Assembly: GCA_031370005.1 (NCBI GenBank) | Contig: JANMPT010000025.1 | Location: 32,001 to 96,000, forward strand | Source of the DNA: Bdellovibrionales bacterium | GTDB lineage: Bacteria > Bdellovibrionota > Bdellovibrionia > Bdellovibrionales > Bdellovibrionaceae | DNA length: 64,000 bases | Direction of reading: 5' to 3' | In this document: positions 1 through 64,000 of the stretch, piece by piece | Numbering within the stretch: the first letter of the stretch is position 1 | Layout of the letters: each line of letters starts with the position of its first letter | Translations under genes and position numbers: made by a program | Notes under the pieces: generated by a model | What the model saw: only the letters and a program-made list of their open reading frames with translations | Told to the model about the DNA's origin: nothing | Database searches by the model: none

Positions 1-1
1 G

Positions 2-358
2 AAGGGACAAAAAACGACTTCAAAGAGTTCGCAATTTAAATACGACAAAAAAGGCAACTTAGTCTTTGCACAAAATAGTGATGGCCAAAAAATCACGATG
101 ACCTATGACAATAAAGGTCGTATTGCTAGCATTACAGATCAGGCTAAAAAAGTTGTTAGAATTGAATATGAGGACCGCTTTGGAAAACCAGCAATTGTGA
201 CTCGTCCCGGCCTAGGTACTATCAAAGTGACTTACAAACCAAGCGGTGAGATCAACAAGGTCGAAAGCAAAGAAGGACCCAGTGTTGCCATGCAGGTGGC
301 AAGTACCTTTAACAATCTCTTAGACGTTGTTGCTCCAGCAACTTCAGAAGTGTTCTAG
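2..358 (+). CDS. YD/RHS-repeat protein, C-terminal part (Bd0109/WapA-like); begins before the window
   Basis: The frame is open from base 2. It has YD-type repeats (FKYDKKGNLV, MTYDNKGRI, IEYEDRFGKP, VTYKPSGEI) and lies directly upstream of a Bd0108-like gene, as in the Bdellovibrio hit locus. Confidence 0.8.
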   Translation, partial: KGQKTTSKSSQFKYDKKGNLVFAQNSDGQKITMTYDNKGRIASITDQAKKVVRIEYEDRFGKPAIVTRPGLGTIKVTYKPSGEINKVESKEGPSVAMQVASTFNNLLDVVAPATSEVF

Positions 359-372
359 GAAGGGATGGTAAT

Positions 373-684
373 ATGAGAAATATACTTTTAGCGATTACAA
401 GTTTTTTCGCGACAGTTTTAATCCTTTCACAGATTGCTTTGGCTCAGTCTCAGGCGGATGGCGGGACTCAACATAGCGTTTCTGCGCAAGGAGAGGATCC
501 TAACTTAGCAGAGACCTCTGATAGAATGACGACTGAAGGTGGCGTCCCGAACGCCGGAAACAAATGTAAAGATGGCACCTGTTATCAAAGATCTATTGGG
601 GGTCGTCTTGGTGACAACACAAGGGCAAGGCCAAGAAACTCTGCCTCCGAAGATGGCGGACGAGATCAAAAGGGCTCTCAGTAG
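373..684 (+). CDS. hit: Small secreted disordered protein, Bd0108 (host-interaction locus) homologue
   Basis: 103 aa with a signal peptide (ALA|Q), a GEDPN motif, a Cys pair (CKDGTCYQR) and a Gly/Ser/charged tail. This matches the remembered Bd0108 layout (GEDPNE...CRECIAYR), and the position after a YD-repeat gene fits. Confidence 0.75.
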   Translation: MRNILLAITSFFATVLILSQIALAQSQADGGTQHSVSAQGEDPNLAETSDRMTTEGGVPNAGNKCKDGTCYQRSIGGRLGDNTRARPRNSASEDGGRDQKGSQ

Positions 685-839
685 CGAGTCTACGTAAAGC
701 AGAAGGCATTCTATCCGAGGAGGCTCGGCCTGCGGGCCCAAACAACTCCGAGGTCCGTGTTAATACCCAACAAAGCTCACTATTTACAACAGAAACTAGT
801 TGCCATGTTTTAGCTTCTAAACTATACTGCCCCAAATTT

Positions 840-1418
840 ATGACCAAACAAGCCAGCTTTTTTGACTACCACAAAATGAAAGAAACCAAAGCCAAATACG
901 GCAGAACCTGTCATGGCGGCCCCACATCCCGTGGACATCGTAAAGAGCAACGCCCCCTCTCCGCAGGAAAGTGGATCCACCTAGTACTCAAATCAGAGCT
1001 CGCAAAAGGTGCTTGGAGCTTTTTGACTCCTACAAATTCAATTTACCTAGATAAAATCCTTAGAGAAAAAGCCGCGAAGTTTGGGGTCTTCATTGCTGAG
1101 ATAGTCAATGTTGGAAACCATCTTCATATCAAGTGCAGGTTTAAGTACCGCAAAGGCTTTCAGAATTTCTTGCGAGCCGTGACTTGCCTCATTGCTCGTA
1201 AAATCACTAAAGCCTATCGCGGGAGCAAGCTCTCCACTCCCTTTTGGCAGGGCTTAGCCTTTACAAGGGTATTAAAAAGTTCTTTTGAAGAGATGCAGCT
1301 CAAAGGATATTTTCAGGCCAATCGCGAGCAAGCTGAGAAGGGCTATTCTGCTCGGCAAGAATACTTAGATAGATTCAACCGCTGGGTATATCGACTGCGG
1401 GTTCAGGATTATTCCTGA
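840..1418 (+). mobile_element. Y1 HUH transposase-like protein (IS200/RAYT family)
   Basis: N-terminal IHLVLKS strand, HUH motif NVGNHLHI, FWQGLAFTR, and a YxxxN-like GYFQAN catalytic helix. Confidence 0.75.
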
Positions 1419-1564
1419 GGGCTTGGCGTGAAATCCCGTAATGAGACACGCGCAGGGCTTTTTTTTGCTTCGCGCATGACTAATATGCGAACACCGTGAG
1501 CTGGGCGATCTGCCCTAAGATGTTAAAACCCCAGGCATTTTTTCACCTCTACACGCTCATCATC

Positions 1565-1581
1565 TTGGCACGTCCTTCGCT
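1565..1581 (+). promoter_or_regulatory. Putative sigma-54 (-24/-12) promoter
   Basis: TTGGCACG-TCCT-TCGCT versus consensus TGGCACG-N4-TTGC, with correct GG/GC spacing, upstream of the 1629 gene. Confidence 0.6.
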
Positions 1582-1628
1582 ATAGATAGCAATAGATGTC
1601 AATGAAATCTCTTACTGAGGAGGAGACA

Positions 1629-1835
1629 ATGCGTATCTCTAAAACAATCTTGAATCTGGCGCTGATGATGTCAGTGGTGTCGGCGACAGCCGTCGCAGCG
1701 GCAAGCAGCAGTTGTAATATGCGATCTGGAATTCCAAGAACCGCAGCGAGCAATCCAGAGAAAAAACAAGTGGCTGCAAGGGTTTTAAAGGCCTCAACGT
1801 CGAGCTCACTAAAAAGTCATCGCGGTAAGAAATAG
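1629..1835 (+). CDS. Small secreted basic low-complexity protein (position resembles Bd0103)
   Basis: GAGGAGG RBS before ATG 1629, signal peptide, Ser/Ala/Lys-rich mature part with one Cys. Confidence 0.55.
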   Translation: MRISKTILNLALMMSVVSATAVAAASSSCNMRSGIPRTAASNPEKKQVAARVLKASTSSSLKSHRGKK

Positions 1836-1860
1836 CAAATGGCAGGGGTCGTTGAAAAAT

Positions 1861-2088
1861 TTATTTTCCGGCCCTTGTAGTTAGACTGCTTTTTGCGCTA
1901 AAAAACAAATTTCTAAGCGCTAAGGCACCGCCAGAAGCGACGCTTTGAACGTAGAGTGAAACAGAAGATTTTTGCAACCAACGTTGGGAGTGTTGCTCTA
2001 AAGAAGAGTTTCCCACTTTGACTTGCAGAGCTATCACAAAAATCACCGTTAATAGAAAGCTTTTTAAGACAAACATCAACTCGCTCAT
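1861..2088 (-). CDS. Small membrane hypothetical protein
   Basis: N-terminal hydrophobic helix; start overlaps the stop of the upstream response regulator (ATGA coupling). Confidence 0.6.
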   Translation of the reverse strand: MSELMFVLKSFLLTVIFVIALQVKVGNSSLEQHSQRWLQKSSVSLYVQSVASGGALALRNLFFSAKSSLTTRAGK

Positions 2089-2468
2089 TTTATTTTCTCC
2101 GGTTTGCTTTTATAGTGTTTTTTTATAACAGCTAAAAAGCCCTCTTTCGTAAAGGGCTTTACTATATAATCATTGCAACCCACATCCATCGCATTCTCGA
2201 TAATAGTTTTGTCATCAAGAGTAGAGCAGGCAATGATTACCACCTCATAAGAGAGCTCGCGGATTTTTCGCGCTAACTCTATGCCATTTTCTTTTGGCAT
2301 TACCATATCAAGGACGATGAGATCCGGAAGAGTTTTTTTAAAAAGACGAAAGCCCTCTTCGCCATTTAAGGCTTGGCCGACGCAAACGGCGCCTGAACTT
2401 TTAAGAATATTCTTAATCAGTTCACCAACGAAAGTGGCATCATCAATAATAATATAGCGAAAACTCAT
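2085..2468 (-). CDS. Single-domain response regulator (CheY-like)
   Basis: IIDD, LDMVMP (phosphoacceptor Asp), CST and KPF receiver motifs. Confidence 0.9.
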   Translation of the reverse strand: MSFRYIIIDDATFVGELIKNILKSSGAVCVGQALNGEEGFRLFKKTLPDLIVLDMVMPKENGIELARKIRELSYEVVIIACSTLDDKTIIENAMDVGCNDYIVKPFTKEGFLAVIKKHYKSKPEKIK

Positions 2469-2539
2469 TCTTTGATTATCGAAAGTTCCTGGGGGATTGT
2501 CTAAGCGCTTTTGTGCAAGACTAGACTAAGTGAGGGCTT

Positions 2540-3598
2540 TTAGCCTCCCCAGCGGTAACCGAGAGAGAAAATATAGAAGGTGTCTGTAACGCTAACGTTT
2601 TTTGGAATAGAACCTGTTGCTGGGTCCGCAAGTCTTGCGCTGCCATCAAAAAGATTCTTTTCAGACATTAACGAGGCCTCGTAAAAGATTTGAGACTCTT
2701 TAGACAATTTTATTTCTGAGCCAAGCTGGATTCCCAGGCGGATATTTTCTGTGCTACTTCCTGAACTAATATCTATGCCGGCTTTAGACTCAGAATGCTG
2801 AAGCCGCGGATAGAAACTTCCACCAAGAAGCCATGCAACATCTGGGCTTGAGGGAAGCCTGAGAGTCATTTTAAGACCCAGACCCGAGGTTTTTAGTTTT
2901 GCCCGATAAATATCATCAGCATTTACATTGAATTTATAGTCACTATAAAGGACATCGAACTGAAGGGATTTTGAAGACTGAGTAAAGCCAAAGAATTGTC
3001 TAAACTTCAGGGCGACGTCTAAGAACTCATATCGCGCCGGAGAACGCGTGTTGCTTACCGCATCGCCGCTTGTGTCCGCAGCTAATGAGAACATGAAGTT
3101 TCCACCTACGCCTATAGCTGGAGTTAGCCACACGTTTGCTCCAAGATCGACTCCAGCATAGACACTACGATAATCTCTATATGAATAGTTCGAGGAAGAC
3201 TCATTGGTTACATAACTTGGTGCGAAGCTAATTTCAATTTTATTTTGTCGAGCGTCGGATTCCTCAAACTGTCCTTGGTAAAATCCAAGCTCTCGCTCAG
3301 GGCTAGCAGTAAAAAGACTTTTTACCTGCTGTGAAATAGTGGGCTCTTTGGGTGCCAGCGGGGGCAAAGTCAAAGGTGGCAAAACCGGTGATGCAACTGT
3401 GGTCTCTTCGCTTGCGGGCTGCCGTGTTTTTTGTTGAGACTTCTTTGCAATTTTTTTGAGTGCCGGAGCGGGAGCAGGGGCCAAGCTCGGAGTCCGAGTT
3501 CCCAGCAGAAGCTCATAGGAAGAGTCCAGCTGTGCGAGTAAAGCCACTGGACTAAGGAGCGCAAAACTAAAAATGAGTGCCGGACATACGAACTTCAT
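2540..3598 (-). CDS. Outer-membrane beta-barrel protein with Pro/Lys-rich N-terminal linker
   Basis: Signal peptide, alternating amphipathic strands, C-terminal SLGYRW motif. Confidence 0.7.
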   Translation of the reverse strand: MKFVCPALIFSFALLSPVALLAQLDSSYELLLGTRTPSLAPAPAPALKKIAKKSQQKTRQPASEETTVASPVLPPLTLPPLAPKEPTISQQVKSLFTASPERELGFYQGQFEESDARQNKIEISFAPSYVTNESSSNYSYRDYRSVYAGVDLGANVWLTPAIGVGGNFMFSLAADTSGDAVSNTRSPARYEFLDVALKFRQFFGFTQSSKSLQFDVLYSDYKFNVNADDIYRAKLKTSGLGLKMTLRLPSSPDVAWLLGGSFYPRLQHSESKAGIDISSGSSTENIRLGIQLGSEIKLSKESQIFYEASLMSEKNLFDGSARLADPATGSIPKNVSVTDTFYIFSLGYRWGG

Positions 3599-3605
3599 AC
3601 CAGAT

Positions 3606-3633
3606 TTTTCGGATTCTCGAAGGATTTACTTGA
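3606..3633 (-). promoter_or_regulatory. Putative sigma-28 (FliA) promoter
   Basis: Minus strand TCAAG-N15-TCCGAAAA, ending 7 nt before the ATG at 3598; consensus is TAAA-N15-GCCGATAA. Confidence 0.5.
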
Positions 3634-3675
3634 TGCGAAATTGACGAGTTTTTCTGTGACAGGCAGAATTAAAGT

Positions 3676-5235
3676 ATGAGAAATAATTTTAAGGTCCTGC
3701 TTCTTTGTCAGTTTTTGTTGGCCTTGTTTTTTTCCTTACAGACCAGAGCCCAGCTAAACTCTTCTTTCGTCAGCGCCGTTGATCAAGATCTTACGATCAA
3801 GGTCGTCACGGCGGCTCCGTTTTCTGACAACATCAAGGGAATTTATTCCAAGCCACTTTTTAAAAAATTTCAAGAGCTTCTTAGTAACGACAGGCTCTGG
3901 ACTTATGAGGCATTGCCTGATGGCACCAGTGTTGCTTTAGATTTGGATGAAAATCCTGCTGCAGTAAAAAGTATTTTTGATGCTACGAAATCCCAGGGGC
4001 TTTTCACTTTCCATATTACAAAAGGCCCGCTGGGCCTAAACGCGCACCTTGTTTTTTTCGTAGGGCAAACGGGAGCCCCGCTAATTCAAGAAGATCTAGT
4101 GAACTATCCGGGATTTGAAATCGCTGATCTCGAAAAACAACTTCAGGTCATGTACGAGAAAATCAAAGCTCGACTTCCATATCGAGGGATGATTTTAAGT
4201 CGTCGAGGACAAGAGGTAACCATCAATATTGGTTACAAAACGGGCGTAAAAAATAATGATGAGATTTCGGTGATTCAAATTCTGAAAGTAAATCGCCATC
4301 CAAAACTAAAATTTATGGTAAGTACCGAAAAGGAAATCCTTGGCAAAATTAAAGTCTATAAAACTGACGAGTTTCTGAGTTTTGCCTATATCACTTATGA
4401 GCGCGAGCCTGGAGTGGTTCAAGTTAACGCAAAACTACTTCCGCAGGAGTTCATTCAATACAAAGAACCTGTTACCCAAAACGGTCAAGTAATCCCAGGT
4501 CTTGAAAATCGCAAAGACAGCGAATTGAGTTATGGCGATAACCCTAGAGAATGGTTGCCGACACAGGCGCCTCAATATGGCCGTATCGCGATTTTAGGTG
4601 GCCTTGGTAGCTACGGCATTTCCACAAGCCTCGCCTCCGGCACCATAGAAGCATCAACCAGCCTTGCTCCAGAGATCGCCGTTAAAGGCGAACTCTGGCT
4701 GAGCAGCGAGTGGAATATTCTTTTTAATATTCGCCAAGCGGTTTTTACAGCCTCAAATCTCAATATGTCTCTGTCTTCTTACGGCGTACTAGGCGCGTAT
4801 AATTTTTTAATGAGTGAAGACTTTTTCGGTCCAAAGATTCAGCTCAGCGCGGGCTATTCGACTTATATGTCAAATGCAGATCAAAGCACCCCTCTTGCTT
4901 TCACCAATATGAACTATGGCGGGTTCGTGGTCGGGTTTCTCGGCCAGTTTCCCTTAACAAAAGAGATCCCGATGGATTTGGGCGCGCAATTTAATTTATT
5001 TATAAGTCCTGGGATGAGTGAGTCTGTCTCATCGGGGGACTCCTCAAGAAACACTATCAATCAGTTTGGTTTCTTTGGTGTTTACCATCTCCGAAGTCGC
5101 TTTAAAATTCGCGGGGAAATAAACTTTGAATACTATGCCAGTGATTTTTCTGGCCCAGGAGCGGGAACACATAGCTCATCGAACACGACACAAAAATTAA
5201 CAAGCCTCATGGGTGGCATTGAGTATCTTTTCTGA
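3676..5235 (+). CDS. Secreted protein with periplasmic FlgT-like region and C-terminal beta-barrel
   Basis: Signal peptide, VTINIGYKTGVKNND (FlgT C-terminal-like), amphipathic strands and a terminal GIEYLF. Confidence 0.65.
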   Translation: MRNNFKVLLLCQFLLALFFSLQTRAQLNSSFVSAVDQDLTIKVVTAAPFSDNIKGIYSKPLFKKFQELLSNDRLWTYEALPDGTSVALDLDENPAAVKSIFDATKSQGLFTFHITKGPLGLNAHLVFFVGQTGAPLIQEDLVNYPGFEIADLEKQLQVMYEKIKARLPYRGMILSRRGQEVTINIGYKTGVKNNDEISVIQILKVNRHPKLKFMVSTEKEILGKIKVYKTDEFLSFAYITYEREPGVVQVNAKLLPQEFIQYKEPVTQNGQVIPGLENRKDSELSYGDNPREWLPTQAPQYGRIAILGGLGSYGISTSLASGTIEASTSLAPEIAVKGELWLSSEWNILFNIRQAVFTASNLNMSLSSYGVLGAYNFLMSEDFFGPKIQLSAGYSTYMSNADQSTPLAFTNMNYGGFVVGFLGQFPLTKEIPMDLGAQFNLFISPGMSESVSSGDSSRNTINQFGFFGVYHLRSRFKIRGEINFEYYASDFSGPGAGTHSSSNTTQKLTSLMGGIEYLF

Positions 5236-5236
5236 C

Positions 5237-5260
5237 CAAAGCCTAGTCAAAGCCTAGTCA
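5237..5260. repeat. 11-bp tandem duplication CAAAGCCTAGT x2
   Basis: Copies at 5237-5247 and 5248-5258, plus CA, immediately after the TGA at 5233-5235. Confidence 0.85.
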
Positions 5261-5436
5261 CTATCGAACAGTCTCAATTGGGGATGGTTTAAAAAGTAAT
5301 TTGACAGTTTTGTGAGCTCGCTGACATACTTATAGATGTTAAGAATTAAATAAGTCGGCCCGTAAGCAGTTGAGATTATAATTATCATATATGGAAATAT
5401 TCTTGGTAGTTTTGGGGGGCCACTGGGAAGGTTCAA

Positions 5437-8091
5437 TTGTTAAGGACTTCGCTTCAGAAAAAAATGAAAACTCGTGAAGGCAAACGACAAGGCTTGCGAC
5501 TAAGAGGCAATACAAAGGGCTCCGTCCTTTTGCTGGTCATGATCGCCGCACCGGTGGCTGCGATCCTTTTCTTTTCGTTAATTGAAATGGTCCTTATTTC
5601 AAAACGGCAAGTTGTTATTAATCGAAATATAGTTGGCTATTCTACGGCTTTAGACGCCGTTCTTGATTATACAAACTATGCAATTAAAAATCGCTGGTGT
5701 ATGACTAGCACTTGGACCCGAGATACCATAGGTTGCAACTTAACTCATGCAAGAAGTTTTGAGCGTATGGTTTTGGACATGAACTCGCTGGCGGCTTTGA
5801 CTGATATAAATTCCGGGGTTGCTGGGTATACAAATGCCGGGGTGGTGCTTGGTACCATAACAACGACAGTGCCCATTAGCTCCATCACGGGGGCTCACCC
5901 ACTTGCTGACATCATTACAAATTTAGAAAAATCTGGAAATGCGGTTTCTAATATCCAAATCACCGTTACTCGCGTAGATAATATTAACGTGCCGAGAAGG
6001 GGAAGAGAATCATACCTAGATATCAGAGCGACCCTGCTATCTGGCGGTATAATCTTTAGAAATCTTTCAGCGATTTCTGCCACGAGTCGTTTAATGATTG
6101 CACCAAGGGAGCTTAATTACTTCTCTTTAGTGGTCCCTGAAAATATGCATTTAGACGGAACAATCAGTTCTGCAAATGGAGATTTTTCAATTCCATCTGG
6201 GACTGGCGGGACAGGAGTCTCTTTCGAGAGTCCCGTTTTTGTAAACGGTGACATTTTTATTCCTGATCCCATAAGCGGAGCCCCCAACGCCACGACCTTT
6301 TCTAATAAAGTAATTCTCGGTGGACCAAATGGCGGAGGAAACGGTGGACGCCTTATGCTTGGGGCCACGCCCTTTACCGCGCCTAATTCCGGTGATCTTT
6401 CCAGCTACCTCTACTCGGTAATCCCAAAGCTTGGCGGATTCAAAAAAGGGGTTGATGTCGACGGCGTGCGGGACAGTGGCCTTGACGTGCTTTCGGGTAA
6501 TGCAGTTTCAGCACTTCCTGTGGCTACCCAGGCGAATCTTTGCTCCGGTATCAACTCTGTTTATTATAGGCTACAAGACACCAACCAATCCGATCTGGTG
6601 ATAAAGTCCATTAACAGTGCGGCACCAAATCAGTTTGATTATTACATTGGATTAACCCAAGGGAATATGTTTCTTCCCCAGGGGACTCGCCCATATTTTA
6701 TTAGCGGGCCGTGGTCCAGAAGAACTATTACGGACATCCCTTCCGGCACCACCAGCAGTAATGCGTTAAACGGACAAGCCACTATGTATTTTCGATTTGA
6801 CTCAGGCAATTTGCCGCCATTGGGCCCTGCGGGAGCCTACGACTCAAGCTCACCTAATTGGAATATTATGACATCGCAGTTTGCTCTGAGAGATAATGCA
6901 GAGGTGACAATTAAATTCAGATCAACCCTTCCTGGGCCGCCGCAGTGGGCCTTCGTTCATATTGAAATGATACCTGTTGTTGTGGGCGGCAATGTTCAAA
7001 GGGATGTTTTCCATTTGAGAGTCAGCACAACGGGATATTTAAATCCATCTGCAACGATAGATAGATTTTCAATTTATATGAAAGCCTATGACCTCGGCAC
7101 CTATGGTGGTCGGGACCGCAGGTATCTTGATTCAGGCTCTGATGATACCCTAATGGCAGGACATACTATGGATGGCTGGTTGCATTTCAAAATTGTGGGA
7201 GGTGCCCTACAGTGGCGAGATCAATCTGGGACACCAAAGGTTCCGAATTATACTAGCTATGTAAAATTAGATCCGGCAAATCCTATTCCGCCAAATGGCT
7301 TTACGCCGCCAGAGTCTTCTTGGCCAGCGCCACTGCCTCCGATAATGACTCCAATTGCCGGCGTATCGACACCATTGCCTGATGAGACTTTTGACTACCA
7401 GGCCATTGTGAATGGATGCTTAGGAAATTCCGGCGGGGCAAATAGTGCGGCATTTCAATCTGTAAATTGGAATAGCCCATTTGTAAACTCAACCCGTTAC
7501 TCTTGGCATTTTGCCCCGGTTGTGGGCGGGGTTGCCCCGGCCGGCGAATATACGACAATTCCGGCTTCGGGTCCTTCGCTAACAATAAATAATGGCCAGT
7601 TTTACATAAACTCCATTGTTGGAACATGCATAGTTCCTGCAACGACTACGGTGGCATCAGGTTTCATAACTTGCGACAGTCTGGTAATTCTGCCGAGAAG
7701 TAATCCTTTATTGATGATTGGAACTTTTATTGCCGGAAGCGCAAATATTGCACCATCAGCTGTGGCAGCGGGAATTACCTTTAGAAATATCTATCATCCT
7801 CAATCGAGAAGTGACCTAATTGCTCAAGGTATTCTAACGAATGCGAATGGGACAGTTTGCGCAAACGGACCGCTTCCTGTTCCAGTGTGGTGGCCGACTC
7901 TGACTGCAAACCAATATGATTCTATCAGGAAATGCAATGTGATTTCTCTTCGTGACAAGGCAGATCCCTTCACCTGGAGTGCGGTAAATCCTGATTGCGG
8001 CTTGCCGTCGGGCGGTAGTTTTGTTAAATGTCAGAAGCACACTCTTAACTACATACTGAGCGAAGTCAGTAGGACAAGTGAGTTGCAATGA
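5437..8091 (+). CDS. Large PilX-like prepilin-type protein (likely start at ATG 5464)
   Basis: Basic leader, then KG|SVLLLVMIAAPVAAILFF (PilX-type, no Glu5). The extracellular body is Gly/Ser/Thr/Pro/Asn-rich and the C-terminus is Cys-rich. Confidence 0.75.
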   Translation: MLRTSLQKKMKTREGKRQGLRLRGNTKGSVLLLVMIAAPVAAILFFSLIEMVLISKRQVVINRNIVGYSTALDAVLDYTNYAIKNRWCMTSTWTRDTIGCNLTHARSFERMVLDMNSLAALTDINSGVAGYTNAGVVLGTITTTVPISSITGAHPLADIITNLEKSGNAVSNIQITVTRVDNINVPRRGRESYLDIRATLLSGGIIFRNLSAISATSRLMIAPRELNYFSLVVPENMHLDGTISSANGDFSIPSGTGGTGVSFESPVFVNGDIFIPDPISGAPNATTFSNKVILGGPNGGGNGGRLMLGATPFTAPNSGDLSSYLYSVIPKLGGFKKGVDVDGVRDSGLDVLSGNAVSALPVATQANLCSGINSVYYRLQDTNQSDLVIKSINSAAPNQFDYYIGLTQGNMFLPQGTRPYFISGPWSRRTITDIPSGTTSSNALNGQATMYFRFDSGNLPPLGPAGAYDSSSPNWNIMTSQFALRDNAEVTIKFRSTLPGPPQWAFVHIEMIPVVVGGNVQRDVFHLRVSTTGYLNPSATIDRFSIYMKAYDLGTYGGRDRRYLDSGSDDTLMAGHTMDGWLHFKIVGGALQWRDQSGTPKVPNYTSYVKLDPANPIPPNGFTPPESSWPAPLPPIMTPIAGVSTPLPDETFDYQAIVNGCLGNSGGANSAAFQSVNWNSPFVNSTRYSWHFAPVVGGVAPAGEYTTIPASGPSLTINNGQFYINSIVGTCIVPATTTVASGFITCDSLVILPRSNPLLMIGTFIAGSANIAPSAVAAGITFRNIYHPQSRSDLIAQGILTNANGTVCANGPLPVPVWWPTLTANQYDSIRKCNVISLRDKADPFTWSAVNPDCGLPSGGSFVKCQKHTLNYILSEVSRTSELQ

Positions 8092-8606
8092 AAAAACTCA
8101 TAGCTAACAACCACGGACAGACAATAATTGAAAACGTCTTAGCAATGGGTTTGCTGGTTGTGGTTTTTTATATGATTGTTGACGGCAGTCTTCAGCTGTT
8201 TAAGACCGAGTCTAAAACAGGTCAGGTCTCCGCAGAGTATCAAATGGTCTCTCAATTGATTGAGACTATTAAGGGCGAGCCCGCAGTCTATCAAAAAAAC
8301 TTTGTGCCAAACGCTGGCGGTATAAACTCTTACTTGGCGACTTTTCCCTATGGATATGCCGGCAATGTTCTTTATACGGGCAACCCACCTAACTGCGATT
8401 CGAGCGCTCCTTTGGCAAATGGAAGTATTGGCGGTGGCGGCGTAATCAATACTTTTTGTGATGCCCTTATGACCTACACAATTCAACCCAGTCTAAATTA
8501 TAGCGGGCTTTTTAAGGGCTCAATTAGAGTTAAGCATATAAATAAGGATCCACTCGCGACACCAACACCGGATAGCAATTACTATTTTTTAATTAATACA
8601 AACTAG
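8088..8606 (+). CDS. PilV-like minor pilin
   Basis: NNHG|QTIIENVLAMGLLVVVF prepilin motif with Glu5; Cys pair; ATGA overlap with the upstream gene. Confidence 0.8.
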   Translation: MKKLIANNHGQTIIENVLAMGLLVVVFYMIVDGSLQLFKTESKTGQVSAEYQMVSQLIETIKGEPAVYQKNFVPNAGGINSYLATFPYGYAGNVLYTGNPPNCDSSAPLANGSIGGGGVINTFCDALMTYTIQPSLNYSGLFKGSIRVKHINKDPLATPTPDSNYYFLINTN

Positions 8607-8612
8607 GGGCAT

Positions 8613-9578
8613 ATGAAAGACAATAAAGGTTTCTCCATTATAGAACTTAGTATTGCCATAGCTCTTTTGGGTATTGTTCTGCTCGCGTTTATGGACGTAA
8701 TGCAATACATGCGCATTATGGAAAACAGGGTTAAAATCCGAGCGGATTCACACACCTCTCAGACCCTGGGAGAGCGCTTTTTATGGATGGGGCTTAAAAA
8801 TGCAGCACCATCTTTTAATAATATTCCAATGCTTGATGACAATGGCTTTAACTTCTATGATCTCAACCGCGATGTCCCTTCGAATTCAATACCTAACGCC
8901 ACTCGAATACTGACTTTAAACTTAATCGGCGGGCAAACCACCTTTTTTGCTCTTTTGAGTGAATCCACTACGGCAAACGTGAGCAGTGGGGCTCCGGAGG
9001 TTATGTTTCTAGATCCTGCTAAGTTTTATCAAATTAATGATTTGGCCGCCCCAGCGGCAACGCCTTTTAATTGGACTTTTTTTAGAAACTATATCCTTGC
9101 ACAAAATCCGAATTTTTTGGCAAAAGCAACACAGGTATTAGAGATTTATGTTCCTTCCACATTTAGAAATATCGGGGCCCCAGTAAGTACAATGCCAAAC
9201 AGCACGAGCTATTTTTTGCGCTGTACGTCTTCTCCAACCCCTTGCAACACTGAAAATTTTGGCGGCATGGTGAGTTTCAAAAATGCTGCGGACAACACGG
9301 TTTCCATTGCCAATTTTGACGACTTCGTAAAAACAATACCGCCAGCCAGCGGAGGAATTCCGCCTATATTAGCTAGAGTGGTGCGCATGGTTCGCTATCA
9401 GTTGCAACCAAAGCCGTCTTACGCTACGGGTATTGGGGATTTATCTTATTCAACTTGGGATGGCGCTGGCTTTACTGCGCCGGTTTTAATTGCCGACCGA
9501 GTTAAACAGGTCGTTCTTCAAAGGCCTAATATCACAGATCCAACGATCACTATTGATTTAACTTTGGAAAAACGCTGA
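8613..9578 (+). CDS. PilW-like minor pilin
   Basis: NKG|FSIIELSIAIALLGIV class III signal; C-terminal VLIADRV strand typical of PilW/GspJ. Confidence 0.85.
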   Translation: MKDNKGFSIIELSIAIALLGIVLLAFMDVMQYMRIMENRVKIRADSHTSQTLGERFLWMGLKNAAPSFNNIPMLDDNGFNFYDLNRDVPSNSIPNATRILTLNLIGGQTTFFALLSESTTANVSSGAPEVMFLDPAKFYQINDLAAPAATPFNWTFFRNYILAQNPNFLAKATQVLEIYVPSTFRNIGAPVSTMPNSTSYFLRCTSSPTPCNTENFGGMVSFKNAADNTVSIANFDDFVKTIPPASGGIPPILARVVRMVRYQLQPKPSYATGIGDLSYSTWDGAGFTAPVLIADRVKQVVLQRPNITDPTITIDLTLEKR

Positions 9579-9599
9579 GGCCTTGGCTAGGGGAAAAGA

Positions 9600-11099
9600 A
9601 TGAAAAAACGAAGTGTTTTAGCAATTTTAATTCTTAGCTCAGCGCAAGTTTTTGCGGCCCAGGTATTGGTTCGTCCGAGTCAGGCCGGAAGAGCCACAGA
9701 TACGATGATTTTTTCAGATCAGGCGACCTCCTTTTCGGATCCTAATATGGGATTTCAGGTGCGCCTGAATGTCTCTTGTTTTCGAACAAATCTTCGAAGT
9801 GTGACAAATCCAATTTCGCCAACAGGGGCCGTAAGATTTGCCTTGAGTTTAAGTTCTGGCAATACTTTTTCGCTGGTATTTCCGGGTTGGTTGGTTATGA
9901 ATACCGGCGCAAATGCACAAGTTGTGACCCCGCCTCCTGTCGCCGTTGCTAACGGCACATATTATCTCACCGCCTCTGTTGATCCCCAGGATGTGCCCTA
10001 TGCGTACCCCGGCCCGGCTCAGCCTGTGCGAACCCGCTCTTTTGGAAACACGCTTATTTTTAACACGCCGGTTGGTTTCGTTTCTGGGGTACCCTTATCT
10101 GCTGCTGGTGACTATACCTACGCAAACTATGCCACTTTGATTCAAAGTGTCACTTTTGTTCAACAGGTTTCGAGTGTTGTTGGCCAGCAGGCAACTATCG
10201 TTAAGCTGGATCAGCCGCCGAGCTTAGCGCCATGGAAATTCCAGAAAATTTTTACGGCGTTAATGAGCCCACTTAACTGGATTTCATGGGGATCAGTTGA
10301 AGAGACTCATGCCGGGGGTGGGCTTCCGCTTATTGAGCCACCAGTTAGTTTAACCCTCTATGAAGACGTCGGATGGTATCAACCGCGCTTTGCCTGGTAT
10401 GCTCAAATAAGCTCGGTGCTGGCGGCAACCCCAGCAAATCCTTCGAATTACGTCCAAACCCCCAGTGTTGTGCAGCAATATATGGGGACGACGGGGCCAC
10501 TTACGGGAAGTTGGCAGGCGACTTGGTCCAACGATTTTAAGGTTTTAAATGTGAACGCATCATTTCCTGGGCAAGTTAATTACTGCGGCGGATTTTTTTC
10601 GCCACTGATGCTGTTTTTTGATTCTAAAGAGCCTCAGTTTAACCGCTTTGTTGATTTCAAAATGAGCAGTTATTCGGACCAAACCTATTGGCCAGAACCT
10701 GAAACTAAAGCCGCCTTTTTGGTGCTAGATAGAAATGGTGATGGGATTATCAACGATGTGACAGAGATGTTTGGCAGTGAGGACAGCTCTTTAAACGGAT
10801 TTGAGCTGCTTGCCGCTTTTGACGAAAACGGTGATGGCGTCATTGATGCAAAGGATCCGGTTTATTCTCAATTGCGCCTTTGGACAGACTCAACAGGAAA
10901 AGCAATCACTCTTAAGAAGGACTTGAAAACTTTGAAAGAGGCCGGGGTCGAGTCCATTTCTTTGAATTACAATAAGTCGGCGGTGCTGCCAATCGACAAT
11001 CGGGCCGAACTCAGGGAGCGTTCATCTTTTACCATGGTAAAAGATGGCAAGAGAACACAAGGTGAAGTCATTGACGTTTGGTTTGCTAACAAAAGGTAA
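9600..11099 (+). CDS. Secreted protein with C-terminal EF-hand-like Ca-binding domain; candidate pilus-tip adhesin
   Basis: Signal peptide, SPLMLFFD, and DRNGDGIIND and DENGDGVIDAKD loops followed by YSQLRLWTD. Confidence 0.7.
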   Translation: MKKRSVLAILILSSAQVFAAQVLVRPSQAGRATDTMIFSDQATSFSDPNMGFQVRLNVSCFRTNLRSVTNPISPTGAVRFALSLSSGNTFSLVFPGWLVMNTGANAQVVTPPPVAVANGTYYLTASVDPQDVPYAYPGPAQPVRTRSFGNTLIFNTPVGFVSGVPLSAAGDYTYANYATLIQSVTFVQQVSSVVGQQATIVKLDQPPSLAPWKFQKIFTALMSPLNWISWGSVEETHAGGGLPLIEPPVSLTLYEDVGWYQPRFAWYAQISSVLAATPANPSNYVQTPSVVQQYMGTTGPLTGSWQATWSNDFKVLNVNASFPGQVNYCGGFFSPLMLFFDSKEPQFNRFVDFKMSSYSDQTYWPEPETKAAFLVLDRNGDGIINDVTEMFGSEDSSLNGFELLAAFDENGDGVIDAKDPVYSQLRLWTDSTGKAITLKKDLKTLKEAGVESISLNYNKSAVLPIDNRAELRERSSFTMVKDGKRTQGEVIDVWFANKR

Positions 11100-13410
11100 G
11101 AGCTTTATAAAAGGCAATATAGAGGAAATTCGCGCTTCACCGGCACTGCGAAAATATGGTTTTTTTCTATCATTCATTCACTTTTTCACATTTGCATATT
11201 GGTTTTCTTATGCAGATATCTATAATCTAATCAGCCGGGCGACGCCAGCTTTTTGCCAGCCCTTCTTTCAGTCCTGTGAAGTTTTTCGCTTTGGCACTCC
11301 TGAACTTTGGCGCTGGATTCTTGTGGCCTATTTTTTGGCTGGACTGCTGAGCTCTGCACTGTGGTTAATGGGCTTCATTCGCTGGGCCTATATAGCCGCG
11401 CTGGTACTGTTTCTTTTTAAGTTTTTTATTTATATTCAGGATTATCGTTTAACGGACAGCTATCATTATATTCATTTTCTTTTTCTTTTTCTTTTTTTGT
11501 TCGTTCCCCGAAAGCTCAAAATTATTCCCTTTGCCATTGTTTTAATATATTGGGTGGCGGGAATTCAGCAACTCAATATGGGATTGAGTGGCATAAGATG
11601 GACGACGGCTTATGTTCTTGTTTTGGAATTATTTTTCTCTACTTTGCTGTTAAGCTCAAAGCCCTTCTGGCAAAAGTTCGCACTCATTCAGTTTTTTATT
11701 TTTCATATTTATTCAATCCAATTCGTTGGGCTGTTTTATCCTGCCGTCATGCTTTGTGTACTGAGTATTTTCATTCCTATGTTTAAAGCCAAGAACGCAG
11801 CCCCTGGGTTATCAGAAATTTGGCACTATAAGCCGCATCGCAATTTGGTCTTTCTTTTTATTTTGGCACAGCTCTATCCCGTAGTCCTTCCCGGAAAGGC
11901 GGCCTTAACCGGGGAAGGTCGTTTGCTCGCATTAAATATATTTGCTTCGCGAGCCACCTGTCGCCATAGTTTTGTGGTTGAGATGGGAGCAGGCCGATAC
12001 CAGCAACTTCAGATCCGCACAGAATCAATTGGTGCCGGAATTCGTTGCGAGCCCTATCTTTATCTAGAGTTCGCGCGTCGGCTTTGCGAAGACTTTGCCC
12101 ACGAGGGCAATCCAGCCATAGTGGATATTCATTTGCAGAGTCGGTTGAGCAGCGAAAATAACTTTAGTCCGATTGTGGATCAAAAAAATATCTGTCAAAG
12201 TAAGATTCGCTTTAACCCGCTCTTTAGCAATTCTTGGATTGAAAAAGGTGAACCCGCCACGGAAGAAGTCACTCCGTGGTTTTATCAAAATGCAAAAATA
12301 GAAGCCTCAGATGATATCTTTATGTATCGTGGGGATGCCCAACGCAGCGGAACGGTTTTAACAAAGGAACTCATTCATCCCCTGAGCCGGCCTTTTTGGC
12401 GTAAGCCGAACTGGAATGCCTCCGCTCTCTCTGTAAGTAAAAGTTCAGCAGTTTCCGATGGCAAGGCGGTTTATGTCGGCTCGGATCAAGGATATTTTGC
12501 TGCGGTCGATAGCACCGGGAAAGAGTTTTGGCGTTGGATTATGACAGCTAAAAACGGCGTTCTTGGCAGTGCGCTTATTGCTGGGGATTCCGTTTTCTGG
12601 GGGGACGCTGCGGGGATACTTTATTCAGCACAAAAAAAAACTGGTGCATTAAATTGGCTTTTACCTATAGGGCGAGCCATAGATTCCTCGCCGCTTTATG
12701 ATGATGGCTTTATTTATGTGTCAGTTACCGGCGTCTTCCCAGAGGATGGATTTGTCGCCAAGGTCGATGCGCGTACAGGAAAGCTTTTATGGAAAAGCCC
12801 TTCCCTTGGCGATCAAGTGCAGTCTTCACCAGCGCTTTCTGAAGACGGCAAGCTTGTTTTTGTCGGCTCAAATAATGGGTATCTGACGGCAATAGATAAG
12901 CAAACAGGAAACTTTGTTTGGCGTTATGGGGCAGGTCTAGCAATTAAGGGAACGCCCCTGGTGGCAGCAGGCTCCGTTATTTTTTGCTCCTGGGACCAGA
13001 ACCTGTATCGTTTAAATTCTACTACTGGTGAACTTATTTGGAATGCGCCTCTGGAAAGCGACTGCCAAAGTTCAGCGACCTGGTCAAAAAAAGAAAACGC
13101 AATCTATATAAGTACCTTGGATGGTGCCACATCCGCATTTGATTTTAGTACTGGAAAAGAGCTTTGGCAGCACCAGGGCAGTGGCAGTTTTTTATCTAGT
13201 CCAGTTTTATTGATAAAAAATAGTTTAGAATCCACAGAACAACTTTTGGCGAGTTGTTTTGAGCAGGAGCTTTGTATTTTCAATTCAAAAAATGGTAGTA
13301 TTAAAAGGAAAATAAATCTTGGTGATCGCTTAAGTTCTGTTCCTTGGATAAATAATGGGGAGCTGATTTATACGTTAGATTCGGCGGGGGGGCTTGTTCA
13401 GTGGAAATAA
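11044..13410 (+). CDS. HTTM (vitamin K-dependent gamma-carboxylase-like) membrane domain fused to a PQQ/BamB-type beta-propeller
   Basis: Multi-TM N-terminal half with YHYIH, IYWVAGIQQLN, LEL, FHIYS and TGEGR motifs. The C-terminal half has MYRGDAQRSG and repeated A.D..TG..W blades. Confidence 0.75.
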   Translation: MAREHKVKSLTFGLLTKGKSFIKGNIEEIRASPALRKYGFFLSFIHFFTFAYWFSYADIYNLISRATPAFCQPFFQSCEVFRFGTPELWRWILVAYFLAGLLSSALWLMGFIRWAYIAALVLFLFKFFIYIQDYRLTDSYHYIHFLFLFLFLFVPRKLKIIPFAIVLIYWVAGIQQLNMGLSGIRWTTAYVLVLELFFSTLLLSSKPFWQKFALIQFFIFHIYSIQFVGLFYPAVMLCVLSIFIPMFKAKNAAPGLSEIWHYKPHRNLVFLFILAQLYPVVLPGKAALTGEGRLLALNIFASRATCRHSFVVEMGAGRYQQLQIRTESIGAGIRCEPYLYLEFARRLCEDFAHEGNPAIVDIHLQSRLSSENNFSPIVDQKNICQSKIRFNPLFSNSWIEKGEPATEEVTPWFYQNAKIEASDDIFMYRGDAQRSGTVLTKELIHPLSRPFWRKPNWNASALSVSKSSAVSDGKAVYVGSDQGYFAAVDSTGKEFWRWIMTAKNGVLGSALIAGDSVFWGDAAGILYSAQKKTGALNWLLPIGRAIDSSPLYDDGFIYVSVTGVFPEDGFVAKVDARTGKLLWKSPSLGDQVQSSPALSEDGKLVFVGSNNGYLTAIDKQTGNFVWRYGAGLAIKGTPLVAAGSVIFCSWDQNLYRLNSTTGELIWNAPLESDCQSSATWSKKENAIYISTLDGATSAFDFSTGKELWQHQGSGSFLSSPVLLIKNSLESTEQLLASCFEQELCIFNSKNGSIKRKINLGDRLSSVPWINNGELIYTLDSAGGLVQWK

Positions 13411-14717
13411 TCCAAAAAATTACAGTGCCAGCTTTGGTTTTCGTGCTACTAACGTCCCTGGGAGCAGTTGCGGGTGAGGCAAAGACGGCGACCTGCTCGT
13501 CTCAAAATGCTGAAAAATTCGTCCAGATGATTAGTATAAAATTTTGGAGAATGATTAAAAATGAACCGGTAACGCTTTACATGATGGATCTTGATAAGTG
13601 TTTTGTGGTCGGGCAAAAAATAGAAATATTTGAAACGAAGGTGGAAAATGGCCAAGTTTATTGGAAGTTTTCCCGGGGAACGGCCAAAGTTCAGAGCATA
13701 GAGAAAATTAACTTTGCGACATATAACAAAAGAGAATTAGGAAAGGCTGTTGGCCAGGAGCTCGAAATCTTCAAAAAAAAACTTATCAAATATACTGGAA
13801 AAAATGGCGCGGAGCTTGAGGCGGCACCTCTTCTTGCATTGACTATCGTACGTGACAAGTTTGAGGATCGGCTGACGGCCTATGGAAGTCCGCGGCGCCA
13901 CCCGGCCGCGAAATCTTTCAATAAAAGAGAGTTTGTAGAGGAACTGAATCAAGGCCATGTTTATGATGTTCGCCCCTTGTCATTAAAGAAAGAGTTTCCT
14001 TTAAATAAGGCAAAAAACTTGGTTTTCACAAATTACGCTTGGGTCACCCAAAAAATTCTTTCACCATTGCAGATAAAAAAAACAAAAGCGAACTTCACGG
14101 GCCTCGTGCTGCCACAGAAAAAAGAAGATCCTGTATATATAATTTCCGGATGCACGGGTGAGTTTTCAGCATACAATGCGCTCACGCTTTTAGCCTCAAA
14201 GGGCTATAAAAACCTTGGATGGTTTCCGGGTGGCATGGCAGAGTTTGGGAAGAAGCCTCATCCCTGCATAACTCCGGATAAATTATCAGAGGCTACGATT
14301 GTACAGGCTGCAAAGGTGCGGGAGCTTATCAAAGAAAAAAATATTTTCATTGCAGACGTCCGAGAACAGGCAAGGTTTACTTTAGTTGGCGCGACCTCGT
14401 TCCCGTTTCTGGAAAAAAGAAATGCACTTTCAATTCCGACCTACCGTGACAAAGTGACTGCGGCAGGGCTTGTCTCGAATAAAGAGATTTATTCGAATGA
14501 GTTCATGTTGTCTATTCCAAAGGAAAGCACGATTCTAATCGTTGGTGACAATGAGTATGATTGGAGAGCCTATAAGGCCGCCATCTTTTTAAAAGCAAAA
14601 GGGGTTAAAAATATTTATTGGTATCGGGATGGCATGGAGGACTGGGCGCAAAAAGTCTTATTTTATCCAGCGGAGTATACTTTAAACAGAAAGACCAAAA
14701 ATGGAGAACTCTATTGA
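13401..14717 (+). CDS. Exported tandem rhodanese-domain protein
   Basis: Signal peptide and two rhodanese modules (DVRP...GYKNLGWFPGGMAEF; DVRE...GVKNIYWYRDGMEDW). The first has Cys in the loop (ISGCTG); the second does not. Confidence 0.8.
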   Translation: MEIIQKITVPALVFVLLTSLGAVAGEAKTATCSSQNAEKFVQMISIKFWRMIKNEPVTLYMMDLDKCFVVGQKIEIFETKVENGQVYWKFSRGTAKVQSIEKINFATYNKRELGKAVGQELEIFKKKLIKYTGKNGAELEAAPLLALTIVRDKFEDRLTAYGSPRRHPAAKSFNKREFVEELNQGHVYDVRPLSLKKEFPLNKAKNLVFTNYAWVTQKILSPLQIKKTKANFTGLVLPQKKEDPVYIISGCTGEFSAYNALTLLASKGYKNLGWFPGGMAEFGKKPHPCITPDKLSEATIVQAAKVRELIKEKNIFIADVREQARFTLVGATSFPFLEKRNALSIPTYRDKVTAAGLVSNKEIYSNEFMLSIPKESTILIVGDNEYDWRAYKAAIFLKAKGVKNIYWYRDGMEDWAQKVLFYPAEYTLNRKTKNGELY

Positions 14718-15628
14718 AACTCTTTGTAATCGTCATTTTATTAATAGGCGTTCGGGCTCAAGCAAAAGGTCAAGAGCTAGTTTGGATTGTGGCTCCGGCG
14801 ATTTGGAATGGGACAACTCCAGAGCTCGACAAGGGCTTGAAGAATCTCGAAAGATATCTTGAAAAATCATTGGATAAGCCGGTTAAAGTTGAATTGAAAA
14901 CCACCCCTGGCTTTGTCTTAAGTCAGTATCTTAATTTGAAAAAAGAGCTTATAACCAAGCAGCCAGATTATATTTTTTATATTGAGTCCACGCGGTTTTT
15001 TGCAAATGATCTCGAAGAGATTCTGTTGTCGAAGAACCTACCTGAGCAAGCACTTGTGGCAGACAAGTTTTCTGATTTAGAAATTTCTAAGGCACAGCCA
15101 AATTGGGCGAAAACACTTTTTCCAGACACAAGTTTTTTTATGCCAATTAAAAAGGCGCTCTTCATGGACAAGCGTCTCAGAGAGGACTGGGCCCCCGCGA
15201 ATGTACCGAACAATGAGGCCGAACTTTTCCTTAACACAAGCGTGTTCGCTTACGAGCAGCTTCAACATCTTTTAAAAGACAAAAAGCGCCTGGTTTTTCT
15301 TTTTTCTGCGGAGAATCTTCATTATTCTCAAGAAATTTTTTCTGGGACTGAGTTGAAGAGTTCCTTAGCACAGATCTTTTTTAAAGGTGTTAACCTTGAA
15401 TCGGATTTTTTAAAAGAGTTTATTAACTATAGCGTGATTAACTTCAATACGACCTTTCTTCCGCCTGGGTTTAAAAAACTCTCCCGGACTGAATTCCTTA
15501 TGGCGGGCTCAAGGCAAGTTTTGAATTCCGTAGGAGTCCAGCGCAGCTTTCAGATTTTAAAACCGATAATTTCCAGCCATATGAAAGCTGAGGAGAAAAC
15601 AAAATCGCCCGCAAAAACTAAACGCTAA
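14714..15628 (+). CDS. Secreted protein, possible degenerate SGNH-fold (DltD/AlgJ-like)
   Basis: TTG start with GGAG RBS overlapping the upstream stop; signal peptide (AQA). TPGFVLSQYL...QPDYIFY...ND and LNSVG resemble SGNH blocks II, III and V, but GDS and DxxH are absent. Confidence 0.45.
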   Translation: MKLFVIVILLIGVRAQAKGQELVWIVAPAIWNGTTPELDKGLKNLERYLEKSLDKPVKVELKTTPGFVLSQYLNLKKELITKQPDYIFYIESTRFFANDLEEILLSKNLPEQALVADKFSDLEISKAQPNWAKTLFPDTSFFMPIKKALFMDKRLREDWAPANVPNNEAELFLNTSVFAYEQLQHLLKDKKRLVFLFSAENLHYSQEIFSGTELKSSLAQIFFKGVNLESDFLKEFINYSVINFNTTFLPPGFKKLSRTEFLMAGSRQVLNSVGVQRSFQILKPIISSHMKAEEKTKSPAKTKR

Positions 15629-15726
15629 GGCTTAGATCTAGCTGGCAAATGTGTCTGGTGACGGTTGGTGACTAAGAGGAGTTTTGGCGATATCATTTTT
15701 GTATAGAATATTTTTTTGGAGGTCCT

Positions 15727-16386
15727 ATGATTTTTAAGTCTGTTAAAGATGGTTGTTTGCTTGATGCATCTAACAGCATGTACCCGAGTGTTTTAAGGGG
15801 ATTCGACCACGGAGAAGAAAGCTTTTCACTGCCAACAAGTACATATTTTGGCTTCGTGGTAAATGGGAATTATGAGCTTCATCGTCAAAATCAGCACTTT
15901 GCGACACTTCAAACAGGAATGTATTTTTCCGCTACGGGACCTTTTACATTAAAAGGCAAAGGCGAAATGATAGTCATCGAAAGGTTGGGCTATCGTGGAC
16001 TTATGCAATTCGGTGGCCCCGTCGAGGAAGTCGGACGTCTGTGTTACATCGATAACTCCAATACCACGATGATTTTGCCGCCGCCAAGGATGGGCGACCC
16101 TGTTTTTAATCTGCTCGTATTTCCCCCTAAGGTGATACAAACACCACACATTCATCCCACGGTTCGTTTGGGCGTTGTTTATGAGGGCGAGGGAGAGTGT
16201 ATCCTGCCAAATCAAAAGCCATTAGCTTTGAAGCCAGGAATTGCATTTTTGTTAGCAGAAGGAGCAGTTCACTCATTTAATTCTTTTGATAAAAAACTTA
16301 AGATTATTGCATTTCATCCGGATTCAGATACGGGCCCAACGGATGCCTCGCATCCGATGTTGAATCGGACTTATACGAAAATTTAG
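15727..16386 (+). CDS. Cupin-domain protein
   Basis: GGAGG RBS; HIHPTVRLGVVYEGEG and HSF metal-site motifs; GRLCYID...GDP...FHPDSDTGPTD..HPM.NRT subfamily signature. Confidence 0.85.
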   Translation: MIFKSVKDGCLLDASNSMYPSVLRGFDHGEESFSLPTSTYFGFVVNGNYELHRQNQHFATLQTGMYFSATGPFTLKGKGEMIVIERLGYRGLMQFGGPVEEVGRLCYIDNSNTTMILPPPRMGDPVFNLLVFPPKVIQTPHIHPTVRLGVVYEGEGECILPNQKPLALKPGIAFLLAEGAVHSFNSFDKKLKIIAFHPDSDTGPTDASHPMLNRTYTKI

Positions 16387-16709
16387 GCTTTATTTTTTTT
16401 AGCACCGGCTCGTTTTATATTTTCTTGACCGCGAGCCTTTGCATTCGAGCCCACCACGAGTCCATACTTTTTAACAAGTATGGACTGCAGGCTATCGAGA
16501 TTTCGAAAATAGTTAGCCTTTAGATCGCCATAATCAAAGACAATTCCAAAGCGCTCTTCGAAGACATTCACCATCTGAATGACGGAAAAAGAGTCTAAAA
16601 TACCTTCTTCAAAAAGGTCCATCTTGGAGTGAAATTCGCGATCCCTAATGCGCGGGTTTACCTCGCGAATTATTTTTTTCAGGATATTTAAATTAACTTT
16701 TTTTGCCAC
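16383..16709 (-). CDS. Acyl/aminoacyl carrier protein (DltC-like)
   Basis: DLFEEGILDSFSVIQMV phosphopantetheine Ser motif, EERFGI and FRNLDSL; basic C-terminal tail. Confidence 0.85.
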   Translation of the reverse strand: MAKKVNLNILKKIIREVNPRIRDREFHSKMDLFEEGILDSFSVIQMVNVFEERFGIVFDYGDLKANYFRNLDSLQSILVKKYGLVVGSNAKARGQENIKRAGAKKNKA

Positions 16710-17265
16710 CGACAGCCTTCCTTTCTCTGTTCATTACCGAGTAGACGCCGAGATTGACGTTTAACTGCAGGTAATTATAGAAGTCATCGACCTGCGATAT
16801 AGAGTGGATTGAATCCAATTTGTCATAAAATTTTTTTAAAAATACTTTTATTCTTTTTAACAAAATTATTTTTTCTTCGGCCACAAAGAGCCAGTATTTT
16901 TTAAAGTTAGTATCACTTATTGGCGTCTTTTGAAGTGCTTCATTGGAAAAGCTTGATTTGATCTCCTCTTTCATGATTTGAATGCTCGTGAGAAGCAAGA
17001 CGGAGACCTCTAGTTTTCTCTTTAAAAGAGCAAGCCTTTCCTGGTCTTTTTTTGTTAAGGTTGGGGAGGCCGTTTGAAAACCCTTTAGCGGATCATAGGT
17101 ATGATAGAGGGGTTTTATTCCGGAGACGTCAAGTTCGGTGCTTAAAGCCTGAACATGAACTCCCTTAAGCGGGGTGAAAAAATTAAATTTAATGCTTTTT
17201 TTCACAAAAAGGACTCGGTCAGTTTTTATATCAGTATAAATGAAAAGCTTAAGTCTTTCTGACAT
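16693..17265 (-). CDS. Hypothetical helical protein, distant paralogue of 19402-20100
   Basis: Overlaps both neighbours; shares N-terminal and C-terminal patterns with the 19402-20100 product. Confidence 0.6.
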   Translation of the reverse strand: MSERLKLFIYTDIKTDRVLFVKKSIKFNFFTPLKGVHVQALSTELDVSGIKPLYHTYDPLKGFQTASPTLTKKDQERLALLKRKLEVSVLLLTSIQIMKEEIKSSFSNEALQKTPISDTNFKKYWLFVAEEKIILLKRIKVFLKKFYDKLDSIHSISQVDDFYNYLQLNVNLGVYSVMNRERKAVGGKKS

Positions 17266-18295
17266 AAGCCTCCAACTCTTCAATTGAATTTACTTGGCGA
17301 AAGTGAGAATCAACAGCGATTCGTTTTTCACTTAAGACATAAGTTTTTTCCAAGCTTTGAATTTTGAGCAAGTCATGCTGCCTTTGGTCCAATGTAAAAT
17401 CCGCGATAAATTTTTTTGCGACATGTTTATAAGATTTCCAGGTATTTTTAATTTTTAGGTCATGATTGTTCAGACTCCACCGCTGAAAGTCTACACTATC
17501 GTAAAAGTGAAGGATGTGACTTCCATATTTCGCTTCAAGGCACCAATCTTTATTTTCATAGAATCGATACTTTACATGCTGCCATTTTTGAGAAAAATTC
17601 AGCCACCAAAAAAAATCATGAGTAGTTTTGATTGGAAATGGGGCCTCGCTGACAATGGGTAAAAAATGCTCGAAAATTTTTCTCCCAGATGTTTTAACCC
17701 CGGTGTAGGCATCAATAACTTGTGGGCAATAATCTAAGTAGTTTTTGCTTAAAATCTCGTCGCCGAGCACTTTACATCCGGAAGCTAAAATGTCAGATCC
17801 AAATAACTGATCGCCAAGTTCGCCTGTAACCAAAAGAGCTTTGTTCGTCATCAACATTTTTGAGATAGGCAGAAGTGAGTTTATTAAATTAAACCGAGAA
17901 ATATACTTATCAAAAAAAGAAGGATTCTCCTCTACAGAGTGATGCGACAGCACGACCGAAATTTTTTTAAGTTCATTTGCAGGCCAGAATTTCAGAACAG
18001 AAGACATCATGTTGGTGCTGTCGATGCCACCACTATAAGCAAACCAATAGTTGTCAAAATTATATTTTAAAAGATTAAGCGCGCGATCCGCGCAGCAGTC
18101 CTCCCATGTTTTGGAAGAGGTCTGTTTGGTCAATTCAGAGATCGGTTCGGCTTGAAGGGAAAAGTTAAAAAGATCCGGTTTATAGGTCAGCCGGCTCACT
18201 GTCTTATCAAAGGGATCAAATAGCACAGCGGATTCTGAAATAATGCTTTTAAGGCTTTGGCTAGTTTTGATGCTGAGACTTAAAAGTTGTTTCAT
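17249..18295 (-). CDS. Asparagine-synthetase-like PP-loop ATP pyrophosphatase (no glutaminase domain), copy 2
   Basis: AYSGGIDST, VTGELGDQLFGS, WWLNFSQKWQ, HFYDSVDFQRWS, YKHVAK. Confidence 0.8.
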   Translation of the reverse strand: MKQLLSLSIKTSQSLKSIISESAVLFDPFDKTVSRLTYKPDLFNFSLQAEPISELTKQTSSKTWEDCCADRALNLLKYNFDNYWFAYSGGIDSTNMMSSVLKFWPANELKKISVVLSHHSVEENPSFFDKYISRFNLINSLLPISKMLMTNKALLVTGELGDQLFGSDILASGCKVLGDEILSKNYLDYCPQVIDAYTGVKTSGRKIFEHFLPIVSEAPFPIKTTHDFFWWLNFSQKWQHVKYRFYENKDWCLEAKYGSHILHFYDSVDFQRWSLNNHDLKIKNTWKSYKHVAKKFIADFTLDQRQHDLLKIQSLEKTYVLSEKRIAVDSHFRQVNSIEELEAYVRKT

Positions 18296-18299
18296 ATAG

Positions 18300-19409
18300 T
18301 TAAAAGGGCGCATCCTTAAAGCTGTTCTTTGGATTGTACCAGTCTTTTCTGGGCAGACTTGCATACATTTTCATTTCGTCATCAATAAAGTTCTTCTGAA
18401 TTTGATGCATTATGACCCAGGTCAGAGACCCATTTTTTGTCTTATAGTCTCTATAGTGACTATCTTTGTTAAACCTATAGATGACTTCTTTTGCCTCCCA
18501 CTTGTAAGATTCCCAAGTGGTTATGACTCTCTTGTCTGGGTTGTTCATGGACCAAAGCTGAAAATCTTCAGTACCAAAAAAATGGAAAAAATAATTTTCG
18601 ATAAAATCGGTATCAATATTATGAGCGGCAAAATCTGATGTGTATGTCAGCATTCTGAAGTAAACGGATTGCCACTTAAGCGAAAAGTTAATCCACCACA
18701 AGAAATCCGCATTGGAAGAAACTGGGCATGGTGCCGCTGAGTAAAGGCGTTCAAACAAATCCATATACCAGGAGACAGCGGTCGGATCATGTAATTTTCT
18801 TCCGAACATTTTACTCATCTTCTGGCGATTGTATTTTGTCTTAGCGGCGTTTTCTCCGAATAGATCCATAAAATCCTTGAAAAGCGCCGAACCAAAAATT
18901 TGATCGTTATATTCCCCTCCGACAAAGAGGGCTTTTTTTGATAGAATATATGGATAGATCGCGGCGGCCTCCAGCTTTACTTTACCGCGAAGATGATCCC
19001 TATAAAAATTAGGATTTTCTGCAATCGACTCTTGTGACAACAAAACGCAGATGCGCTCTTTCTGTGCAGCACTGGCGTTTTTAAGCAAGGAAACCAATAC
19101 CAGGGTTGAATCAATGCCCCCAGAGTAAAATGTATAAATGGGCAGACCCTGCTTATCAGAGCGCTTTAGCAATTCAACCGCCCGCTCATCACAAATTTGC
19201 TCATAAGTCTTATCCAGTTTTCTGAATTCAGGTAGGGGCGAGTGAATTTTAACGTTCACAGGGACTTGGATTGTGTTTGTCCTGTCAATCAGTACAACAT
19301 TGTCATTGAAAAGCAGAAAGGTCTGATGAAAAGCACGAATTCCGGGCAGCTCTTGCAGCCTTTTTGCGGTGATGACCATGGGGTTGTACATGTAAATATT
19401 TTTAGACAT
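18300..19409 (-). CDS. Asparagine-synthetase-like PP-loop ATP pyrophosphatase (no glutaminase domain), copy 1
   Basis: FYSGGIDST, VGGEYNDQIFGS, WWINFSLKWQ, HFFGTEDFQLWS, YKWEAK. Confidence 0.8.
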   Translation of the reverse strand: MSKNIYMYNPMVITAKRLQELPGIRAFHQTFLLFNDNVVLIDRTNTIQVPVNVKIHSPLPEFRKLDKTYEQICDERAVELLKRSDKQGLPIYTFYSGGIDSTLVLVSLLKNASAAQKERICVLLSQESIAENPNFYRDHLRGKVKLEAAAIYPYILSKKALFVGGEYNDQIFGSALFKDFMDLFGENAAKTKYNRQKMSKMFGRKLHDPTAVSWYMDLFERLYSAAPCPVSSNADFLWWINFSLKWQSVYFRMLTYTSDFAAHNIDTDFIENYFFHFFGTEDFQLWSMNNPDKRVITTWESYKWEAKEVIYRFNKDSHYRDYKTKNGSLTWVIMHQIQKNFIDDEMKMYASLPRKDWYNPKNSFKDAPF

Positions 19410-20100
19410 GCGAATTTAAGTAATACTCCCGGATAAAGTCCTGAAAAATTTTATTATTTTCCTCAATAGTCGCTGCATTTGAAATCAAGTCGAAGTACTT
19501 CAATTTAATTTCCTCTGTTTGCCATAGCGCCGCCTCAAATAGTCCAAAGTGAAAAATAATCTCATCAGCGGCCTCTCTTGAACTTATTTTTTTAACTTGG
19601 GCGTATTGAAACACGAACAAGTAGTCTTTAACCTGCTCTTCGTTATAGCCCGACTTTCGAAACGCCAGAGCCTGCTCCCTGCGCATGTAATCTACGAGCT
19701 CGCCGTATTTTTCTGAATGTGCGACCCGCATTCTTGATTGTGTTATCACGCGGGAAACTCGCTGGAGGTTCTTTACCCGAGCCGTCAAAAGCAAACTGTT
19801 TTTTAGTTGCTGCTCAGTTGGGGGCCGGCTCTTCGTTATTTTTACTACGGCTCCAGATTGTCGATGATAAAGGAAGCTCAACAGCTCCTCAGGCGGTAAC
19901 GTCAGCAAGTCTGCGGTGCGAACCTTGGAGTGAAGTATGGGCTTGCCGCCAGGGATGAGGTTAAACCCCATCTCCATTTGCGAAGACATTAAGGCCAATG
20001 CAGCGCTAGTAAATGGAGTGACGCAGAGTATGCGTTTTGACTTGAGATGCCACAAAATACAAACGTTTCTTCTTGGTAAGGGCTCATCAATTTCAATCAT
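19402..20100 (-). CDS. Hypothetical protein with C-terminal helical domain resembling phage tail-fibre chaperones
   Basis: YMRREQALAF...QYAQVKKISSREAADEII...TEEIKLKYFDLISNAATIEE pattern; overlaps the start of the PP-loop gene. Confidence 0.55.
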   Translation of the reverse strand: MIEIDEPLPRRNVCILWHLKSKRILCVTPFTSAALALMSSQMEMGFNLIPGGKPILHSKVRTADLLTLPPEELLSFLYHRQSGAVVKITKSRPPTEQQLKNSLLLTARVKNLQRVSRVITQSRMRVAHSEKYGELVDYMRREQALAFRKSGYNEEQVKDYLFVFQYAQVKKISSREAADEIIFHFGLFEAALWQTEEIKLKYFDLISNAATIEENNKIFQDFIREYYLNSHV

Positions 20101-20146
20101 ATGACAGTCAGTGTCTCAAGATTAATTTTGATGAGCAATTGAAAAA

Positions 20147-21610
20147 CTACTTCCGAGCTAAAATGGTCGTGAAGTGATAATAGGCATTGATAATGTTCAC
20201 ATCACAAAATCCGATGTTTTCGAGTTCACTCATGTACCAGCTTAGCGGATAGGGGTCGAGAACTCCCCTTATGGCCTCAGCTTTATCTTTTATTTGTTGC
20301 TCACTGATGCCATTTTTTCGTTTAAAATCATGATACAGATCTAGGATAAATGGATTCCCCTGCATCTTATCCGATATAATCAGAAAGCCACCAGGCGCTA
20401 ATCCGTCATAGATATCTTGAAGGTATTCTTTGCGCGCCTTCACGAAGTGCAGGGTCCAATTTGCGCAGACCAGGTGAAAGGGCGGCTGGCCCTGGGGAAA
20501 TGTGTCCGACAAAATAACATGATCTTGGTGCATGGAGTTCTTAACCATCGACTCAGATTTTTCAACGCCCCAGGTGTCTAGAAAACCGGCCTTGATAAAC
20601 TCATCCATGGTTCGACCAATTGCTGAGCCAATGTCTAGAACTCGACAATTCTTTTTAGGATAAGCCTTACTTGCAATTTCAACGCACATACCAATAACCT
20701 CTTTGTATCGAGGAATTGACGTTAGCGCGATTTTTTCGAAATCTTTTGAGACCTTTTCGTCGAACGTCCATGAGCCGGTCCGCATTTTTTTTCCGGGCGT
20801 GTATTGAACAAAATCTTCTCTTGGAAGCGTGAATTTTCCACTTTTTAGTTCAGCGGCCAAGTCTTCAACCTTCGCCCCACTTTTTTTAAATCGCATCATA
20901 AATCGAACGGGCATCTGCCATCCTGGCATGATTTCATTAAAGGCATCATGGCGTCCCTTGATACGCGCCGGACTTATAATGCCTTCAGGGCAGGTGAAGC
21001 CGAAGTGCGCCATCACCATTTTTAGACCGCCAGGGCTGATGCGGCTGCCGATGCCTCGAGCCCTCTCTTGTCCGTTCGGCAAGGTGATGCTTTGTTTGGG
21101 TGAGAACTCAACGTAAGGGACCTCGACATTAATAGGCTTCTGCGGCAGAATTGACTCTATAAGAACCCATTCTTTCGCCGCATAACTCATCTTTTCAAGA
21201 ATGGAAAAGTAATCCAAAAATACAAACAAAACTCCGGCCATGAGAACGATGTCATACTCGTCCTCTTTAACTTTCTCAAGAAAGTCGGAGATCTCGGATT
21301 TTACTAAACGAAACTGGTCTTTTGACCAGTGTTTGCTAAGAAGAGCTTTAGATTGTTTAAGATATTCGGATTGGATTTCAACTCCGGTATATTTTTTAGC
21401 GCCATAGGACAGACACCAGTGCCCTGTCGCCCCAAGACAAGAGCCTAAATCTAAAACTTTTTTACCCTTAATGATCCACTCGGGCAACAAAGCCCCATGT
21501 TTTGCCTCGAGGGTTTCTTTTGTAACAGGCACCACAGGCCTGTGATTTCTATTATCATTTAAAAAAAAACCGGGCTCAATTTCAAATGGAGACTTTTTTT
21601 TTGCAGCCAC
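20147..21610 (-). CDS. Two-domain SAM enzyme: N-terminal CmoB-like transferase plus C-terminal CmoA-like carboxy-SAM synthase
   Basis: Two SAM motifs (VLDLGSCLG, VLDIGSAIG). The C-domain has WTFDEKV, SIPRY, NWTLHF, ISDK and HDFKRKNG, paralleling E. coli CmoA. The N-domain has LLPEWIIKGKKVLD, AGVLF, LIES and GWQMPVR, paralleling CmoB. Confidence 0.75.
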   Translation of the reverse strand: MAAKKKSPFEIEPGFFLNDNRNHRPVVPVTKETLEAKHGALLPEWIIKGKKVLDLGSCLGATGHWCLSYGAKKYTGVEIQSEYLKQSKALLSKHWSKDQFRLVKSEISDFLEKVKEDEYDIVLMAGVLFVFLDYFSILEKMSYAAKEWVLIESILPQKPINVEVPYVEFSPKQSITLPNGQERARGIGSRISPGGLKMVMAHFGFTCPEGIISPARIKGRHDAFNEIMPGWQMPVRFMMRFKKSGAKVEDLAAELKSGKFTLPREDFVQYTPGKKMRTGSWTFDEKVSKDFEKIALTSIPRYKEVIGMCVEIASKAYPKKNCRVLDIGSAIGRTMDEFIKAGFLDTWGVEKSESMVKNSMHQDHVILSDTFPQGQPPFHLVCANWTLHFVKARKEYLQDIYDGLAPGGFLIISDKMQGNPFILDLYHDFKRKNGISEQQIKDKAEAIRGVLDPYPLSWYMSELENIGFCDVNIINAYYHFTTILARK

Positions 21611-21615
21611 GAGTT

Positions 21616-21912
21616 CTACCCCTGATTCGACGTAATGTTTTTGATTTTTGGCCTAGCCTCACTCAAAATGCACCGAAAAATTTTCTGCATAGAGTCCTCG
21701 GAAAGAGGGCCCTGACATATTGACCGAACTTTTGAAAAAATAGCGTTTTCTCTAGTAGGATCAATCAAAGGGAGTTGATTGTGTTGCTTTAAGAGCCAGA
21801 CTTCTTCTACAAGTGCCGCGCGTTTATTCAGCGCAATAGCAATTTGCGCATCGAGCTGGTCAATTTCATTTCGAAGTTTTTTTAAATCTAGCGCTGTATT
21901 CCAGTTTCCCAT
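21616..21912 (-). CDS. Monofunctional chorismate mutase (AroQ class)
   Basis: LKKLRNEIDQLDAQIAIALNKRA, K, DPTRENAI and IFRCILSEAR motifs. Confidence 0.9.
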   Translation of the reverse strand: MGNWNTALDLKKLRNEIDQLDAQIAIALNKRAALVEEVWLLKQHNQLPLIDPTRENAIFSKVRSICQGPLSEDSMQKIFRCILSEARPKIKNITSNQG

Positions 21913-21987
21913 TCTCTTCCTAAGGTTAGGCTTAAATATTACAAGTTTTACAGCAAAACACCAAGCCAAATTCAGTTGGGACCTAGA

Positions 21988-23364
21988 CTATCCAAACAGG
22001 TGCTGGAGTTGCATGAGCCAGCTATGCCAGTTGGTACTTAAAATAATCGCAAGGATAATAGTCGATATTTGTAATACGTAGGTAGTAATAACAGAGGCCC
22101 ATGGCGTCCAAATCGAACGGTTATTTGACCATTGGAAAAACCAATACCTTTGAGTTATATACAACAATAGAAAATGAAGAAAAAATAAAATGACAGAATA
22201 GCGCAAGTCTGGATTTCTATAAATTCCACCATGAATGTCAGACCCGGCCCAATTTAAAATCATAATGCCGACGTCGAAGACGCCATTTTTCATGATATAA
22301 AAAAAGAAAAAGCAGACGAAAGTTACAATGAATCGACTTCGGATTAATCGCCAAAGTCTTAGAAACAGATATCTATTGATAAACTCATAATGATAAACGC
22401 TGCCACGCCGCCAGTATTCAGCAGGAGTTCTCGCTAGCCATGAAAAACTAGTTGCATCCCGTACGCGATACCCAAACAGCCTGGCAACACCGGTAATGAC
22501 ATTGAAAGCGCCGACATCAGATAAGATGAGCAGTACATACTTAACCGTGGACTTTACCAAAATATTTCCTGAACGATCCAGGCCCGCCTTATCCAATTGC
22601 ACTTTTAGATATATGATCAGATAGCCAAGGACAACGCCCCAAAAGCCTTTCCACCAAAACTGCGCTATCGCTGGGCGGTTTTTGCGCGCAAGTACCGTGA
22701 CCACGGGCCAGAGCACGCCATGGGTCGCCGTTGCTGGGTTATAAGCTAAAAAAGGATCCACAGGGCGCGGTGAGTAAGCATAGGCCAGCTGAATTGCGAC
22801 GAGCACCATATACTGGAGTTTAAATTTCCAGAAAAGCAGTAACATAGAAAACTCTTCTAAAGCATAGAGCCTGCCGCTGATATAGAGCCACGAAAACGTG
22901 AAATAACCGAGCAAAACAAGGACCCACGTTGCTCTCGTTTGTTGTTTCCGACGGGCGGTCCCAATATAATAGGTGAAAATGCTGTTCAAAGGCAGGAGGA
23001 GGGTAATCAGAACAAAAACATCAATGGGGACTTTGCCTAAGAAAAATATATAACAGTTTAAGCCCCAGGAAAGCATAGTTACGAGAGCACTATACCAGCC
23101 TCTAGCCGTGCCCTTGAAAAAAATCGAGATTCCGGCGCAAGCAAATAATAAGGGCATCACAAACCGGCTTTGTCTCACAAAGGGAAACATTCCAAACGGC
23201 TGTAAATGGGTGTTCATTTCCAAAATCGATTTAATCCAAAGAGCCATGAGAACTAATATGATTGCGGCGAAGGGAGTTGCCCACTTTAGACGGGCGCCAC
23301 AATATTCAGATAGTCGAACTTCAAAGCGTCGGAGATAAATTTCAAGCTGAGCCGGTGAAATCAT
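21988..23364 (-). CDS. MBOAT-family membrane acyltransferase-like protein (DltB/AlgI-like, divergent)
   Basis: About 10 hydrophobic segments; GVARLFGY and ARTPAEYWRR...FINRYLFLRL correspond to the MBOAT FWRRWH...YIYIPL block. Confidence 0.75.
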   Translation of the reverse strand: MISPAQLEIYLRRFEVRLSEYCGARLKWATPFAAIILVLMALWIKSILEMNTHLQPFGMFPFVRQSRFVMPLLFACAGISIFFKGTARGWYSALVTMLSWGLNCYIFFLGKVPIDVFVLITLLLPLNSIFTYYIGTARRKQQTRATWVLVLLGYFTFSWLYISGRLYALEEFSMLLLFWKFKLQYMVLVAIQLAYAYSPRPVDPFLAYNPATATHGVLWPVVTVLARKNRPAIAQFWWKGFWGVVLGYLIIYLKVQLDKAGLDRSGNILVKSTVKYVLLILSDVGAFNVITGVARLFGYRVRDATSFSWLARTPAEYWRRGSVYHYEFINRYLFLRLWRLIRSRFIVTFVCFFFFYIMKNGVFDVGIMILNWAGSDIHGGIYRNPDLRYSVILFFLHFLLLYITQRYWFFQWSNNRSIWTPWASVITTYVLQISTIILAIILSTNWHSWLMQLQHLFG

Positions 23365-23486
23365 TTTTATCTACTCCGCCCTACTGCGAGGAGCGTCAGT
23401 TTGCTTGCATAGGATATCTTTGTTCATTTTAGTTTAGATCACAACAATAGAAGAAATACCCAGCCCCAACAAAGGTCCAAAAGCAT

Positions 23487-23520
23487 AAAAAAACCCGAGA
23501 CTTTAAGGTCCCGGGTTTTT
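23487..23520 (-). terminator. Rho-independent terminator of groESL
   Basis: Minus strand AAAAACCCGGGAC-loop-GTCTCGGGTTTTTTT, about 35 nt after the groEL stop. Confidence 0.85.
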
Positions 23521-23553
23521 GAAAGTTACTCCAGCTATAAGCAGGGAGGGATA

Positions 23554-25212
<1,659 letters not shown>

Positions 25213-25248
25213 TTAAAATAGATTTCTTTAGAAATAAAAAAATAAAAA

Positions 25249-25548
25249 CTAGTGAAAGACACCAAGGACATCTTCCTCTTTCATCATCAAATATTCCTGC
25301 CCGTCGAGTTTTAACTCAGTGCCTGCATATTTGCTGAACAAAACTTTATCGCCGGACTTCACTTCTAGCGGAAGAACTTTTCCATCTTCAGTGACGCGAC
25401 CTTTGCCAGTAGCAACGATTTCACCTTTTTGAGGTTTTTCTTTTGCAGTGTCAGGAATGAAAAGACCACCTGCGGTTTTTTCCTCCTCAGCCATGCGACG
25501 AACTAAAATACGATCATGAAGTGGGCGAACGCCAATTTCTTTAGCCAT
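25249..25548 (-). CDS. groES: Co-chaperonin GroES
   Basis: [32 protein letters not shown]. Confidence 0.99.
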
Positions 25549-25590
25549 GTAAATTACCTCCGAAATAATTAGTTGATTAGATCGGGACTA

Positions 25591-25618
25591 ATATGGATCG
25601 CTCAGAGAATAAGTCAAG
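25591..25618 (-). promoter_or_regulatory. Putative sigma-32 heat-shock promoter of groESL
   Basis: Minus strand CTTGAC-N14-ATCCATAT versus consensus CTTGAA-N13/17-CCCCATNT. Confidence 0.6.
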
Positions 25619-25674
25619 GTCCATAGGCTAATAAATGTCATGGCACAATGCGGAAATTGAGGGGTTTCAAGGAC

Positions 25675-26256
25675 TTATTTAAACCTGTCAGAGCTTAAAG
25701 CATTGGCGCTGGGGGCTAACTCTGGAGAGTGTGCTCCAAAAACGCTATTCGCGTAGGCAGCCATAAGTTCTGCAATTTCCTCTGCAGTTAACTTACCTGC
25801 GATCTCATTGAAGGCGGATTTTTTGTCTTGTAACTTTGTCAAATAACCCACGAAATAATCCGTAACAGACAGATCTTTGGCCATTTCAAGTGTGGACTGA
25901 TCCTGTTGTAGTTGGCTCTCAAGCGCCTCTGTATTTGCTCCTGAGCCGGCCTCAAGGGCATCTTTAGCTTTACGATGATGTAGATTTGGATCTTTCGAGC
26001 GGACGATTTGAATTTTTGTTTTGGTTTCAATCACCTTAATCAAGGCGTCTTGAACTTTCTCGCTTTTCCATTCGCGATAGCTTTTTGCCTTGAGAGACTC
26101 AAGAACAGTGGAGGGGGCCCCCAACGGAGCTGTAGTTCTTAAGGACTCATGGGTGAGGGCTGCGGCCCTGGATCTGGCGCCAGAGAAGGCTATGGTAAAT
26201 AGTATAAAAGCCAGTAAGGGCAGTTGATTTTTTAGGTGCATGAACGGCCTCCGCAA
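25675..26256 (-). CDS. Secreted helical hypothetical protein
   Basis: Signal-peptide-like N-terminus and a coiled-coil character. Confidence 0.65.
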   Translation of the reverse strand: MRRPFMHLKNQLPLLAFILFTIAFSGARSRAAALTHESLRTTAPLGAPSTVLESLKAKSYREWKSEKVQDALIKVIETKTKIQIVRSKDPNLHHRKAKDALEAGSGANTEALESQLQQDQSTLEMAKDLSVTDYFVGYLTKLQDKKSAFNEIAGKLTAEEIAELMAAYANSVFGAHSPELAPSANALSSDRFK

Positions 26257-26408
26257 AATACGTACAAGTAGTCGTCAGAACACCTTCAATGTTTATGCCC
26301 TCGTTGAATCGCCTTAGATCAGCTATAGATGACTTGAGCTAAGCTATCGAGCAATTATGGTCGCTGAGAGACTAAAAATGGTTCTGGCTTGGGTTCTTTA
26401 TGAGTGCG

Positions 26409-26954
26409 CTACTGACATAAAGGAACAAGAAAGTCGCCGACTACGCGAGTGCTTCCGACTTTAGGGTTTTGAAAGTAACCAGCAATGTATCCGCCAACAA
26501 AGTGCTTATCGATGCTAGTAAAAGTGATCTCACCCTGGTCGGCCTTCATATTGTCCCGGGGCTGAGGCCTCAAGTTGAGGTCAGAGAAGAAGATTGAAAG
26601 AAGGGAGTTAAAAGGATCGTCCGGCGAAATATTCCAAGTTGCCAGCCCTTTCGGAGCTGTTAGGCGAACTTGCAAAGTTGAACCTTTTTTTTCTTTACAA
26701 GGTGCCACATTGTCCTCGTTCCAGAGCTGAACTATGAGATAGTTTGTTTGATATTTTTTGAAGTAGGCTCGGCCACTCCGAAAAACCCAGCCTTGCCCAT
26801 TGATTCGGCCTTGGGCCGGCTCCCCAGCCCCCGCCTTGCGCTGATCAGATGTGGGGGAACTCGCCGAATCCCCGGAGCTCCCAGTGGGGGAGCACGCTGC
26901 GAGAACAGAAATAACAAATAAGAATAATAGAAAAACATCAAGAGGCAATCGCAT
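26409..26954 (-). CDS. Hypothetical lipoprotein
   Basis: Lipobox LAAC, Ser/Gly linker, beta-rich domain with a Cys pair. Confidence 0.7.
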   Translation of the reverse strand: MRLPLDVFLLFLFVISVLAACSPTGSSGDSASSPTSDQRKAGAGEPAQGRINGQGWVFRSGRAYFKKYQTNYLIVQLWNEDNVAPCKEKKGSTLQVRLTAPKGLATWNISPDDPFNSLLSIFFSDLNLRPQPRDNMKADQGEITFTSIDKHFVGGYIAGYFQNPKVGSTRVVGDFLVPLCQ

Positions 26955-27024
26955 GTGATTAGAAGCTAGCTAATTTTGAGTAATAACTCAAGTTCACTTA
27001 TAAAAATATAGACATATAGCCTAG

Positions 27025-27384
27025 TTAGTCTTGAGTTTTTGGTGTGCAGGCGGAGTGCTGGAAGTAGTTGAAAAAGGTGTTGGACATCGGCACCATAATT
27101 ACAAACTCATCTTGAACACTCATTCCTATATTTGCTCCTTGGTCACAAACATAGGCGCCGCCCAGTGAGGAGTATTCGGCATACTCATCATAGGAGAATT
27201 TTAGCTGGAACGAACCCATGCTTGGAAACTGCGCTTGGACATAAGGAGGGGCTGACTTGAACTGCTGATTGATTTTGATGATCTCTGTCTTCGGCAGGTC
27301 GGTCATTCTTTGAGGCCAGCCCTCAGCAGACGCAAAGCCAGCAAATCCTAGTGATATGAAAAGTAGCATCATCATAAACTTCAT
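27025..27384 (-). CDS. Small secreted hypothetical protein
   Basis: GGAGG RBS, signal peptide (ASA|E), two Cys. Confidence 0.65.
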   Translation of the reverse strand: MKFMMMLLFISLGFAGFASAEGWPQRMTDLPKTEIIKINQQFKSAPPYVQAQFPSMGSFQLKFSYDEYAEYSSLGGAYVCDQGANIGMSVQDEFVIMVPMSNTFFNYFQHSACTPKTQD

Positions 27385-27503
27385 AGAAACCTCCATAAGA
27401 ATGTAATTCTTTTTTTTGGAGGTTCTATCACGTTGCAAGATGAATAAACAGGTAGTTTTGTGAGGATTATGTTAAAATTGGGTTGGAATCATATTAGCAA
27501 TGC

Positions 27504-28514
27504 TTGGAAATGATTATGATAAATACGAAATTAGAAAATTACTCCGTTTTAAAAATGTTAGTCTTAGAAGAGGCCCTCGGCAAGCATTCAACTGTTGAGA
27601 TGAGTCGCAGTCTGGGATTTAAATTTGATAAATACAAGCGCTGGATGAAGAATGAAAAAATATTAAAATGGGACGAGTTTAATATTTTATGTGACAGGGC
27701 CGGGCTTAACTTAACCAATGCGCTAGAAGTTATTAGATTTCCATACAGTCAGTATTTGTCGGTGAATAGTTTTTTTGCGTACCTAAAAGAATTTAATGCA
27801 TTTAAGACAAATCAGGAAGCTTCTGATTATTTAAAATGCCATGTCTCTGTGGTAAAGCGATACAACAACGGGAATACCTTTCCCGATGTCGAGACCGTTT
27901 TTAAAATGATTGATTTCAAAACTAATATATTATCTTTATTTTTGAATCGCTTGTTTTCTCAAAAAATTAACAACACCTTATTAAGGAAGTGGATCGAAGA
28001 TGGTTCGAAACAGGCACGTTTCGAGACTCAGCTTCCGTTAAGCTCAATAATAGAGGCGGCCTTAAATTTAGAGGCCTATAAGCAGAAAACGGAGGCAACG
28101 GATGTGTGGTTGGCCCAACTCTTGGGCTTTTCACGAGAGGACATTCGTGCTGTTTTAAAGCGCATGGTGGACTCACAAATTATTACCTGCGAAAAGGATG
28201 ATGTTTATTTAGTAAATAACTATACTACAAATCTAGACGGCGTGAGCAGTCAGGAGATTATACCCTTTATCCAGATTTTGAATCTCAAATTAGTGGAGAA
28301 TTTAGAAAGAAGAAAGGATGCGAACTATCAACCGGACGCACGTCCAGGTGCGGTTGTGTATAGAGTTTTTCCTGCAAGCTTAGAGTCGATGGATAAAATT
28401 AATTCGCTTTTGAGCAAAGTCAGCGTAGATATCCTAAAAATCTTAGAGGAAGACTCGCACCCTAAAATAGAGGCGAGGGCAGTATTGCTTCAGCATTTTA
28501 GCCTGACAAAATAG
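27504..28514 (+). CDS. HTH-containing regulator-like protein (DUF4423/TIGR02147-like)
   Basis: Two Xre-like HTH segments (EMSRSLGFKFDKYKRW; EASDYLKCHVSVVKRY..G..FP) and a winged-helix segment (WLAQLLGFSREDIRAVLKRM). Confidence 0.6.
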   Translation: MEMIMINTKLENYSVLKMLVLEEALGKHSTVEMSRSLGFKFDKYKRWMKNEKILKWDEFNILCDRAGLNLTNALEVIRFPYSQYLSVNSFFAYLKEFNAFKTNQEASDYLKCHVSVVKRYNNGNTFPDVETVFKMIDFKTNILSLFLNRLFSQKINNTLLRKWIEDGSKQARFETQLPLSSIIEAALNLEAYKQKTEATDVWLAQLLGFSREDIRAVLKRMVDSQIITCEKDDVYLVNNYTTNLDGVSSQEIIPFIQILNLKLVENLERRKDANYQPDARPGAVVYRVFPASLESMDKINSLLSKVSVDILKILEEDSHPKIEARAVLLQHFSLTK

Positions 28515-28540
28515 ACCCTTTGGGTTCTATTTTGTCAGGC
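28501..28540. repeat. Long inverted repeat overlapping a stop codon
   Basis: GCCTGACAAAATAGA pairs perfectly with TCTATTTTGTCAGGC (15 bp); inner CCC/GGG; no downstream U-run. Confidence 0.8.
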
Positions 28541-28589
28541 AACTGGTTGAAACTCTAGATTAGACATGCAATCTCCGAGAAGAGTTTGC

Positions 28590-29474
28590 ATGAAGGCACA
28601 ATCGCAAAATCAATTTAATTATGCCCTCGCCTTTTCAAGAAATTTGGGATGGCTGACCGAGGATGAGCAAGGCGTAATTGCACAAAAAAAAGTAGCGATT
28701 GCTGGCATGGGAGGCGTTGGTGGCCACTATGCTGAAGTCCTTGCGCGGCTTGGGGTCGCTAAGTTTCATATTTCAGATTTTGATGAATTCGAAGTCCAGA
28801 ATTTTAATCGTCAGAACTGCAGTGGGCTTAGCACTCTACACAAAAAAAAAGTAGAAGTGATAAGAGATAAAATTTTAGATATTAACCCCTTGGCCGAGGT
28901 CACAATCTTTAATAGGGGTGTGAATGCAGAAAATGTCGAATCCTTCTTAGACAGTGTCGATCTTTATCTTGATGGTTTGGATTTTTTCGTTATCGACATA
29001 AGGCAACTTGTGTTTGCAGTGGCACACCAAAAAAAAATTACGGCGATAACTATAGCGCCAGTTGGTATGGGCGCGTCCCTTGTTGTGTTTGATCAAAATT
29101 CAATGAGCTTTGTTGAGCATTTTGGTATGAAAAAAAATGATTCTTTGGAAGTATTGGCAATTAAATTCTTAATTGGACTTACTCCGACACTAAAGCAATT
29201 AAAATACCTAGTCGATCGAACGCGGACAAATTTTAATGAGAAAAAAGCGCCGTCGCTACCGATGGGGCCTTATTTATGCGCCGGTGTTGCTGGAAGCGAG
29301 GCCGTCAAAATTTTATTAAAAAGAAAAAAAATTAGAACCTCTCCTTGGGTTTTGCATTTTGATGCATATTTGCAAAGTTATAATAAAACATATTTATGGT
29401 GGGGACATAAAAACGTATTTCAAAAAATTAAATTCATAATCATTAAAAATATTTTAGGACGGCACTCTCGGTAA
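28590..29474 (+). CDS. ThiF/MoeB-family adenylyltransferase
   Basis: FSRNLG, VAIAGMGGVG, SDFDEFEVQNFNRQ, DGLDFF; lacks the CxxC zinc motifs of MoeB. Confidence 0.9.
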   Translation: MKAQSQNQFNYALAFSRNLGWLTEDEQGVIAQKKVAIAGMGGVGGHYAEVLARLGVAKFHISDFDEFEVQNFNRQNCSGLSTLHKKKVEVIRDKILDINPLAEVTIFNRGVNAENVESFLDSVDLYLDGLDFFVIDIRQLVFAVAHQKKITAITIAPVGMGASLVVFDQNSMSFVEHFGMKKNDSLEVLAIKFLIGLTPTLKQLKYLVDRTRTNFNEKKAPSLPMGPYLCAGVAGSEAVKILLKRKKIRTSPWVLHFDAYLQSYNKTYLWWGHKNVFQKIKFIIIKNILGRHSR

Positions 29475-29577
29475 ATTGTCTGATTCGTCTTAAGCAAGCA
29501 ATGACTGGTACTCATGGTCAGAGTGATAGTGCTGTTTCATTTTGACGGGAATATCTGGCAACTTCAGAGCCCTTGCC

Positions 29578-30246
29578 TCAAAACTGAAGGCGTAGCAACA
29601 GTCGGTCGGCGGTCTCTTCATCAATTAAAACAAATCGTTTTAATTCTGGTTCATAGGTATAAACATCAGCTTTTGCAATGTCGAACCACCAGCCGTGCAC
29701 GGCCAAGGTGCCCTCCTTAATCCGTTTTTGAACTGGTGGATAGGACTTTACATGCTCGATTTGAAGCAAGACATTCAGTTGAGATAGTTGGTTGTGAACC
29801 GCTAAACTTGAGTCAAGCGTCGTACCAGACATTAATTGATTAAAGGCTGGGTCGCCATGGCGAAGCCAGCTTTTTAAATTTGGCGTCGCAATGTTGTTAC
29901 GATTACTAATAAGTGCCCGCATTGCTGCGCACTCAGAATGACCACAAACGATAATATCTGAAACGTTTAAACTTAGAACAGCATACTCGATTGCAGCAGC
30001 TTCGGACTCATCGCTAGATGAGATACCATGCTTGTCACAAGGGGGAATCAAATTGCCGACGTTTCTTAAAACGAATAAGTCCCCTGGATTTGTCGACGCA
30101 AAGGTGTTGGGCACAACACGGCTATCAGAACATGCAATGAAGAGTGTGTCAGGCGACTGTCCAGTTGCTAGACGGCCGAAGGACTCTCTATAGCCCTCTT
30201 GAACTTTACGTCGAAACTCTACGATTCCTTGGATTAGCTTTCTCAC
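29578..30246 (-). CDS. Beta-class carbonic anhydrase
   Basis: CSDSR, RNVGN and GHSEC zinc ligands. Confidence 0.95.
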   Translation of the reverse strand: MRKLIQGIVEFRRKVQEGYRESFGRLATGQSPDTLFIACSDSRVVPNTFASTNPGDLFVLRNVGNLIPPCDKHGISSSDESEAAAIEYAVLSLNVSDIIVCGHSECAAMRALISNRNNIATPNLKSWLRHGDPAFNQLMSGTTLDSSLAVHNQLSQLNVLLQIEHVKSYPPVQKRIKEGTLAVHGWWFDIAKADVYTYEPELKRFVLIDEETADRLLLRLQF

Positions 30247-30359
30247 GGAAGAGGAAGCTAGCGCATTTTATAGACAAGGTCTATGATTTTATGTCATTAC
30301 CTAGCGTACACCTGCGTTGACGGACGCAGAGTGGTCTAGAGAATTACAGAATCCACGAC

Positions 30360-30557
30360 TTATCGCGCCGTTGTTCTTCCGGGCTTACTTGTCGGATTCT
30401 CCTTTAAGTTTATTCTTCTGTGGCTATGGCCGTGACTGTGGCCCGGGTTTTCTTCGGGGTTTAGAAATCGAGAGGCAGCGGGCTCTGTAGACGCGGGCTT
30501 TATTACGGATTTCTTAGTTTTGCGTTTAGCCTTTGTTTTTTTTGCTGGCGTTTTCAT
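30360..30557 (-). CDS. Small Lys/Arg-rich protein
   Basis: GAGGAG RBS; histone-H1-like basic N-terminus and a His-rich patch (GHSHGHSH). Confidence 0.5.
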   Translation of the reverse strand: MKTPAKKTKAKRKTKKSVIKPASTEPAASRFLNPEENPGHSHGHSHRRINLKENPTSKPGRTTAR

Positions 30558-30656
30558 TGGGAAACTCCTCGTTTTTTAGTAGTTGAAAACACGAGTAAGT
30601 ATAAATTAAAAGTGACGTTGTGAAATGATATTCCAGCGAAGTTGCAAAAAAACAAG

Positions 30657-32936
30657 TTATCCGAGGTGCTCAGCCTTCCTTTGAAAAACCATTAGATGAG
30701 AAACTATATATTGATATTTTCTTTCATGCTCGCGAATCAAAAGGGGCACGTCAGAGGTTTTAAGTAAATTAAAGTCAGGATCCATAAATTGTTTTATTTC
30801 ATCACTGCTAGAAATAGCGGTATTGTTTTCGCGACGAGCACCAAGCCAGTGCGCGCGAGCCGTATGTTGCTCAAGCCAAGAGTAAGGCGAAAATAAAATT
30901 AAAAGACCACCAGGACGAACCGCTCCGTTTTTCCCCGACATCGCCGCTAAACAGGCTTTAGGGTCTGGCAGGCGACAGAGGAGATTTGCCATCATAACGG
31001 CATCAAAATTATTTAACTGTGGCGGAAGATTGCAGGCATCGGCTTCTAAAAATTGAATTCGCTCCGGATGAGAGTCTTTGGGCTTTTTTGCGGTTAGACG
31101 AGTTCGGATCTCCCCTTGATCTTTGCGGTCAAACTCAATTTCATCAGCGGCCTTCAAGTGATTTGCAGCAGCGATAAATGAAGAGCTTAAATCCACGCCA
31201 GTTACTGACTCAAAGTACTGGCTAAGGACAAAGGAGGAGCCACCCACCGCGCAGCCTAAATCAAGAACTGACTTCATTGGGCCTTTGGCTTTTTTCGCCT
31301 CTGCAATAACAAGACTTGCACATCGTTGAGGAAAGGAAAGGGCTTCAGTTGGTCCGAAATCAAAAGGGAATACAACCTTCGGATCAGAAAAGTGAAGTAG
31401 CAGGTACTGAGATAACAATTCGGAACTTTCATAATCTGAGCCACCGAGCGGGCCAGCCTTATTTACCCGCATAGCACTTGTATAGTGAGCCCCTGCTGCA
31501 CTTTGAATCACTCTAAAGCCGGCATGTTGAAAAAAGTGTGGACGGAAGTGGAACCGCGCATAGGGCTCTGCTTCCGCGCCAGTACTAGCAAAAGAGCCAC
31601 CCATAATCATTTGATGTTTTCCATCAAAACACGGAGTGCTAAAATCTTCGTAGTAGGGGTGAGCAGCAAAACCCGGCAGTGGATTGAACTCATCCTCACA
31701 CCACTGCCACACATTGCCAAAGATGTCGCCAATCCCGTTTGAAGTGTGTTTATTCACAGACACCTCAGAGCCGTACTTTAAGTTTGTATTCCAAGTAGAT
31801 TTTGGATTTATGTTTGTACGCAATCGGTGATGCTCGGCTTCGCTGGTTAATCTGAAAGGGATTTCAGAATTTTCCTTAAGTGTTTTCCAGCGACAAAAGG
31901 CTTTGGCCTCATGAAAATTAACTATGACTGGCCAATCAGGTTGAAATGGTACCATATCGAAAATACGGCGAATGCTATATTCGTGAAGTCCCGCAGGACC
32001 TTCTGCAACCCAAAAGGTGGGAGCCTTGGTATTGCGGAAACTGCGCCAATTCCAACCATCTTTTGACCAGAACTTGGATTCTCGGTAACCACCGTCATTT
32101 ACGAATTCAAGATATTGTAAGTTGGTCGTCAGTGTTTGCGCGGCTTTAAAAGCGGCCACGTTCAATTCGTGATGACCATATTCATTGTCCCAGCCAAAAG
32201 TTGGAAAATCGTTAGGTTTTCCAATCTTGCAGAGGCCTTTTTCTAGGCTTACAAAACCCATTTCTGATGAATTTTTGATCTCTTTCGAGATTTCCGAGCT
32301 CGGCCATTGAGAGGGTTTTGACAAGTACTTCAACGGAAGTTCGCGTATTAAAACAGAAGAGGTTTCGAGGTGAACTTTTTCATGTTCGAAGGCCATTACC
32401 AAAGCCCAAGACTTGGTTAATTGAGAAATCGGCAGGGTCTTAGGATCTAATTGTGGATCCTCCATAATTAGATTTTTTACCAAATTGTAAACTGTACGGC
32501 GATATTCAGTTATTTCGCGAATCGCGGGCCAACGCATTTCGTTTTTGGACATATCATCCCAAGACATCTCATCAACACCGACTTCGAACAAGCTTTCAAA
32601 GTGGGGGTTGACCGGTTCATTTAGCAAACCAGCAACACGCAGTTTATTAACGTAAAGGACAGCAGGGTGTCCATAATAGAAAACCAGTGGATGGCGGAGT
32701 TGATGAATCGGGGCTCTGGTAAAAGCCTGTTCACCTTGAAGTGCTGAAAACAAAATCTCGGTCATGGTCCAAACATTATCGAAATAGTTTAGTAAATCTT
32801 GACGTGTAATATCGTTAAAATTGAGCTGAGGCAGGGAGTGATAAAAACCTGGAGAGGGTTTTTTGCCAGTCCACCACATGTTAGGACGCGGCCCCATGAG
32901 CCAGTCTTGTGAAGAGATTTTTTCCATAAGGATCAC
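30657..32936 (-). CDS. ovoA: 5-histidylcysteine sulfoxide synthase / N-methyltransferase (ovothiol biosynthesis)
   Basis: DinB-like domain with LRHPLVFYYGH and HEKVHLETSSVLIRELP, an FGE-sulfatase domain (GNVWQW, FRPHFFQHAGFR), and a C-terminal SAM domain (LDLGCAVG, NLLCRL, IREHERKYQ). Confidence 0.88.
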   Translation of the reverse strand: MILMEKISSQDWLMGPRPNMWWTGKKPSPGFYHSLPQLNFNDITRQDLLNYFDNVWTMTEILFSALQGEQAFTRAPIHQLRHPLVFYYGHPAVLYVNKLRVAGLLNEPVNPHFESLFEVGVDEMSWDDMSKNEMRWPAIREITEYRRTVYNLVKNLIMEDPQLDPKTLPISQLTKSWALVMAFEHEKVHLETSSVLIRELPLKYLSKPSQWPSSEISKEIKNSSEMGFVSLEKGLCKIGKPNDFPTFGWDNEYGHHELNVAAFKAAQTLTTNLQYLEFVNDGGYRESKFWSKDGWNWRSFRNTKAPTFWVAEGPAGLHEYSIRRIFDMVPFQPDWPVIVNFHEAKAFCRWKTLKENSEIPFRLTSEAEHHRLRTNINPKSTWNTNLKYGSEVSVNKHTSNGIGDIFGNVWQWCEDEFNPLPGFAAHPYYEDFSTPCFDGKHQMIMGGSFASTGAEAEPYARFHFRPHFFQHAGFRVIQSAAGAHYTSAMRVNKAGPLGGSDYESSELLSQYLLLHFSDPKVVFPFDFGPTEALSFPQRCASLVIAEAKKAKGPMKSVLDLGCAVGGSSFVLSQYFESVTGVDLSSSFIAAANHLKAADEIEFDRKDQGEIRTRLTAKKPKDSHPERIQFLEADACNLPPQLNNFDAVMMANLLCRLPDPKACLAAMSGKNGAVRPGGLLILFSPYSWLEQHTARAHWLGARRENNTAISSSDEIKQFMDPDFNLLKTSDVPLLIREHERKYQYIVSHLMVFQRKAEHLG

Positions 32937-32972
32937 TTACACCGAGGATCCAGTGTTGGCAAGAAAGCAGTG

Positions 32973-33605
32973 CTAAGGAGGGCGAGCTTCTATTTTTTTT
33001 TCATCCTGTACTAAGTATCTGAGTCCCAAGAGGAATCCATACTGATCTGACTTTTCATTTGGTTTACTCGTTGCGGAAAGAGAGTATCGACCTTCGAAAA
33101 TAATCGCTATTTTATCATAACTCCAAAGATCCCCTTGGATTGACCAATCAAGTCCATACTCAGTGATATCTCGAGCAGATGTGTCGATTTCTGAGCCGAC
33201 TGGAAGATCGCTATAGACAACTTGAGGCACTCCCATGGAGTAGGAAGAAAAAAAGGAAAGTGAAGTGGAAAAATAAGGGTTGATCCAGCGACGGTAGCCC
33301 ATCGAGATATGCATTACTTGGGTTTTCTCTGCAAGAAGTTGTGCTCCTTGCTCACGGAAAAACATCTGGGGCACATAAAACATTCCGATTTCAAGACTGC
33401 CGTTTTGGTTGATGTCGCCAACAGCTATTAACCCGATGCCACCCAAATATGATGAATTAATATCTGAATTGATACCAGCATAATTGGTTTTGGCGTAATA
33501 AGGGCCTAAAGTGGCGGTCACCTGGCCTTCCACAGGGTCATAAGAAAAGCTCTTCTCAGTATGGAATAGCAAAATAACCAAAAAAACCCATATAATGTTT
33601 CTCAT
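32973..33605 (-). CDS. Small outer-membrane beta-barrel protein
   Basis: Signal peptide, amphipathic strands, LGLRY near the C-terminus. Confidence 0.65.
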   Translation of the reverse strand: MRNIIWVFLVILLFHTEKSFSYDPVEGQVTATLGPYYAKTNYAGINSDINSSYLGGIGLIAVGDINQNGSLEIGMFYVPQMFFREQGAQLLAEKTQVMHISMGYRRWINPYFSTSLSFFSSYSMGVPQVVYSDLPVGSEIDTSARDITEYGLDWSIQGDLWSYDKIAIIFEGRYSLSATSKPNEKSDQYGFLLGLRYLVQDEKKIEARPP

Positions 33606-33640
33606 AAGTGAAGAGTAAGATTGATAGTACAGAAAATCCA

Positions 33641-34609
33641 ATGAAAATCGTTTTAGCGAGAGCTTTGTTCAAGCTTCTTTTCTTAGTCGTATTTTTTGTC
33701 TCATGTCAGGTTTTGGCCCAACAAGAGAATCCGCAGGATCCACCGTCTGGATTGAAGGAGGAGCGAAGTTGGGAGCAACGCTTTATTGACAGCAATATTG
33801 CGATTTCAAGGTGGTTTGACGGTATTGCTGAAGGACTTGATTTATTTTTAGTTGGCAAAAGAGTCACGAGCCGACCAAATCAAAGCAATGTTAGGATTGA
33901 AAACAGCACGGTTTCTACCGAAGGACATCAGGTAACAAATGCTATAGGAATAAGTGCGAATCCCAGGCTGCCGAACCTTGAGGAGTATTGGCATTTAAAA
34001 TTTGCGACATATGATGAACGCGAAGAAAGCCGAAAAGCGAAAAATGTTTATTTAAAACAAAGCCCTCGGGAACAAAACTATGGAGCCACTGTTGGAGTCT
34101 TCAAGAAACTTGGAAACATCCGCACTGCGTTTCAGCCTCGTATCGAATTGCAGGACCCGCTCCGAGTGTCTCACTCGCTGAGCTTTGAGAGTGTTGCAAC
34201 TTTAAAAAATTATGAGATCAATCCAAAGCTAGAGTTCTATGCAACTCCAGATAAAGGAGTTGGAGCATTCCAGGCATTGAACTTTAACTTTCAGCTGACT
34301 AAAGTCTTTTCACTAACGCTAGTAAATCAAGGGGACTATGGAGAAAAACTTCATCTTTACCTGGTAACCAATGGTATTTCCATCGGTCAAACGCTGACCC
34401 CGAAGTCGGCTTTTTCTTACAGTTTATTTTTCGGTTCCAATAATCACCCAAGTTATCATTTAGAAAGTTACAACTTTTCAGTTGCTTATAGCCAGGTATT
34501 GTACAAGCGCATTCTCGACTATCAAGTGATTCCCAATTTAGACTTTCAAAATGCAGTCTCATTTAAAGGCGTGGTTGGCATAACTTTCAATATAAATCTG
34601 AATTTCTGA
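33641..34609 (+). CDS. Outer-membrane beta-barrel protein
   Basis: Signal peptide (VLA|Q); terminal FNINLNF. Confidence 0.65.
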   Translation: MKIVLARALFKLLFLVVFFVSCQVLAQQENPQDPPSGLKEERSWEQRFIDSNIAISRWFDGIAEGLDLFLVGKRVTSRPNQSNVRIENSTVSTEGHQVTNAIGISANPRLPNLEEYWHLKFATYDEREESRKAKNVYLKQSPREQNYGATVGVFKKLGNIRTAFQPRIELQDPLRVSHSLSFESVATLKNYEINPKLEFYATPDKGVGAFQALNFNFQLTKVFSLTLVNQGDYGEKLHLYLVTNGISIGQTLTPKSAFSYSLFFGSNNHPSYHLESYNFSVAYSQVLYKRILDYQVIPNLDFQNAVSFKGVVGITFNINLNF

Positions 34610-34662
34610 TTTAAATGTAAAAAAGCTCCTTATAATTAAAGATTTATGATAGCTTTCAACTT

Positions 34663-35154
34663 ATGGAAACTTTAGTTTGTTGTGTCTGCCAAAAACCCAA
34701 GGCCACTCTTGAGTGTGGAATTTGCAAAAGTTCTATCTGTAAGAAGTGTGCGCAATTTCTTGATAGGGATACCTTTTCTTTCCTGCCTGAAGTTCCAGCG
34801 GAATTTGTAACCGGAACTTTTTGCGGCCCATGTTTTGATTTCAAAGTTAGTCCCGAGGCAGAGGTTTACAATCAGACAATGGAAGCGGCCAAAGAAGTTG
34901 CCGTGTTCTTCAATGACCAGGGGAAGGAAACACGCTTGGTGAAGCGTCTTGCTGATCCCGTTCAGGTTTTTGAATGCGCTGACCGCGATGAAACAGTTTT
35001 GCGCCTTGCCTTTTTTGCGGCCCAAGGAAATTACAACGGGATCGTAGATGTTGACGTAAAATCTGAAAAAATTAGAAGCGGATCCTACCAAACACTTCGC
35101 TGGAGAGGTACCGCAATTCCAGCGCATATCGATCCAAAGAAATTGAATAAGTAA
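34663..35154 (+). CDS. Zn-finger protein with C-terminal YbjQ-like domain
   Basis: Four CxxC pairs (CCVC, CGIC, CKKC, CGPC); NGIVDV...GTA C-terminal pattern. Confidence 0.7.
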   Translation: METLVCCVCQKPKATLECGICKSSICKKCAQFLDRDTFSFLPEVPAEFVTGTFCGPCFDFKVSPEAEVYNQTMEAAKEVAVFFNDQGKETRLVKRLADPVQVFECADRDETVLRLAFFAAQGNYNGIVDVDVKSEKIRSGSYQTLRWRGTAIPAHIDPKKLNK

Positions 35155-35186
35155 AGATTGCGACTGTGCCCTATGGGGCATAGCGG

Positions 35187-35429
35187 TCATTCATTCCAAG
35201 TGTAGTAAGCATATCCACAAAGAACAAAGCCAGCTCCCCAGGTACGGAATGCACCACTTACAAAATAGGGATATATCATTAGGATAAGGCCGATAACGAC
35301 GTTGCGGTTATTGGCGTTTCTTTTTCCATGGCGAAAAACCCAAAGGCCAATTGTTCCGAAAACTAAACCAGCGATCAAAGAACTAAGGTCAAATGAAGAT
35401 AAAAGAGGCCCAACGGGAATGTCTTCCAT
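35187..35429 (-). CDS. Small membrane protein
   Basis: Three hydrophobic segments; FGTIG...GK and LMIYPYFV. Confidence 0.7.
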   Translation of the reverse strand: MEDIPVGPLLSSFDLSSLIAGLVFGTIGLWVFRHGKRNANNRNVVIGLILMIYPYFVSGAFRTWGAGFVLCGYAYYTWNE

Positions 35430-35558
35430 AAAGCTAGCCTACACTCAAAAAAATGCGGCGTCTTGGTTTGTTCACTGAAATGATATTCTTTAAGACCTTG
35501 CAAGAATCCCAGACTAAAGTCTGTTGATGTAAGTCTATTTTATAACGATAAGTAACTA

Positions 35559-36287
35559 ATGAAAGCTTTGAGTCTGTTTTTATTTTTTATCGTTTTTGCT
35601 GCGGAGATTGATCTCGGAGAAATAAAAAATGGTTTTGCATCTAATAAAAAAGACCCCAGAATTCTCAAAATATCTGTGGTCGACAGCGAAGAATCGGCGC
35701 ATCTATTTAACAAATTTTCAGGAGACAAGAGCATTCCTTTTAGATTTCCTTTAGATGGTTGTTATGCCCGGGCTACGGAAATGGTACGGATTGCTGAAAA
35801 GGAAAAAGTTATTATGGGAAAGATTTATATTTCCGGAAGACTTATTGTAAAAACTGATAGTGCAAAGTACCCACTTATTATTTGGGGTTGGCACGTGGCC
35901 CCTTTGGTTTTTGTAAAACAGCAGGATGAAAGCATTAATCTAATGGTTTTTGATCCCTCAATTTTTAAAAAACCTGTGACTATAAAAGAGTGGAAGAAAA
36001 AGATGATGGGCCAAGTTGACGGACTAAGACCCCGAATTGACGAAGTTTATTATGGCTCAAGATACCAATACTTTCCGAGCTCATATGAGGAAAATAAGAC
36101 TAAATGGGCTAAGAAGGATTTGGACAATGCAAAAACCACTTCAGAAAAGTACAGGGCTTTGCAAGACATGGGAGCTCCCGTAGATAATAGCAACGTCCAA
36201 TACGAGAATTTTAACCAGCAAGACTCAACCAAAGAAAAGCAGTCGTATCAAGGCTGGCAAAGACAGCAAAGGCAGGGACAGCAATAA
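35559..36287 (+). CDS. Secreted protein-glutamine glutaminase (Gln amidase) catalytic domain
   Basis: Cys-His-Asp triad motifs DGCYARA, WGWHVAP and VFDPS; signal peptide; no pro-region; Gln-rich tail. Confidence 0.88.
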   Translation: MKALSLFLFFIVFAAEIDLGEIKNGFASNKKDPRILKISVVDSEESAHLFNKFSGDKSIPFRFPLDGCYARATEMVRIAEKEKVIMGKIYISGRLIVKTDSAKYPLIIWGWHVAPLVFVKQQDESINLMVFDPSIFKKPVTIKEWKKKMMGQVDGLRPRIDEVYYGSRYQYFPSSYEENKTKWAKKDLDNAKTTSEKYRALQDMGAPVDNSNVQYENFNQQDSTKEKQSYQGWQRQQRQGQQ

Positions 36288-36616
36288 TGGAGCGCTTTGG
36301 ACGTATAGTTTTTATTATGCTTACAACGGTGGTGTGCTGCATGAGTGCCCAGGCAGCAAAATTTAAGGGATACCGAAAAGGCGCGAGTGAGGAGACTATG
36401 ACCTTAAAAGAATCATTGGATCGCTTTGAGGAGACTCCGAAGGATTTTCTGATCCTCTTGCAGCGTCATTCTGGGTTCTACCTATTTCCAAAGAAGCCTG
36501 AGTATTCCTCGCAGGTTCGTGAGTTTTTAAATAGTCGTATGAAAAGTAAAAAAACAATTCAACTTCAAATAATTCCGACGACATCTCAAATTCTGAATCT
36601 CAGTGACCTGGAATAA
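36287..36616 (+). CDS. Secreted protein resembling the protein-glutaminase pro-domain (putative inhibitor or chaperone)
   Basis: TAATG coupling to the glutaminase; signal peptide (AQA); pattern HSGFY...L...K....IQLQI.P..S.I matches the remembered Chryseobacterium propeptide. Confidence 0.6.
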   Translation: MERFGRIVFIMLTTVVCCMSAQAAKFKGYRKGASEETMTLKESLDRFEETPKDFLILLQRHSGFYLFPKKPEYSSQVREFLNSRMKSKKTIQLQIIPTTSQILNLSDLE

Positions 36617-36617
36617 G

Positions 36618-38216
36618 CTAAATCTTGCTCCGGTTTTTAAAATTTAAATACTCTTCGTAAGAGATATGATTATCGTAAACGACACCTTGATCGATTTCGA
36701 TAATGCGATTGGCAACAGTTTGGATTAGCTCATGGTCATGGGATGTGAAGATCACGGCCCCCTTGAATCGACTTAAGCCTTCGTTCACGGCGGTGATGCT
36801 TTCAAGGTCTAAGTGGTTCGTTGGTCCATCGAGGATCAAAATATTTGCTCCAGAGAGCATCATTCGCGAGAACATGCAGCGTACTTTTTCGCCTCCCGAA
36901 AGCACACTTGGTTTTTTCATTGCGTCACTGCCACTAAAGAGCATTTTTCCTAGGAAACCGCGTAAGAAAGTTTCGTCTTTTTCTTTAGAGTAAGGGCGAA
37001 GCCAGTCCACCAAGGTTTCCTCAGTGCCTTTGAAGTATTTTGAGTTGTCGGTGGGGAAGTAGTTAATCGAAGTCGTGATGCCCCAAGTACAAGCCCCAGA
37101 GTCTGGGGCTAATTCGCCTGCAAGAATTTCTAATAGTAAGGTTTTTGCTAAGTCGTTACGACCAAGGATGGCAACCTTGTCGCCTTTCTTAAGAGTGAAG
37201 TTTATATTTTTAAGTGGAGTTTCACTCTCCCAATTTTTGGTGATCTTATCAACAGTGACAACGTCACTACCTAGTTCACGGGTGATATCAAAGCCAATGA
37301 AGGGCCGCTTACGTGAAGAGGCCGGCAGCTCATTGAACTCGAGTTTTTCGAGTTGCTTTTGACGAGAAGAGGCCTGGGCAGACTTTGATGCATTGGCGCT
37401 GAATCGGGCGATAAAGGCCTTAAGCTCTTCGGCTTTGTCAGAACTTTTTTTGTTTTGGTCAGAGAGGAGCCTTTGTTTGAGTTCACTGGCCTCTCTCCAG
37501 AAATCATAGTTCCCCGTATAAGTGGTGACCTTGCCGTAATCGATGTCTGCTATATGAGTACAGACTTTATTCAAGAAATGGCGATCATGGGAGATCACAA
37601 TAACTGTGTTTTGAAAGTTCAAAAGAAAGTTTTCAAGCCACTGGATAGCATAAATATCTAAGTGATTCGTTGGCTCATCTAGAAGAAGAATATCAGGCTG
37701 ACCAAAAAGGGCCTGTGCTAAAAGGACCTTGACCTTTTCCCCGCCATTGAGCTCCTTCATCAGTTTACCATGGACGGATTCAGGGATAGCGAGAGCTGCC
37801 AGCATAACAGATGCTTCGGATTCGGCCTCCCAGCCATTTAACTCGGCAAACTCTGTTTCTAGTTCAGAGGCCCTAATGCCATCTTCTTCAGAGAATTCAG
37901 GCTTTGCATAAATTAGATTTTTTTCCTCCATGACGGCGAAAAGGCGTTCGTTTCCCATTAGCACGGTTTTTAAAACAGGGTATTCGTCATAGACATAGTG
38001 GTCTTGCTTTAAAACTGAAAGCCGCAGATCCGGTGAAATAATAACTTCGCCAGTATTGGGTTCGATTTCCTTAGAAAGAACTTTAAGAAAAGTGGTCTTG
38101 CCGGCCCCATTAGCGCCGATCAACCCATAGCAGTTGCCAGGGGTGAATTTAACGTTCACTTCTTCAAAAAGCTTTTTGCTACCAAAACGTAAACTAACAT
38201 TACTTGTACTAATCAC
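36618..38216 (-). CDS. ABC-F family ATPase (YbiT/YkpA-like)
   Basis: GANGAGKTT, LDEPTNHLD, SHDRHFL, LSGGE; two ABC domains, the second with a degenerate Walker A; no TM segments. Confidence 0.93.
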   Translation of the reverse strand: MISTSNVSLRFGSKKLFEEVNVKFTPGNCYGLIGANGAGKTTFLKVLSKEIEPNTGEVIISPDLRLSVLKQDHYVYDEYPVLKTVLMGNERLFAVMEEKNLIYAKPEFSEEDGIRASELETEFAELNGWEAESEASVMLAALAIPESVHGKLMKELNGGEKVKVLLAQALFGQPDILLLDEPTNHLDIYAIQWLENFLLNFQNTVIVISHDRHFLNKVCTHIADIDYGKVTTYTGNYDFWREASELKQRLLSDQNKKSSDKAEELKAFIARFSANASKSAQASSRQKQLEKLEFNELPASSRKRPFIGFDITRELGSDVVTVDKITKNWESETPLKNINFTLKKGDKVAILGRNDLAKTLLLEILAGELAPDSGACTWGITTSINYFPTDNSKYFKGTEETLVDWLRPYSKEKDETFLRGFLGKMLFSGSDAMKKPSVLSGGEKVRCMFSRMMLSGANILILDGPTNHLDLESITAVNEGLSRFKGAVIFTSHDHELIQTVANRIIEIDQGVVYDNHISYEEYLNFKNRSKI

Positions 38217-38317
38217 GTGAAAATCCTTTGGGGAATTTGCTTTATACTCTGTAAAGTCATTGAAGTCTATCTGGGATCGACTATCATAAAAAAAGTCTAT
38301 AGAAAAAGGAGACTTGC

Positions 38318-38563
38318 ATGTCCGATGATTTAAAAGCCGAAATTGAGCGCCTTAAGGCGGAAAATGATGCTCTCAAAAGCACAAAAAATAACAAAGGGAC
38401 TCTTTCAATGAAGGTCAGCGAAAAAGGAGCCTTATCTGTTTACGGCATGGGGCGTTTTCCTGTGACGCTTTACAAAGAGCAATGGCTTAAGCTTTTAGGT
38501 ATAGCCGAAGAAATAAAAGCGTTCATTGCTGAGAATGAAGGAAGACTTAAAACCAAAGAGTAG
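38318..38563 (+). CDS. Conserved small hypothetical protein with N-terminal coiled coil
   Basis: AGGAG RBS; KVSEKGALSVYGMGRFPVTLYKEQW motif. Confidence 0.75.
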   Translation: MSDDLKAEIERLKAENDALKSTKNNKGTLSMKVSEKGALSVYGMGRFPVTLYKEQWLKLLGIAEEIKAFIAENEGRLKTKE

Positions 38564-38581
38564 CTTTTTGATGAGGCTTAT

Positions 38582-39103
38582 ATGCGTTTTTTACTATTCG
38601 GGCTGCTTTGGATACTCATGGTTGCGTGTACCACAGCGCCTACAGGTATAGTGCCAGTAAAAAACGATGAGACCGCCATTGATTATGTTGGACTCCAAAG
38701 AGCGTTGGGGATGGATATTCCTATTTATAAGCTTGGCTATAGAGAAAAAACTTTCGATACCTGCCAAGCGGGCTACGGCTATTCAGGTACAAAAAACTGC
38801 CATCGTGAGTTCATGGTGGTAATCAATATTCGACTGCAATGCCGCGACACAGAGGGAACGGTATCTGAAGGTGTAACCAATGCAGATCTGACCCCTATTG
38901 CGAGTCGTTCTGTGAAGTGGAAGTTAAGGGGCGCCCAAGGCGCCACCCAAACTGATAGTGAGGGCTTTGCTCAAATTAGGGCTGTTTCGGCCCGGTCTCA
39001 AAAAACAGAACGTCTCAAACTCGCGGTCGACAATGAATTTCTTTATATGCGCGCAAATGAGATAACCCGCGTTGTTACACCACGTCCATGGTGCAACCCA
39101 TAA
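38582..39103 (+). CDS. Hypothetical lipoprotein
   Basis: Lipobox MVAC and several Cys residues. Confidence 0.7.
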   Translation: MRFLLFGLLWILMVACTTAPTGIVPVKNDETAIDYVGLQRALGMDIPIYKLGYREKTFDTCQAGYGYSGTKNCHREFMVVINIRLQCRDTEGTVSEGVTNADLTPIASRSVKWKLRGAQGATQTDSEGFAQIRAVSARSQKTERLKLAVDNEFLYMRANEITRVVTPRPWCNP

Positions 39104-39200
39104 GAATCAAATTGAGACAGCATAAAGCATTCTGGCGTCCCTTTTGTCTACCTCTTGAGTGTGAATAGCAGGAGGGGGATAATAAGAGGAGGTGGTACAT

Positions 39201-39950
39201 ATGGCACGTAATCAAGAGAAGAGTGTGTTTCTCATTGTAAGTGGCAATAGCAGTCGCATCACCGCGATGTCAGAGATTCTCAATAGGAATTTCTCAAACT
39301 GCTCTATATTTCATGCGTCCAATTGGTTTGATACAAAATATAAGATAGATAATGTTTTTCCTAAGATTGTCTTTGTCGACGAATACTTGCCAAAAGGCTC
39401 AGGCCTAGACGTCGTTGCCAAAGTCTATAAAGAGAAAAACAATAATAATGTCCATATTGTTATTATGTCGCTAGTTGAGGACCTTGATCTTTATCCTCCG
39501 AACGGTCGAATTCATTATCTGACCGAACCTGAAAGAGAAGCTTCTGTGATTGAGTGTGTTTCGAAAGTTGTGGCTCCGAAAGTGCAAGCCCAGGCGGCAG
39601 AGTACACATTAAAACACTTAGAGCCTGGTGAGCTTCTATTTAAAGAGGGTGATATAACAAAAACTGTTTATATTGTGAAGAATGGCACTCTGAAAGCCTA
39701 TTCTGACGCCTTGGCAGGTGGCCAGGTGACGCTTGGTGAAATAGGCGCCGGAGAGTTCGTCGGAGAGATGGGGCACTTTAATCATGAGCCCCGATCGGCG
39801 ACGATTGAAGCGGTGACAGAGGTTGATTTAGTGGAAATTCCAATGAGCTCCTTAGATAGTGTGATTTTCTCAAAGCCGTCTTGGGCAAGGGCCTTGGTGA
39901 AAACACTTTCTCAAAGGCTTAAAAGAGCTAATAAAGTTCTTACTGGGTAA
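39201..39950 (+). CDS. Degenerate receiver domain plus cyclic-nucleotide-binding domain protein
   Basis: VFVDEYLPKGSGLD receiver remnant; LFKEGD, GEFVGEM and PRSAT cNMP motifs. Confidence 0.85.
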   Translation: MARNQEKSVFLIVSGNSSRITAMSEILNRNFSNCSIFHASNWFDTKYKIDNVFPKIVFVDEYLPKGSGLDVVAKVYKEKNNNNVHIVIMSLVEDLDLYPPNGRIHYLTEPEREASVIECVSKVVAPKVQAQAAEYTLKHLEPGELLFKEGDITKTVYIVKNGTLKAYSDALAGGQVTLGEIGAGEFVGEMGHFNHEPRSATIEAVTEVDLVEIPMSSLDSVIFSKPSWARALVKTLSQRLKRANKVLTG

Positions 39951-39968
39951 ATGTAAATCTTTAGTGAC

Positions 39969-40793
39969 CTATCGAGTGATAATCTCTGATCTTTGTGAGC
40001 TATCTTGATCACTGGCGAATTTCAGAAGCTCCTTTTGATTAGCGACCATTTGTTCATAGATGCTAGTATAGTTTTTCATCACGCGCATCGCATAATCGCG
40101 TCTTATGATTTTTCCGTCTATAGAAATACTTCCAATGGTACGACTAACCTTACGCATATTTTTTGGTCCCATATTATACGCCGGGAGATAGTGGTACGCA
40201 CGGCTTTCAAACTCGGCTCTTAAATGAGCAAAATAAGTGATGCCAATTTTAATATTCGTAACAGGATCATAAAGAGAGCTCGAGCCCTTCCAAGGCATTT
40301 TGTACTTTTTAGAAATCCATTCGGCAGTTTTTGGCAGAATCTGCATCAGACCGATCTCACCAGCGTTTCCACGAGCCTCGGCATTAAAGTTACTTTCGGT
40401 TTGAATTACCGCCAAAATAAAAATGGGATCGAGCTCCTGCTTCTGGCTTTCTGTAATCAAAGCTTTGGTAATTTCTGGCAGGCGGCTTTTCCATTGCCCT
40501 GTCATGGAGGCCTCAATCTTCCTATAGACCAGATAGTTTAAAGACTGTTCCCCTTCGAACCTTTGAGCAAGACTACCTTTATAGTAGCTTCCTAGAAGCT
40601 CACGGGCCTGGTCCTGGCGTGAGTCTTCATCAACCAGGGGTAGTCTCAGGGTTGAAAACTCGATGAGCGTCATATTTTGAAACAACAAGATGAGGACCGC
40701 CCATCCTGTCAGAATTGTGAAAACTCCGATACGCTTATTTAATGTCGTCATGATTAACGTATCGGCATTTTTTTGAATATTTTCGAGAGCCAA
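39969..40793 (-). CDS. Lytic transglycosylase (SLT domain)
   Basis: AVIQTESNF, GLMQI, NIKIG and AYNMGP; N-terminal anchor. Confidence 0.93.
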   Translation of the reverse strand: MALENIQKNADTLIMTTLNKRIGVFTILTGWAVLILLFQNMTLIEFSTLRLPLVDEDSRQDQARELLGSYYKGSLAQRFEGEQSLNYLVYRKIEASMTGQWKSRLPEITKALITESQKQELDPIFILAVIQTESNFNAEARGNAGEIGLMQILPKTAEWISKKYKMPWKGSSSLYDPVTNIKIGITYFAHLRAEFESRAYHYLPAYNMGPKNMRKVSRTIGSISIDGKIIRRDYAMRVMKNYTSIYEQMVANQKELLKFASDQDSSQRSEIITR

Positions 40794-41074
40794 GATGACG
40801 CACTTTATGACTCATAATGGATCTTTTTTCTAAATAGTTTGCAAAAATAATTTTGAATGAGAACAGATTAATCGCACGTCAATATTTTTGTTTCCAAGAA
40901 TTGTAGTCGCCGAAACTCCAAGCTCTGATTCATGCTAAACATTGTGTTTCAAGATAGCTCAACACGGGGCTCTCGCCATTTTAATGTACAAATAGTCGAC
41001 AATTTATCTTAGAAAAATCTAGAAAAAATCTGGTATTTGTTCATTTTACCTCGACCTATTTTGAGACTAGGCAT

Positions 41075-41101
41075 TCAGCTAGCTAGTTTTAAGTCCGATA
41101 A
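41075..41101 (+). promoter_or_regulatory. Putative sigma-28 (FliA) promoter
   Basis: TCAG-N15-TCCGATAA, ending 7 nt before ATG 41109. Confidence 0.55.
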
Positions 41102-41108
41102 TTATAGT

Positions 41109-43007
41109 ATGGACTTAAGAAGTGGTGCGGCCCAGGTCGGCGGGCGCTTTATTATATTTTCTCTCCTCCTAACGGGTTGCCAAAACTCGTTTGAAGCTCC
41201 TAGCAGTGCTCCTGTTCAAAGTCCAGAGAGTGCATATTGTGGGGCGGCACAGGCAACAACTTATAGCACAGCAACCACAGTTGTTTCTGGTACGGCAACG
41301 TTCAAATATAGACCTCTACAAACAGCAAGCAATTGTGGGCTTTGTGGTGATCCTGTCGCTCTTGGGACTACCTATGCTGAGGTCCATGTTGTTGATGGCT
41401 CAGGCAATATCATACAATGCGGAGAAACGGATCAGCTCGGTGCTTTTAGTTTAGTTGTTCCTCGCGTGGCCGGGTCTTACAAAGTTCAAGTGCTCTCCCG
41501 CTCCTTTACAAACAAGGTTAAAGCAAGTGTGCTCAAAGATATATATTCATCTGCACCGTATGTTGTCGAGTCCGCATTTAGCATAAGTAGTTCGCAAACA
41601 ACGGCTCCAGGGATTTTGGTCACTGCGCCAGCTCGTGCAAGTGAAGGCGATGGCTCAATTCCTGGGGGAGCCTTTAATATTTTAGCGGATATTTTTTGGG
41701 CGAATGAGTTCTTACGTGCCAACACATCTAGCTCCAGCTTCGTTGCAGATAAAGTGGCGGTTTTCTGGAAGGCGGGTTTCAATCCATACTCTTATTTTAA
41801 CGCACCAAATGCCCTTGCCTCTTTTTATGTAAGCTCAGAGGATCGACTCTATATTTTAGGCGGAACAAATAATGACGTTAAAAATTCTGATACCGATCAC
41901 TTTGATGACTCCGTGGTTTTACATGAGTATGGTCATTTCCTCGAGGCACACTATGGCCACTCGGATACTCCGGGTGGCTCTCATAATGGAAACTTTATTA
42001 TTGATCCACGTCTTGCCTGGAGTGAGGGTTGGGCCAATTATTTTCAAGGCGCTGTACAAAATGGTATTCTCTATAATGGTTCTTACTCGGGCCCACGCAA
42101 AGGCACAGGTGGTTTTTCTATTTATGTTGATACCGTTGGCTTTGCAGGCGACTCGGTCGAAGGTACAGGCTCTTCGCATAACATTCAAATACTTCGCAGT
42201 CTAAGTGAATTAAACTCTTCAGCTGTCTATGATAAGTCTGCTACGAATGAAGGCGTTTTCCGTGAGTTCTCTATTTCTCGCACTCTTTTTAAATCAATGG
42301 CGGCGGTAACTGCTGGAGGATTGCCATTTTCTGCAATTTGGGATGCGTTTAAAGAGCTTCGAAATAGTCATTCGCCTGCTTATAAATTTGTGAACTTTGG
42401 TCTCTATAACTCGATACTTCAAACAATTTTAAATGCAAATTATTCAAGCCAAAGCCAAACAACTTGGAACTCCGTACTCGGCGAGGAATACCAAGTGAAG
42501 AACATAGACCTCTATGGTAAGAATCTTGGCGGCACACAAGCTCCCTCTGGTGGAACTCCGGCGTGCCCTGAAATTACCATGTCACCAGTTATGGATGCTA
42601 CTTACGGCTATGATCGCTCCAATCAACTAATGTCCAATGATTTTTATACTTTTTATCACGATGGCACGAGCAAACAAATGGGTTTAAAATCTAGATCCAC
42701 TGGCAACATTATTGATATGAATCTTTATCTCTATGCAGATGCCTACTATTATTCGGAAGAAATTCAAGAGGCCCAGGCCGGCTTTAGCAACTCAACTATG
42801 CTTCGAAAAAGCAAGACTGTGAATACGGCAAGTAGCTCAGAGACCGAGGTCATTGATCTTACGGGGCTTCCTGCCGGTTACTATATGGTGAATGTAAAAG
42901 CCTCAACACTAAATAAATCTTCGTCTTACTTATCAGGTGGAACTGCAAATTATTATTTATACTTTGGCAACAGCTCAACGGTGACAACATGTTTAATACC
43001 AAATTAA
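41109..43007 (+). CDS. Lipoprotein zinc metallopeptidase (gluzincin-like)
   Basis: Lipobox LTGC; VLHEYGHF and AWSEGWANYF; C-terminal beta-sandwich (LPAGYYMVNVK). Confidence 0.82.
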   Translation: MDLRSGAAQVGGRFIIFSLLLTGCQNSFEAPSSAPVQSPESAYCGAAQATTYSTATTVVSGTATFKYRPLQTASNCGLCGDPVALGTTYAEVHVVDGSGNIIQCGETDQLGAFSLVVPRVAGSYKVQVLSRSFTNKVKASVLKDIYSSAPYVVESAFSISSSQTTAPGILVTAPARASEGDGSIPGGAFNILADIFWANEFLRANTSSSSFVADKVAVFWKAGFNPYSYFNAPNALASFYVSSEDRLYILGGTNNDVKNSDTDHFDDSVVLHEYGHFLEAHYGHSDTPGGSHNGNFIIDPRLAWSEGWANYFQGAVQNGILYNGSYSGPRKGTGGFSIYVDTVGFAGDSVEGTGSSHNIQILRSLSELNSSAVYDKSATNEGVFREFSISRTLFKSMAAVTAGGLPFSAIWDAFKELRNSHSPAYKFVNFGLYNSILQTILNANYSSQSQTTWNSVLGEEYQVKNIDLYGKNLGGTQAPSGGTPACPEITMSPVMDATYGYDRSNQLMSNDFYTFYHDGTSKQMGLKSRSTGNIIDMNLYLYADAYYYSEEIQEAQAGFSNSTMLRKSKTVNTASSSETEVIDLTGLPAGYYMVNVKASTLNKSSSYLSGGTANYYLYFGNSSTVTTCLIPN

Positions 43008-43546
43008 AGACGAAATTAAAGTCAGAGACACTTATCAGATTCTTTCTCTTAGGAGTCATGGGATTCGTCCTTGGCGGAGCGGGCATGTACTTCTATCAAA
43101 AACAGCAAGGGGTTCACCGTTCGATAGCAAGCATCAAACTCTATCGACCCCACGGTTTGATGATAGGAAAGCAGGCCGCAGCTATGACTGTTGAAATTGT
43201 TGGCCCTGAGAGTTACCCAGATGATAATACGGAGATTGTCGAGTTAGTGGGTTATGTCACTCAACATCTTTCTGCGGAAAGTTGGGTTGAGTACGAATGG
43301 GTTTTACCAGAAGATGTCGAATTAGTGCGAGGACCTCTGTCGAATAATTTAGGAAATTTAAAGATGGGGAGTCCCTATCAAGTGTCAATTTTAGTTAAAG
43401 GCTTTTCACGTGAAAAACAAAAGTTAATCGTATTAAAATCACATTTGCTAAACACACAAAATCCGCTTATGGCTTCTGCAGTGGTCGTCAGCCGTCCCGA
43501 AGACACCATGGAATCCAAAGTCATGAACGTACGGCCTTCTTTTTAG
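42989..43546 (+). CDS. Membrane-anchored hypothetical protein; stop codon lies inside a palindrome
   Basis: N-terminal TM, RSIAS motif, beta-rich domain; the last codons derive from the 43529-43579 inverted repeat. Confidence 0.7.
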   Translation: MFNTKLKTKLKSETLIRFFLLGVMGFVLGGAGMYFYQKQQGVHRSIASIKLYRPHGLMIGKQAAAMTVEIVGPESYPDDNTEIVELVGYVTQHLSAESWVEYEWVLPEDVELVRGPLSNNLGNLKMGSPYQVSILVKGFSREKQKLIVLKSHLLNTQNPLMASAVVVSRPEDTMESKVMNVRPSF

Positions 43547-43579
43547 TATTGCGATGCAATACTAAAAAGAAGGCCGTAC
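43529..43579. repeat. Perfect palindrome with 24-bp arms (REP/REPIN-like or bidirectional terminator)
   Basis: GTACGGCCTTCTTTTTAGTATTGC-GAT-GCAATACTAAAAAGAAGGCCGTAC between convergent genes. Confidence 0.9.
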
Positions 43580-44140
43580 CTAAAGAGGAATTACTTCAAT
43601 TTGTGGGTTGAATTCGTCGCGGAGGATTCCTTCGATTGCCATCAGGGTTCCCGTCGTCGCGCTTGGGCATGTTCCGCAAGCTCCTTGATAGAATACAGTG
43701 AGCTTATTGTCCTCGTAGCTCACGATATCTAAGTCTCCGCCGTCGCCTTGAAGACCTGGTCGCACAGTACGATCCAAGATTTCTTCGATCTGCTGTACCT
43801 CTGGAGATTGGCTTTGGCGACGAAGCTTTTTCTCGTCGATAGGAGTTTGATTTGGGTTATGAACTGCAATGCGCGCTTGAATTACTGCACAGGCAGCTTT
43901 TTGGATTTCGTCAGGGTCTGCGTCAAAACTATGGGTTATCGTGATCACATTTTGAAAAAAGTGGGCCTGTTTAACTCCAGGTATTTCAAAAAGACCTGTG
44001 GCTAAGTGATTCTGTGCGGCCTCTTCAATACTGGAATAAGTCGCTTTACCCTCGGTTAAAACAGCACGGTCTAATACAAATTTCCAGGCTGCAGGATTGG
44101 GTGTCGCCTGAGTTCTAATTAATACGTCTTGTGTGCTCAT
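43580..44140 (-). CDS. Nfu/NifU-like Fe-S scaffold
   Basis: TPNP.AWKF N-terminal domain; VRPGLQGDGGD and GACGTCPS. Confidence 0.92.
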   Translation of the reverse strand: MSTQDVLIRTQATPNPAAWKFVLDRAVLTEGKATYSSIEEAAQNHLATGLFEIPGVKQAHFFQNVITITHSFDADPDEIQKAACAVIQARIAVHNPNQTPIDEKKLRRQSQSPEVQQIEEILDRTVRPGLQGDGGDLDIVSYEDNKLTVFYQGACGTCPSATTGTLMAIEGILRDEFNPQIEVIPL

Positions 44141-45363
44141 TAAAATAACTCCTGAGCTTTTTTAACGGCTTTTAAAAAGCTCTCAATATCTTGTAAATTG
44201 TTATAAACCGAAAAAGAAGCACGTACGGTCCCCGAAATGCCAAAACGTTTCATCAATGGCTGACAGCAATGGTGTCCCGCACGGACAGCAATTCCTTGCT
44301 GGTCAAGAATTTGGCCGACATCCGAGTGGTGGACGCCTTCAAGGTTGAAGCTTAACACGGGTCCCTTATTTGCTGCGACGCCAACAAGCCTTACTCGTGG
44401 GATTTTTAGAAGGCCTTCCGTAGCCGCAGCAAGTAGCTCTTTTTTGTGGGCATTGATTTTATCGAAGCCAATGCTGTTTACAAAATCAATGGCCGTGTGC
44501 AAGGCAACTGCGCCCTCCACATTCGGAGTACCGGCTTCAAAGCGGTAAGGAACTTCATTGTAGGTTGTTTTTTCAAATGAAACATTTGAAATCATGCTGC
44601 CACCGCCTTGGTAAGGAGGCATTTGCTCCAGCAGTTCTTTTTTGCCAAAAAGAATGCCAATGCCAAAGGGAGCAAACAGCTTGTGTCCAGAGAACACAAA
44701 AAAATCACAACCCAAGGCTTGAATGTCGATGAGCTCTTGAGACACTAACTGGGCTCCATCAACCAGTACCTTTGCTCCCACTTTATGAGCGGCCTCGGTC
44801 AAAAATCGAATATCGTTCACAGTACCCAAGGTGTTTGAACACGCCGTGAACGCAAATATTTTTGTTTTTGTCGAAAGTTTTTCCTTAAAATCCGCCAGAT
44901 CCAATTCGCCATTGTCTTTCACGGCGACAGCTAAAACTTTAGCTTTCTTTTCTTCAGCAACCATTTGCCAGGGAACTATGTTTGCGTGATGTTCCATTTC
45001 TGTGAGCAGGATCTCGTCACCCTCTTTAAGAAGGGAACGCGCATATGTTTGGGCAGCAAGATTAATAGACTCCGTGGTTCCGCGAGTAAAAACAATCTCA
45101 TCTGCGGACTTCGCATTGAGAAACTTTGCTACCGCTGCTCGCGCATCCTCGAAATTCACCGTCGCCTTATCAGCTAAGAAGTGTGCCCCTCGATGTACAT
45201 TGGAAATTTCATACTGGTTAAACTCGTAAATGCGCTTTGCCACAAGTTCAGGCTTCAGGGTTGTTGCCGCACTGTCTAGGTAAACCAAGTTTGTACCATG
45301 CACTTTTTGAGTGAGGGCAGGGAACTGGGATCTTACTTTTTCAAAAAACATATCATGGTTCAT
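44140..45363 (-). CDS. sufS: Cysteine desulfurase
   Basis: YLDSAATT, EHHANIVPW, FSGHKL, RAGHHC. Confidence 0.95.
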   Translation of the reverse strand: MNHDMFFEKVRSQFPALTQKVHGTNLVYLDSAATTLKPELVAKRIYEFNQYEISNVHRGAHFLADKATVNFEDARAAVAKFLNAKSADEIVFTRGTTESINLAAQTYARSLLKEGDEILLTEMEHHANIVPWQMVAEEKKAKVLAVAVKDNGELDLADFKEKLSTKTKIFAFTACSNTLGTVNDIRFLTEAAHKVGAKVLVDGAQLVSQELIDIQALGCDFFVFSGHKLFAPFGIGILFGKKELLEQMPPYQGGGSMISNVSFEKTTYNEVPYRFEAGTPNVEGAVALHTAIDFVNSIGFDKINAHKKELLAAATEGLLKIPRVRLVGVAANKGPVLSFNLEGVHHSDVGQILDQQGIAVRAGHHCCQPLMKRFGISGTVRASFSVYNNLQDIESFLKAVKKAQELF

Positions 45364-45364
45364 A

Positions 45365-46639
45365 TTATTGTATTGCAACGTGAAGCCCTTTAAAGGCCTC
45401 ACGGAGCTCGCCGCTTAAATAATTTTTTAGATCTTCATTTTCAAGCTTATAAATCAACTCAGATGCATAACCGAGACTCATCATTGAAATAGCAATCTCA
45501 GGCGAAATCGCACGGCTTTCTAGATAAAATAACTCTTCGCGATCTAACTGACCTACGGTCGAGCCATGGCTGGCCTTTACGTCGTCGGCATAAACTTCTA
45601 GCTGTGGTTTACTGTCTGCCTCTGCCTCTCGACTGAGCAATAAGTTATTATTAAGTTGCTCAGAGGTGGCCCTCATGGCGCCGTGACGAATGCAAACTTT
45701 GCCATTAAATACACCGCGGGAATTCTCCGCCAAAATGCCTTTGTAGTGCTGAGTGCTATTGCAGGCACCGACCTGATGATCAATTGTTGTCGTATTGTCG
45801 ACATGTTGATGGTCTTTAGCTATATAAACGCCATCTACAATTGCAAAGGCCTCTGTTGCATTCAAAGCTAACTCTAGATCATGTCTAGACAACAGGGAAC
45901 CGCTTGAAAAAACTAAATTGTGTAATTGCGAGGCTTTACCAAGCGTAAATATGGTGCGCCCCACATTCACTGCTTGCGAGCCCTCGGCTTGAATGCGTAT
46001 TGCGACAAGCTTTGCTGATTCCTGTACCTCGACTCGCACTTGAGAGTTAACAAAGTATCGTGCATCTTTTTGACCAAAATATGATTCTACAAATTTAAGG
46101 GAAGAGTGCGTGCCTACTTTTAAAGTGATCTGCGTATTTACCATCACCGCAGGTCCGTCCTCAGCCGAGCAATAAAACAGGAAGTTAACAACTTTATCTA
46201 CAGATGTATTTGGCAAGATTTCTAGGCTGTAGTTCTTAGTGAAATACGCTGCATTCAGTGCCACAAAAGAATCTTTGAAGCCCTCAGCATTGTGGAAGTC
46301 TTTGTTTTCGGTAAATCTTGCACCAGCAGGCAGCTCGTCCATCGCTGAAAGTGATTTATTCAGCTGGCCGTTGAAGAAAACAAGATTGATAAATGCCGGG
46401 TTCAATTTCTCTTGGATCACTTTTATCGTTTTAAGAGAGGGACTTAGTTTAACGATTTCTGCTGGCAAGAAGGCATTGTCGTTCAGAATCTTTACGCTGG
46501 TATACTTCCAGTCCTCGTCTTTGCGAGTCGGAAGGCCTTTTGCATTCAAAAAAGCAAAGGCCTTTTCACGAAGAGTTTTGACTCGCGCTTCTGTCGGGAT
46601 TTGTGACGAGAATTCGTTAAAGTGTGTAAGTAAATTCAT
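45365..46639 (-). CDS. sufD: Fe-S assembly protein SufD
   Basis: EDWKYT, SKPQLEVYADDVKASHGSTVG, FYLESR. Confidence 0.93.
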   Translation of the reverse strand: MNLLTHFNEFSSQIPTEARVKTLREKAFAFLNAKGLPTRKDEDWKYTSVKILNDNAFLPAEIVKLSPSLKTIKVIQEKLNPAFINLVFFNGQLNKSLSAMDELPAGARFTENKDFHNAEGFKDSFVALNAAYFTKNYSLEILPNTSVDKVVNFLFYCSAEDGPAVMVNTQITLKVGTHSSLKFVESYFGQKDARYFVNSQVRVEVQESAKLVAIRIQAEGSQAVNVGRTIFTLGKASQLHNLVFSSGSLLSRHDLELALNATEAFAIVDGVYIAKDHQHVDNTTTIDHQVGACNSTQHYKGILAENSRGVFNGKVCIRHGAMRATSEQLNNNLLLSREAEADSKPQLEVYADDVKASHGSTVGQLDREELFYLESRAISPEIAISMMSLGYASELIYKLENEDLKNYLSGELREAFKGLHVAIQ

Positions 46640-46641
46640 TT

Positions 46642-47397
46642 TTATACGCCTACCAACCAATCGTAACCGCGCTCCTCAAGTTTCTCGGCCAACTTGTAAT
46701 CGCCGGTTTCAATTATTTTGCCATTAGCTAGAACGTGGACAAAATCAGGTTTAATATAATGAAGAAGTCTTTGATAATGTGTTACTAAAACAATTGTATT
46801 GTCCTTGCGGCGAAGCTTATTTACTCCTTCCGCGACAACACGAAGAGCATCGATATCAAGACCGGAATCAGTTTCATCCAGCAAAGATAAACGTGGCGAC
46901 AAAACCGCCATCTGTAAAATTTCGTTGCGTTTTTTTTCGCCTCCAGAAAATCCGACATTTACTGGGCGCTCTAGAAAATCTTTTTTCATCGAGACCAATT
47001 TCATTTTTGCTTCAACGTAGACACGGAAGTCTGTTTCGCTCATTGGTTCAGAGCCTTGATGTGTCAAAACGGTGTTATACGCCGTATGTAAGAAATTGAA
47101 ATTACTGATTCCTGGAACCTCTACTGGATACTGAAAAGCTAAAAAGATCCCTTCTTTGGCTCTTTCGTCTGGGGCTAAACTCAAAAGGTTAACCATATTG
47201 AAGTTGATCTCGTACTTCACTTCGCCTTGGGTCACTGTATAAGCAGGATGACCTGCTAAGACTTTAGAAAGCGTAGATTTCCCAGAGCCGTTAGGCCCCA
47301 TGATAGCGTGGACTTCCCCGGCGTTCACTGTGAGGCTTAAGCCTTTGAGAATTTCTTTTTCCTCTACGTTTGCATGCAAATTCTTAATTTCTAACAT
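46642..47397 (-). CDS. sufC: Fe-S assembly ATPase SufC
   Basis: GPNGSGKST, FSGGEKKRNE, LDETDSGLD, THYQRLL. Confidence 0.97.
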   Translation of the reverse strand: MLEIKNLHANVEEKEILKGLSLTVNAGEVHAIMGPNGSGKSTLSKVLAGHPAYTVTQGEVKYEINFNMVNLLSLAPDERAKEGIFLAFQYPVEVPGISNFNFLHTAYNTVLTHQGSEPMSETDFRVYVEAKMKLVSMKKDFLERPVNVGFSGGEKKRNEILQMAVLSPRLSLLDETDSGLDIDALRVVAEGVNKLRRKDNTIVLVTHYQRLLHYIKPDFVHVLANGKIIETGDYKLAEKLEERGYDWLVGV

Positions 47398-47401
47398 TTT
47401 A

Positions 47402-48850
47402 TTACCCGACCGAGTTTTCTAGTTTCATTTCAATTAATTTCACAGCCTCAACGGAGAACTCCAAAGGCAATTCCTTGAAGACCTCCTTACAAAATCCATT
47501 AACCAACATAGAAATTGTTTGTTCCTTATTTAAACCCCGGGATTGAAGATAGAAAATTTGATCTTCACTGATACGCGAGGTGGAGGCCTCATGCTCTAAG
47601 GTTGCGGTTTTATTTTTTACTTCTATATACGGATAGGTGTGCGCGCTGCACTCTGCACCGACAAGCATTGAGTCGCACTGAGAATAGTTGCGTGCGTTTT
47701 CGGCAGAGGCCATCACCTTCACTTGGCCACGGTATGCGTTGGAAGAATGCCCTGTTGAAATCCCTTTCGAGATAATCGTACTCTTAGTGTTTTTACCAAT
47801 GTGTATCATTTTTGTGCCCGTGTCGGCTTGCATATAGTCATGAGTCAAGGCCACGGAGTAGAAGGCGCCTTCCGAAGAGTCGCCCTGTAGTATTACAGAA
47901 GGATATTTCCAAGTAATGGCAGAGCCAGACTCAACTTGAGTCCACGAAATTTTAGAATGCTTTCCTGCGGCTTTGCCACGTTTTGTGACGAAGTTATAAA
48001 TACCGCCTTTGCCATCTTTATCGCCGGAGTACCAGTTTTGCACTGTAGAGTATTTTATTTCTGCTTTTTCCAGTGCGATAAGCTCGACAACCGCAGCGTG
48101 TAGCTGGTTTGCATCGCGCTGAGGCGCTGTACAGCCCTCAAGATAGTTCACATACCCGCCATCATCACAGATCAAGAGGGTGCGCTCAAATTGGCCAGTA
48201 TCTTTTGCATTGATGCGAAAGTAAGTCGACAAATCAATCGGGCAACAAACGTTTTTTGGAATGTAACAGAAGGAGCCATCCGTAAAGACGGCGGCATTTA
48301 AGGCGGCATAGTAATTATCAGTGAAGGGGACGACGGTGCCTAAATATTTTTTTACAAGATCGGGGTGTTTGTGAACGGCTTCAGAGATGGAGCAGAAAAT
48401 AACCCCGGAATCCTCTAATGCCTGATCATGGGTTGTACCTACAGATACTGAGTCAAAGATGACGTCCATGGCGATGCCTGAAATGCGTTTTTGTTCGGTT
48501 AATGGAATGCCGAGTTTTTCGAATGTCTTAATAAGCTCAGGATCCAAGTCGCTCATGGATTTGGGACCGTCCGAAGTCTTCTTGGGGGCCGAATAGTAGC
48601 AAATATCTTGGAAGTCAATTTTCGGATATTTTACATGAGCCCAAGTGGGCTCGGTCATCGTTAGCCAGTAACGGAAGGCTTTCAAACGATACTCAAGCAT
48701 CCAGTCGGGCTCATTTTTTTTACTAGAAATTAGCCGAATCACATCCTCGTTAAGCCCCTTAGCTACGGTGTCGGTTTCGATGTCAGTTGTAAAGCCCCAC
48801 TTGTATTCTGTGTCCGGAAGCGTTTGGGCCGTTTTAGAGGTGTTATTCAC
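47402..48850 (-). CDS. sufB: Fe-S assembly protein SufB
   Basis: [29 protein letters not shown]. Confidence 0.97.
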
Positions 48851-49310
48851 TGAAGACCTCCTCTGTGATCGCTTTGCGCCTTGGAGCTTTGGCAGTACTT
48901 AGTGGAGCTTCAATCAAGAGCTCTTTTAAAGTAATATTTCCATAAAACTCATTTAGTTTGCTTTGTAGAAGCTGTACGGGAGGCAAAATATTGCAGGTTC
49001 CATGAATTTCGCAGGGATTTTCCTTATGCATACATTTCACCATTGTGGTAGGCCCCTCAATGATTTCAAGAAGTTGCAACATAGTTACTTTGCCAAGGTC
49101 CTTGGTGATTTGATAACCGCCGGAGGCACCATACTCAGCCCGTAATAAAGCATTTTGAGCCATAGCTTGCATCACCCGGGCAGTGGCATCAAACGGCGCT
49201 TGCAAGCTTTCTGAAACTTCCTTTGCAGAAGTTAGCTCCCCTGGAGTTTTGTGGCTCATGTATTTTAAGGCCATCAGAGCATATTCAAGTTTGCGATTAA
49301 GCTTGTTCAT
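48843..49310 (-). CDS. Rrf2-family transcriptional regulator
   Basis: EYAL, GASGGY, IIEG and three Cys (C-x6-C-x5-C); first gene of the suf operon. Confidence 0.9.
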
Positions 49311-49438
49311 AGGTTTTTCCCCAAGTATTGCTGCAAACTAAACGAAAGGGTCCTAAAACTCAAGAGTAAATACGCCTTTTTTTAGCGTATATTATGAGGA
49401 TGCTTCAATTGGAGCTTTGTGATAGAGCTATAAACATT

Positions 49439-50263
49439 ATGAGAGTTTTATTTATTAGCGCGATTTCAATTTTGGTTTTGTTTATTGTCCTCTTGATTTC
49501 CAGACTTTGGGGGATGGGGCAACAATACCCTGATTTTCAACATCCTTTTTTTGAGGGTTCAAGTTCACCGCTAATCATTGTCAAAGGGGAGTCTGAAAAA
49601 GACCTACAAGAAATTCAACGACAAAAGCCTGACGCCGCAGTTTGGTTAGATGTTGCGACAACGAGTGATCAGAAAATTATCGTTTTTACTCGTGATCTCA
49701 AGGCTAAAGAAATGTCGATCGAAACCTACCGCGGACCAAAATCCTTAGCGTATTCTTTTGAACAGCTGAGAAGTATGCACCCTGAGGTTCGTGAGCTCAG
49801 AGGTATCGTCGCTGAGTTCCCAACGCGAAAATTTGTATTGAACATTTTGGATAACGTCACGGGGATTCATATAGGACTAGTTGAAGCACTTAAGGGGCTC
49901 TCGCCGGAGAAACGGATTTTGCTGCAGTCGAATTACAATGTTATCTTAAGCAGCATAAAAGAACTTGAGCCTTTTTGGCTGTATGGTTGTAGCCAGGCGG
50001 ACCTGATGAGATTTTTGACCTTTGAGTCCATGTGGGTACTTCCAGCGACACCGTTTAAAGGCGACGTTTATATAGCGCCATTTATTTTAATTGGAAGACC
50101 GGCCTTTCATGAGAGCACTTTGGAAGAAGTCCGTCGCCGCCATAAAAAAATAATATTAGGGCCGGCGCTAGATAAAAAAGAATTTGATGATGCCATACGT
50201 CTGAAGGCAGATGGGATTCTTGTTGAAAATCTCAGCGATTATTTGAAGTGGTCTAGACCATAG
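49439..50263 (+). CDS. Glycerophosphodiester phosphodiesterase-like protein (divergent)
   Basis: WLDVATTSDQKIIVF and ADGILVEN TIM-barrel motifs; N-terminal anchor; the canonical HRG is missing. Confidence 0.6.
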   Translation: MRVLFISAISILVLFIVLLISRLWGMGQQYPDFQHPFFEGSSSPLIIVKGESEKDLQEIQRQKPDAAVWLDVATTSDQKIIVFTRDLKAKEMSIETYRGPKSLAYSFEQLRSMHPEVRELRGIVAEFPTRKFVLNILDNVTGIHIGLVEALKGLSPEKRILLQSNYNVILSSIKELEPFWLYGCSQADLMRFLTFESMWVLPATPFKGDVYIAPFILIGRPAFHESTLEEVRRRHKKIILGPALDKKEFDDAIRLKADGILVENLSDYLKWSRP

Positions 50264-50314
50264 TCTTGTATTCTGGGTTGCGGACAAGACGTTTTGGTCT
50301 TAGCCTAGTTACCT

Positions 50315-51058
50315 ATGAATATACCGATCATAAATATTGCCAATGCCGCCGCCAATACACAAGTTGCAATTAATACCAACAGCATGGATGCGCTGACTCA
50401 AGCCAGTGCCGTTGTCCAATTGACCTTGTTGATCTTAGTTGGTCTGTCTATTTTTTGCTGGGCTATTGCCTACACTAAGTATGGACAACTCAAGAAGGTC
50501 CGTGAAGCCAATGAGCAGTTCACTAACAAATTCTGGAAAGTAAACTCCCTTGATACTCTTTATGGAGACATTGATGAGTTTCCCATGAGCAATATGGCCC
50601 ATATCTTTAAGTCAGCGTATATTGAAATGAAAAAGCTGGCGGAGTCTCCATTGGTAACAAAAAGCGAAGACGAGAAGCCTCAGCTTTTGGGTCTTGATAA
50701 TCTTGAGCGGACAATTCGCAAGTCCACAGATAATGAAATTGCCAAGCTAGAAACTCGCCTGACGGTCCTCGCAACTACCGGGAGCACGGGGCCCTTTATC
50801 GGTCTTTTCGGAACAGTTTGGGGGATTATGGGGTCTTTCCATAAAATTGGCGCCACTGGAAACGCCAGTCTTGCCGTAGTGGCCCCGGGTATTTCTGAGG
50901 CATTGATTTCAACGGCGATTGGTTTGGCTGCGGCAATTCCGGCGGTGATTTTATATAATAACTTTGTGGCTCGGATTCGTCGCGAAGAAATTGAGCTCAA
51001 CAATTTCGGTGCGGATTTCCTTAATATTGTTAAGCGCAACTTCTTCAAAGGTGATTAA
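50315..51058 (+). CDS. tolQ: TolQ
   Basis: PFIGLFGTVWGIM, VAPGISEAL.TAIGL. Confidence 0.92.
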   Translation: MNIPIINIANAAANTQVAINTNSMDALTQASAVVQLTLLILVGLSIFCWAIAYTKYGQLKKVREANEQFTNKFWKVNSLDTLYGDIDEFPMSNMAHIFKSAYIEMKKLAESPLVTKSEDEKPQLLGLDNLERTIRKSTDNEIAKLETRLTVLATTGSTGPFIGLFGTVWGIMGSFHKIGATGNASLAVVAPGISEALISTAIGLAAAIPAVILYNNFVARIRREEIELNNFGADFLNIVKRNFFKGD

Positions 51059-51060
51059 TT

Positions 51061-51480
51061 ATGGGAATGAGTAATGGCGGCTCCTCAAAGAGTCGCGCAA
51101 CTCTAAGCGAAATCAATGTAACTCCCTTGGTTGACGTCGTGCTTGTGCTTCTTATTATGTTCATGGTGACAACGCCACTTATGCAACAGGGAATTGAAGT
51201 TGATCTGCCGAAGACCTCTTCATCTGGTATAGAACTTAACGACGAACCTTTCGTTTTGGTGATTGATGCAACTCAAAAGATGACGGCGGGGAAGCAGAAT
51301 ATTAACATGGCGGACTTGCGTTCAAAACTGAAAGCCATCTTTCAACATCGCAAGAATAAACAAATATACATACAAGCAGATCGGAAGGTGGACTATGGTT
51401 TCGTGGCTGAAGCTATGGGCGAAATTCGAGCCGCAGGGGTTTTTAATATCGGCTTGATCACAGTTCCGAAGGACAAGTGA
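51061..51480 (+). CDS. tolR: TolR
   Basis: EINVTPLVDVVLVLLIMFMV, ADRKVDYG. Confidence 0.92.
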   Translation: MGMSNGGSSKSRATLSEINVTPLVDVVLVLLIMFMVTTPLMQQGIEVDLPKTSSSGIELNDEPFVLVIDATQKMTAGKQNINMADLRSKLKAIFQHRKNKQIYIQADRKVDYGFVAEAMGEIRAAGVFNIGLITVPKDK

Positions 51481-51487
51481 TAACAAC

Positions 51488-52282
51488 GTGAGTTTTAAAC
51501 AAAACCCACTTACTCAAGATGATAATCTCTCGACCGGCCTGAAGGTTTCTATTGGTCTTCATATTGCTTTGGTTGCAGTATTTTCGATTCGTGCCACTTT
51601 TTTTGAACCACAACAAATTAATTATGCCGCTGCCGTGCGTGTGGATATCGTCGCACTTCCAGATAAAATAACTGCACAACAACTTCCTCCAAAACAAGAA
51701 AAAACATCTAAGTCCGAGCCTAAGACTATACCTAAAAGCCCTCCAAAAGAGATGCCGGCAGAAAAGCCGCTCAAGGTCGTGAGGAAAGACCCTGAGGAGA
51801 TCAAGCTTAATAAAGAAAAAGTTAAGCAAAAAGAGGCGCTTGAAAAACTCAAAACCATGGCTGCCATTGAGGAAATAAAAAAAGAGGCTGAAAAAGAGCA
51901 ATCTAAAAAAATGGCTGGTATTGGCGATACAAAGCCCCCGCTTAGCAAAATCAAAGGAAATGTTATTTCCCCGGGTACTGCACTCACGGGGCTGAGCAGG
52001 CTTCAGCACGATAGCTATTTGGCGAGTCTAGACCAGCAGATTAAGCAAAACTGGGTTTTGCCCGAGTGGTTAGCGAAAAAATCTCTGCGCGCGCAGGCTC
52101 GCTTGAAAATAGACGAAAAGGGTCGCGTTCTTTCGCGCGAAATTACTTTATCTAGTGGCAATAGCAGTTATGATGAATTGGCTTTGGAGACGATTGATAA
52201 ATCGGCGCCTTTTGCGCCCCCGCCAGAAAAGTTTGTATCTCTTGTGGCCGTGAGCGGTTTACTGATCGGCTTTCCTGAGTAA
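51488..52282 (+). CDS. tolA: TolA/TonB-family protein
   Basis: TM with SIGLH, Pro/Lys-rich linker, IKQNW...SSGN..YD...APF.PPP C-domain. Confidence 0.8.
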
Positions 52283-52299
52283 AACGGAAGGAGTATTCT

Positions 52300-53694
52300 A
52301 TGCTTAAATTTCTTGTGGTACTTATCGCGATGTTTTCTTTTTGCAGTGTCTTTGCGCAAGAGGAGTCTGCCCGAGTACCTGCGTCGACATCTGATATTAA
52401 ACTTGGCGAAGCTCGCACGAAGAAAAGTCTTTTAGCGTTTCCTCCGCTCAACTATCAAGGAAGTCCAGGTGGTTCTTACCAGACGGTTGGAGCGGAACTC
52501 TATAGCACGATTAGTAATGATTTAAATGTCTCGTCGTACTTTCAGATTATTCCGCAAAAAGCTTATTTGGAAGACACTTCGAAAACAGGTCTGCGCCCTG
52601 CTCCAGGAGAGGCGAATGGTTTTAAGTTTCAAAGTTGGACTCCAGTGGGTGCTGAGTTTCTCATTCGCGCGGGCTATTTTTTGGCCGGTGGCGAGGTGAA
52701 CATGGAGGCCTACGTCTACCATGTCGGCAAATCGCAGCTTGTTATGGGGAAAAAGTATAAGGGGCCGATTTCTAGCGTTCGTAAGATTGCTCACACATTT
52801 TCAAATGATATTTTAGAAGCCTTGACTGGTAAACGGGGCATGTTTCTTTCTAAAGTCGTCGTCTCTAGTAACAAGGGCGTGGGAGACTACAAAGAGATTT
52901 ACACAATGGATTGGGATGGGGCGAATTCTGAAAAAATCACAAATCATCGCTCTATTTCTTTGTCTCCGGCGTGGTCTCCTGACGGAAAGAAAATTGCTTA
53001 TACTTCTTACGTCGTTCGGTCGAAAACAAAAATGCGCAATGCCGATATGTTTCTCTATGATTTAGCTACGGGAAAGCGCGATTTGATTTCTTTTCGACAA
53101 GGCTTGAACTCGGGCGCTTGCTTTGCTCCTGATAATAAAACGATTTACTTGACGATTTCTCAACAAGGAGCTCCGGATCTTTACAAAATGAGTTTTGATG
53201 GAACTCTTCAGGCTAAAATCACCAACGGACCGAACAACGCAATGAACGTAGAGCCTGCGGCCAGTCCGGATGGCACCAAGGTGGCGTTCTCTTCAGATCG
53301 CAGCGGTCGTCCGATGATTTACACAATGAATTCGGATGGTTCGAATGTGAAGCGCATCACGTTCGCAGGAGTTTATAACTCCACACCGTCGTGGTCTCCG
53401 GACGGAAAGAAAATTGCCTTTGCCGGGCAAAGTGAAGACCACTTCGATATATTTATTATGAATGTGGATGGCACAAGCATGATTCGTCTGACCTCTGCGC
53501 GAAAACCGAACGGCAAATGGTCGACGAATGAAGACCCAAGCTTTTCTCCGGATGGACGCTTCGTTATATACACAAGTAATCGCACGGGGAAAAACCAAAT
53601 CTTTATCTCAACGGTTGACGGCACGGAAGAGCGTCGGGTGACTTTGGATAGTGCAAATTACTTTAAGCCGAAGTGGTCTAATAATTTTGAATAG
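52300..53694 (+). CDS. tolB: TolB beta-propeller protein
   Basis: Signal peptide, TolB N-domain, repeated P.WSPDG blades. Confidence 0.92.
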
Positions 53695-56080
53695 TTTAAA
53701 GGATTTTTCTTCATATGCGGCCTCTGAGATCTCTGAGGCCGCAAGCTTTTCTCCGGCACTTTCTCACTATCTCGGGTTTTCATTTTCTTCAATATCTACG
53801 ACACACCATGAATCCAGGTCAAAGGCTTGGATTCAGTCAGCGTTGGCCACAATTCTAAATTTAGAAAAGCCGAATCAGGTTTGCAAGGTTTGGAGTCAGG
53901 TCGCAAGCGGGATTCTTCAGTCTGTCTTTTATGAATGCTTTAAAGACTCTAAAGTAGCCTTGTTTGCGTTGGGAAAACTCGGAGCATCTGAGCTGAATTT
54001 AAGTTCTGATGTGGACCTGCTCATTGTCTCTCAAGAAGCGGAGGTCAATCACTTAAAGGCGCTTCGCCGGTTTCAAAAGATATTGAGTGAAAAAACCCCT
54101 TGGGGATTTCTTTTCAGAGTCGACTTTGATCTTCGACCGGGTGGACGACATGGCCCTATGATTCCCACCCTGGATCAGTTCATGGATTACTATGGAACCT
54201 ACGGGGAGACCTGGGAAAGGCTTGCCTTTGTTCGCTTATCTCATATTGCTGGCGACAGCGGCCTCATTACGCAGGTTATAGATTTTGCGAATAAATTCAC
54301 TTATCGTAGACATCTTGATTACACCCTTTTGGATGATTTAAAATCGATGCGAACAAAAATTCGTCAGCATTACTCTCCAAATTCCACAGATTCAGTCTGG
54401 GACCTGAAGCTCGGAGTTGGTGGAATTCGCGATGTGGAGCTGTTTGTTCACGCCATGCAGGTCATTCATGGTGGAAAGAGCCCAAAGCTGCAGGTTCACT
54501 CCACAGCAGCGGCCTTGTCACTTCTTGAGGAAGCAAAGGTTCTTCCTTCGGAAGAGGCGCTATTTCTTAAAAATCATTATTGGCAACTTCGTCAGCTGGA
54601 AAATTTTGTTCAAGCACAAAACGACGAACAAACCCATCTTTTAGAAAAAACCGCCGGAATGCCTTCTTGGGCAAGTCAGATTCTTACTCATCTTGATCAG
54701 GATCTTAATCATTGTGATCACGTTGTCAGTTCGCTCTTGGGCAAGGCCCCTGGGGAAATTCCTTCTGTAAGTTTTCAAAGTGCAATGTCTCAGGAGGTTT
54801 GGCAGGAAATTCTTCAAATCGAAGTCCTTTCCCGAAATAAAGAACGCGATGAGCAGGCGCGGTTACAGTTTCTAAATGAGTTTTTTGAAACGCTACAAAA
54901 ACAAAAGGGAAACGTCGATAAGGCGCTTCAACACTTAAAAGAGTTCATTAAATCGACACGGGCAAAAGCGAGTTTTTTTAGCTTGCTGGTTAGAAATAAA
55001 AATTTGATGGATGAGCTTGCGTGGCTTTTTGGTCACTCTCCCTATCTTTCACAAATACTATGTTCGCGCCCTGAGTTGATTGACAGCTATGTTTATCGTT
55101 CTCAAGAATTACAAACGGATGATCTGCCCATCCTTTTAGAACAGCTGGTGGAAAAACGTCTTTTGGGCGAGGTCATCAATGGCTCTCACTATTTAGAAGA
55201 TCGGAATGTTGAGGTGTTACAGACAAACCTTAGCGCTGCGGCAGATGAGATTGCCTCAACATTGTTGGAAAAACTTAAACTGGAATATCCTTCGGAGCTC
55301 GAAATACTCTGCCTTGGAAAGTGGGGGGGCAAAGAGCTTGGGTTTCGCTCGGATCTAGATTTCATTTTCGTCACGCCCGAGGCTCCTTCGGAAAATGATG
55401 GCAAGCTCGCAAGACGTTTTATCAATCGCCTAACTGAGACCCGTAAAGGCGGTGCAATCTATAGCATCGATACAAGGCTAAAACCCTCTGGCAGGGCTGG
55501 GCCCTACGTTATTTCGGAAACACAACTTGCGGAGTATCTTGGCAACGAAGCCCAGGCCTGGGAGCGACAGGCCTATTTGAAAAGTCGGAGTTTGAGTTCG
55601 AACCGAATGCGGTTTCAGGACTTTTTTGCGAGCAGAAAACTTACCCACACTGAGTTGGGAGAGCTTGAAAAAATTCGCAGGGACCTGATCCGCCATGATC
55701 AAGGTTTTTTAGACCTGAAATATACCGAGGGGGGAATGCTTGATATTGAGCTCTTTTCCCAGGCGGAAGTATTGGCCAAAGGCCTTCAGGTAAACGGACC
55801 TAGTACTTTTGACTTTCTCGCTGTAATCGGTGGCAGCGAGGTGCTTCGGCATAATTATTTGCGGTTGCGTCAGGTGGAGCAAATGTTACAGCTTGTGTCG
55901 ACTGAGGGCGGCGCAAAAGTGACTTTAAATCATGAATCATTTCAACAGCTTGCTACGGCGCTTCAGCAGCCCTCCGAAGCATTGGAAAAAGAACTCGGTT
56001 TCATAATCTCTGAGAATATACAGATACTTAATCAACTTGACCCCCGTCGACGGTCAAAGATACTTGAGTCTAGCTCATAA
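53651..56080 (+). CDS. glnE: Glutamine synthetase adenylyltransferase (compact; start uncertain)
   Basis: Two nucleotidyltransferase domains: [16 protein letters not shown]...RVDFDLRP.G and [16 protein letters not shown]...[12 protein letters not shown] and LK.G.GG..D.E motifs. Confidence 0.9.
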
Positions 56081-56098
56081 GATTTTTAAGGAGTTTAT

Positions 56099-56740
56099 GT
56101 GATTAATCGCATCCGTTTTGACGTAAATACGAAGAAGGTTTTGTGGATTTATCTTTTGGCGTTCATTCTAACGGCCTTTAGTTTCCACTCAAAAGCCGCA
56201 GACAAAAAGACTAAAGTAAGAAAAGGAAAAGACATGATCGCAGTGTTCGAAACTAATAAAGGTACATTTAAAGTTAAACTTTTCACTGAAAAGGCTCCAA
56301 AGACAGTGGAAACATTTGTTGGCTTAGCAGAGGGCACTAAAGAGTGGACTGATCCTAAAACTGGCAACAAAGTCAAAAAGCCTTTTTACGATGGTTTGAA
56401 ATTTCATCGCGTTATTCCAAACTTCATGATCCAAGGCGGAGACCCGCTTGGAACTGGAACTGGCGGTCCTGGTTTTCGTTTTGAAGATGAGTTCCCAGCT
56501 GGTGCTCCGAAGCACGATAAGCCGGGCATACTTTCCATGGCAAACTCAGGCCCGAACACAAACGGGTCTCAGTTCTTTGTGACTGTTGCCGCAACTCCAT
56601 GGCTGGATGGCAAGCACACCGTCTTTGGCGAGGTGATTGAGGGAATGGACGTAGTTTACGATATTTCCAAAGCAAAAACAGGCTCCATGGATCGTCCTAC
56701 AGAAGACATAATAATCAAGCACCTCAAAATCGAAAAATAA
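56099..56740 (+). CDS. Cyclophilin-type peptidyl-prolyl isomerase
   Basis: [40 protein letters not shown]. Confidence 0.97.
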
Positions 56741-56760
56741 AAGGTACGCCGTACCTTTTT
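56739..56760 (+). terminator. Hairpin/terminator after the cyclophilin gene
   Basis: AAAAGGTAC-GCC-GTACCTTTTT. Confidence 0.7.
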
Positions 56761-56867
56761 CGGATGCGGTGAGTAATGTCATCTTTTACTCACCTGTCAG
56801 GTCTCTAACAGTTTTCTGACAAATTTTGGCGAAGTCTCGTTTTGAGACGCCTCACGTCGAATATACC

Positions 56868-56884
56868 CAGGCCCATGGATTGCT
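56868..56884 (+). promoter_or_regulatory. Putative sigma-54 promoter
   Basis: AGGCCCA-TGGA-TTGCT with correct GG/GC spacing, upstream of 56908. Confidence 0.5.
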
Positions 56885-56907
56885 CTCTCTATATTTAAGC
56901 ACTTTGC

Positions 56908-59643
56908 GTGCTTGGGAGAGTTATGGGTTGGTCCAAAATTATTGCCACATATCTTGTGATTGCGCAGTTAGTGCTGGCGCCGGTTTTGAGTCATGCCCAA
57001 GATCTTGAGCTTGAAGGCAATAAGCTCACAAAGACCGGTAAGGAAAACTTCGAAGCCTATGCCAAATACGCAAATGGCCTTGGCTATGACAGCCGTTTGG
57101 ATCTTCCCAACAAGAGAATGCTGCTTATTGATCGCAATACTAAAAAGGTGAGCGTTGAAATCCCCCTTCGTGATGAAAAGTCGCTTTTAGAATACTCGCC
57201 AAAAACATTGAACCAAAAACTAGCAACAGAGTTCATAAAGGTAAGAACGGCAAACGCGGCCGCATGGTCTCACACTGTAAAATCGTTTCCCACCGAAAGC
57301 ACACTGTTCTTTCTTGCTTTAGGAGGGATGGTCGCTGTTCAGCTCTTCACTGATTACGCAAACAATCCTGTTGGAATGAAACAGCATATTGAACATCAAC
57401 TTTCTCCAGTGGGGCAGCTTGGTTTCTTTATGTTTATGTATTCTCAAGGTGTTACGTCCAATGCTTTAAACCTGTGGCTTAAAAATCCAAAACTCAAGAT
57501 GCCTATTGGCATGCTTGGTATGACAGTCGGCCTTGCAGTTCAAACTTATTTCTCTCAGGTGGTTTCAGATCCTCATATCCGTAATTGCGCAGCTTCTGTT
57601 TTTAAAGGAGAAAAAATTGCGGGCAATGATCATCCATGTGAGGGAGCTTACAAATACTTTGTTCTTGATAAAAAAATTCTTGAGGGCCCTGGAGTTGCCT
57701 CACTTCTCGGCGCTTTTCTTATCACGACAGGCGCACGCATTGCCGTAGGGTCAGTTTTGAGACTTGTTGGATTTGAAATTGGAATGTGGATAGTTCCTGG
57801 CGGCATGGTCATGCGCTTTGGTCGCCTTCTCGTAAATGCAACCAACATTGCGGCCTTCACTCTTATTCAAATGAAATTAGAACACTATGTCTCCTATGCT
57901 TGGAAGAACTACTTTGATGGCAAGAAGTTCATAGAATTCAATGACGCTCTTGTTGCCAACATTGAAAATCAAAAAAAATCCGCCTGGCAGTCTGAGACCA
58001 AAGACTTTAATAAAGATATTCAAAATTTCTCTAAAAAAATGAGTGAATGGCGCGTGAATAATCTTTCCGAAGCCTATGCAGCTAATCAGGCCTGGTCAGA
58101 ATTTTTGAACAATTTGACCTCAATGTACAGCGCTTCATACAATTTCTATAGCCTGTATCTAGATAGTCTTAACAGCAAAAACTCTCTGATTGACCGTTCG
58201 TATCCCCTTTTTGGAGTCATACCAAAAGGATTAGCCATCGGTCATGAGGATCTTTATTTTTTGCGTCCCGACAGGATTGAACGTTTACAGGTCGAAACAA
58301 CAAACGATGTGGCGGCATGGATTGGACAAAATCTTCAAAGTGGCTACTACGAAAATTTAGGTTTTATTAAATATCAAATGGACATCATCGCTAAAATCCA
58401 AGCAGGACTTGCAAGCGAAAATATTCAAACCAAAGGCTCGGCCATTTTAGAGCTCAATGCCGCCATTACAAAAAGCTCCATGTCGTCCGTCGGCCCTATG
58501 GGTCTGAGTAGCGAGCTTCGTAAGATCTATTCTATGCTTGGCACACCGAATCCGATCTATGAAGTGGGCCGCGGCTTTGGCGAGAGCATGTTACTTTCTC
58601 CAAATACAATGTCTGCATTTAAAGATCTGACATTTGAAAAACACAACGGCCGCTTTAATACTCCAAATATAACTGATTACTTTGTAATTCAAATGATGTG
58701 CGGGCCCGATACATCTAAGGGAGAAAAGGTCATTAGTATTGCAAAAGGATATCCTGCAAAGTTCAACGCTCCGACAGTGACTTTACCTGATGAGGCCAAA
58801 GAAAGTCTTTGTTATGGCGCTGCAAGCGAAGCCCTCAGCAACAAGCGTATTTATAATCTGCCATTTTCAAAGTATCGTACGGTTCCTGAATTTCTCAGAG
58901 CTAATATGAATCCAGAGGTATCACAGAACTTTATAGCATGGTGGGAAAAAGGCACAGAGTCTCAGATGAGAGAGGCCTTTAAGGGGTTTTCCTCTCTTTA
59001 CAAGAGTATTATTAATAAACTTTACGCTGGTTTGAATCAAACGAACAATAGCAGATGGAATCGCGGATTTATTTCCAACGGAGCTTTGGTGGCAGCTTTT
59101 CAAGAAATCAGACTTTATTCTCTGATTCTGGGAGAGATGCTTAAGGACTCATATAAAGAACAAAACAAGAAAAGCCTTCCTTCGGAGTATTACAGCGCGC
59201 AGTTAGATCCCAAAATTACCATATCTGCTGCTGACTATATGATGAGCAAAAAACCTCTTCTAGGACTTCTAGCTCGAGGCAGCCGTTATGATTTCAATAC
59301 TCTTGTGGGGTCTTTGCCTAATGCAGACGTGCATAGCTTAAAGGTTCAAAATGATCTTGAGCTTTCCTTTGTCCAAATGAATAACTTAATACAAAAAGCA
59401 GGCGCTCGTGGCGTAAAGGCGGAAGAGTTTCAAAATCAAATGAAAGCCATTGAAGCTCAACTGAGCCAGTTTAGTTTATTGTTAGGTGTTAGTAAGGGCG
59501 GCCCAAGGCCAGGGTTAGTAACTTTGGGCATAGATCAAAAGGCACTTGCAGTTACATGTTTGGAACTTCTGCAGTCAGTAAGTCAGGAGCTAGCAATGTA
59601 TGGAAATATGGCGGGGACAGCCCGCTATCAAGATGGAAATTAG
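56908..59643 (+). CDS. Large exported hypothetical protein with an internal cluster of hydrophobic helices
   Basis: 911-aa ORF, signal peptide (SHA|Q), several Gly-rich hydrophobic helices at roughly aa 130-330. Confidence 0.75.
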   Translation: MLGRVMGWSKIIATYLVIAQLVLAPVLSHAQDLELEGNKLTKTGKENFEAYAKYANGLGYDSRLDLPNKRMLLIDRNTKKVSVEIPLRDEKSLLEYSPKTLNQKLATEFIKVRTANAAAWSHTVKSFPTESTLFFLALGGMVAVQLFTDYANNPVGMKQHIEHQLSPVGQLGFFMFMYSQGVTSNALNLWLKNPKLKMPIGMLGMTVGLAVQTYFSQVVSDPHIRNCAASVFKGEKIAGNDHPCEGAYKYFVLDKKILEGPGVASLLGAFLITTGARIAVGSVLRLVGFEIGMWIVPGGMVMRFGRLLVNATNIAAFTLIQMKLEHYVSYAWKNYFDGKKFIEFNDALVANIENQKKSAWQSETKDFNKDIQNFSKKMSEWRVNNLSEAYAANQAWSEFLNNLTSMYSASYNFYSLYLDSLNSKNSLIDRSYPLFGVIPKGLAIGHEDLYFLRPDRIERLQVETTNDVAAWIGQNLQSGYYENLGFIKYQMDIIAKIQAGLASENIQTKGSAILELNAAITKSSMSSVGPMGLSSELRKIYSMLGTPNPIYEVGRGFGESMLLSPNTMSAFKDLTFEKHNGRFNTPNITDYFVIQMMCGPDTSKGEKVISIAKGYPAKFNAPTVTLPDEAKESLCYGAASEALSNKRIYNLPFSKYRTVPEFLRANMNPEVSQNFIAWWEKGTESQMREAFKGFSSLYKSIINKLYAGLNQTNNSRWNRGFISNGALVAAFQEIRLYSLILGEMLKDSYKEQNKKSLPSEYYSAQLDPKITISAADYMMSKKPLLGLLARGSRYDFNTLVGSLPNADVHSLKVQNDLELSFVQMNNLIQKAGARGVKAEEFQNQMKAIEAQLSQFSLLLGVSKGGPRPGLVTLGIDQKALAVTCLELLQSVSQELAMYGNMAGTARYQDGN

Positions 59644-59695
59644 TTATGAATAATTCGCTAATGTATAAAGATTGCAAAAACAAAGGAGCTCTCAA

Positions 59696-60376
59696 ATGAA
59701 AAAACAGTTTATCATAGGAATGGTGTTTATTACTGGCGGGTTCTCTTTCTCTGCCCATGCCGGTGGTTTAGGCGGCGCGCGGTCAGTTAGAGAAGTTTTA
59801 ACTGACTATGTAAAAGACATCCAAAAATACACTGCTGAAAGAATATCCGCTGCCGATAAAAATGGATCTGGCCAAAGGCTTAAAGCCGATGATATTTTAC
59901 TGGCGAATCTTAAGCTTTCGCCGGGTGAAAAAACATCGATTAAAACAGTTATTGCAAGCGCGCATGACAAAAAAGCAATGACGAACAGTTTAGCGACAAT
60001 TCTAGCTGCTAAAAATATGGCTGCTGGTAAAACAGACGCCGAATCTGTTTCAATCAATAATGCAGCAGATGCATCTTTGAAATTAATTGCAAATGCTCCG
60101 TTGATTGGCGAAAGAAATTCTTCAACTTTTTTGAGTGTCGCCGAATTGAAAGACACTCGTGAGGCTCTAACTAAATTAGTAGCGATGCCGGAAAAATTTA
60201 TCGTCTTTGAGGCTAAAGAGCGCGACTCCTATACTAAGGCAATCGTAAAGTCTGATGAGAAAAGCGTAGGAGCGGAAAGCTTTGAAGAGGCATTTGTAAA
60301 AGCAATCATGGAGTCTCAAGGTGTTTCTAAAGTAAAAGCCTTGGAAATCGTTCGCAAGCTTAAGGACTGTGTATAG
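59696..60376 (+). CDS. Secreted helical hypothetical protein
   Basis: AGGAG RBS, signal peptide (AHA|G), Ala/Lys-rich, terminal Cys. Confidence 0.75.
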   Translation: MKKQFIIGMVFITGGFSFSAHAGGLGGARSVREVLTDYVKDIQKYTAERISAADKNGSGQRLKADDILLANLKLSPGEKTSIKTVIASAHDKKAMTNSLATILAAKNMAAGKTDAESVSINNAADASLKLIANAPLIGERNSSTFLSVAELKDTREALTKLVAMPEKFIVFEAKERDSYTKAIVKSDEKSVGAESFEEAFVKAIMESQGVSKVKALEIVRKLKDCV

Positions 60377-60378
60377 TT

Positions 60379-61122
60379 TTATTTTGCATTGTCAGCAGCG
60401 ATGAGGATTTCTATGCGGCGATTTTTTGCGCGATTCTCTGGAGTGTCGTTTGGCGCAATGGGCTTTTGGTCGGCATAGGAAATTGCCGCTAGTCTTTTGG
60501 GATCTATGTTTTGGTATTTGATTAAATAACGTACAACGCTTGTAGCACGGAGGCTAGCGAGCTCCCAGTTGCTGGCTACCGTTTGTGACTTGATCGGCTG
60601 ATTATCCGTGTGGCCCTCGATGATAATTTTTCTATTTGTCTGGCTGAGCAACTCGCCGATTTGATTTAAAACCTTTAATGAAGCGCGCTTCATTTTATAC
60701 TCACCCTCCGGGAAAACCGAAGAAGCCGCGAGAGAAACGTGAACACCAACTGTATCGTGGCGAACTTCTAAGTTGAGCTCGTTTTTTGTCGTAGCATCCA
60801 TCTGCTTACTTAAATAACGCGAGACATAGTCTGCCACCTCTGCTTTGCTTCCTTTTTGAGGAAAGCTTTCTGGTCCACCGTCTTTACCTTGAATATATTC
60901 TGCGATGATTTCACCTGCATTTGGGGCAGCACTGACGGGCTTCTCGGCGGCACCTAACTTGAGATTGACTCTGACGGAGTTCTCAAACTCTTTTTGTTTG
61001 TCGATATTATTTGTCGAAGTTGCATACATAACCACAAAAAAAGCAAAAAGCAGAGTGATAAAGTCAGCATAAGAGACCAGCCATCTTTCATGATTTTCAT
61101 GCTCTTCACGAGACCTCCTCAT
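60379..61122 (-). CDS. motB: Flagellar stator MotB
   Basis: WLVSYADFITLLFAFFV; OmpA-like GHTD, NWELASLRA, NRRIEI. Confidence 0.95.
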   Translation of the reverse strand: MRRSREEHENHERWLVSYADFITLLFAFFVVMYATSTNNIDKQKEFENSVRVNLKLGAAEKPVSAAPNAGEIIAEYIQGKDGGPESFPQKGSKAEVADYVSRYLSKQMDATTKNELNLEVRHDTVGVHVSLAASSVFPEGEYKMKRASLKVLNQIGELLSQTNRKIIIEGHTDNQPIKSQTVASNWELASLRATSVVRYLIKYQNIDPKRLAAISYADQKPIAPNDTPENRAKNRRIEILIAADNAK

Positions 61123-61877
61123 TCTGCCAACTTTAGCTCGTGGGATAAAGCTCTGAGCTTTTGATCGATAAGAATTGTGCTTAAAGAAGATGTGATAAGT
61201 AAGCCTCCTTCAAGCAAAGTTCTTTTTTCTTTCATTCTGAAAGCAATTTTCTTTTTAATTTTATTCGCAAGCGGAATAAATACCAGATTGGCAAAGCCCA
61301 CACCATATATAGTCGCCACAAAGGCCACGGCAATCCCTGCGCCGAGTTTGCTTGTATCAGAAAGATTGCCCATAACATGAATTAAGCCCAGAACAGCGCC
61401 AAGGATTCCAATTGTCGGGGAGAAGCCGCCGGCGTCACTCCAAATTTTCGCGGCGGATAGAAGCTCATCTTCTTCGGCGTTTAGTTTGTTTTCAAAGATT
61501 TCTTTGATACTTGCCGGATCTGTACCGTCCACGACAGCGCGAAGCATTTCTTTTATAAATGGATCTGATGCCTTAGGGATTTTCGCTTCGAGCGCCATCA
61601 GACTTTCCTTGCGAACAGTCCTGGCATAGTCCACCATCTCATTAATTTTGTAGTCGATGTCGCTTTCTTTTTCTTTGAATGCATGACTGGCTAATTCAAA
61701 GCCAATTTTGATGTCTCTAGAGCTGTTTGAAACCATTACGGCGCCAAGTGTTCCAGTAATAACAATTATTGCGGCGGTCCCCTGAATCAATGAACCAAAC
61801 TGTCCACCATCTAAGGTATTCGCCAAAAGAATTCCACCAACACCAATAAGCAATCCGAACCAAGTCGCTTTATCCAT
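61119..61877 (-). CDS. motA: Flagellar stator MotA
   Basis: PTIGILGAVLGLI, IAVAFVATIYG, PLANK. Confidence 0.95.
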   Translation of the reverse strand: MDKATWFGLLIGVGGILLANTLDGGQFGSLIQGTAAIIVITGTLGAVMVSNSSRDIKIGFELASHAFKEKESDIDYKINEMVDYARTVRKESLMALEAKIPKASDPFIKEMLRAVVDGTDPASIKEIFENKLNAEEDELLSAAKIWSDAGGFSPTIGILGAVLGLIHVMGNLSDTSKLGAGIAVAFVATIYGVGFANLVFIPLANKIKKKIAFRMKEKRTLLEGGLLITSSLSTILIDQKLRALSHELKLAE

Positions 61878-61969
61878 AGTTCTTAATATGGTGCCATAGG
61901 GGCCCAGGAATGACACGGACCCCGCTTTGTTCCTAGACTTTCTTAAGAGGTGAATTTATTTTAGAAAAT

Positions 61970-62542
61970 ATGGATTTTTTATATGAGCTAGACAAAAGCC
62001 TTCTTTTAAAAATTAACCGTGAGTGGACGGCTCCCTGGGCGGATGCATTTTTTCCGGCCATTACCGATCTTCACAAGAGCCCGTGGTTTTTTGTGTGTCT
62101 TGTTCCTTTGATTCTCGGTCTTTTTATCTGGAAATATAAAAAGTCAGGAGTCGCCCTTTTTGTTGTGTTACTGCTGGCGCTGGGAAGCTCCGACTTGATC
62201 GGCAATCAACTTTTTAAAAAAACAGTGGCACGCGCCCGTCCTGGCGACACAACACTCAGCACGGTACTGATTATTCGCTCACCTTATGGGGGCTATAGCT
62301 TTACCTCGAATCATGCAGCAAATATGTTTTGCCTAGCAAAATACATGAGCGAGTTCATTCCTCAAGCCACGTTGATAGTATATTCTGCCGCTATCTTAGT
62401 CTCCTATAGCAGAGTGTATAATGGAGTCCATTATCCTTCAGATGTTTTTGGCGGAGGACTGCTTGGTTGGCTTGTTGGATGGATGTATAGTATTCTCGGC
62501 AAAGAAGTCTACAACAGATTGAGAAAAAGAGTTACATTATGA
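61970..62542 (+). CDS. PAP2-family phosphatase
   Basis: KKTVARARP, SFTSNH, SRVYNGVHYPSDV. Confidence 0.93.
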   Translation: MDFLYELDKSLLLKINREWTAPWADAFFPAITDLHKSPWFFVCLVPLILGLFIWKYKKSGVALFVVLLLALGSSDLIGNQLFKKTVARARPGDTTLSTVLIIRSPYGGYSFTSNHAANMFCLAKYMSEFIPQATLIVYSAAILVSYSRVYNGVHYPSDVFGGGLLGWLVGWMYSILGKEVYNRLRKRVTL

Positions 62543-63528
62543 AAGTTTTGGTCACAGGAGCAAATGGTTTTTTAGGGAGCTGGCTCACTCGGGCCCTGGT
62601 CAAGGAAGGTCATGAGGTTTTTGCTTTAGTACGTGCACAAAGCGATTTGTCCGAACTTGAGGGTGTCCCTTGCAATTATGTTTATGGTGATATTACGGAC
62701 CTTGAGAGTCTTTATAAATCTTTTGCTGAAATCGATACTGTATTTCATCTCGCGGGGCTCATAGCGTATAAGAAAAAAGATCGTACTGAAATGGAAAAGA
62801 TTAATGTCTTTGGTACTGAGAACGTAATTGAGGCATGTTTAACAAAAAAAATCAGAAAGCTTGTCTATGTTTCTTCAGTTGTGGCGGTTGGCGCTGGTTT
62901 TAATTCTCAGCAGATTCTCAACGAAGACTCGCACTATAATGTTGCGCATTTGAATCTAGGCTATTTTGAAACCAAAAGATCCGCGGAGGGACTTGTTGTC
63001 GACGCGTATAAGAACAAAAATCTGGACTGTGTCATTATTAATCCAAGTACGATATATGGCGAAGGCGATGCTAAAAAAAGCAGCCGCAAAACTCAAGTCA
63101 AAGTCGCTCAGGGGCATTTCAATTTTTATACCTGTGGTGGAGTTAGCGTTGTTTCTGTCGAAGATGTTGTGAGCGCCATTATCACTGCCTGGAAGAGCGG
63201 ACGCAGCGGTGAACGCTACATTTTATCCGGTGAGAATCTTACTATCAAAGATCTTTTTAAATTGATCGCTGAAGAGGCAGGTGCGCGCCCACCGCAGTAC
63301 AAGATTCCAAACTGGGTCCTGTTCGTGCTGGGACGTACTGGCGACTTAATGGAGGCTCTAGGCATGAAGGGCTCGCTCAGTACAGAGAATGCCTGGACGG
63401 CAACCTTATATCATTGGTTTGATAATAGTAAGGCACAAAAAGAGCTAGGATTTAAGCCCCGTCCTGCTCGCGAAGCGATTCGAAGTAGTGTATCGTGGAT
63501 GAAAAAAAATGGGTTACTGAGTTCATAA
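62539..63528 (+). CDS. NAD-dependent epimerase/dehydratase (dihydroflavonol-reductase-like SDR)
   Basis: TGANGFLG, FHLAG, YFETK. Confidence 0.92.
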   Translation: MKVLVTGANGFLGSWLTRALVKEGHEVFALVRAQSDLSELEGVPCNYVYGDITDLESLYKSFAEIDTVFHLAGLIAYKKKDRTEMEKINVFGTENVIEACLTKKIRKLVYVSSVVAVGAGFNSQQILNEDSHYNVAHLNLGYFETKRSAEGLVVDAYKNKNLDCVIINPSTIYGEGDAKKSSRKTQVKVAQGHFNFYTCGGVSVVSVEDVVSAIITAWKSGRSGERYILSGENLTIKDLFKLIAEEAGARPPQYKIPNWVLFVLGRTGDLMEALGMKGSLSTENAWTATLYHWFDNSKAQKELGFKPRPAREAIRSSVSWMKKNGLLSS

Positions 63529-64000
63529 TGACAAAACTGTTTAAAATTTCAGGAGTCATCAGTCTATTTATTTTAATAAGTGCGGGATCCTTCGCAGGCT
63601 ATGTTTTTTACAAAATTCCATCTGAAAAAAAAATTAAAGGTTGCTTGGTGACGACGATGTATCAGGTACACCTTTGTCCAGGATCCAAAGATTATGCGCC
63701 ACTGAAGTCAATTTCAGCTTATTTGCAAAAAACAGTGGTGCTAACGGAAGACTCGACATTCTTTCAGCACGATGGCTTTGATTGGAGATCTATAGAGGAA
63801 AATGCGAAAAAGAATTTAGAAAAAGGTCAATATGCCAAAGGTGGATCTACAATTTCACAGCAGCTCGCAAAAAATATGTTTTTGTATAGGGATAAAACAC
63901 TGTTTAGGAAGGGCCTTGAGGCTCTGATTACACAAAAAATTGAGAAAACGCTGACAAAAAATGAAATACTAGAGCGGTACTTAAATGTGGTTGAGTTCGG
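63528..64000 (+). CDS. mtgA: Monofunctional peptidoglycan glycosyltransferase, partial (runs off the window; not in the ORF track)
   Basis: TAATG coupling; my translation gives EDSTFFQHDGFD, GGSTISQQLAKN, RKGLE and ILERYLNVVEF. Confidence 0.88.
   Translation, partial: MTKLFKISGVISLFILISAGSFAGYVFYKIPSEKKIKGCLVTTMYQVHLCPGSKDYAPLKSISAYLQKTVVLTEDSTFFQHDGFDWRSIEENAKKNLEKGQYAKGGSTISQQLAKNMFLYRDKTLFRKGLEALITQKIEKTLTKNEILERYLNVVEF

Follow-up and report, generated by a model that had tools for sequence, protein, structure and literature searches.

Organization of the locus

The window, which is the whole 64-kb stretch of DNA that was analysed, contains a gene for a 487-amino acid (aa) protein in which two SAM-binding domains are fused. 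This gene and its neighbours are listed below; G050 and G063 are two other genomes of the host genus.

11044..13410, plus strand: 788-aa gene with a membrane domain and a PQQ-type propeller (domain matches)
13401..14717, plus strand: rhodanese-domain protein, conserved in the G050 and G063 loci
14618..15628, plus strand: 336-aa protein, conserved in the G050 and G063 loci
15727..16386, plus strand: cupin, convergent to the minus-strand run
16383..16709, minus strand: acyl carrier protein (PP-binding model above cut-off)
16693..17283, minus strand: 196-aa protein of no named family, found only in loci of the host genus
17249..18364, minus strand: PP-loop protein B (SGGIDS), a paralog of A, about 30% identical
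18300..19409, minus strand: PP-loop protein A (SGGIDS), ATP pyrophosphatase-like, of a mostly viral family
19402..20100, minus strand: 232-aa protein of no named family, with a weak phrog_8983 match
20147..21610, minus strand: the 487-aa fusion, GTG start (translated ORF, family matches, predicted model)
21616..21912, minus strand: stand-alone AroQ chorismate mutase, 98 aa, ATG start (Pfam match)
21988..23364, minus strand: 458-aa polytopic membrane protein, upstream of the mutase and in the same place in G050 and G063

An earlier reading of this DNA, made from the sequence alone (the sequence-only reading), had placed an AroQ mutase 5 bp before a two-domain SAM protein. The coordinates, with 5 bp between the mutase stop and the GTG of the fusion, agree, as does a full Pfam CM_2 domain in the mutase (PF01817; 73.6 bits against a cut-off of 27). 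The mutase shares the LR, KR, K and DPxRE positions, which have a catalytic role, with solved mutase domains. All four motifs to which that reading had drawn attention (WTFDEKV, SIPRY, HDFKRKNG and GWQMPVR) are found in the translation of the 487-aa ORF. It had overlooked that the genes run on, overlapping, down to the acyl carrier protein; the successive gaps from the fusion through the 232-aa protein, PP-loop proteins A and B and the 196-aa protein to the carrier are 46, -8, -65, -35 and -17 bases.

The block is common to G050 and G063, where a DAHP synthase gene sits between the membrane gene and the mutase, and synteny suggests that the rhodanese-domain and 336-aa proteins belong to the system. 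The 458-aa membrane protein has a motif that, by eye, presumably resembles MBOAT; neither it nor 11 homologs have a Pfam match, and their profile has no PDB match. Homologs of the 232-aa protein adjoin a PP-loop gene in Patescibacteria-like and viral loci as well, and in 11 of 128 locus groups, some from Gammaproteobacteria and some from viral contigs, the fusion has a cupin homolog beside it. The nearest named model to the acyl carrier protein is DltC (30 bits, below cut-off). Both halves of the 788-aa gene have homologs that are separate genes beside the transferase pair in Patescibacteria-like loci.

A ThiF gene (28566-29474) was considered as part of the unit and rejected, being absent from the related loci examined. 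A recent foreign origin was likewise rejected on composition (gene GC 0.37-0.45 versus 0.436 for the genome), and a promoter scan gave 17 matches versus 15.7 expected by chance. Elsewhere in the window, a stretch next to the cluster (5437-11099), syntenic in G050, encodes three prepilin-like proteins and a secreted protein with EF-hand repeats, a DUF4423-type regulator accompanies the ThiF protein (27504-29474), and an ovothiol synthase-like DinB/FGE-sulfatase/methyltransferase gene is found at 30657-32936.

The carboxy-terminal domain as a candidate carboxy-SAM synthase

The predicted model of the fusion (AlphaFold, 45 homologs; pLDDT 94.5) has two Rossmann domains with a linker between them. 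The description of the C-terminal domain as CmoA-like was borne out, in that residues 276-487 match Escherichia coli CmoA (phmmer 8.5e-17) and the lysines specific to CmoA are invariant. The domain scores 94.8 bits against TIGR00740, below the cut-off of 193.3. Its best fold match is E. coli CmoA (4gek), including the helical lid (Z 25.4, rmsd 2.3 over 207 residues), with the ordinary methyltransferases BelI and CysG less than 2 Z units behind (Z 23.6-23.7). A profile built from 95 C-domains of the family separates these folds more clearly, giving 114-124 bits for CmoA chains and about 50 for the next chains.

The cofactor pocket is largely retained. Equivalents of CmoA Y39, D62, G64, N132, E/D164, K165, K185 and K198 occur in 92-94 of 94 homologs and correspond to Y302, D326, G328, N384, D414, K415, K430 and K443 of the fusion; the three CmoA-specific lysines (K165, K185 and K198) are invariant in the 94 homologs and are lacking in MM_2633 and 8k5l. 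Two positions depart from CmoA. Position Gln136 is His in 94 of 94 homologs, and Arg199, which the sequence-only reading had overlooked, aligns with Ala444 of the fusion and is Arg in only 5 of 94 homologs. According to PMC3663124, Arg199 binds the carboxymethyl group through a salt bridge. Absence of Arg199 was nevertheless rejected as a sign that the domain is not a synthase, since SpCmoA of phage S-B43, described in PMC12783734 as a validated carboxy-SAM synthase (kcat 2.33/s), lacks it too. Positions 199 and 203 are Glu and Arg in SpCmoA and Ala and Arg (R448) in the fusion. A shift of the arginine from 199 to 203 is not general, because 50 of 95 C-domains have neither Arg nor Lys at either position. 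In a tree of 74 sequences (a quick method, with no bootstrap and no outgroup) the family forms its own branch (SH-aLRT 100) that stands apart from bacterial and phage CmoA. The C-domain is likely to convert prephenate and SAM to carboxy-SAM, with Arg448 replacing Arg199 as in SpCmoA.

Several phage CmoA proteins encoded beside DNA methyltransferase genes (L116:2980-3663, L119:2932-3711, L121:2995-3687 and L122:2501-3178) lack Arg199 and carry Arg at 203. Where Arg199 is present, position 203 is Glu, which looks like a swap of charges.

The amino-terminal domain and its relation to CmoB

Residues 1-245 form a second class I SAM-binding domain, which had been likened to the CmoB core. Against the CmoB models TIGR00452 and NF011650 it scores 15.9 and 19.8 bits, with cut-offs of 275 and 209; of 89 N-domain members, 47 have CmoB as their NCBIfam match, more than any other family (best E 1.8e-9). 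In a PDB profile search with the N-domain other methyltransferases rank above CmoB, and in a local profile comparison the CmoB profile matches the C-domain as well as the N-domain (98.4% versus 97.6%). In structural comparisons the neighbours of the N-domain are UbiG and RebM, Foldseek placed the CmoB chains 4p7c and 7ct8 at ranks 35 and 49 with the matching domain not stated, CmoB was not among the 50 matches listed in a second structural alignment, and the single-sequence fold of the domain has a pLDDT of 39.

A global profile alignment begins at CmoB residue 86, in keeping with the claim that the transferase lacks most of the CmoB N-terminal extension; the missing residues 1-85 include a proposed tRNA-binding platform within an N-terminal domain of about 100 residues, according to PMC4482062. 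K6 aligns with CmoB K91, G126-V-L-F129 with G197-Y200 and R236 with R315, and by spacing K37 corresponds to K110 and D19/R21 to E104/R106. Position 37 is Arg or Lys in 94 of 94 sequences, position 129 is Tyr in 82 of 94 (the query itself has Phe, F129, at this Y200 position) and position 236 is Arg in 91 of 94. For the K91 position, 240 proteins were counted, 205 of them with the anchoring motif: 93 of the 205 N-domains start exactly there, 24 of 95 extended N-termini carry Lys, and two homologs keep a literal KGPF.

The likeness to CmoB is weak: the cofactor residues line up in the global alignment, but the model score is low (19.8 bits against 209) and the C-domain matches the CmoB profile equally well. 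The arginine of GWQMPVR, which had been equated with CmoB Arg315, does align as R236, only in the global profile alignment. In the same source (PMC4482062), K91 is the determinant in CmoB, the Y200A and R315A enzymes stay active and R315A is nearly wild-type. This arginine is therefore a weaker clue than K91, and the case for the N-domain as a carboxymethyl transferase is only suggestive. The N-domain is probably a trimmed CmoB core that still binds carboxy-SAM. That it is a carboxymethyl transferase seems reasonably likely, and the balance of evidence also leans toward a non-tRNA acceptor. Such an acceptor was the proposal of the sequence-only reading; it stands as likely, with the qualifications that non-tRNA use is not new in itself and that the genome encodes TrhO.

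Probable prephenate supply in the host genus

The host genome (G000), of a Bdellovibrio-like bacterium whose close homologs carry Bdellovibrionales labels, is 3.2 Mb in length and 99.8% complete. The questions raised earlier, of whether it has a shikimate pathway and separate cmoA and cmoB genes, were both answered: a genome search found no cmoA or cmoB apart from the fusion, and chorismate synthase is present, as is an aro operon that encodes another mutase as a single protein with prephenate dehydrogenase. Among seven genomes of the genus, G000 alone has the mutase-prephenate dehydrogenase fusion and a prephenate dehydratase (L011, G000:C50).

Stand-alone mutases in the seven genomes lie beside either a U32 enzyme (G071, G079 and G087) or the fusion (G000, G050 and G063, which are kin); G020 has no stand-alone mutase, U32 enzyme or fusion. 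The U32 enzymes are TrhP- or RlhA-like and adjoin the mutase or lie one gene away, and enzymes of these kinds are prephenate-dependent (PMC6599085). No U32 match was found in G000, G050 or G063, and in G050 and G063 (99% complete) no prephenate dehydratase or dehydrogenase was found, and therefore the fusion is the sole candidate prephenate consumer found in those two genomes. G050 and G063 have three DAHP/KDOP synthase-family genes, versus two in four genomes without the cluster, and the extra DAHP synthase adjoins the mutase. The pocket residues of the C-domain and these genome comparisons together support what had been proposed of both proteins, namely that the C-domain is a carboxy-SAM synthase and that the mutase would supply it with prephenate.

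Three congeners that lack Phe/Tyr synthesis have the stand-alone mutase next to a U32 gene of the TrhP- or RlhA-like kind (L236:4199-7100, L237:2169-3727 and L238:2841-6339), and there the mutase has apparently been retained only for RNA hydroxylation.

Distribution and neighbours of the fused family

The fusion is present in 3 of 151 genomes of the host's taxonomic family. Of 96 homolog hits 94 are full length, and the N-domain profile picks up 215 representatives at E <= 1e-30. Loci were drawn from 71 viral, 28 genomic and the best 80 of 269 metagenomic sequences, and most of those found are viral; in annotated phages the N-domain was not found. Among 182 loci, 114 have the fusion, 29 encode the two domains in separate frames, 18 have the N-domain only and 20 the C-domain only, some of these being cut at contig ends. 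Merging at 90% identity gave 128 groups, of which 99 have both domains, 55 a PP-loop gene, 22 one 2OG oxygenase family and 10 the 232-aa family. The PP-loop profile matches solved structures at the SGGxDS motif only.

The mutase is a lineage add-on. As a general component of the family it was rejected, occurring in 6 of 182 loci and 3 of 128 groups, and the self-contained three-part module of the sequence-only reading did not hold up: the genes that recur beside the family are those for PP-loop ATPases and others. A C5 DNA methyltransferase was found in 0 of 182 loci and 0 of 128 groups (four-sequence profile, flanks up to 8-10 kb), and DNA carboxymethylation by CmoX was rejected with a homolog in 0 of 182 loci.

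Other neighbours vary with the host. Patescibacteria-like loci add YcaO and a nitroreductase, some Gammaproteobacteria loci add an asparagine synthase-like gene and a cupin, and one locus adjoins a carrier-thioesterase gene. Four Patescibacteria-like loci (L179, L185, L199 and L097) carry YcaO, nitroreductase, a membrane protein, a phosphoribosyltransferase-PQQ propeller fusion and the transferase pair, along with the 232-aa family, PP-loop genes and a symporter. In three viral loci (L058, L060 and L069) transferase, PP-loop and cupin genes follow genes that by eye are tail-fibre-like, which hints at virion protein modification. Filamentous cyanobacteria (L109-L113) have a stand-alone C-domain beside a TauD dioxygenase, an enolase-superfamily gene, a sulfotransferase and a 2OG oxygenase, and in a record labelled Saccharibacteria (L089:4162-15591) a split pair is found close to a trp operon that looks complete.

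Apparent displacement of canonical CmoA

A comparison of 31 relatives of the Thiocapsa genome G151 bears on synthase function. Nineteen of the 31 match cmoB, and 15 of these 19 have a canonical CmoA, 14 above the cut-off and one in two fragments. The remaining four (G151, G236, G240 and G241) carry only the fusion family, and none of the 19 carries both; the four Chromatiaceae-related cases form one lineage. Their CmoB proteins keep K91, Y200 and R315, with no cmoA beside cmoB, and the G240 contig is 5.65 Mb long. In G236 and G241 the C-domain is kept and the N-domain is lost, with unrelated sequence in its place. Two further genomes (G153 and G154) have cmoB and the fusion and no canonical CmoA, and G152 and G155 lack cmoB and have the fusion. 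In three control genomes with an unlinked cmoB, CmoA is encoded elsewhere in each. The cases of cmoB with the family in place of CmoA amount to few independent events, and the genomes are mostly MAGs. The family C-domain thus appears to serve the housekeeping CmoB in other bacteria. Loci of the Chromatiaceae-related lineage, with cmoB and the fusion family instead of cmoA, are L229:7119-8717, L230:7031-8257, L231:3850-5076 and L094.

A proposed mechanism and its alternatives

The reading that is narrowly judged probable is that one fused protein both makes carboxy-SAM and transfers its carboxymethyl group to a non-tRNA acceptor, after which PP-loop activation follows. The mutase, by its family membership, would convert chorismate to prephenate. 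The C-domain, a third CmoA-type branch, would form carboxy-SAM from prephenate and SAM, and the N-domain, as a CmoB core without the tRNA-binding arm, would pass the carboxymethyl group to a non-tRNA nucleophile, the likeliest acceptor being a heteroatom that the neighbouring enzymes produce on a protein, peptide or carrier. CmoY adenylates a carboxylate on phage DNA, according to PMC12783734; by analogy, and from gene order, the PP-loop ATPases might adenylate the new carboxylate to give an amide or thioester. In the host genus, gene order hints that the acyl carrier protein and membrane proteins may bring the product to the envelope. A wider picture is offered tentatively, as possible rather than probable: a third synthase lineage without Arg199, fused to a minimal transferase, spread by uncultured aquatic phages and taken up by predatory and episymbiotic bacteria, would attach a carboxymethyl group as a handle to an acceptor that is a protein, a peptide or carrier-bound. 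PP-loop enzymes would extend the handle, and the outcome would be a new class of modification of virions or cell surfaces.

The fusion might instead be a compact replacement for CmoA and CmoB that makes cmo5U on TrhO-hydroxylated tRNA. G000 has no other cmoA or cmoB and encodes TrhO, and therefore ho5U-tRNA would be available and tRNA is a conceivable acceptor. CmoB is also the nearest named family of the N-domain, the C-domain appears to serve a housekeeping CmoB elsewhere, and elsewhere in the genus stand-alone mutases serve RNA hydroxylases. This alternative is unlikely, given that the CmoB segment with the proposed tRNA-binding platform is missing, that TrhO occurs in 54 of 61 genomes of the family regardless of the fusion, which is itself in 3 of 151, and that G151, G153, G154 and G240 keep the N-domain alongside a full CmoB. 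Moreover, the neighbours are acyl carrier protein, PP-loop, YcaO and oxygenase genes, not translation genes.

Two further possibilities turn on ordinary methyl transfer. It is rather unlikely that the C-domain makes carboxy-SAM while the N-domain is an ordinary SAM methyltransferase and another gene encodes the carboxymethyl transferase; CmoM, which esterifies a carboxymethyl group, is an example of such an enzyme. The structural neighbours UbiG and RebM, the loci with the N-domain only (18 of 182) or the C-domain only (20 of 182, with some contig-end cuts in both classes) and the failure of the family to conserve the discriminating CmoB K91 as Lys are compatible with that division of labour. 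On the other side, the loci contain no other recurrent transferase, conservation extends to the K110 equivalent, the GVxY motif and the Arg that precedes the last strand, and where a protein starts at the K91 position (93 of 205) its free alpha-amine could, speculatively, serve. Quite improbable is the notion of a biosynthetic or virion-modification cluster in which each domain is an ordinary methyltransferase and the mutase supplies an aromatic precursor or is a bystander. Arg199 is absent, His stands at Gln136, the curated cut-offs are missed, BelI and CysG have the same fold and a nearby mutase is missing from 125 of 128 locus groups; but the CmoA-specific lysines are invariant, SpCmoA also lacks Arg199, the family and canonical CmoA are distributed in a complementary manner, and in G050 and G063 prephenate leads to neither Phe nor Tyr.

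Comparison with known carboxy-SAM systems

A literature search covering few subscription papers found no synthase-transferase fusion, mutase-linked cmoA or Bdellovibrio case. Non-tRNA carboxy-SAM systems are already known, and what is new is probably the fused synthase-transferase family, whose frequency in uncultured phages points to an undescribed carboxymethyl modification. The ordinary methyltransferases BelI and CysG, and MM_2633, share the lidded fold (Z 23.3-23.7), but score 35-51 bits versus 114-124 for CmoA chains, and MM_2633 lacks the three lysines. E. coli CmoA and CmoB, which act on tRNA (cmo5U34), are alike in the CmoA fold, in most cofactor-pocket residues and in a second Rossmann domain with residues that align with CmoB K91, K110, Y200 and R315. 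They differ in that the present proteins are fused with the transferase first, have Arg199 and Gln136 replaced, lack CmoB residues 1-85, form their own tree branch and have a mutase next door.

The phage CmoA/CmoX/CmoY system (5-carboxymethylcytosine; PMC12783734) is alike in that the family here is largely viral, has PP-loop genes nearby and, in the query, has a basic residue at 203 instead of 199, as in SpCmoA. It is unlike in that the fusion loci have no C5 cytosine methyltransferase (0/182) and the transferase is of the class I CmoB-like type; the PP-loop family, which matches CmoY at 30%, is not demonstrably CmoY-like. TglE/TglF (3-thiaglutamate) and MccS/MccB (peptidyl-cytidylate microcin C), as described in PMC10491745 and PMC9239234, likewise spend carboxy-SAM on non-tRNA acceptors in biosynthetic clusters, but their synthase and transferase are separate genes; these systems were compared by description, and no PEARL, TglHI or MccB homologs were found among the annotated neighbours of the fusion loci.

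The four uses of carboxy-SAM found in the literature are thus tRNA, 3-thiaglutamate, microcin C and phage DNA cytosine. The fused family, with at least 94 full-length clusters that are mostly viral and lack CmoX, would be a fifth. Reliance on Arg199 as the usual CmoA diagnostic misses this whole candidate synthase branch, which would explain genomes that have cmoB without cmoA, and a single chain that both makes and spends carboxy-SAM would be a useful tool for bioalkylation.
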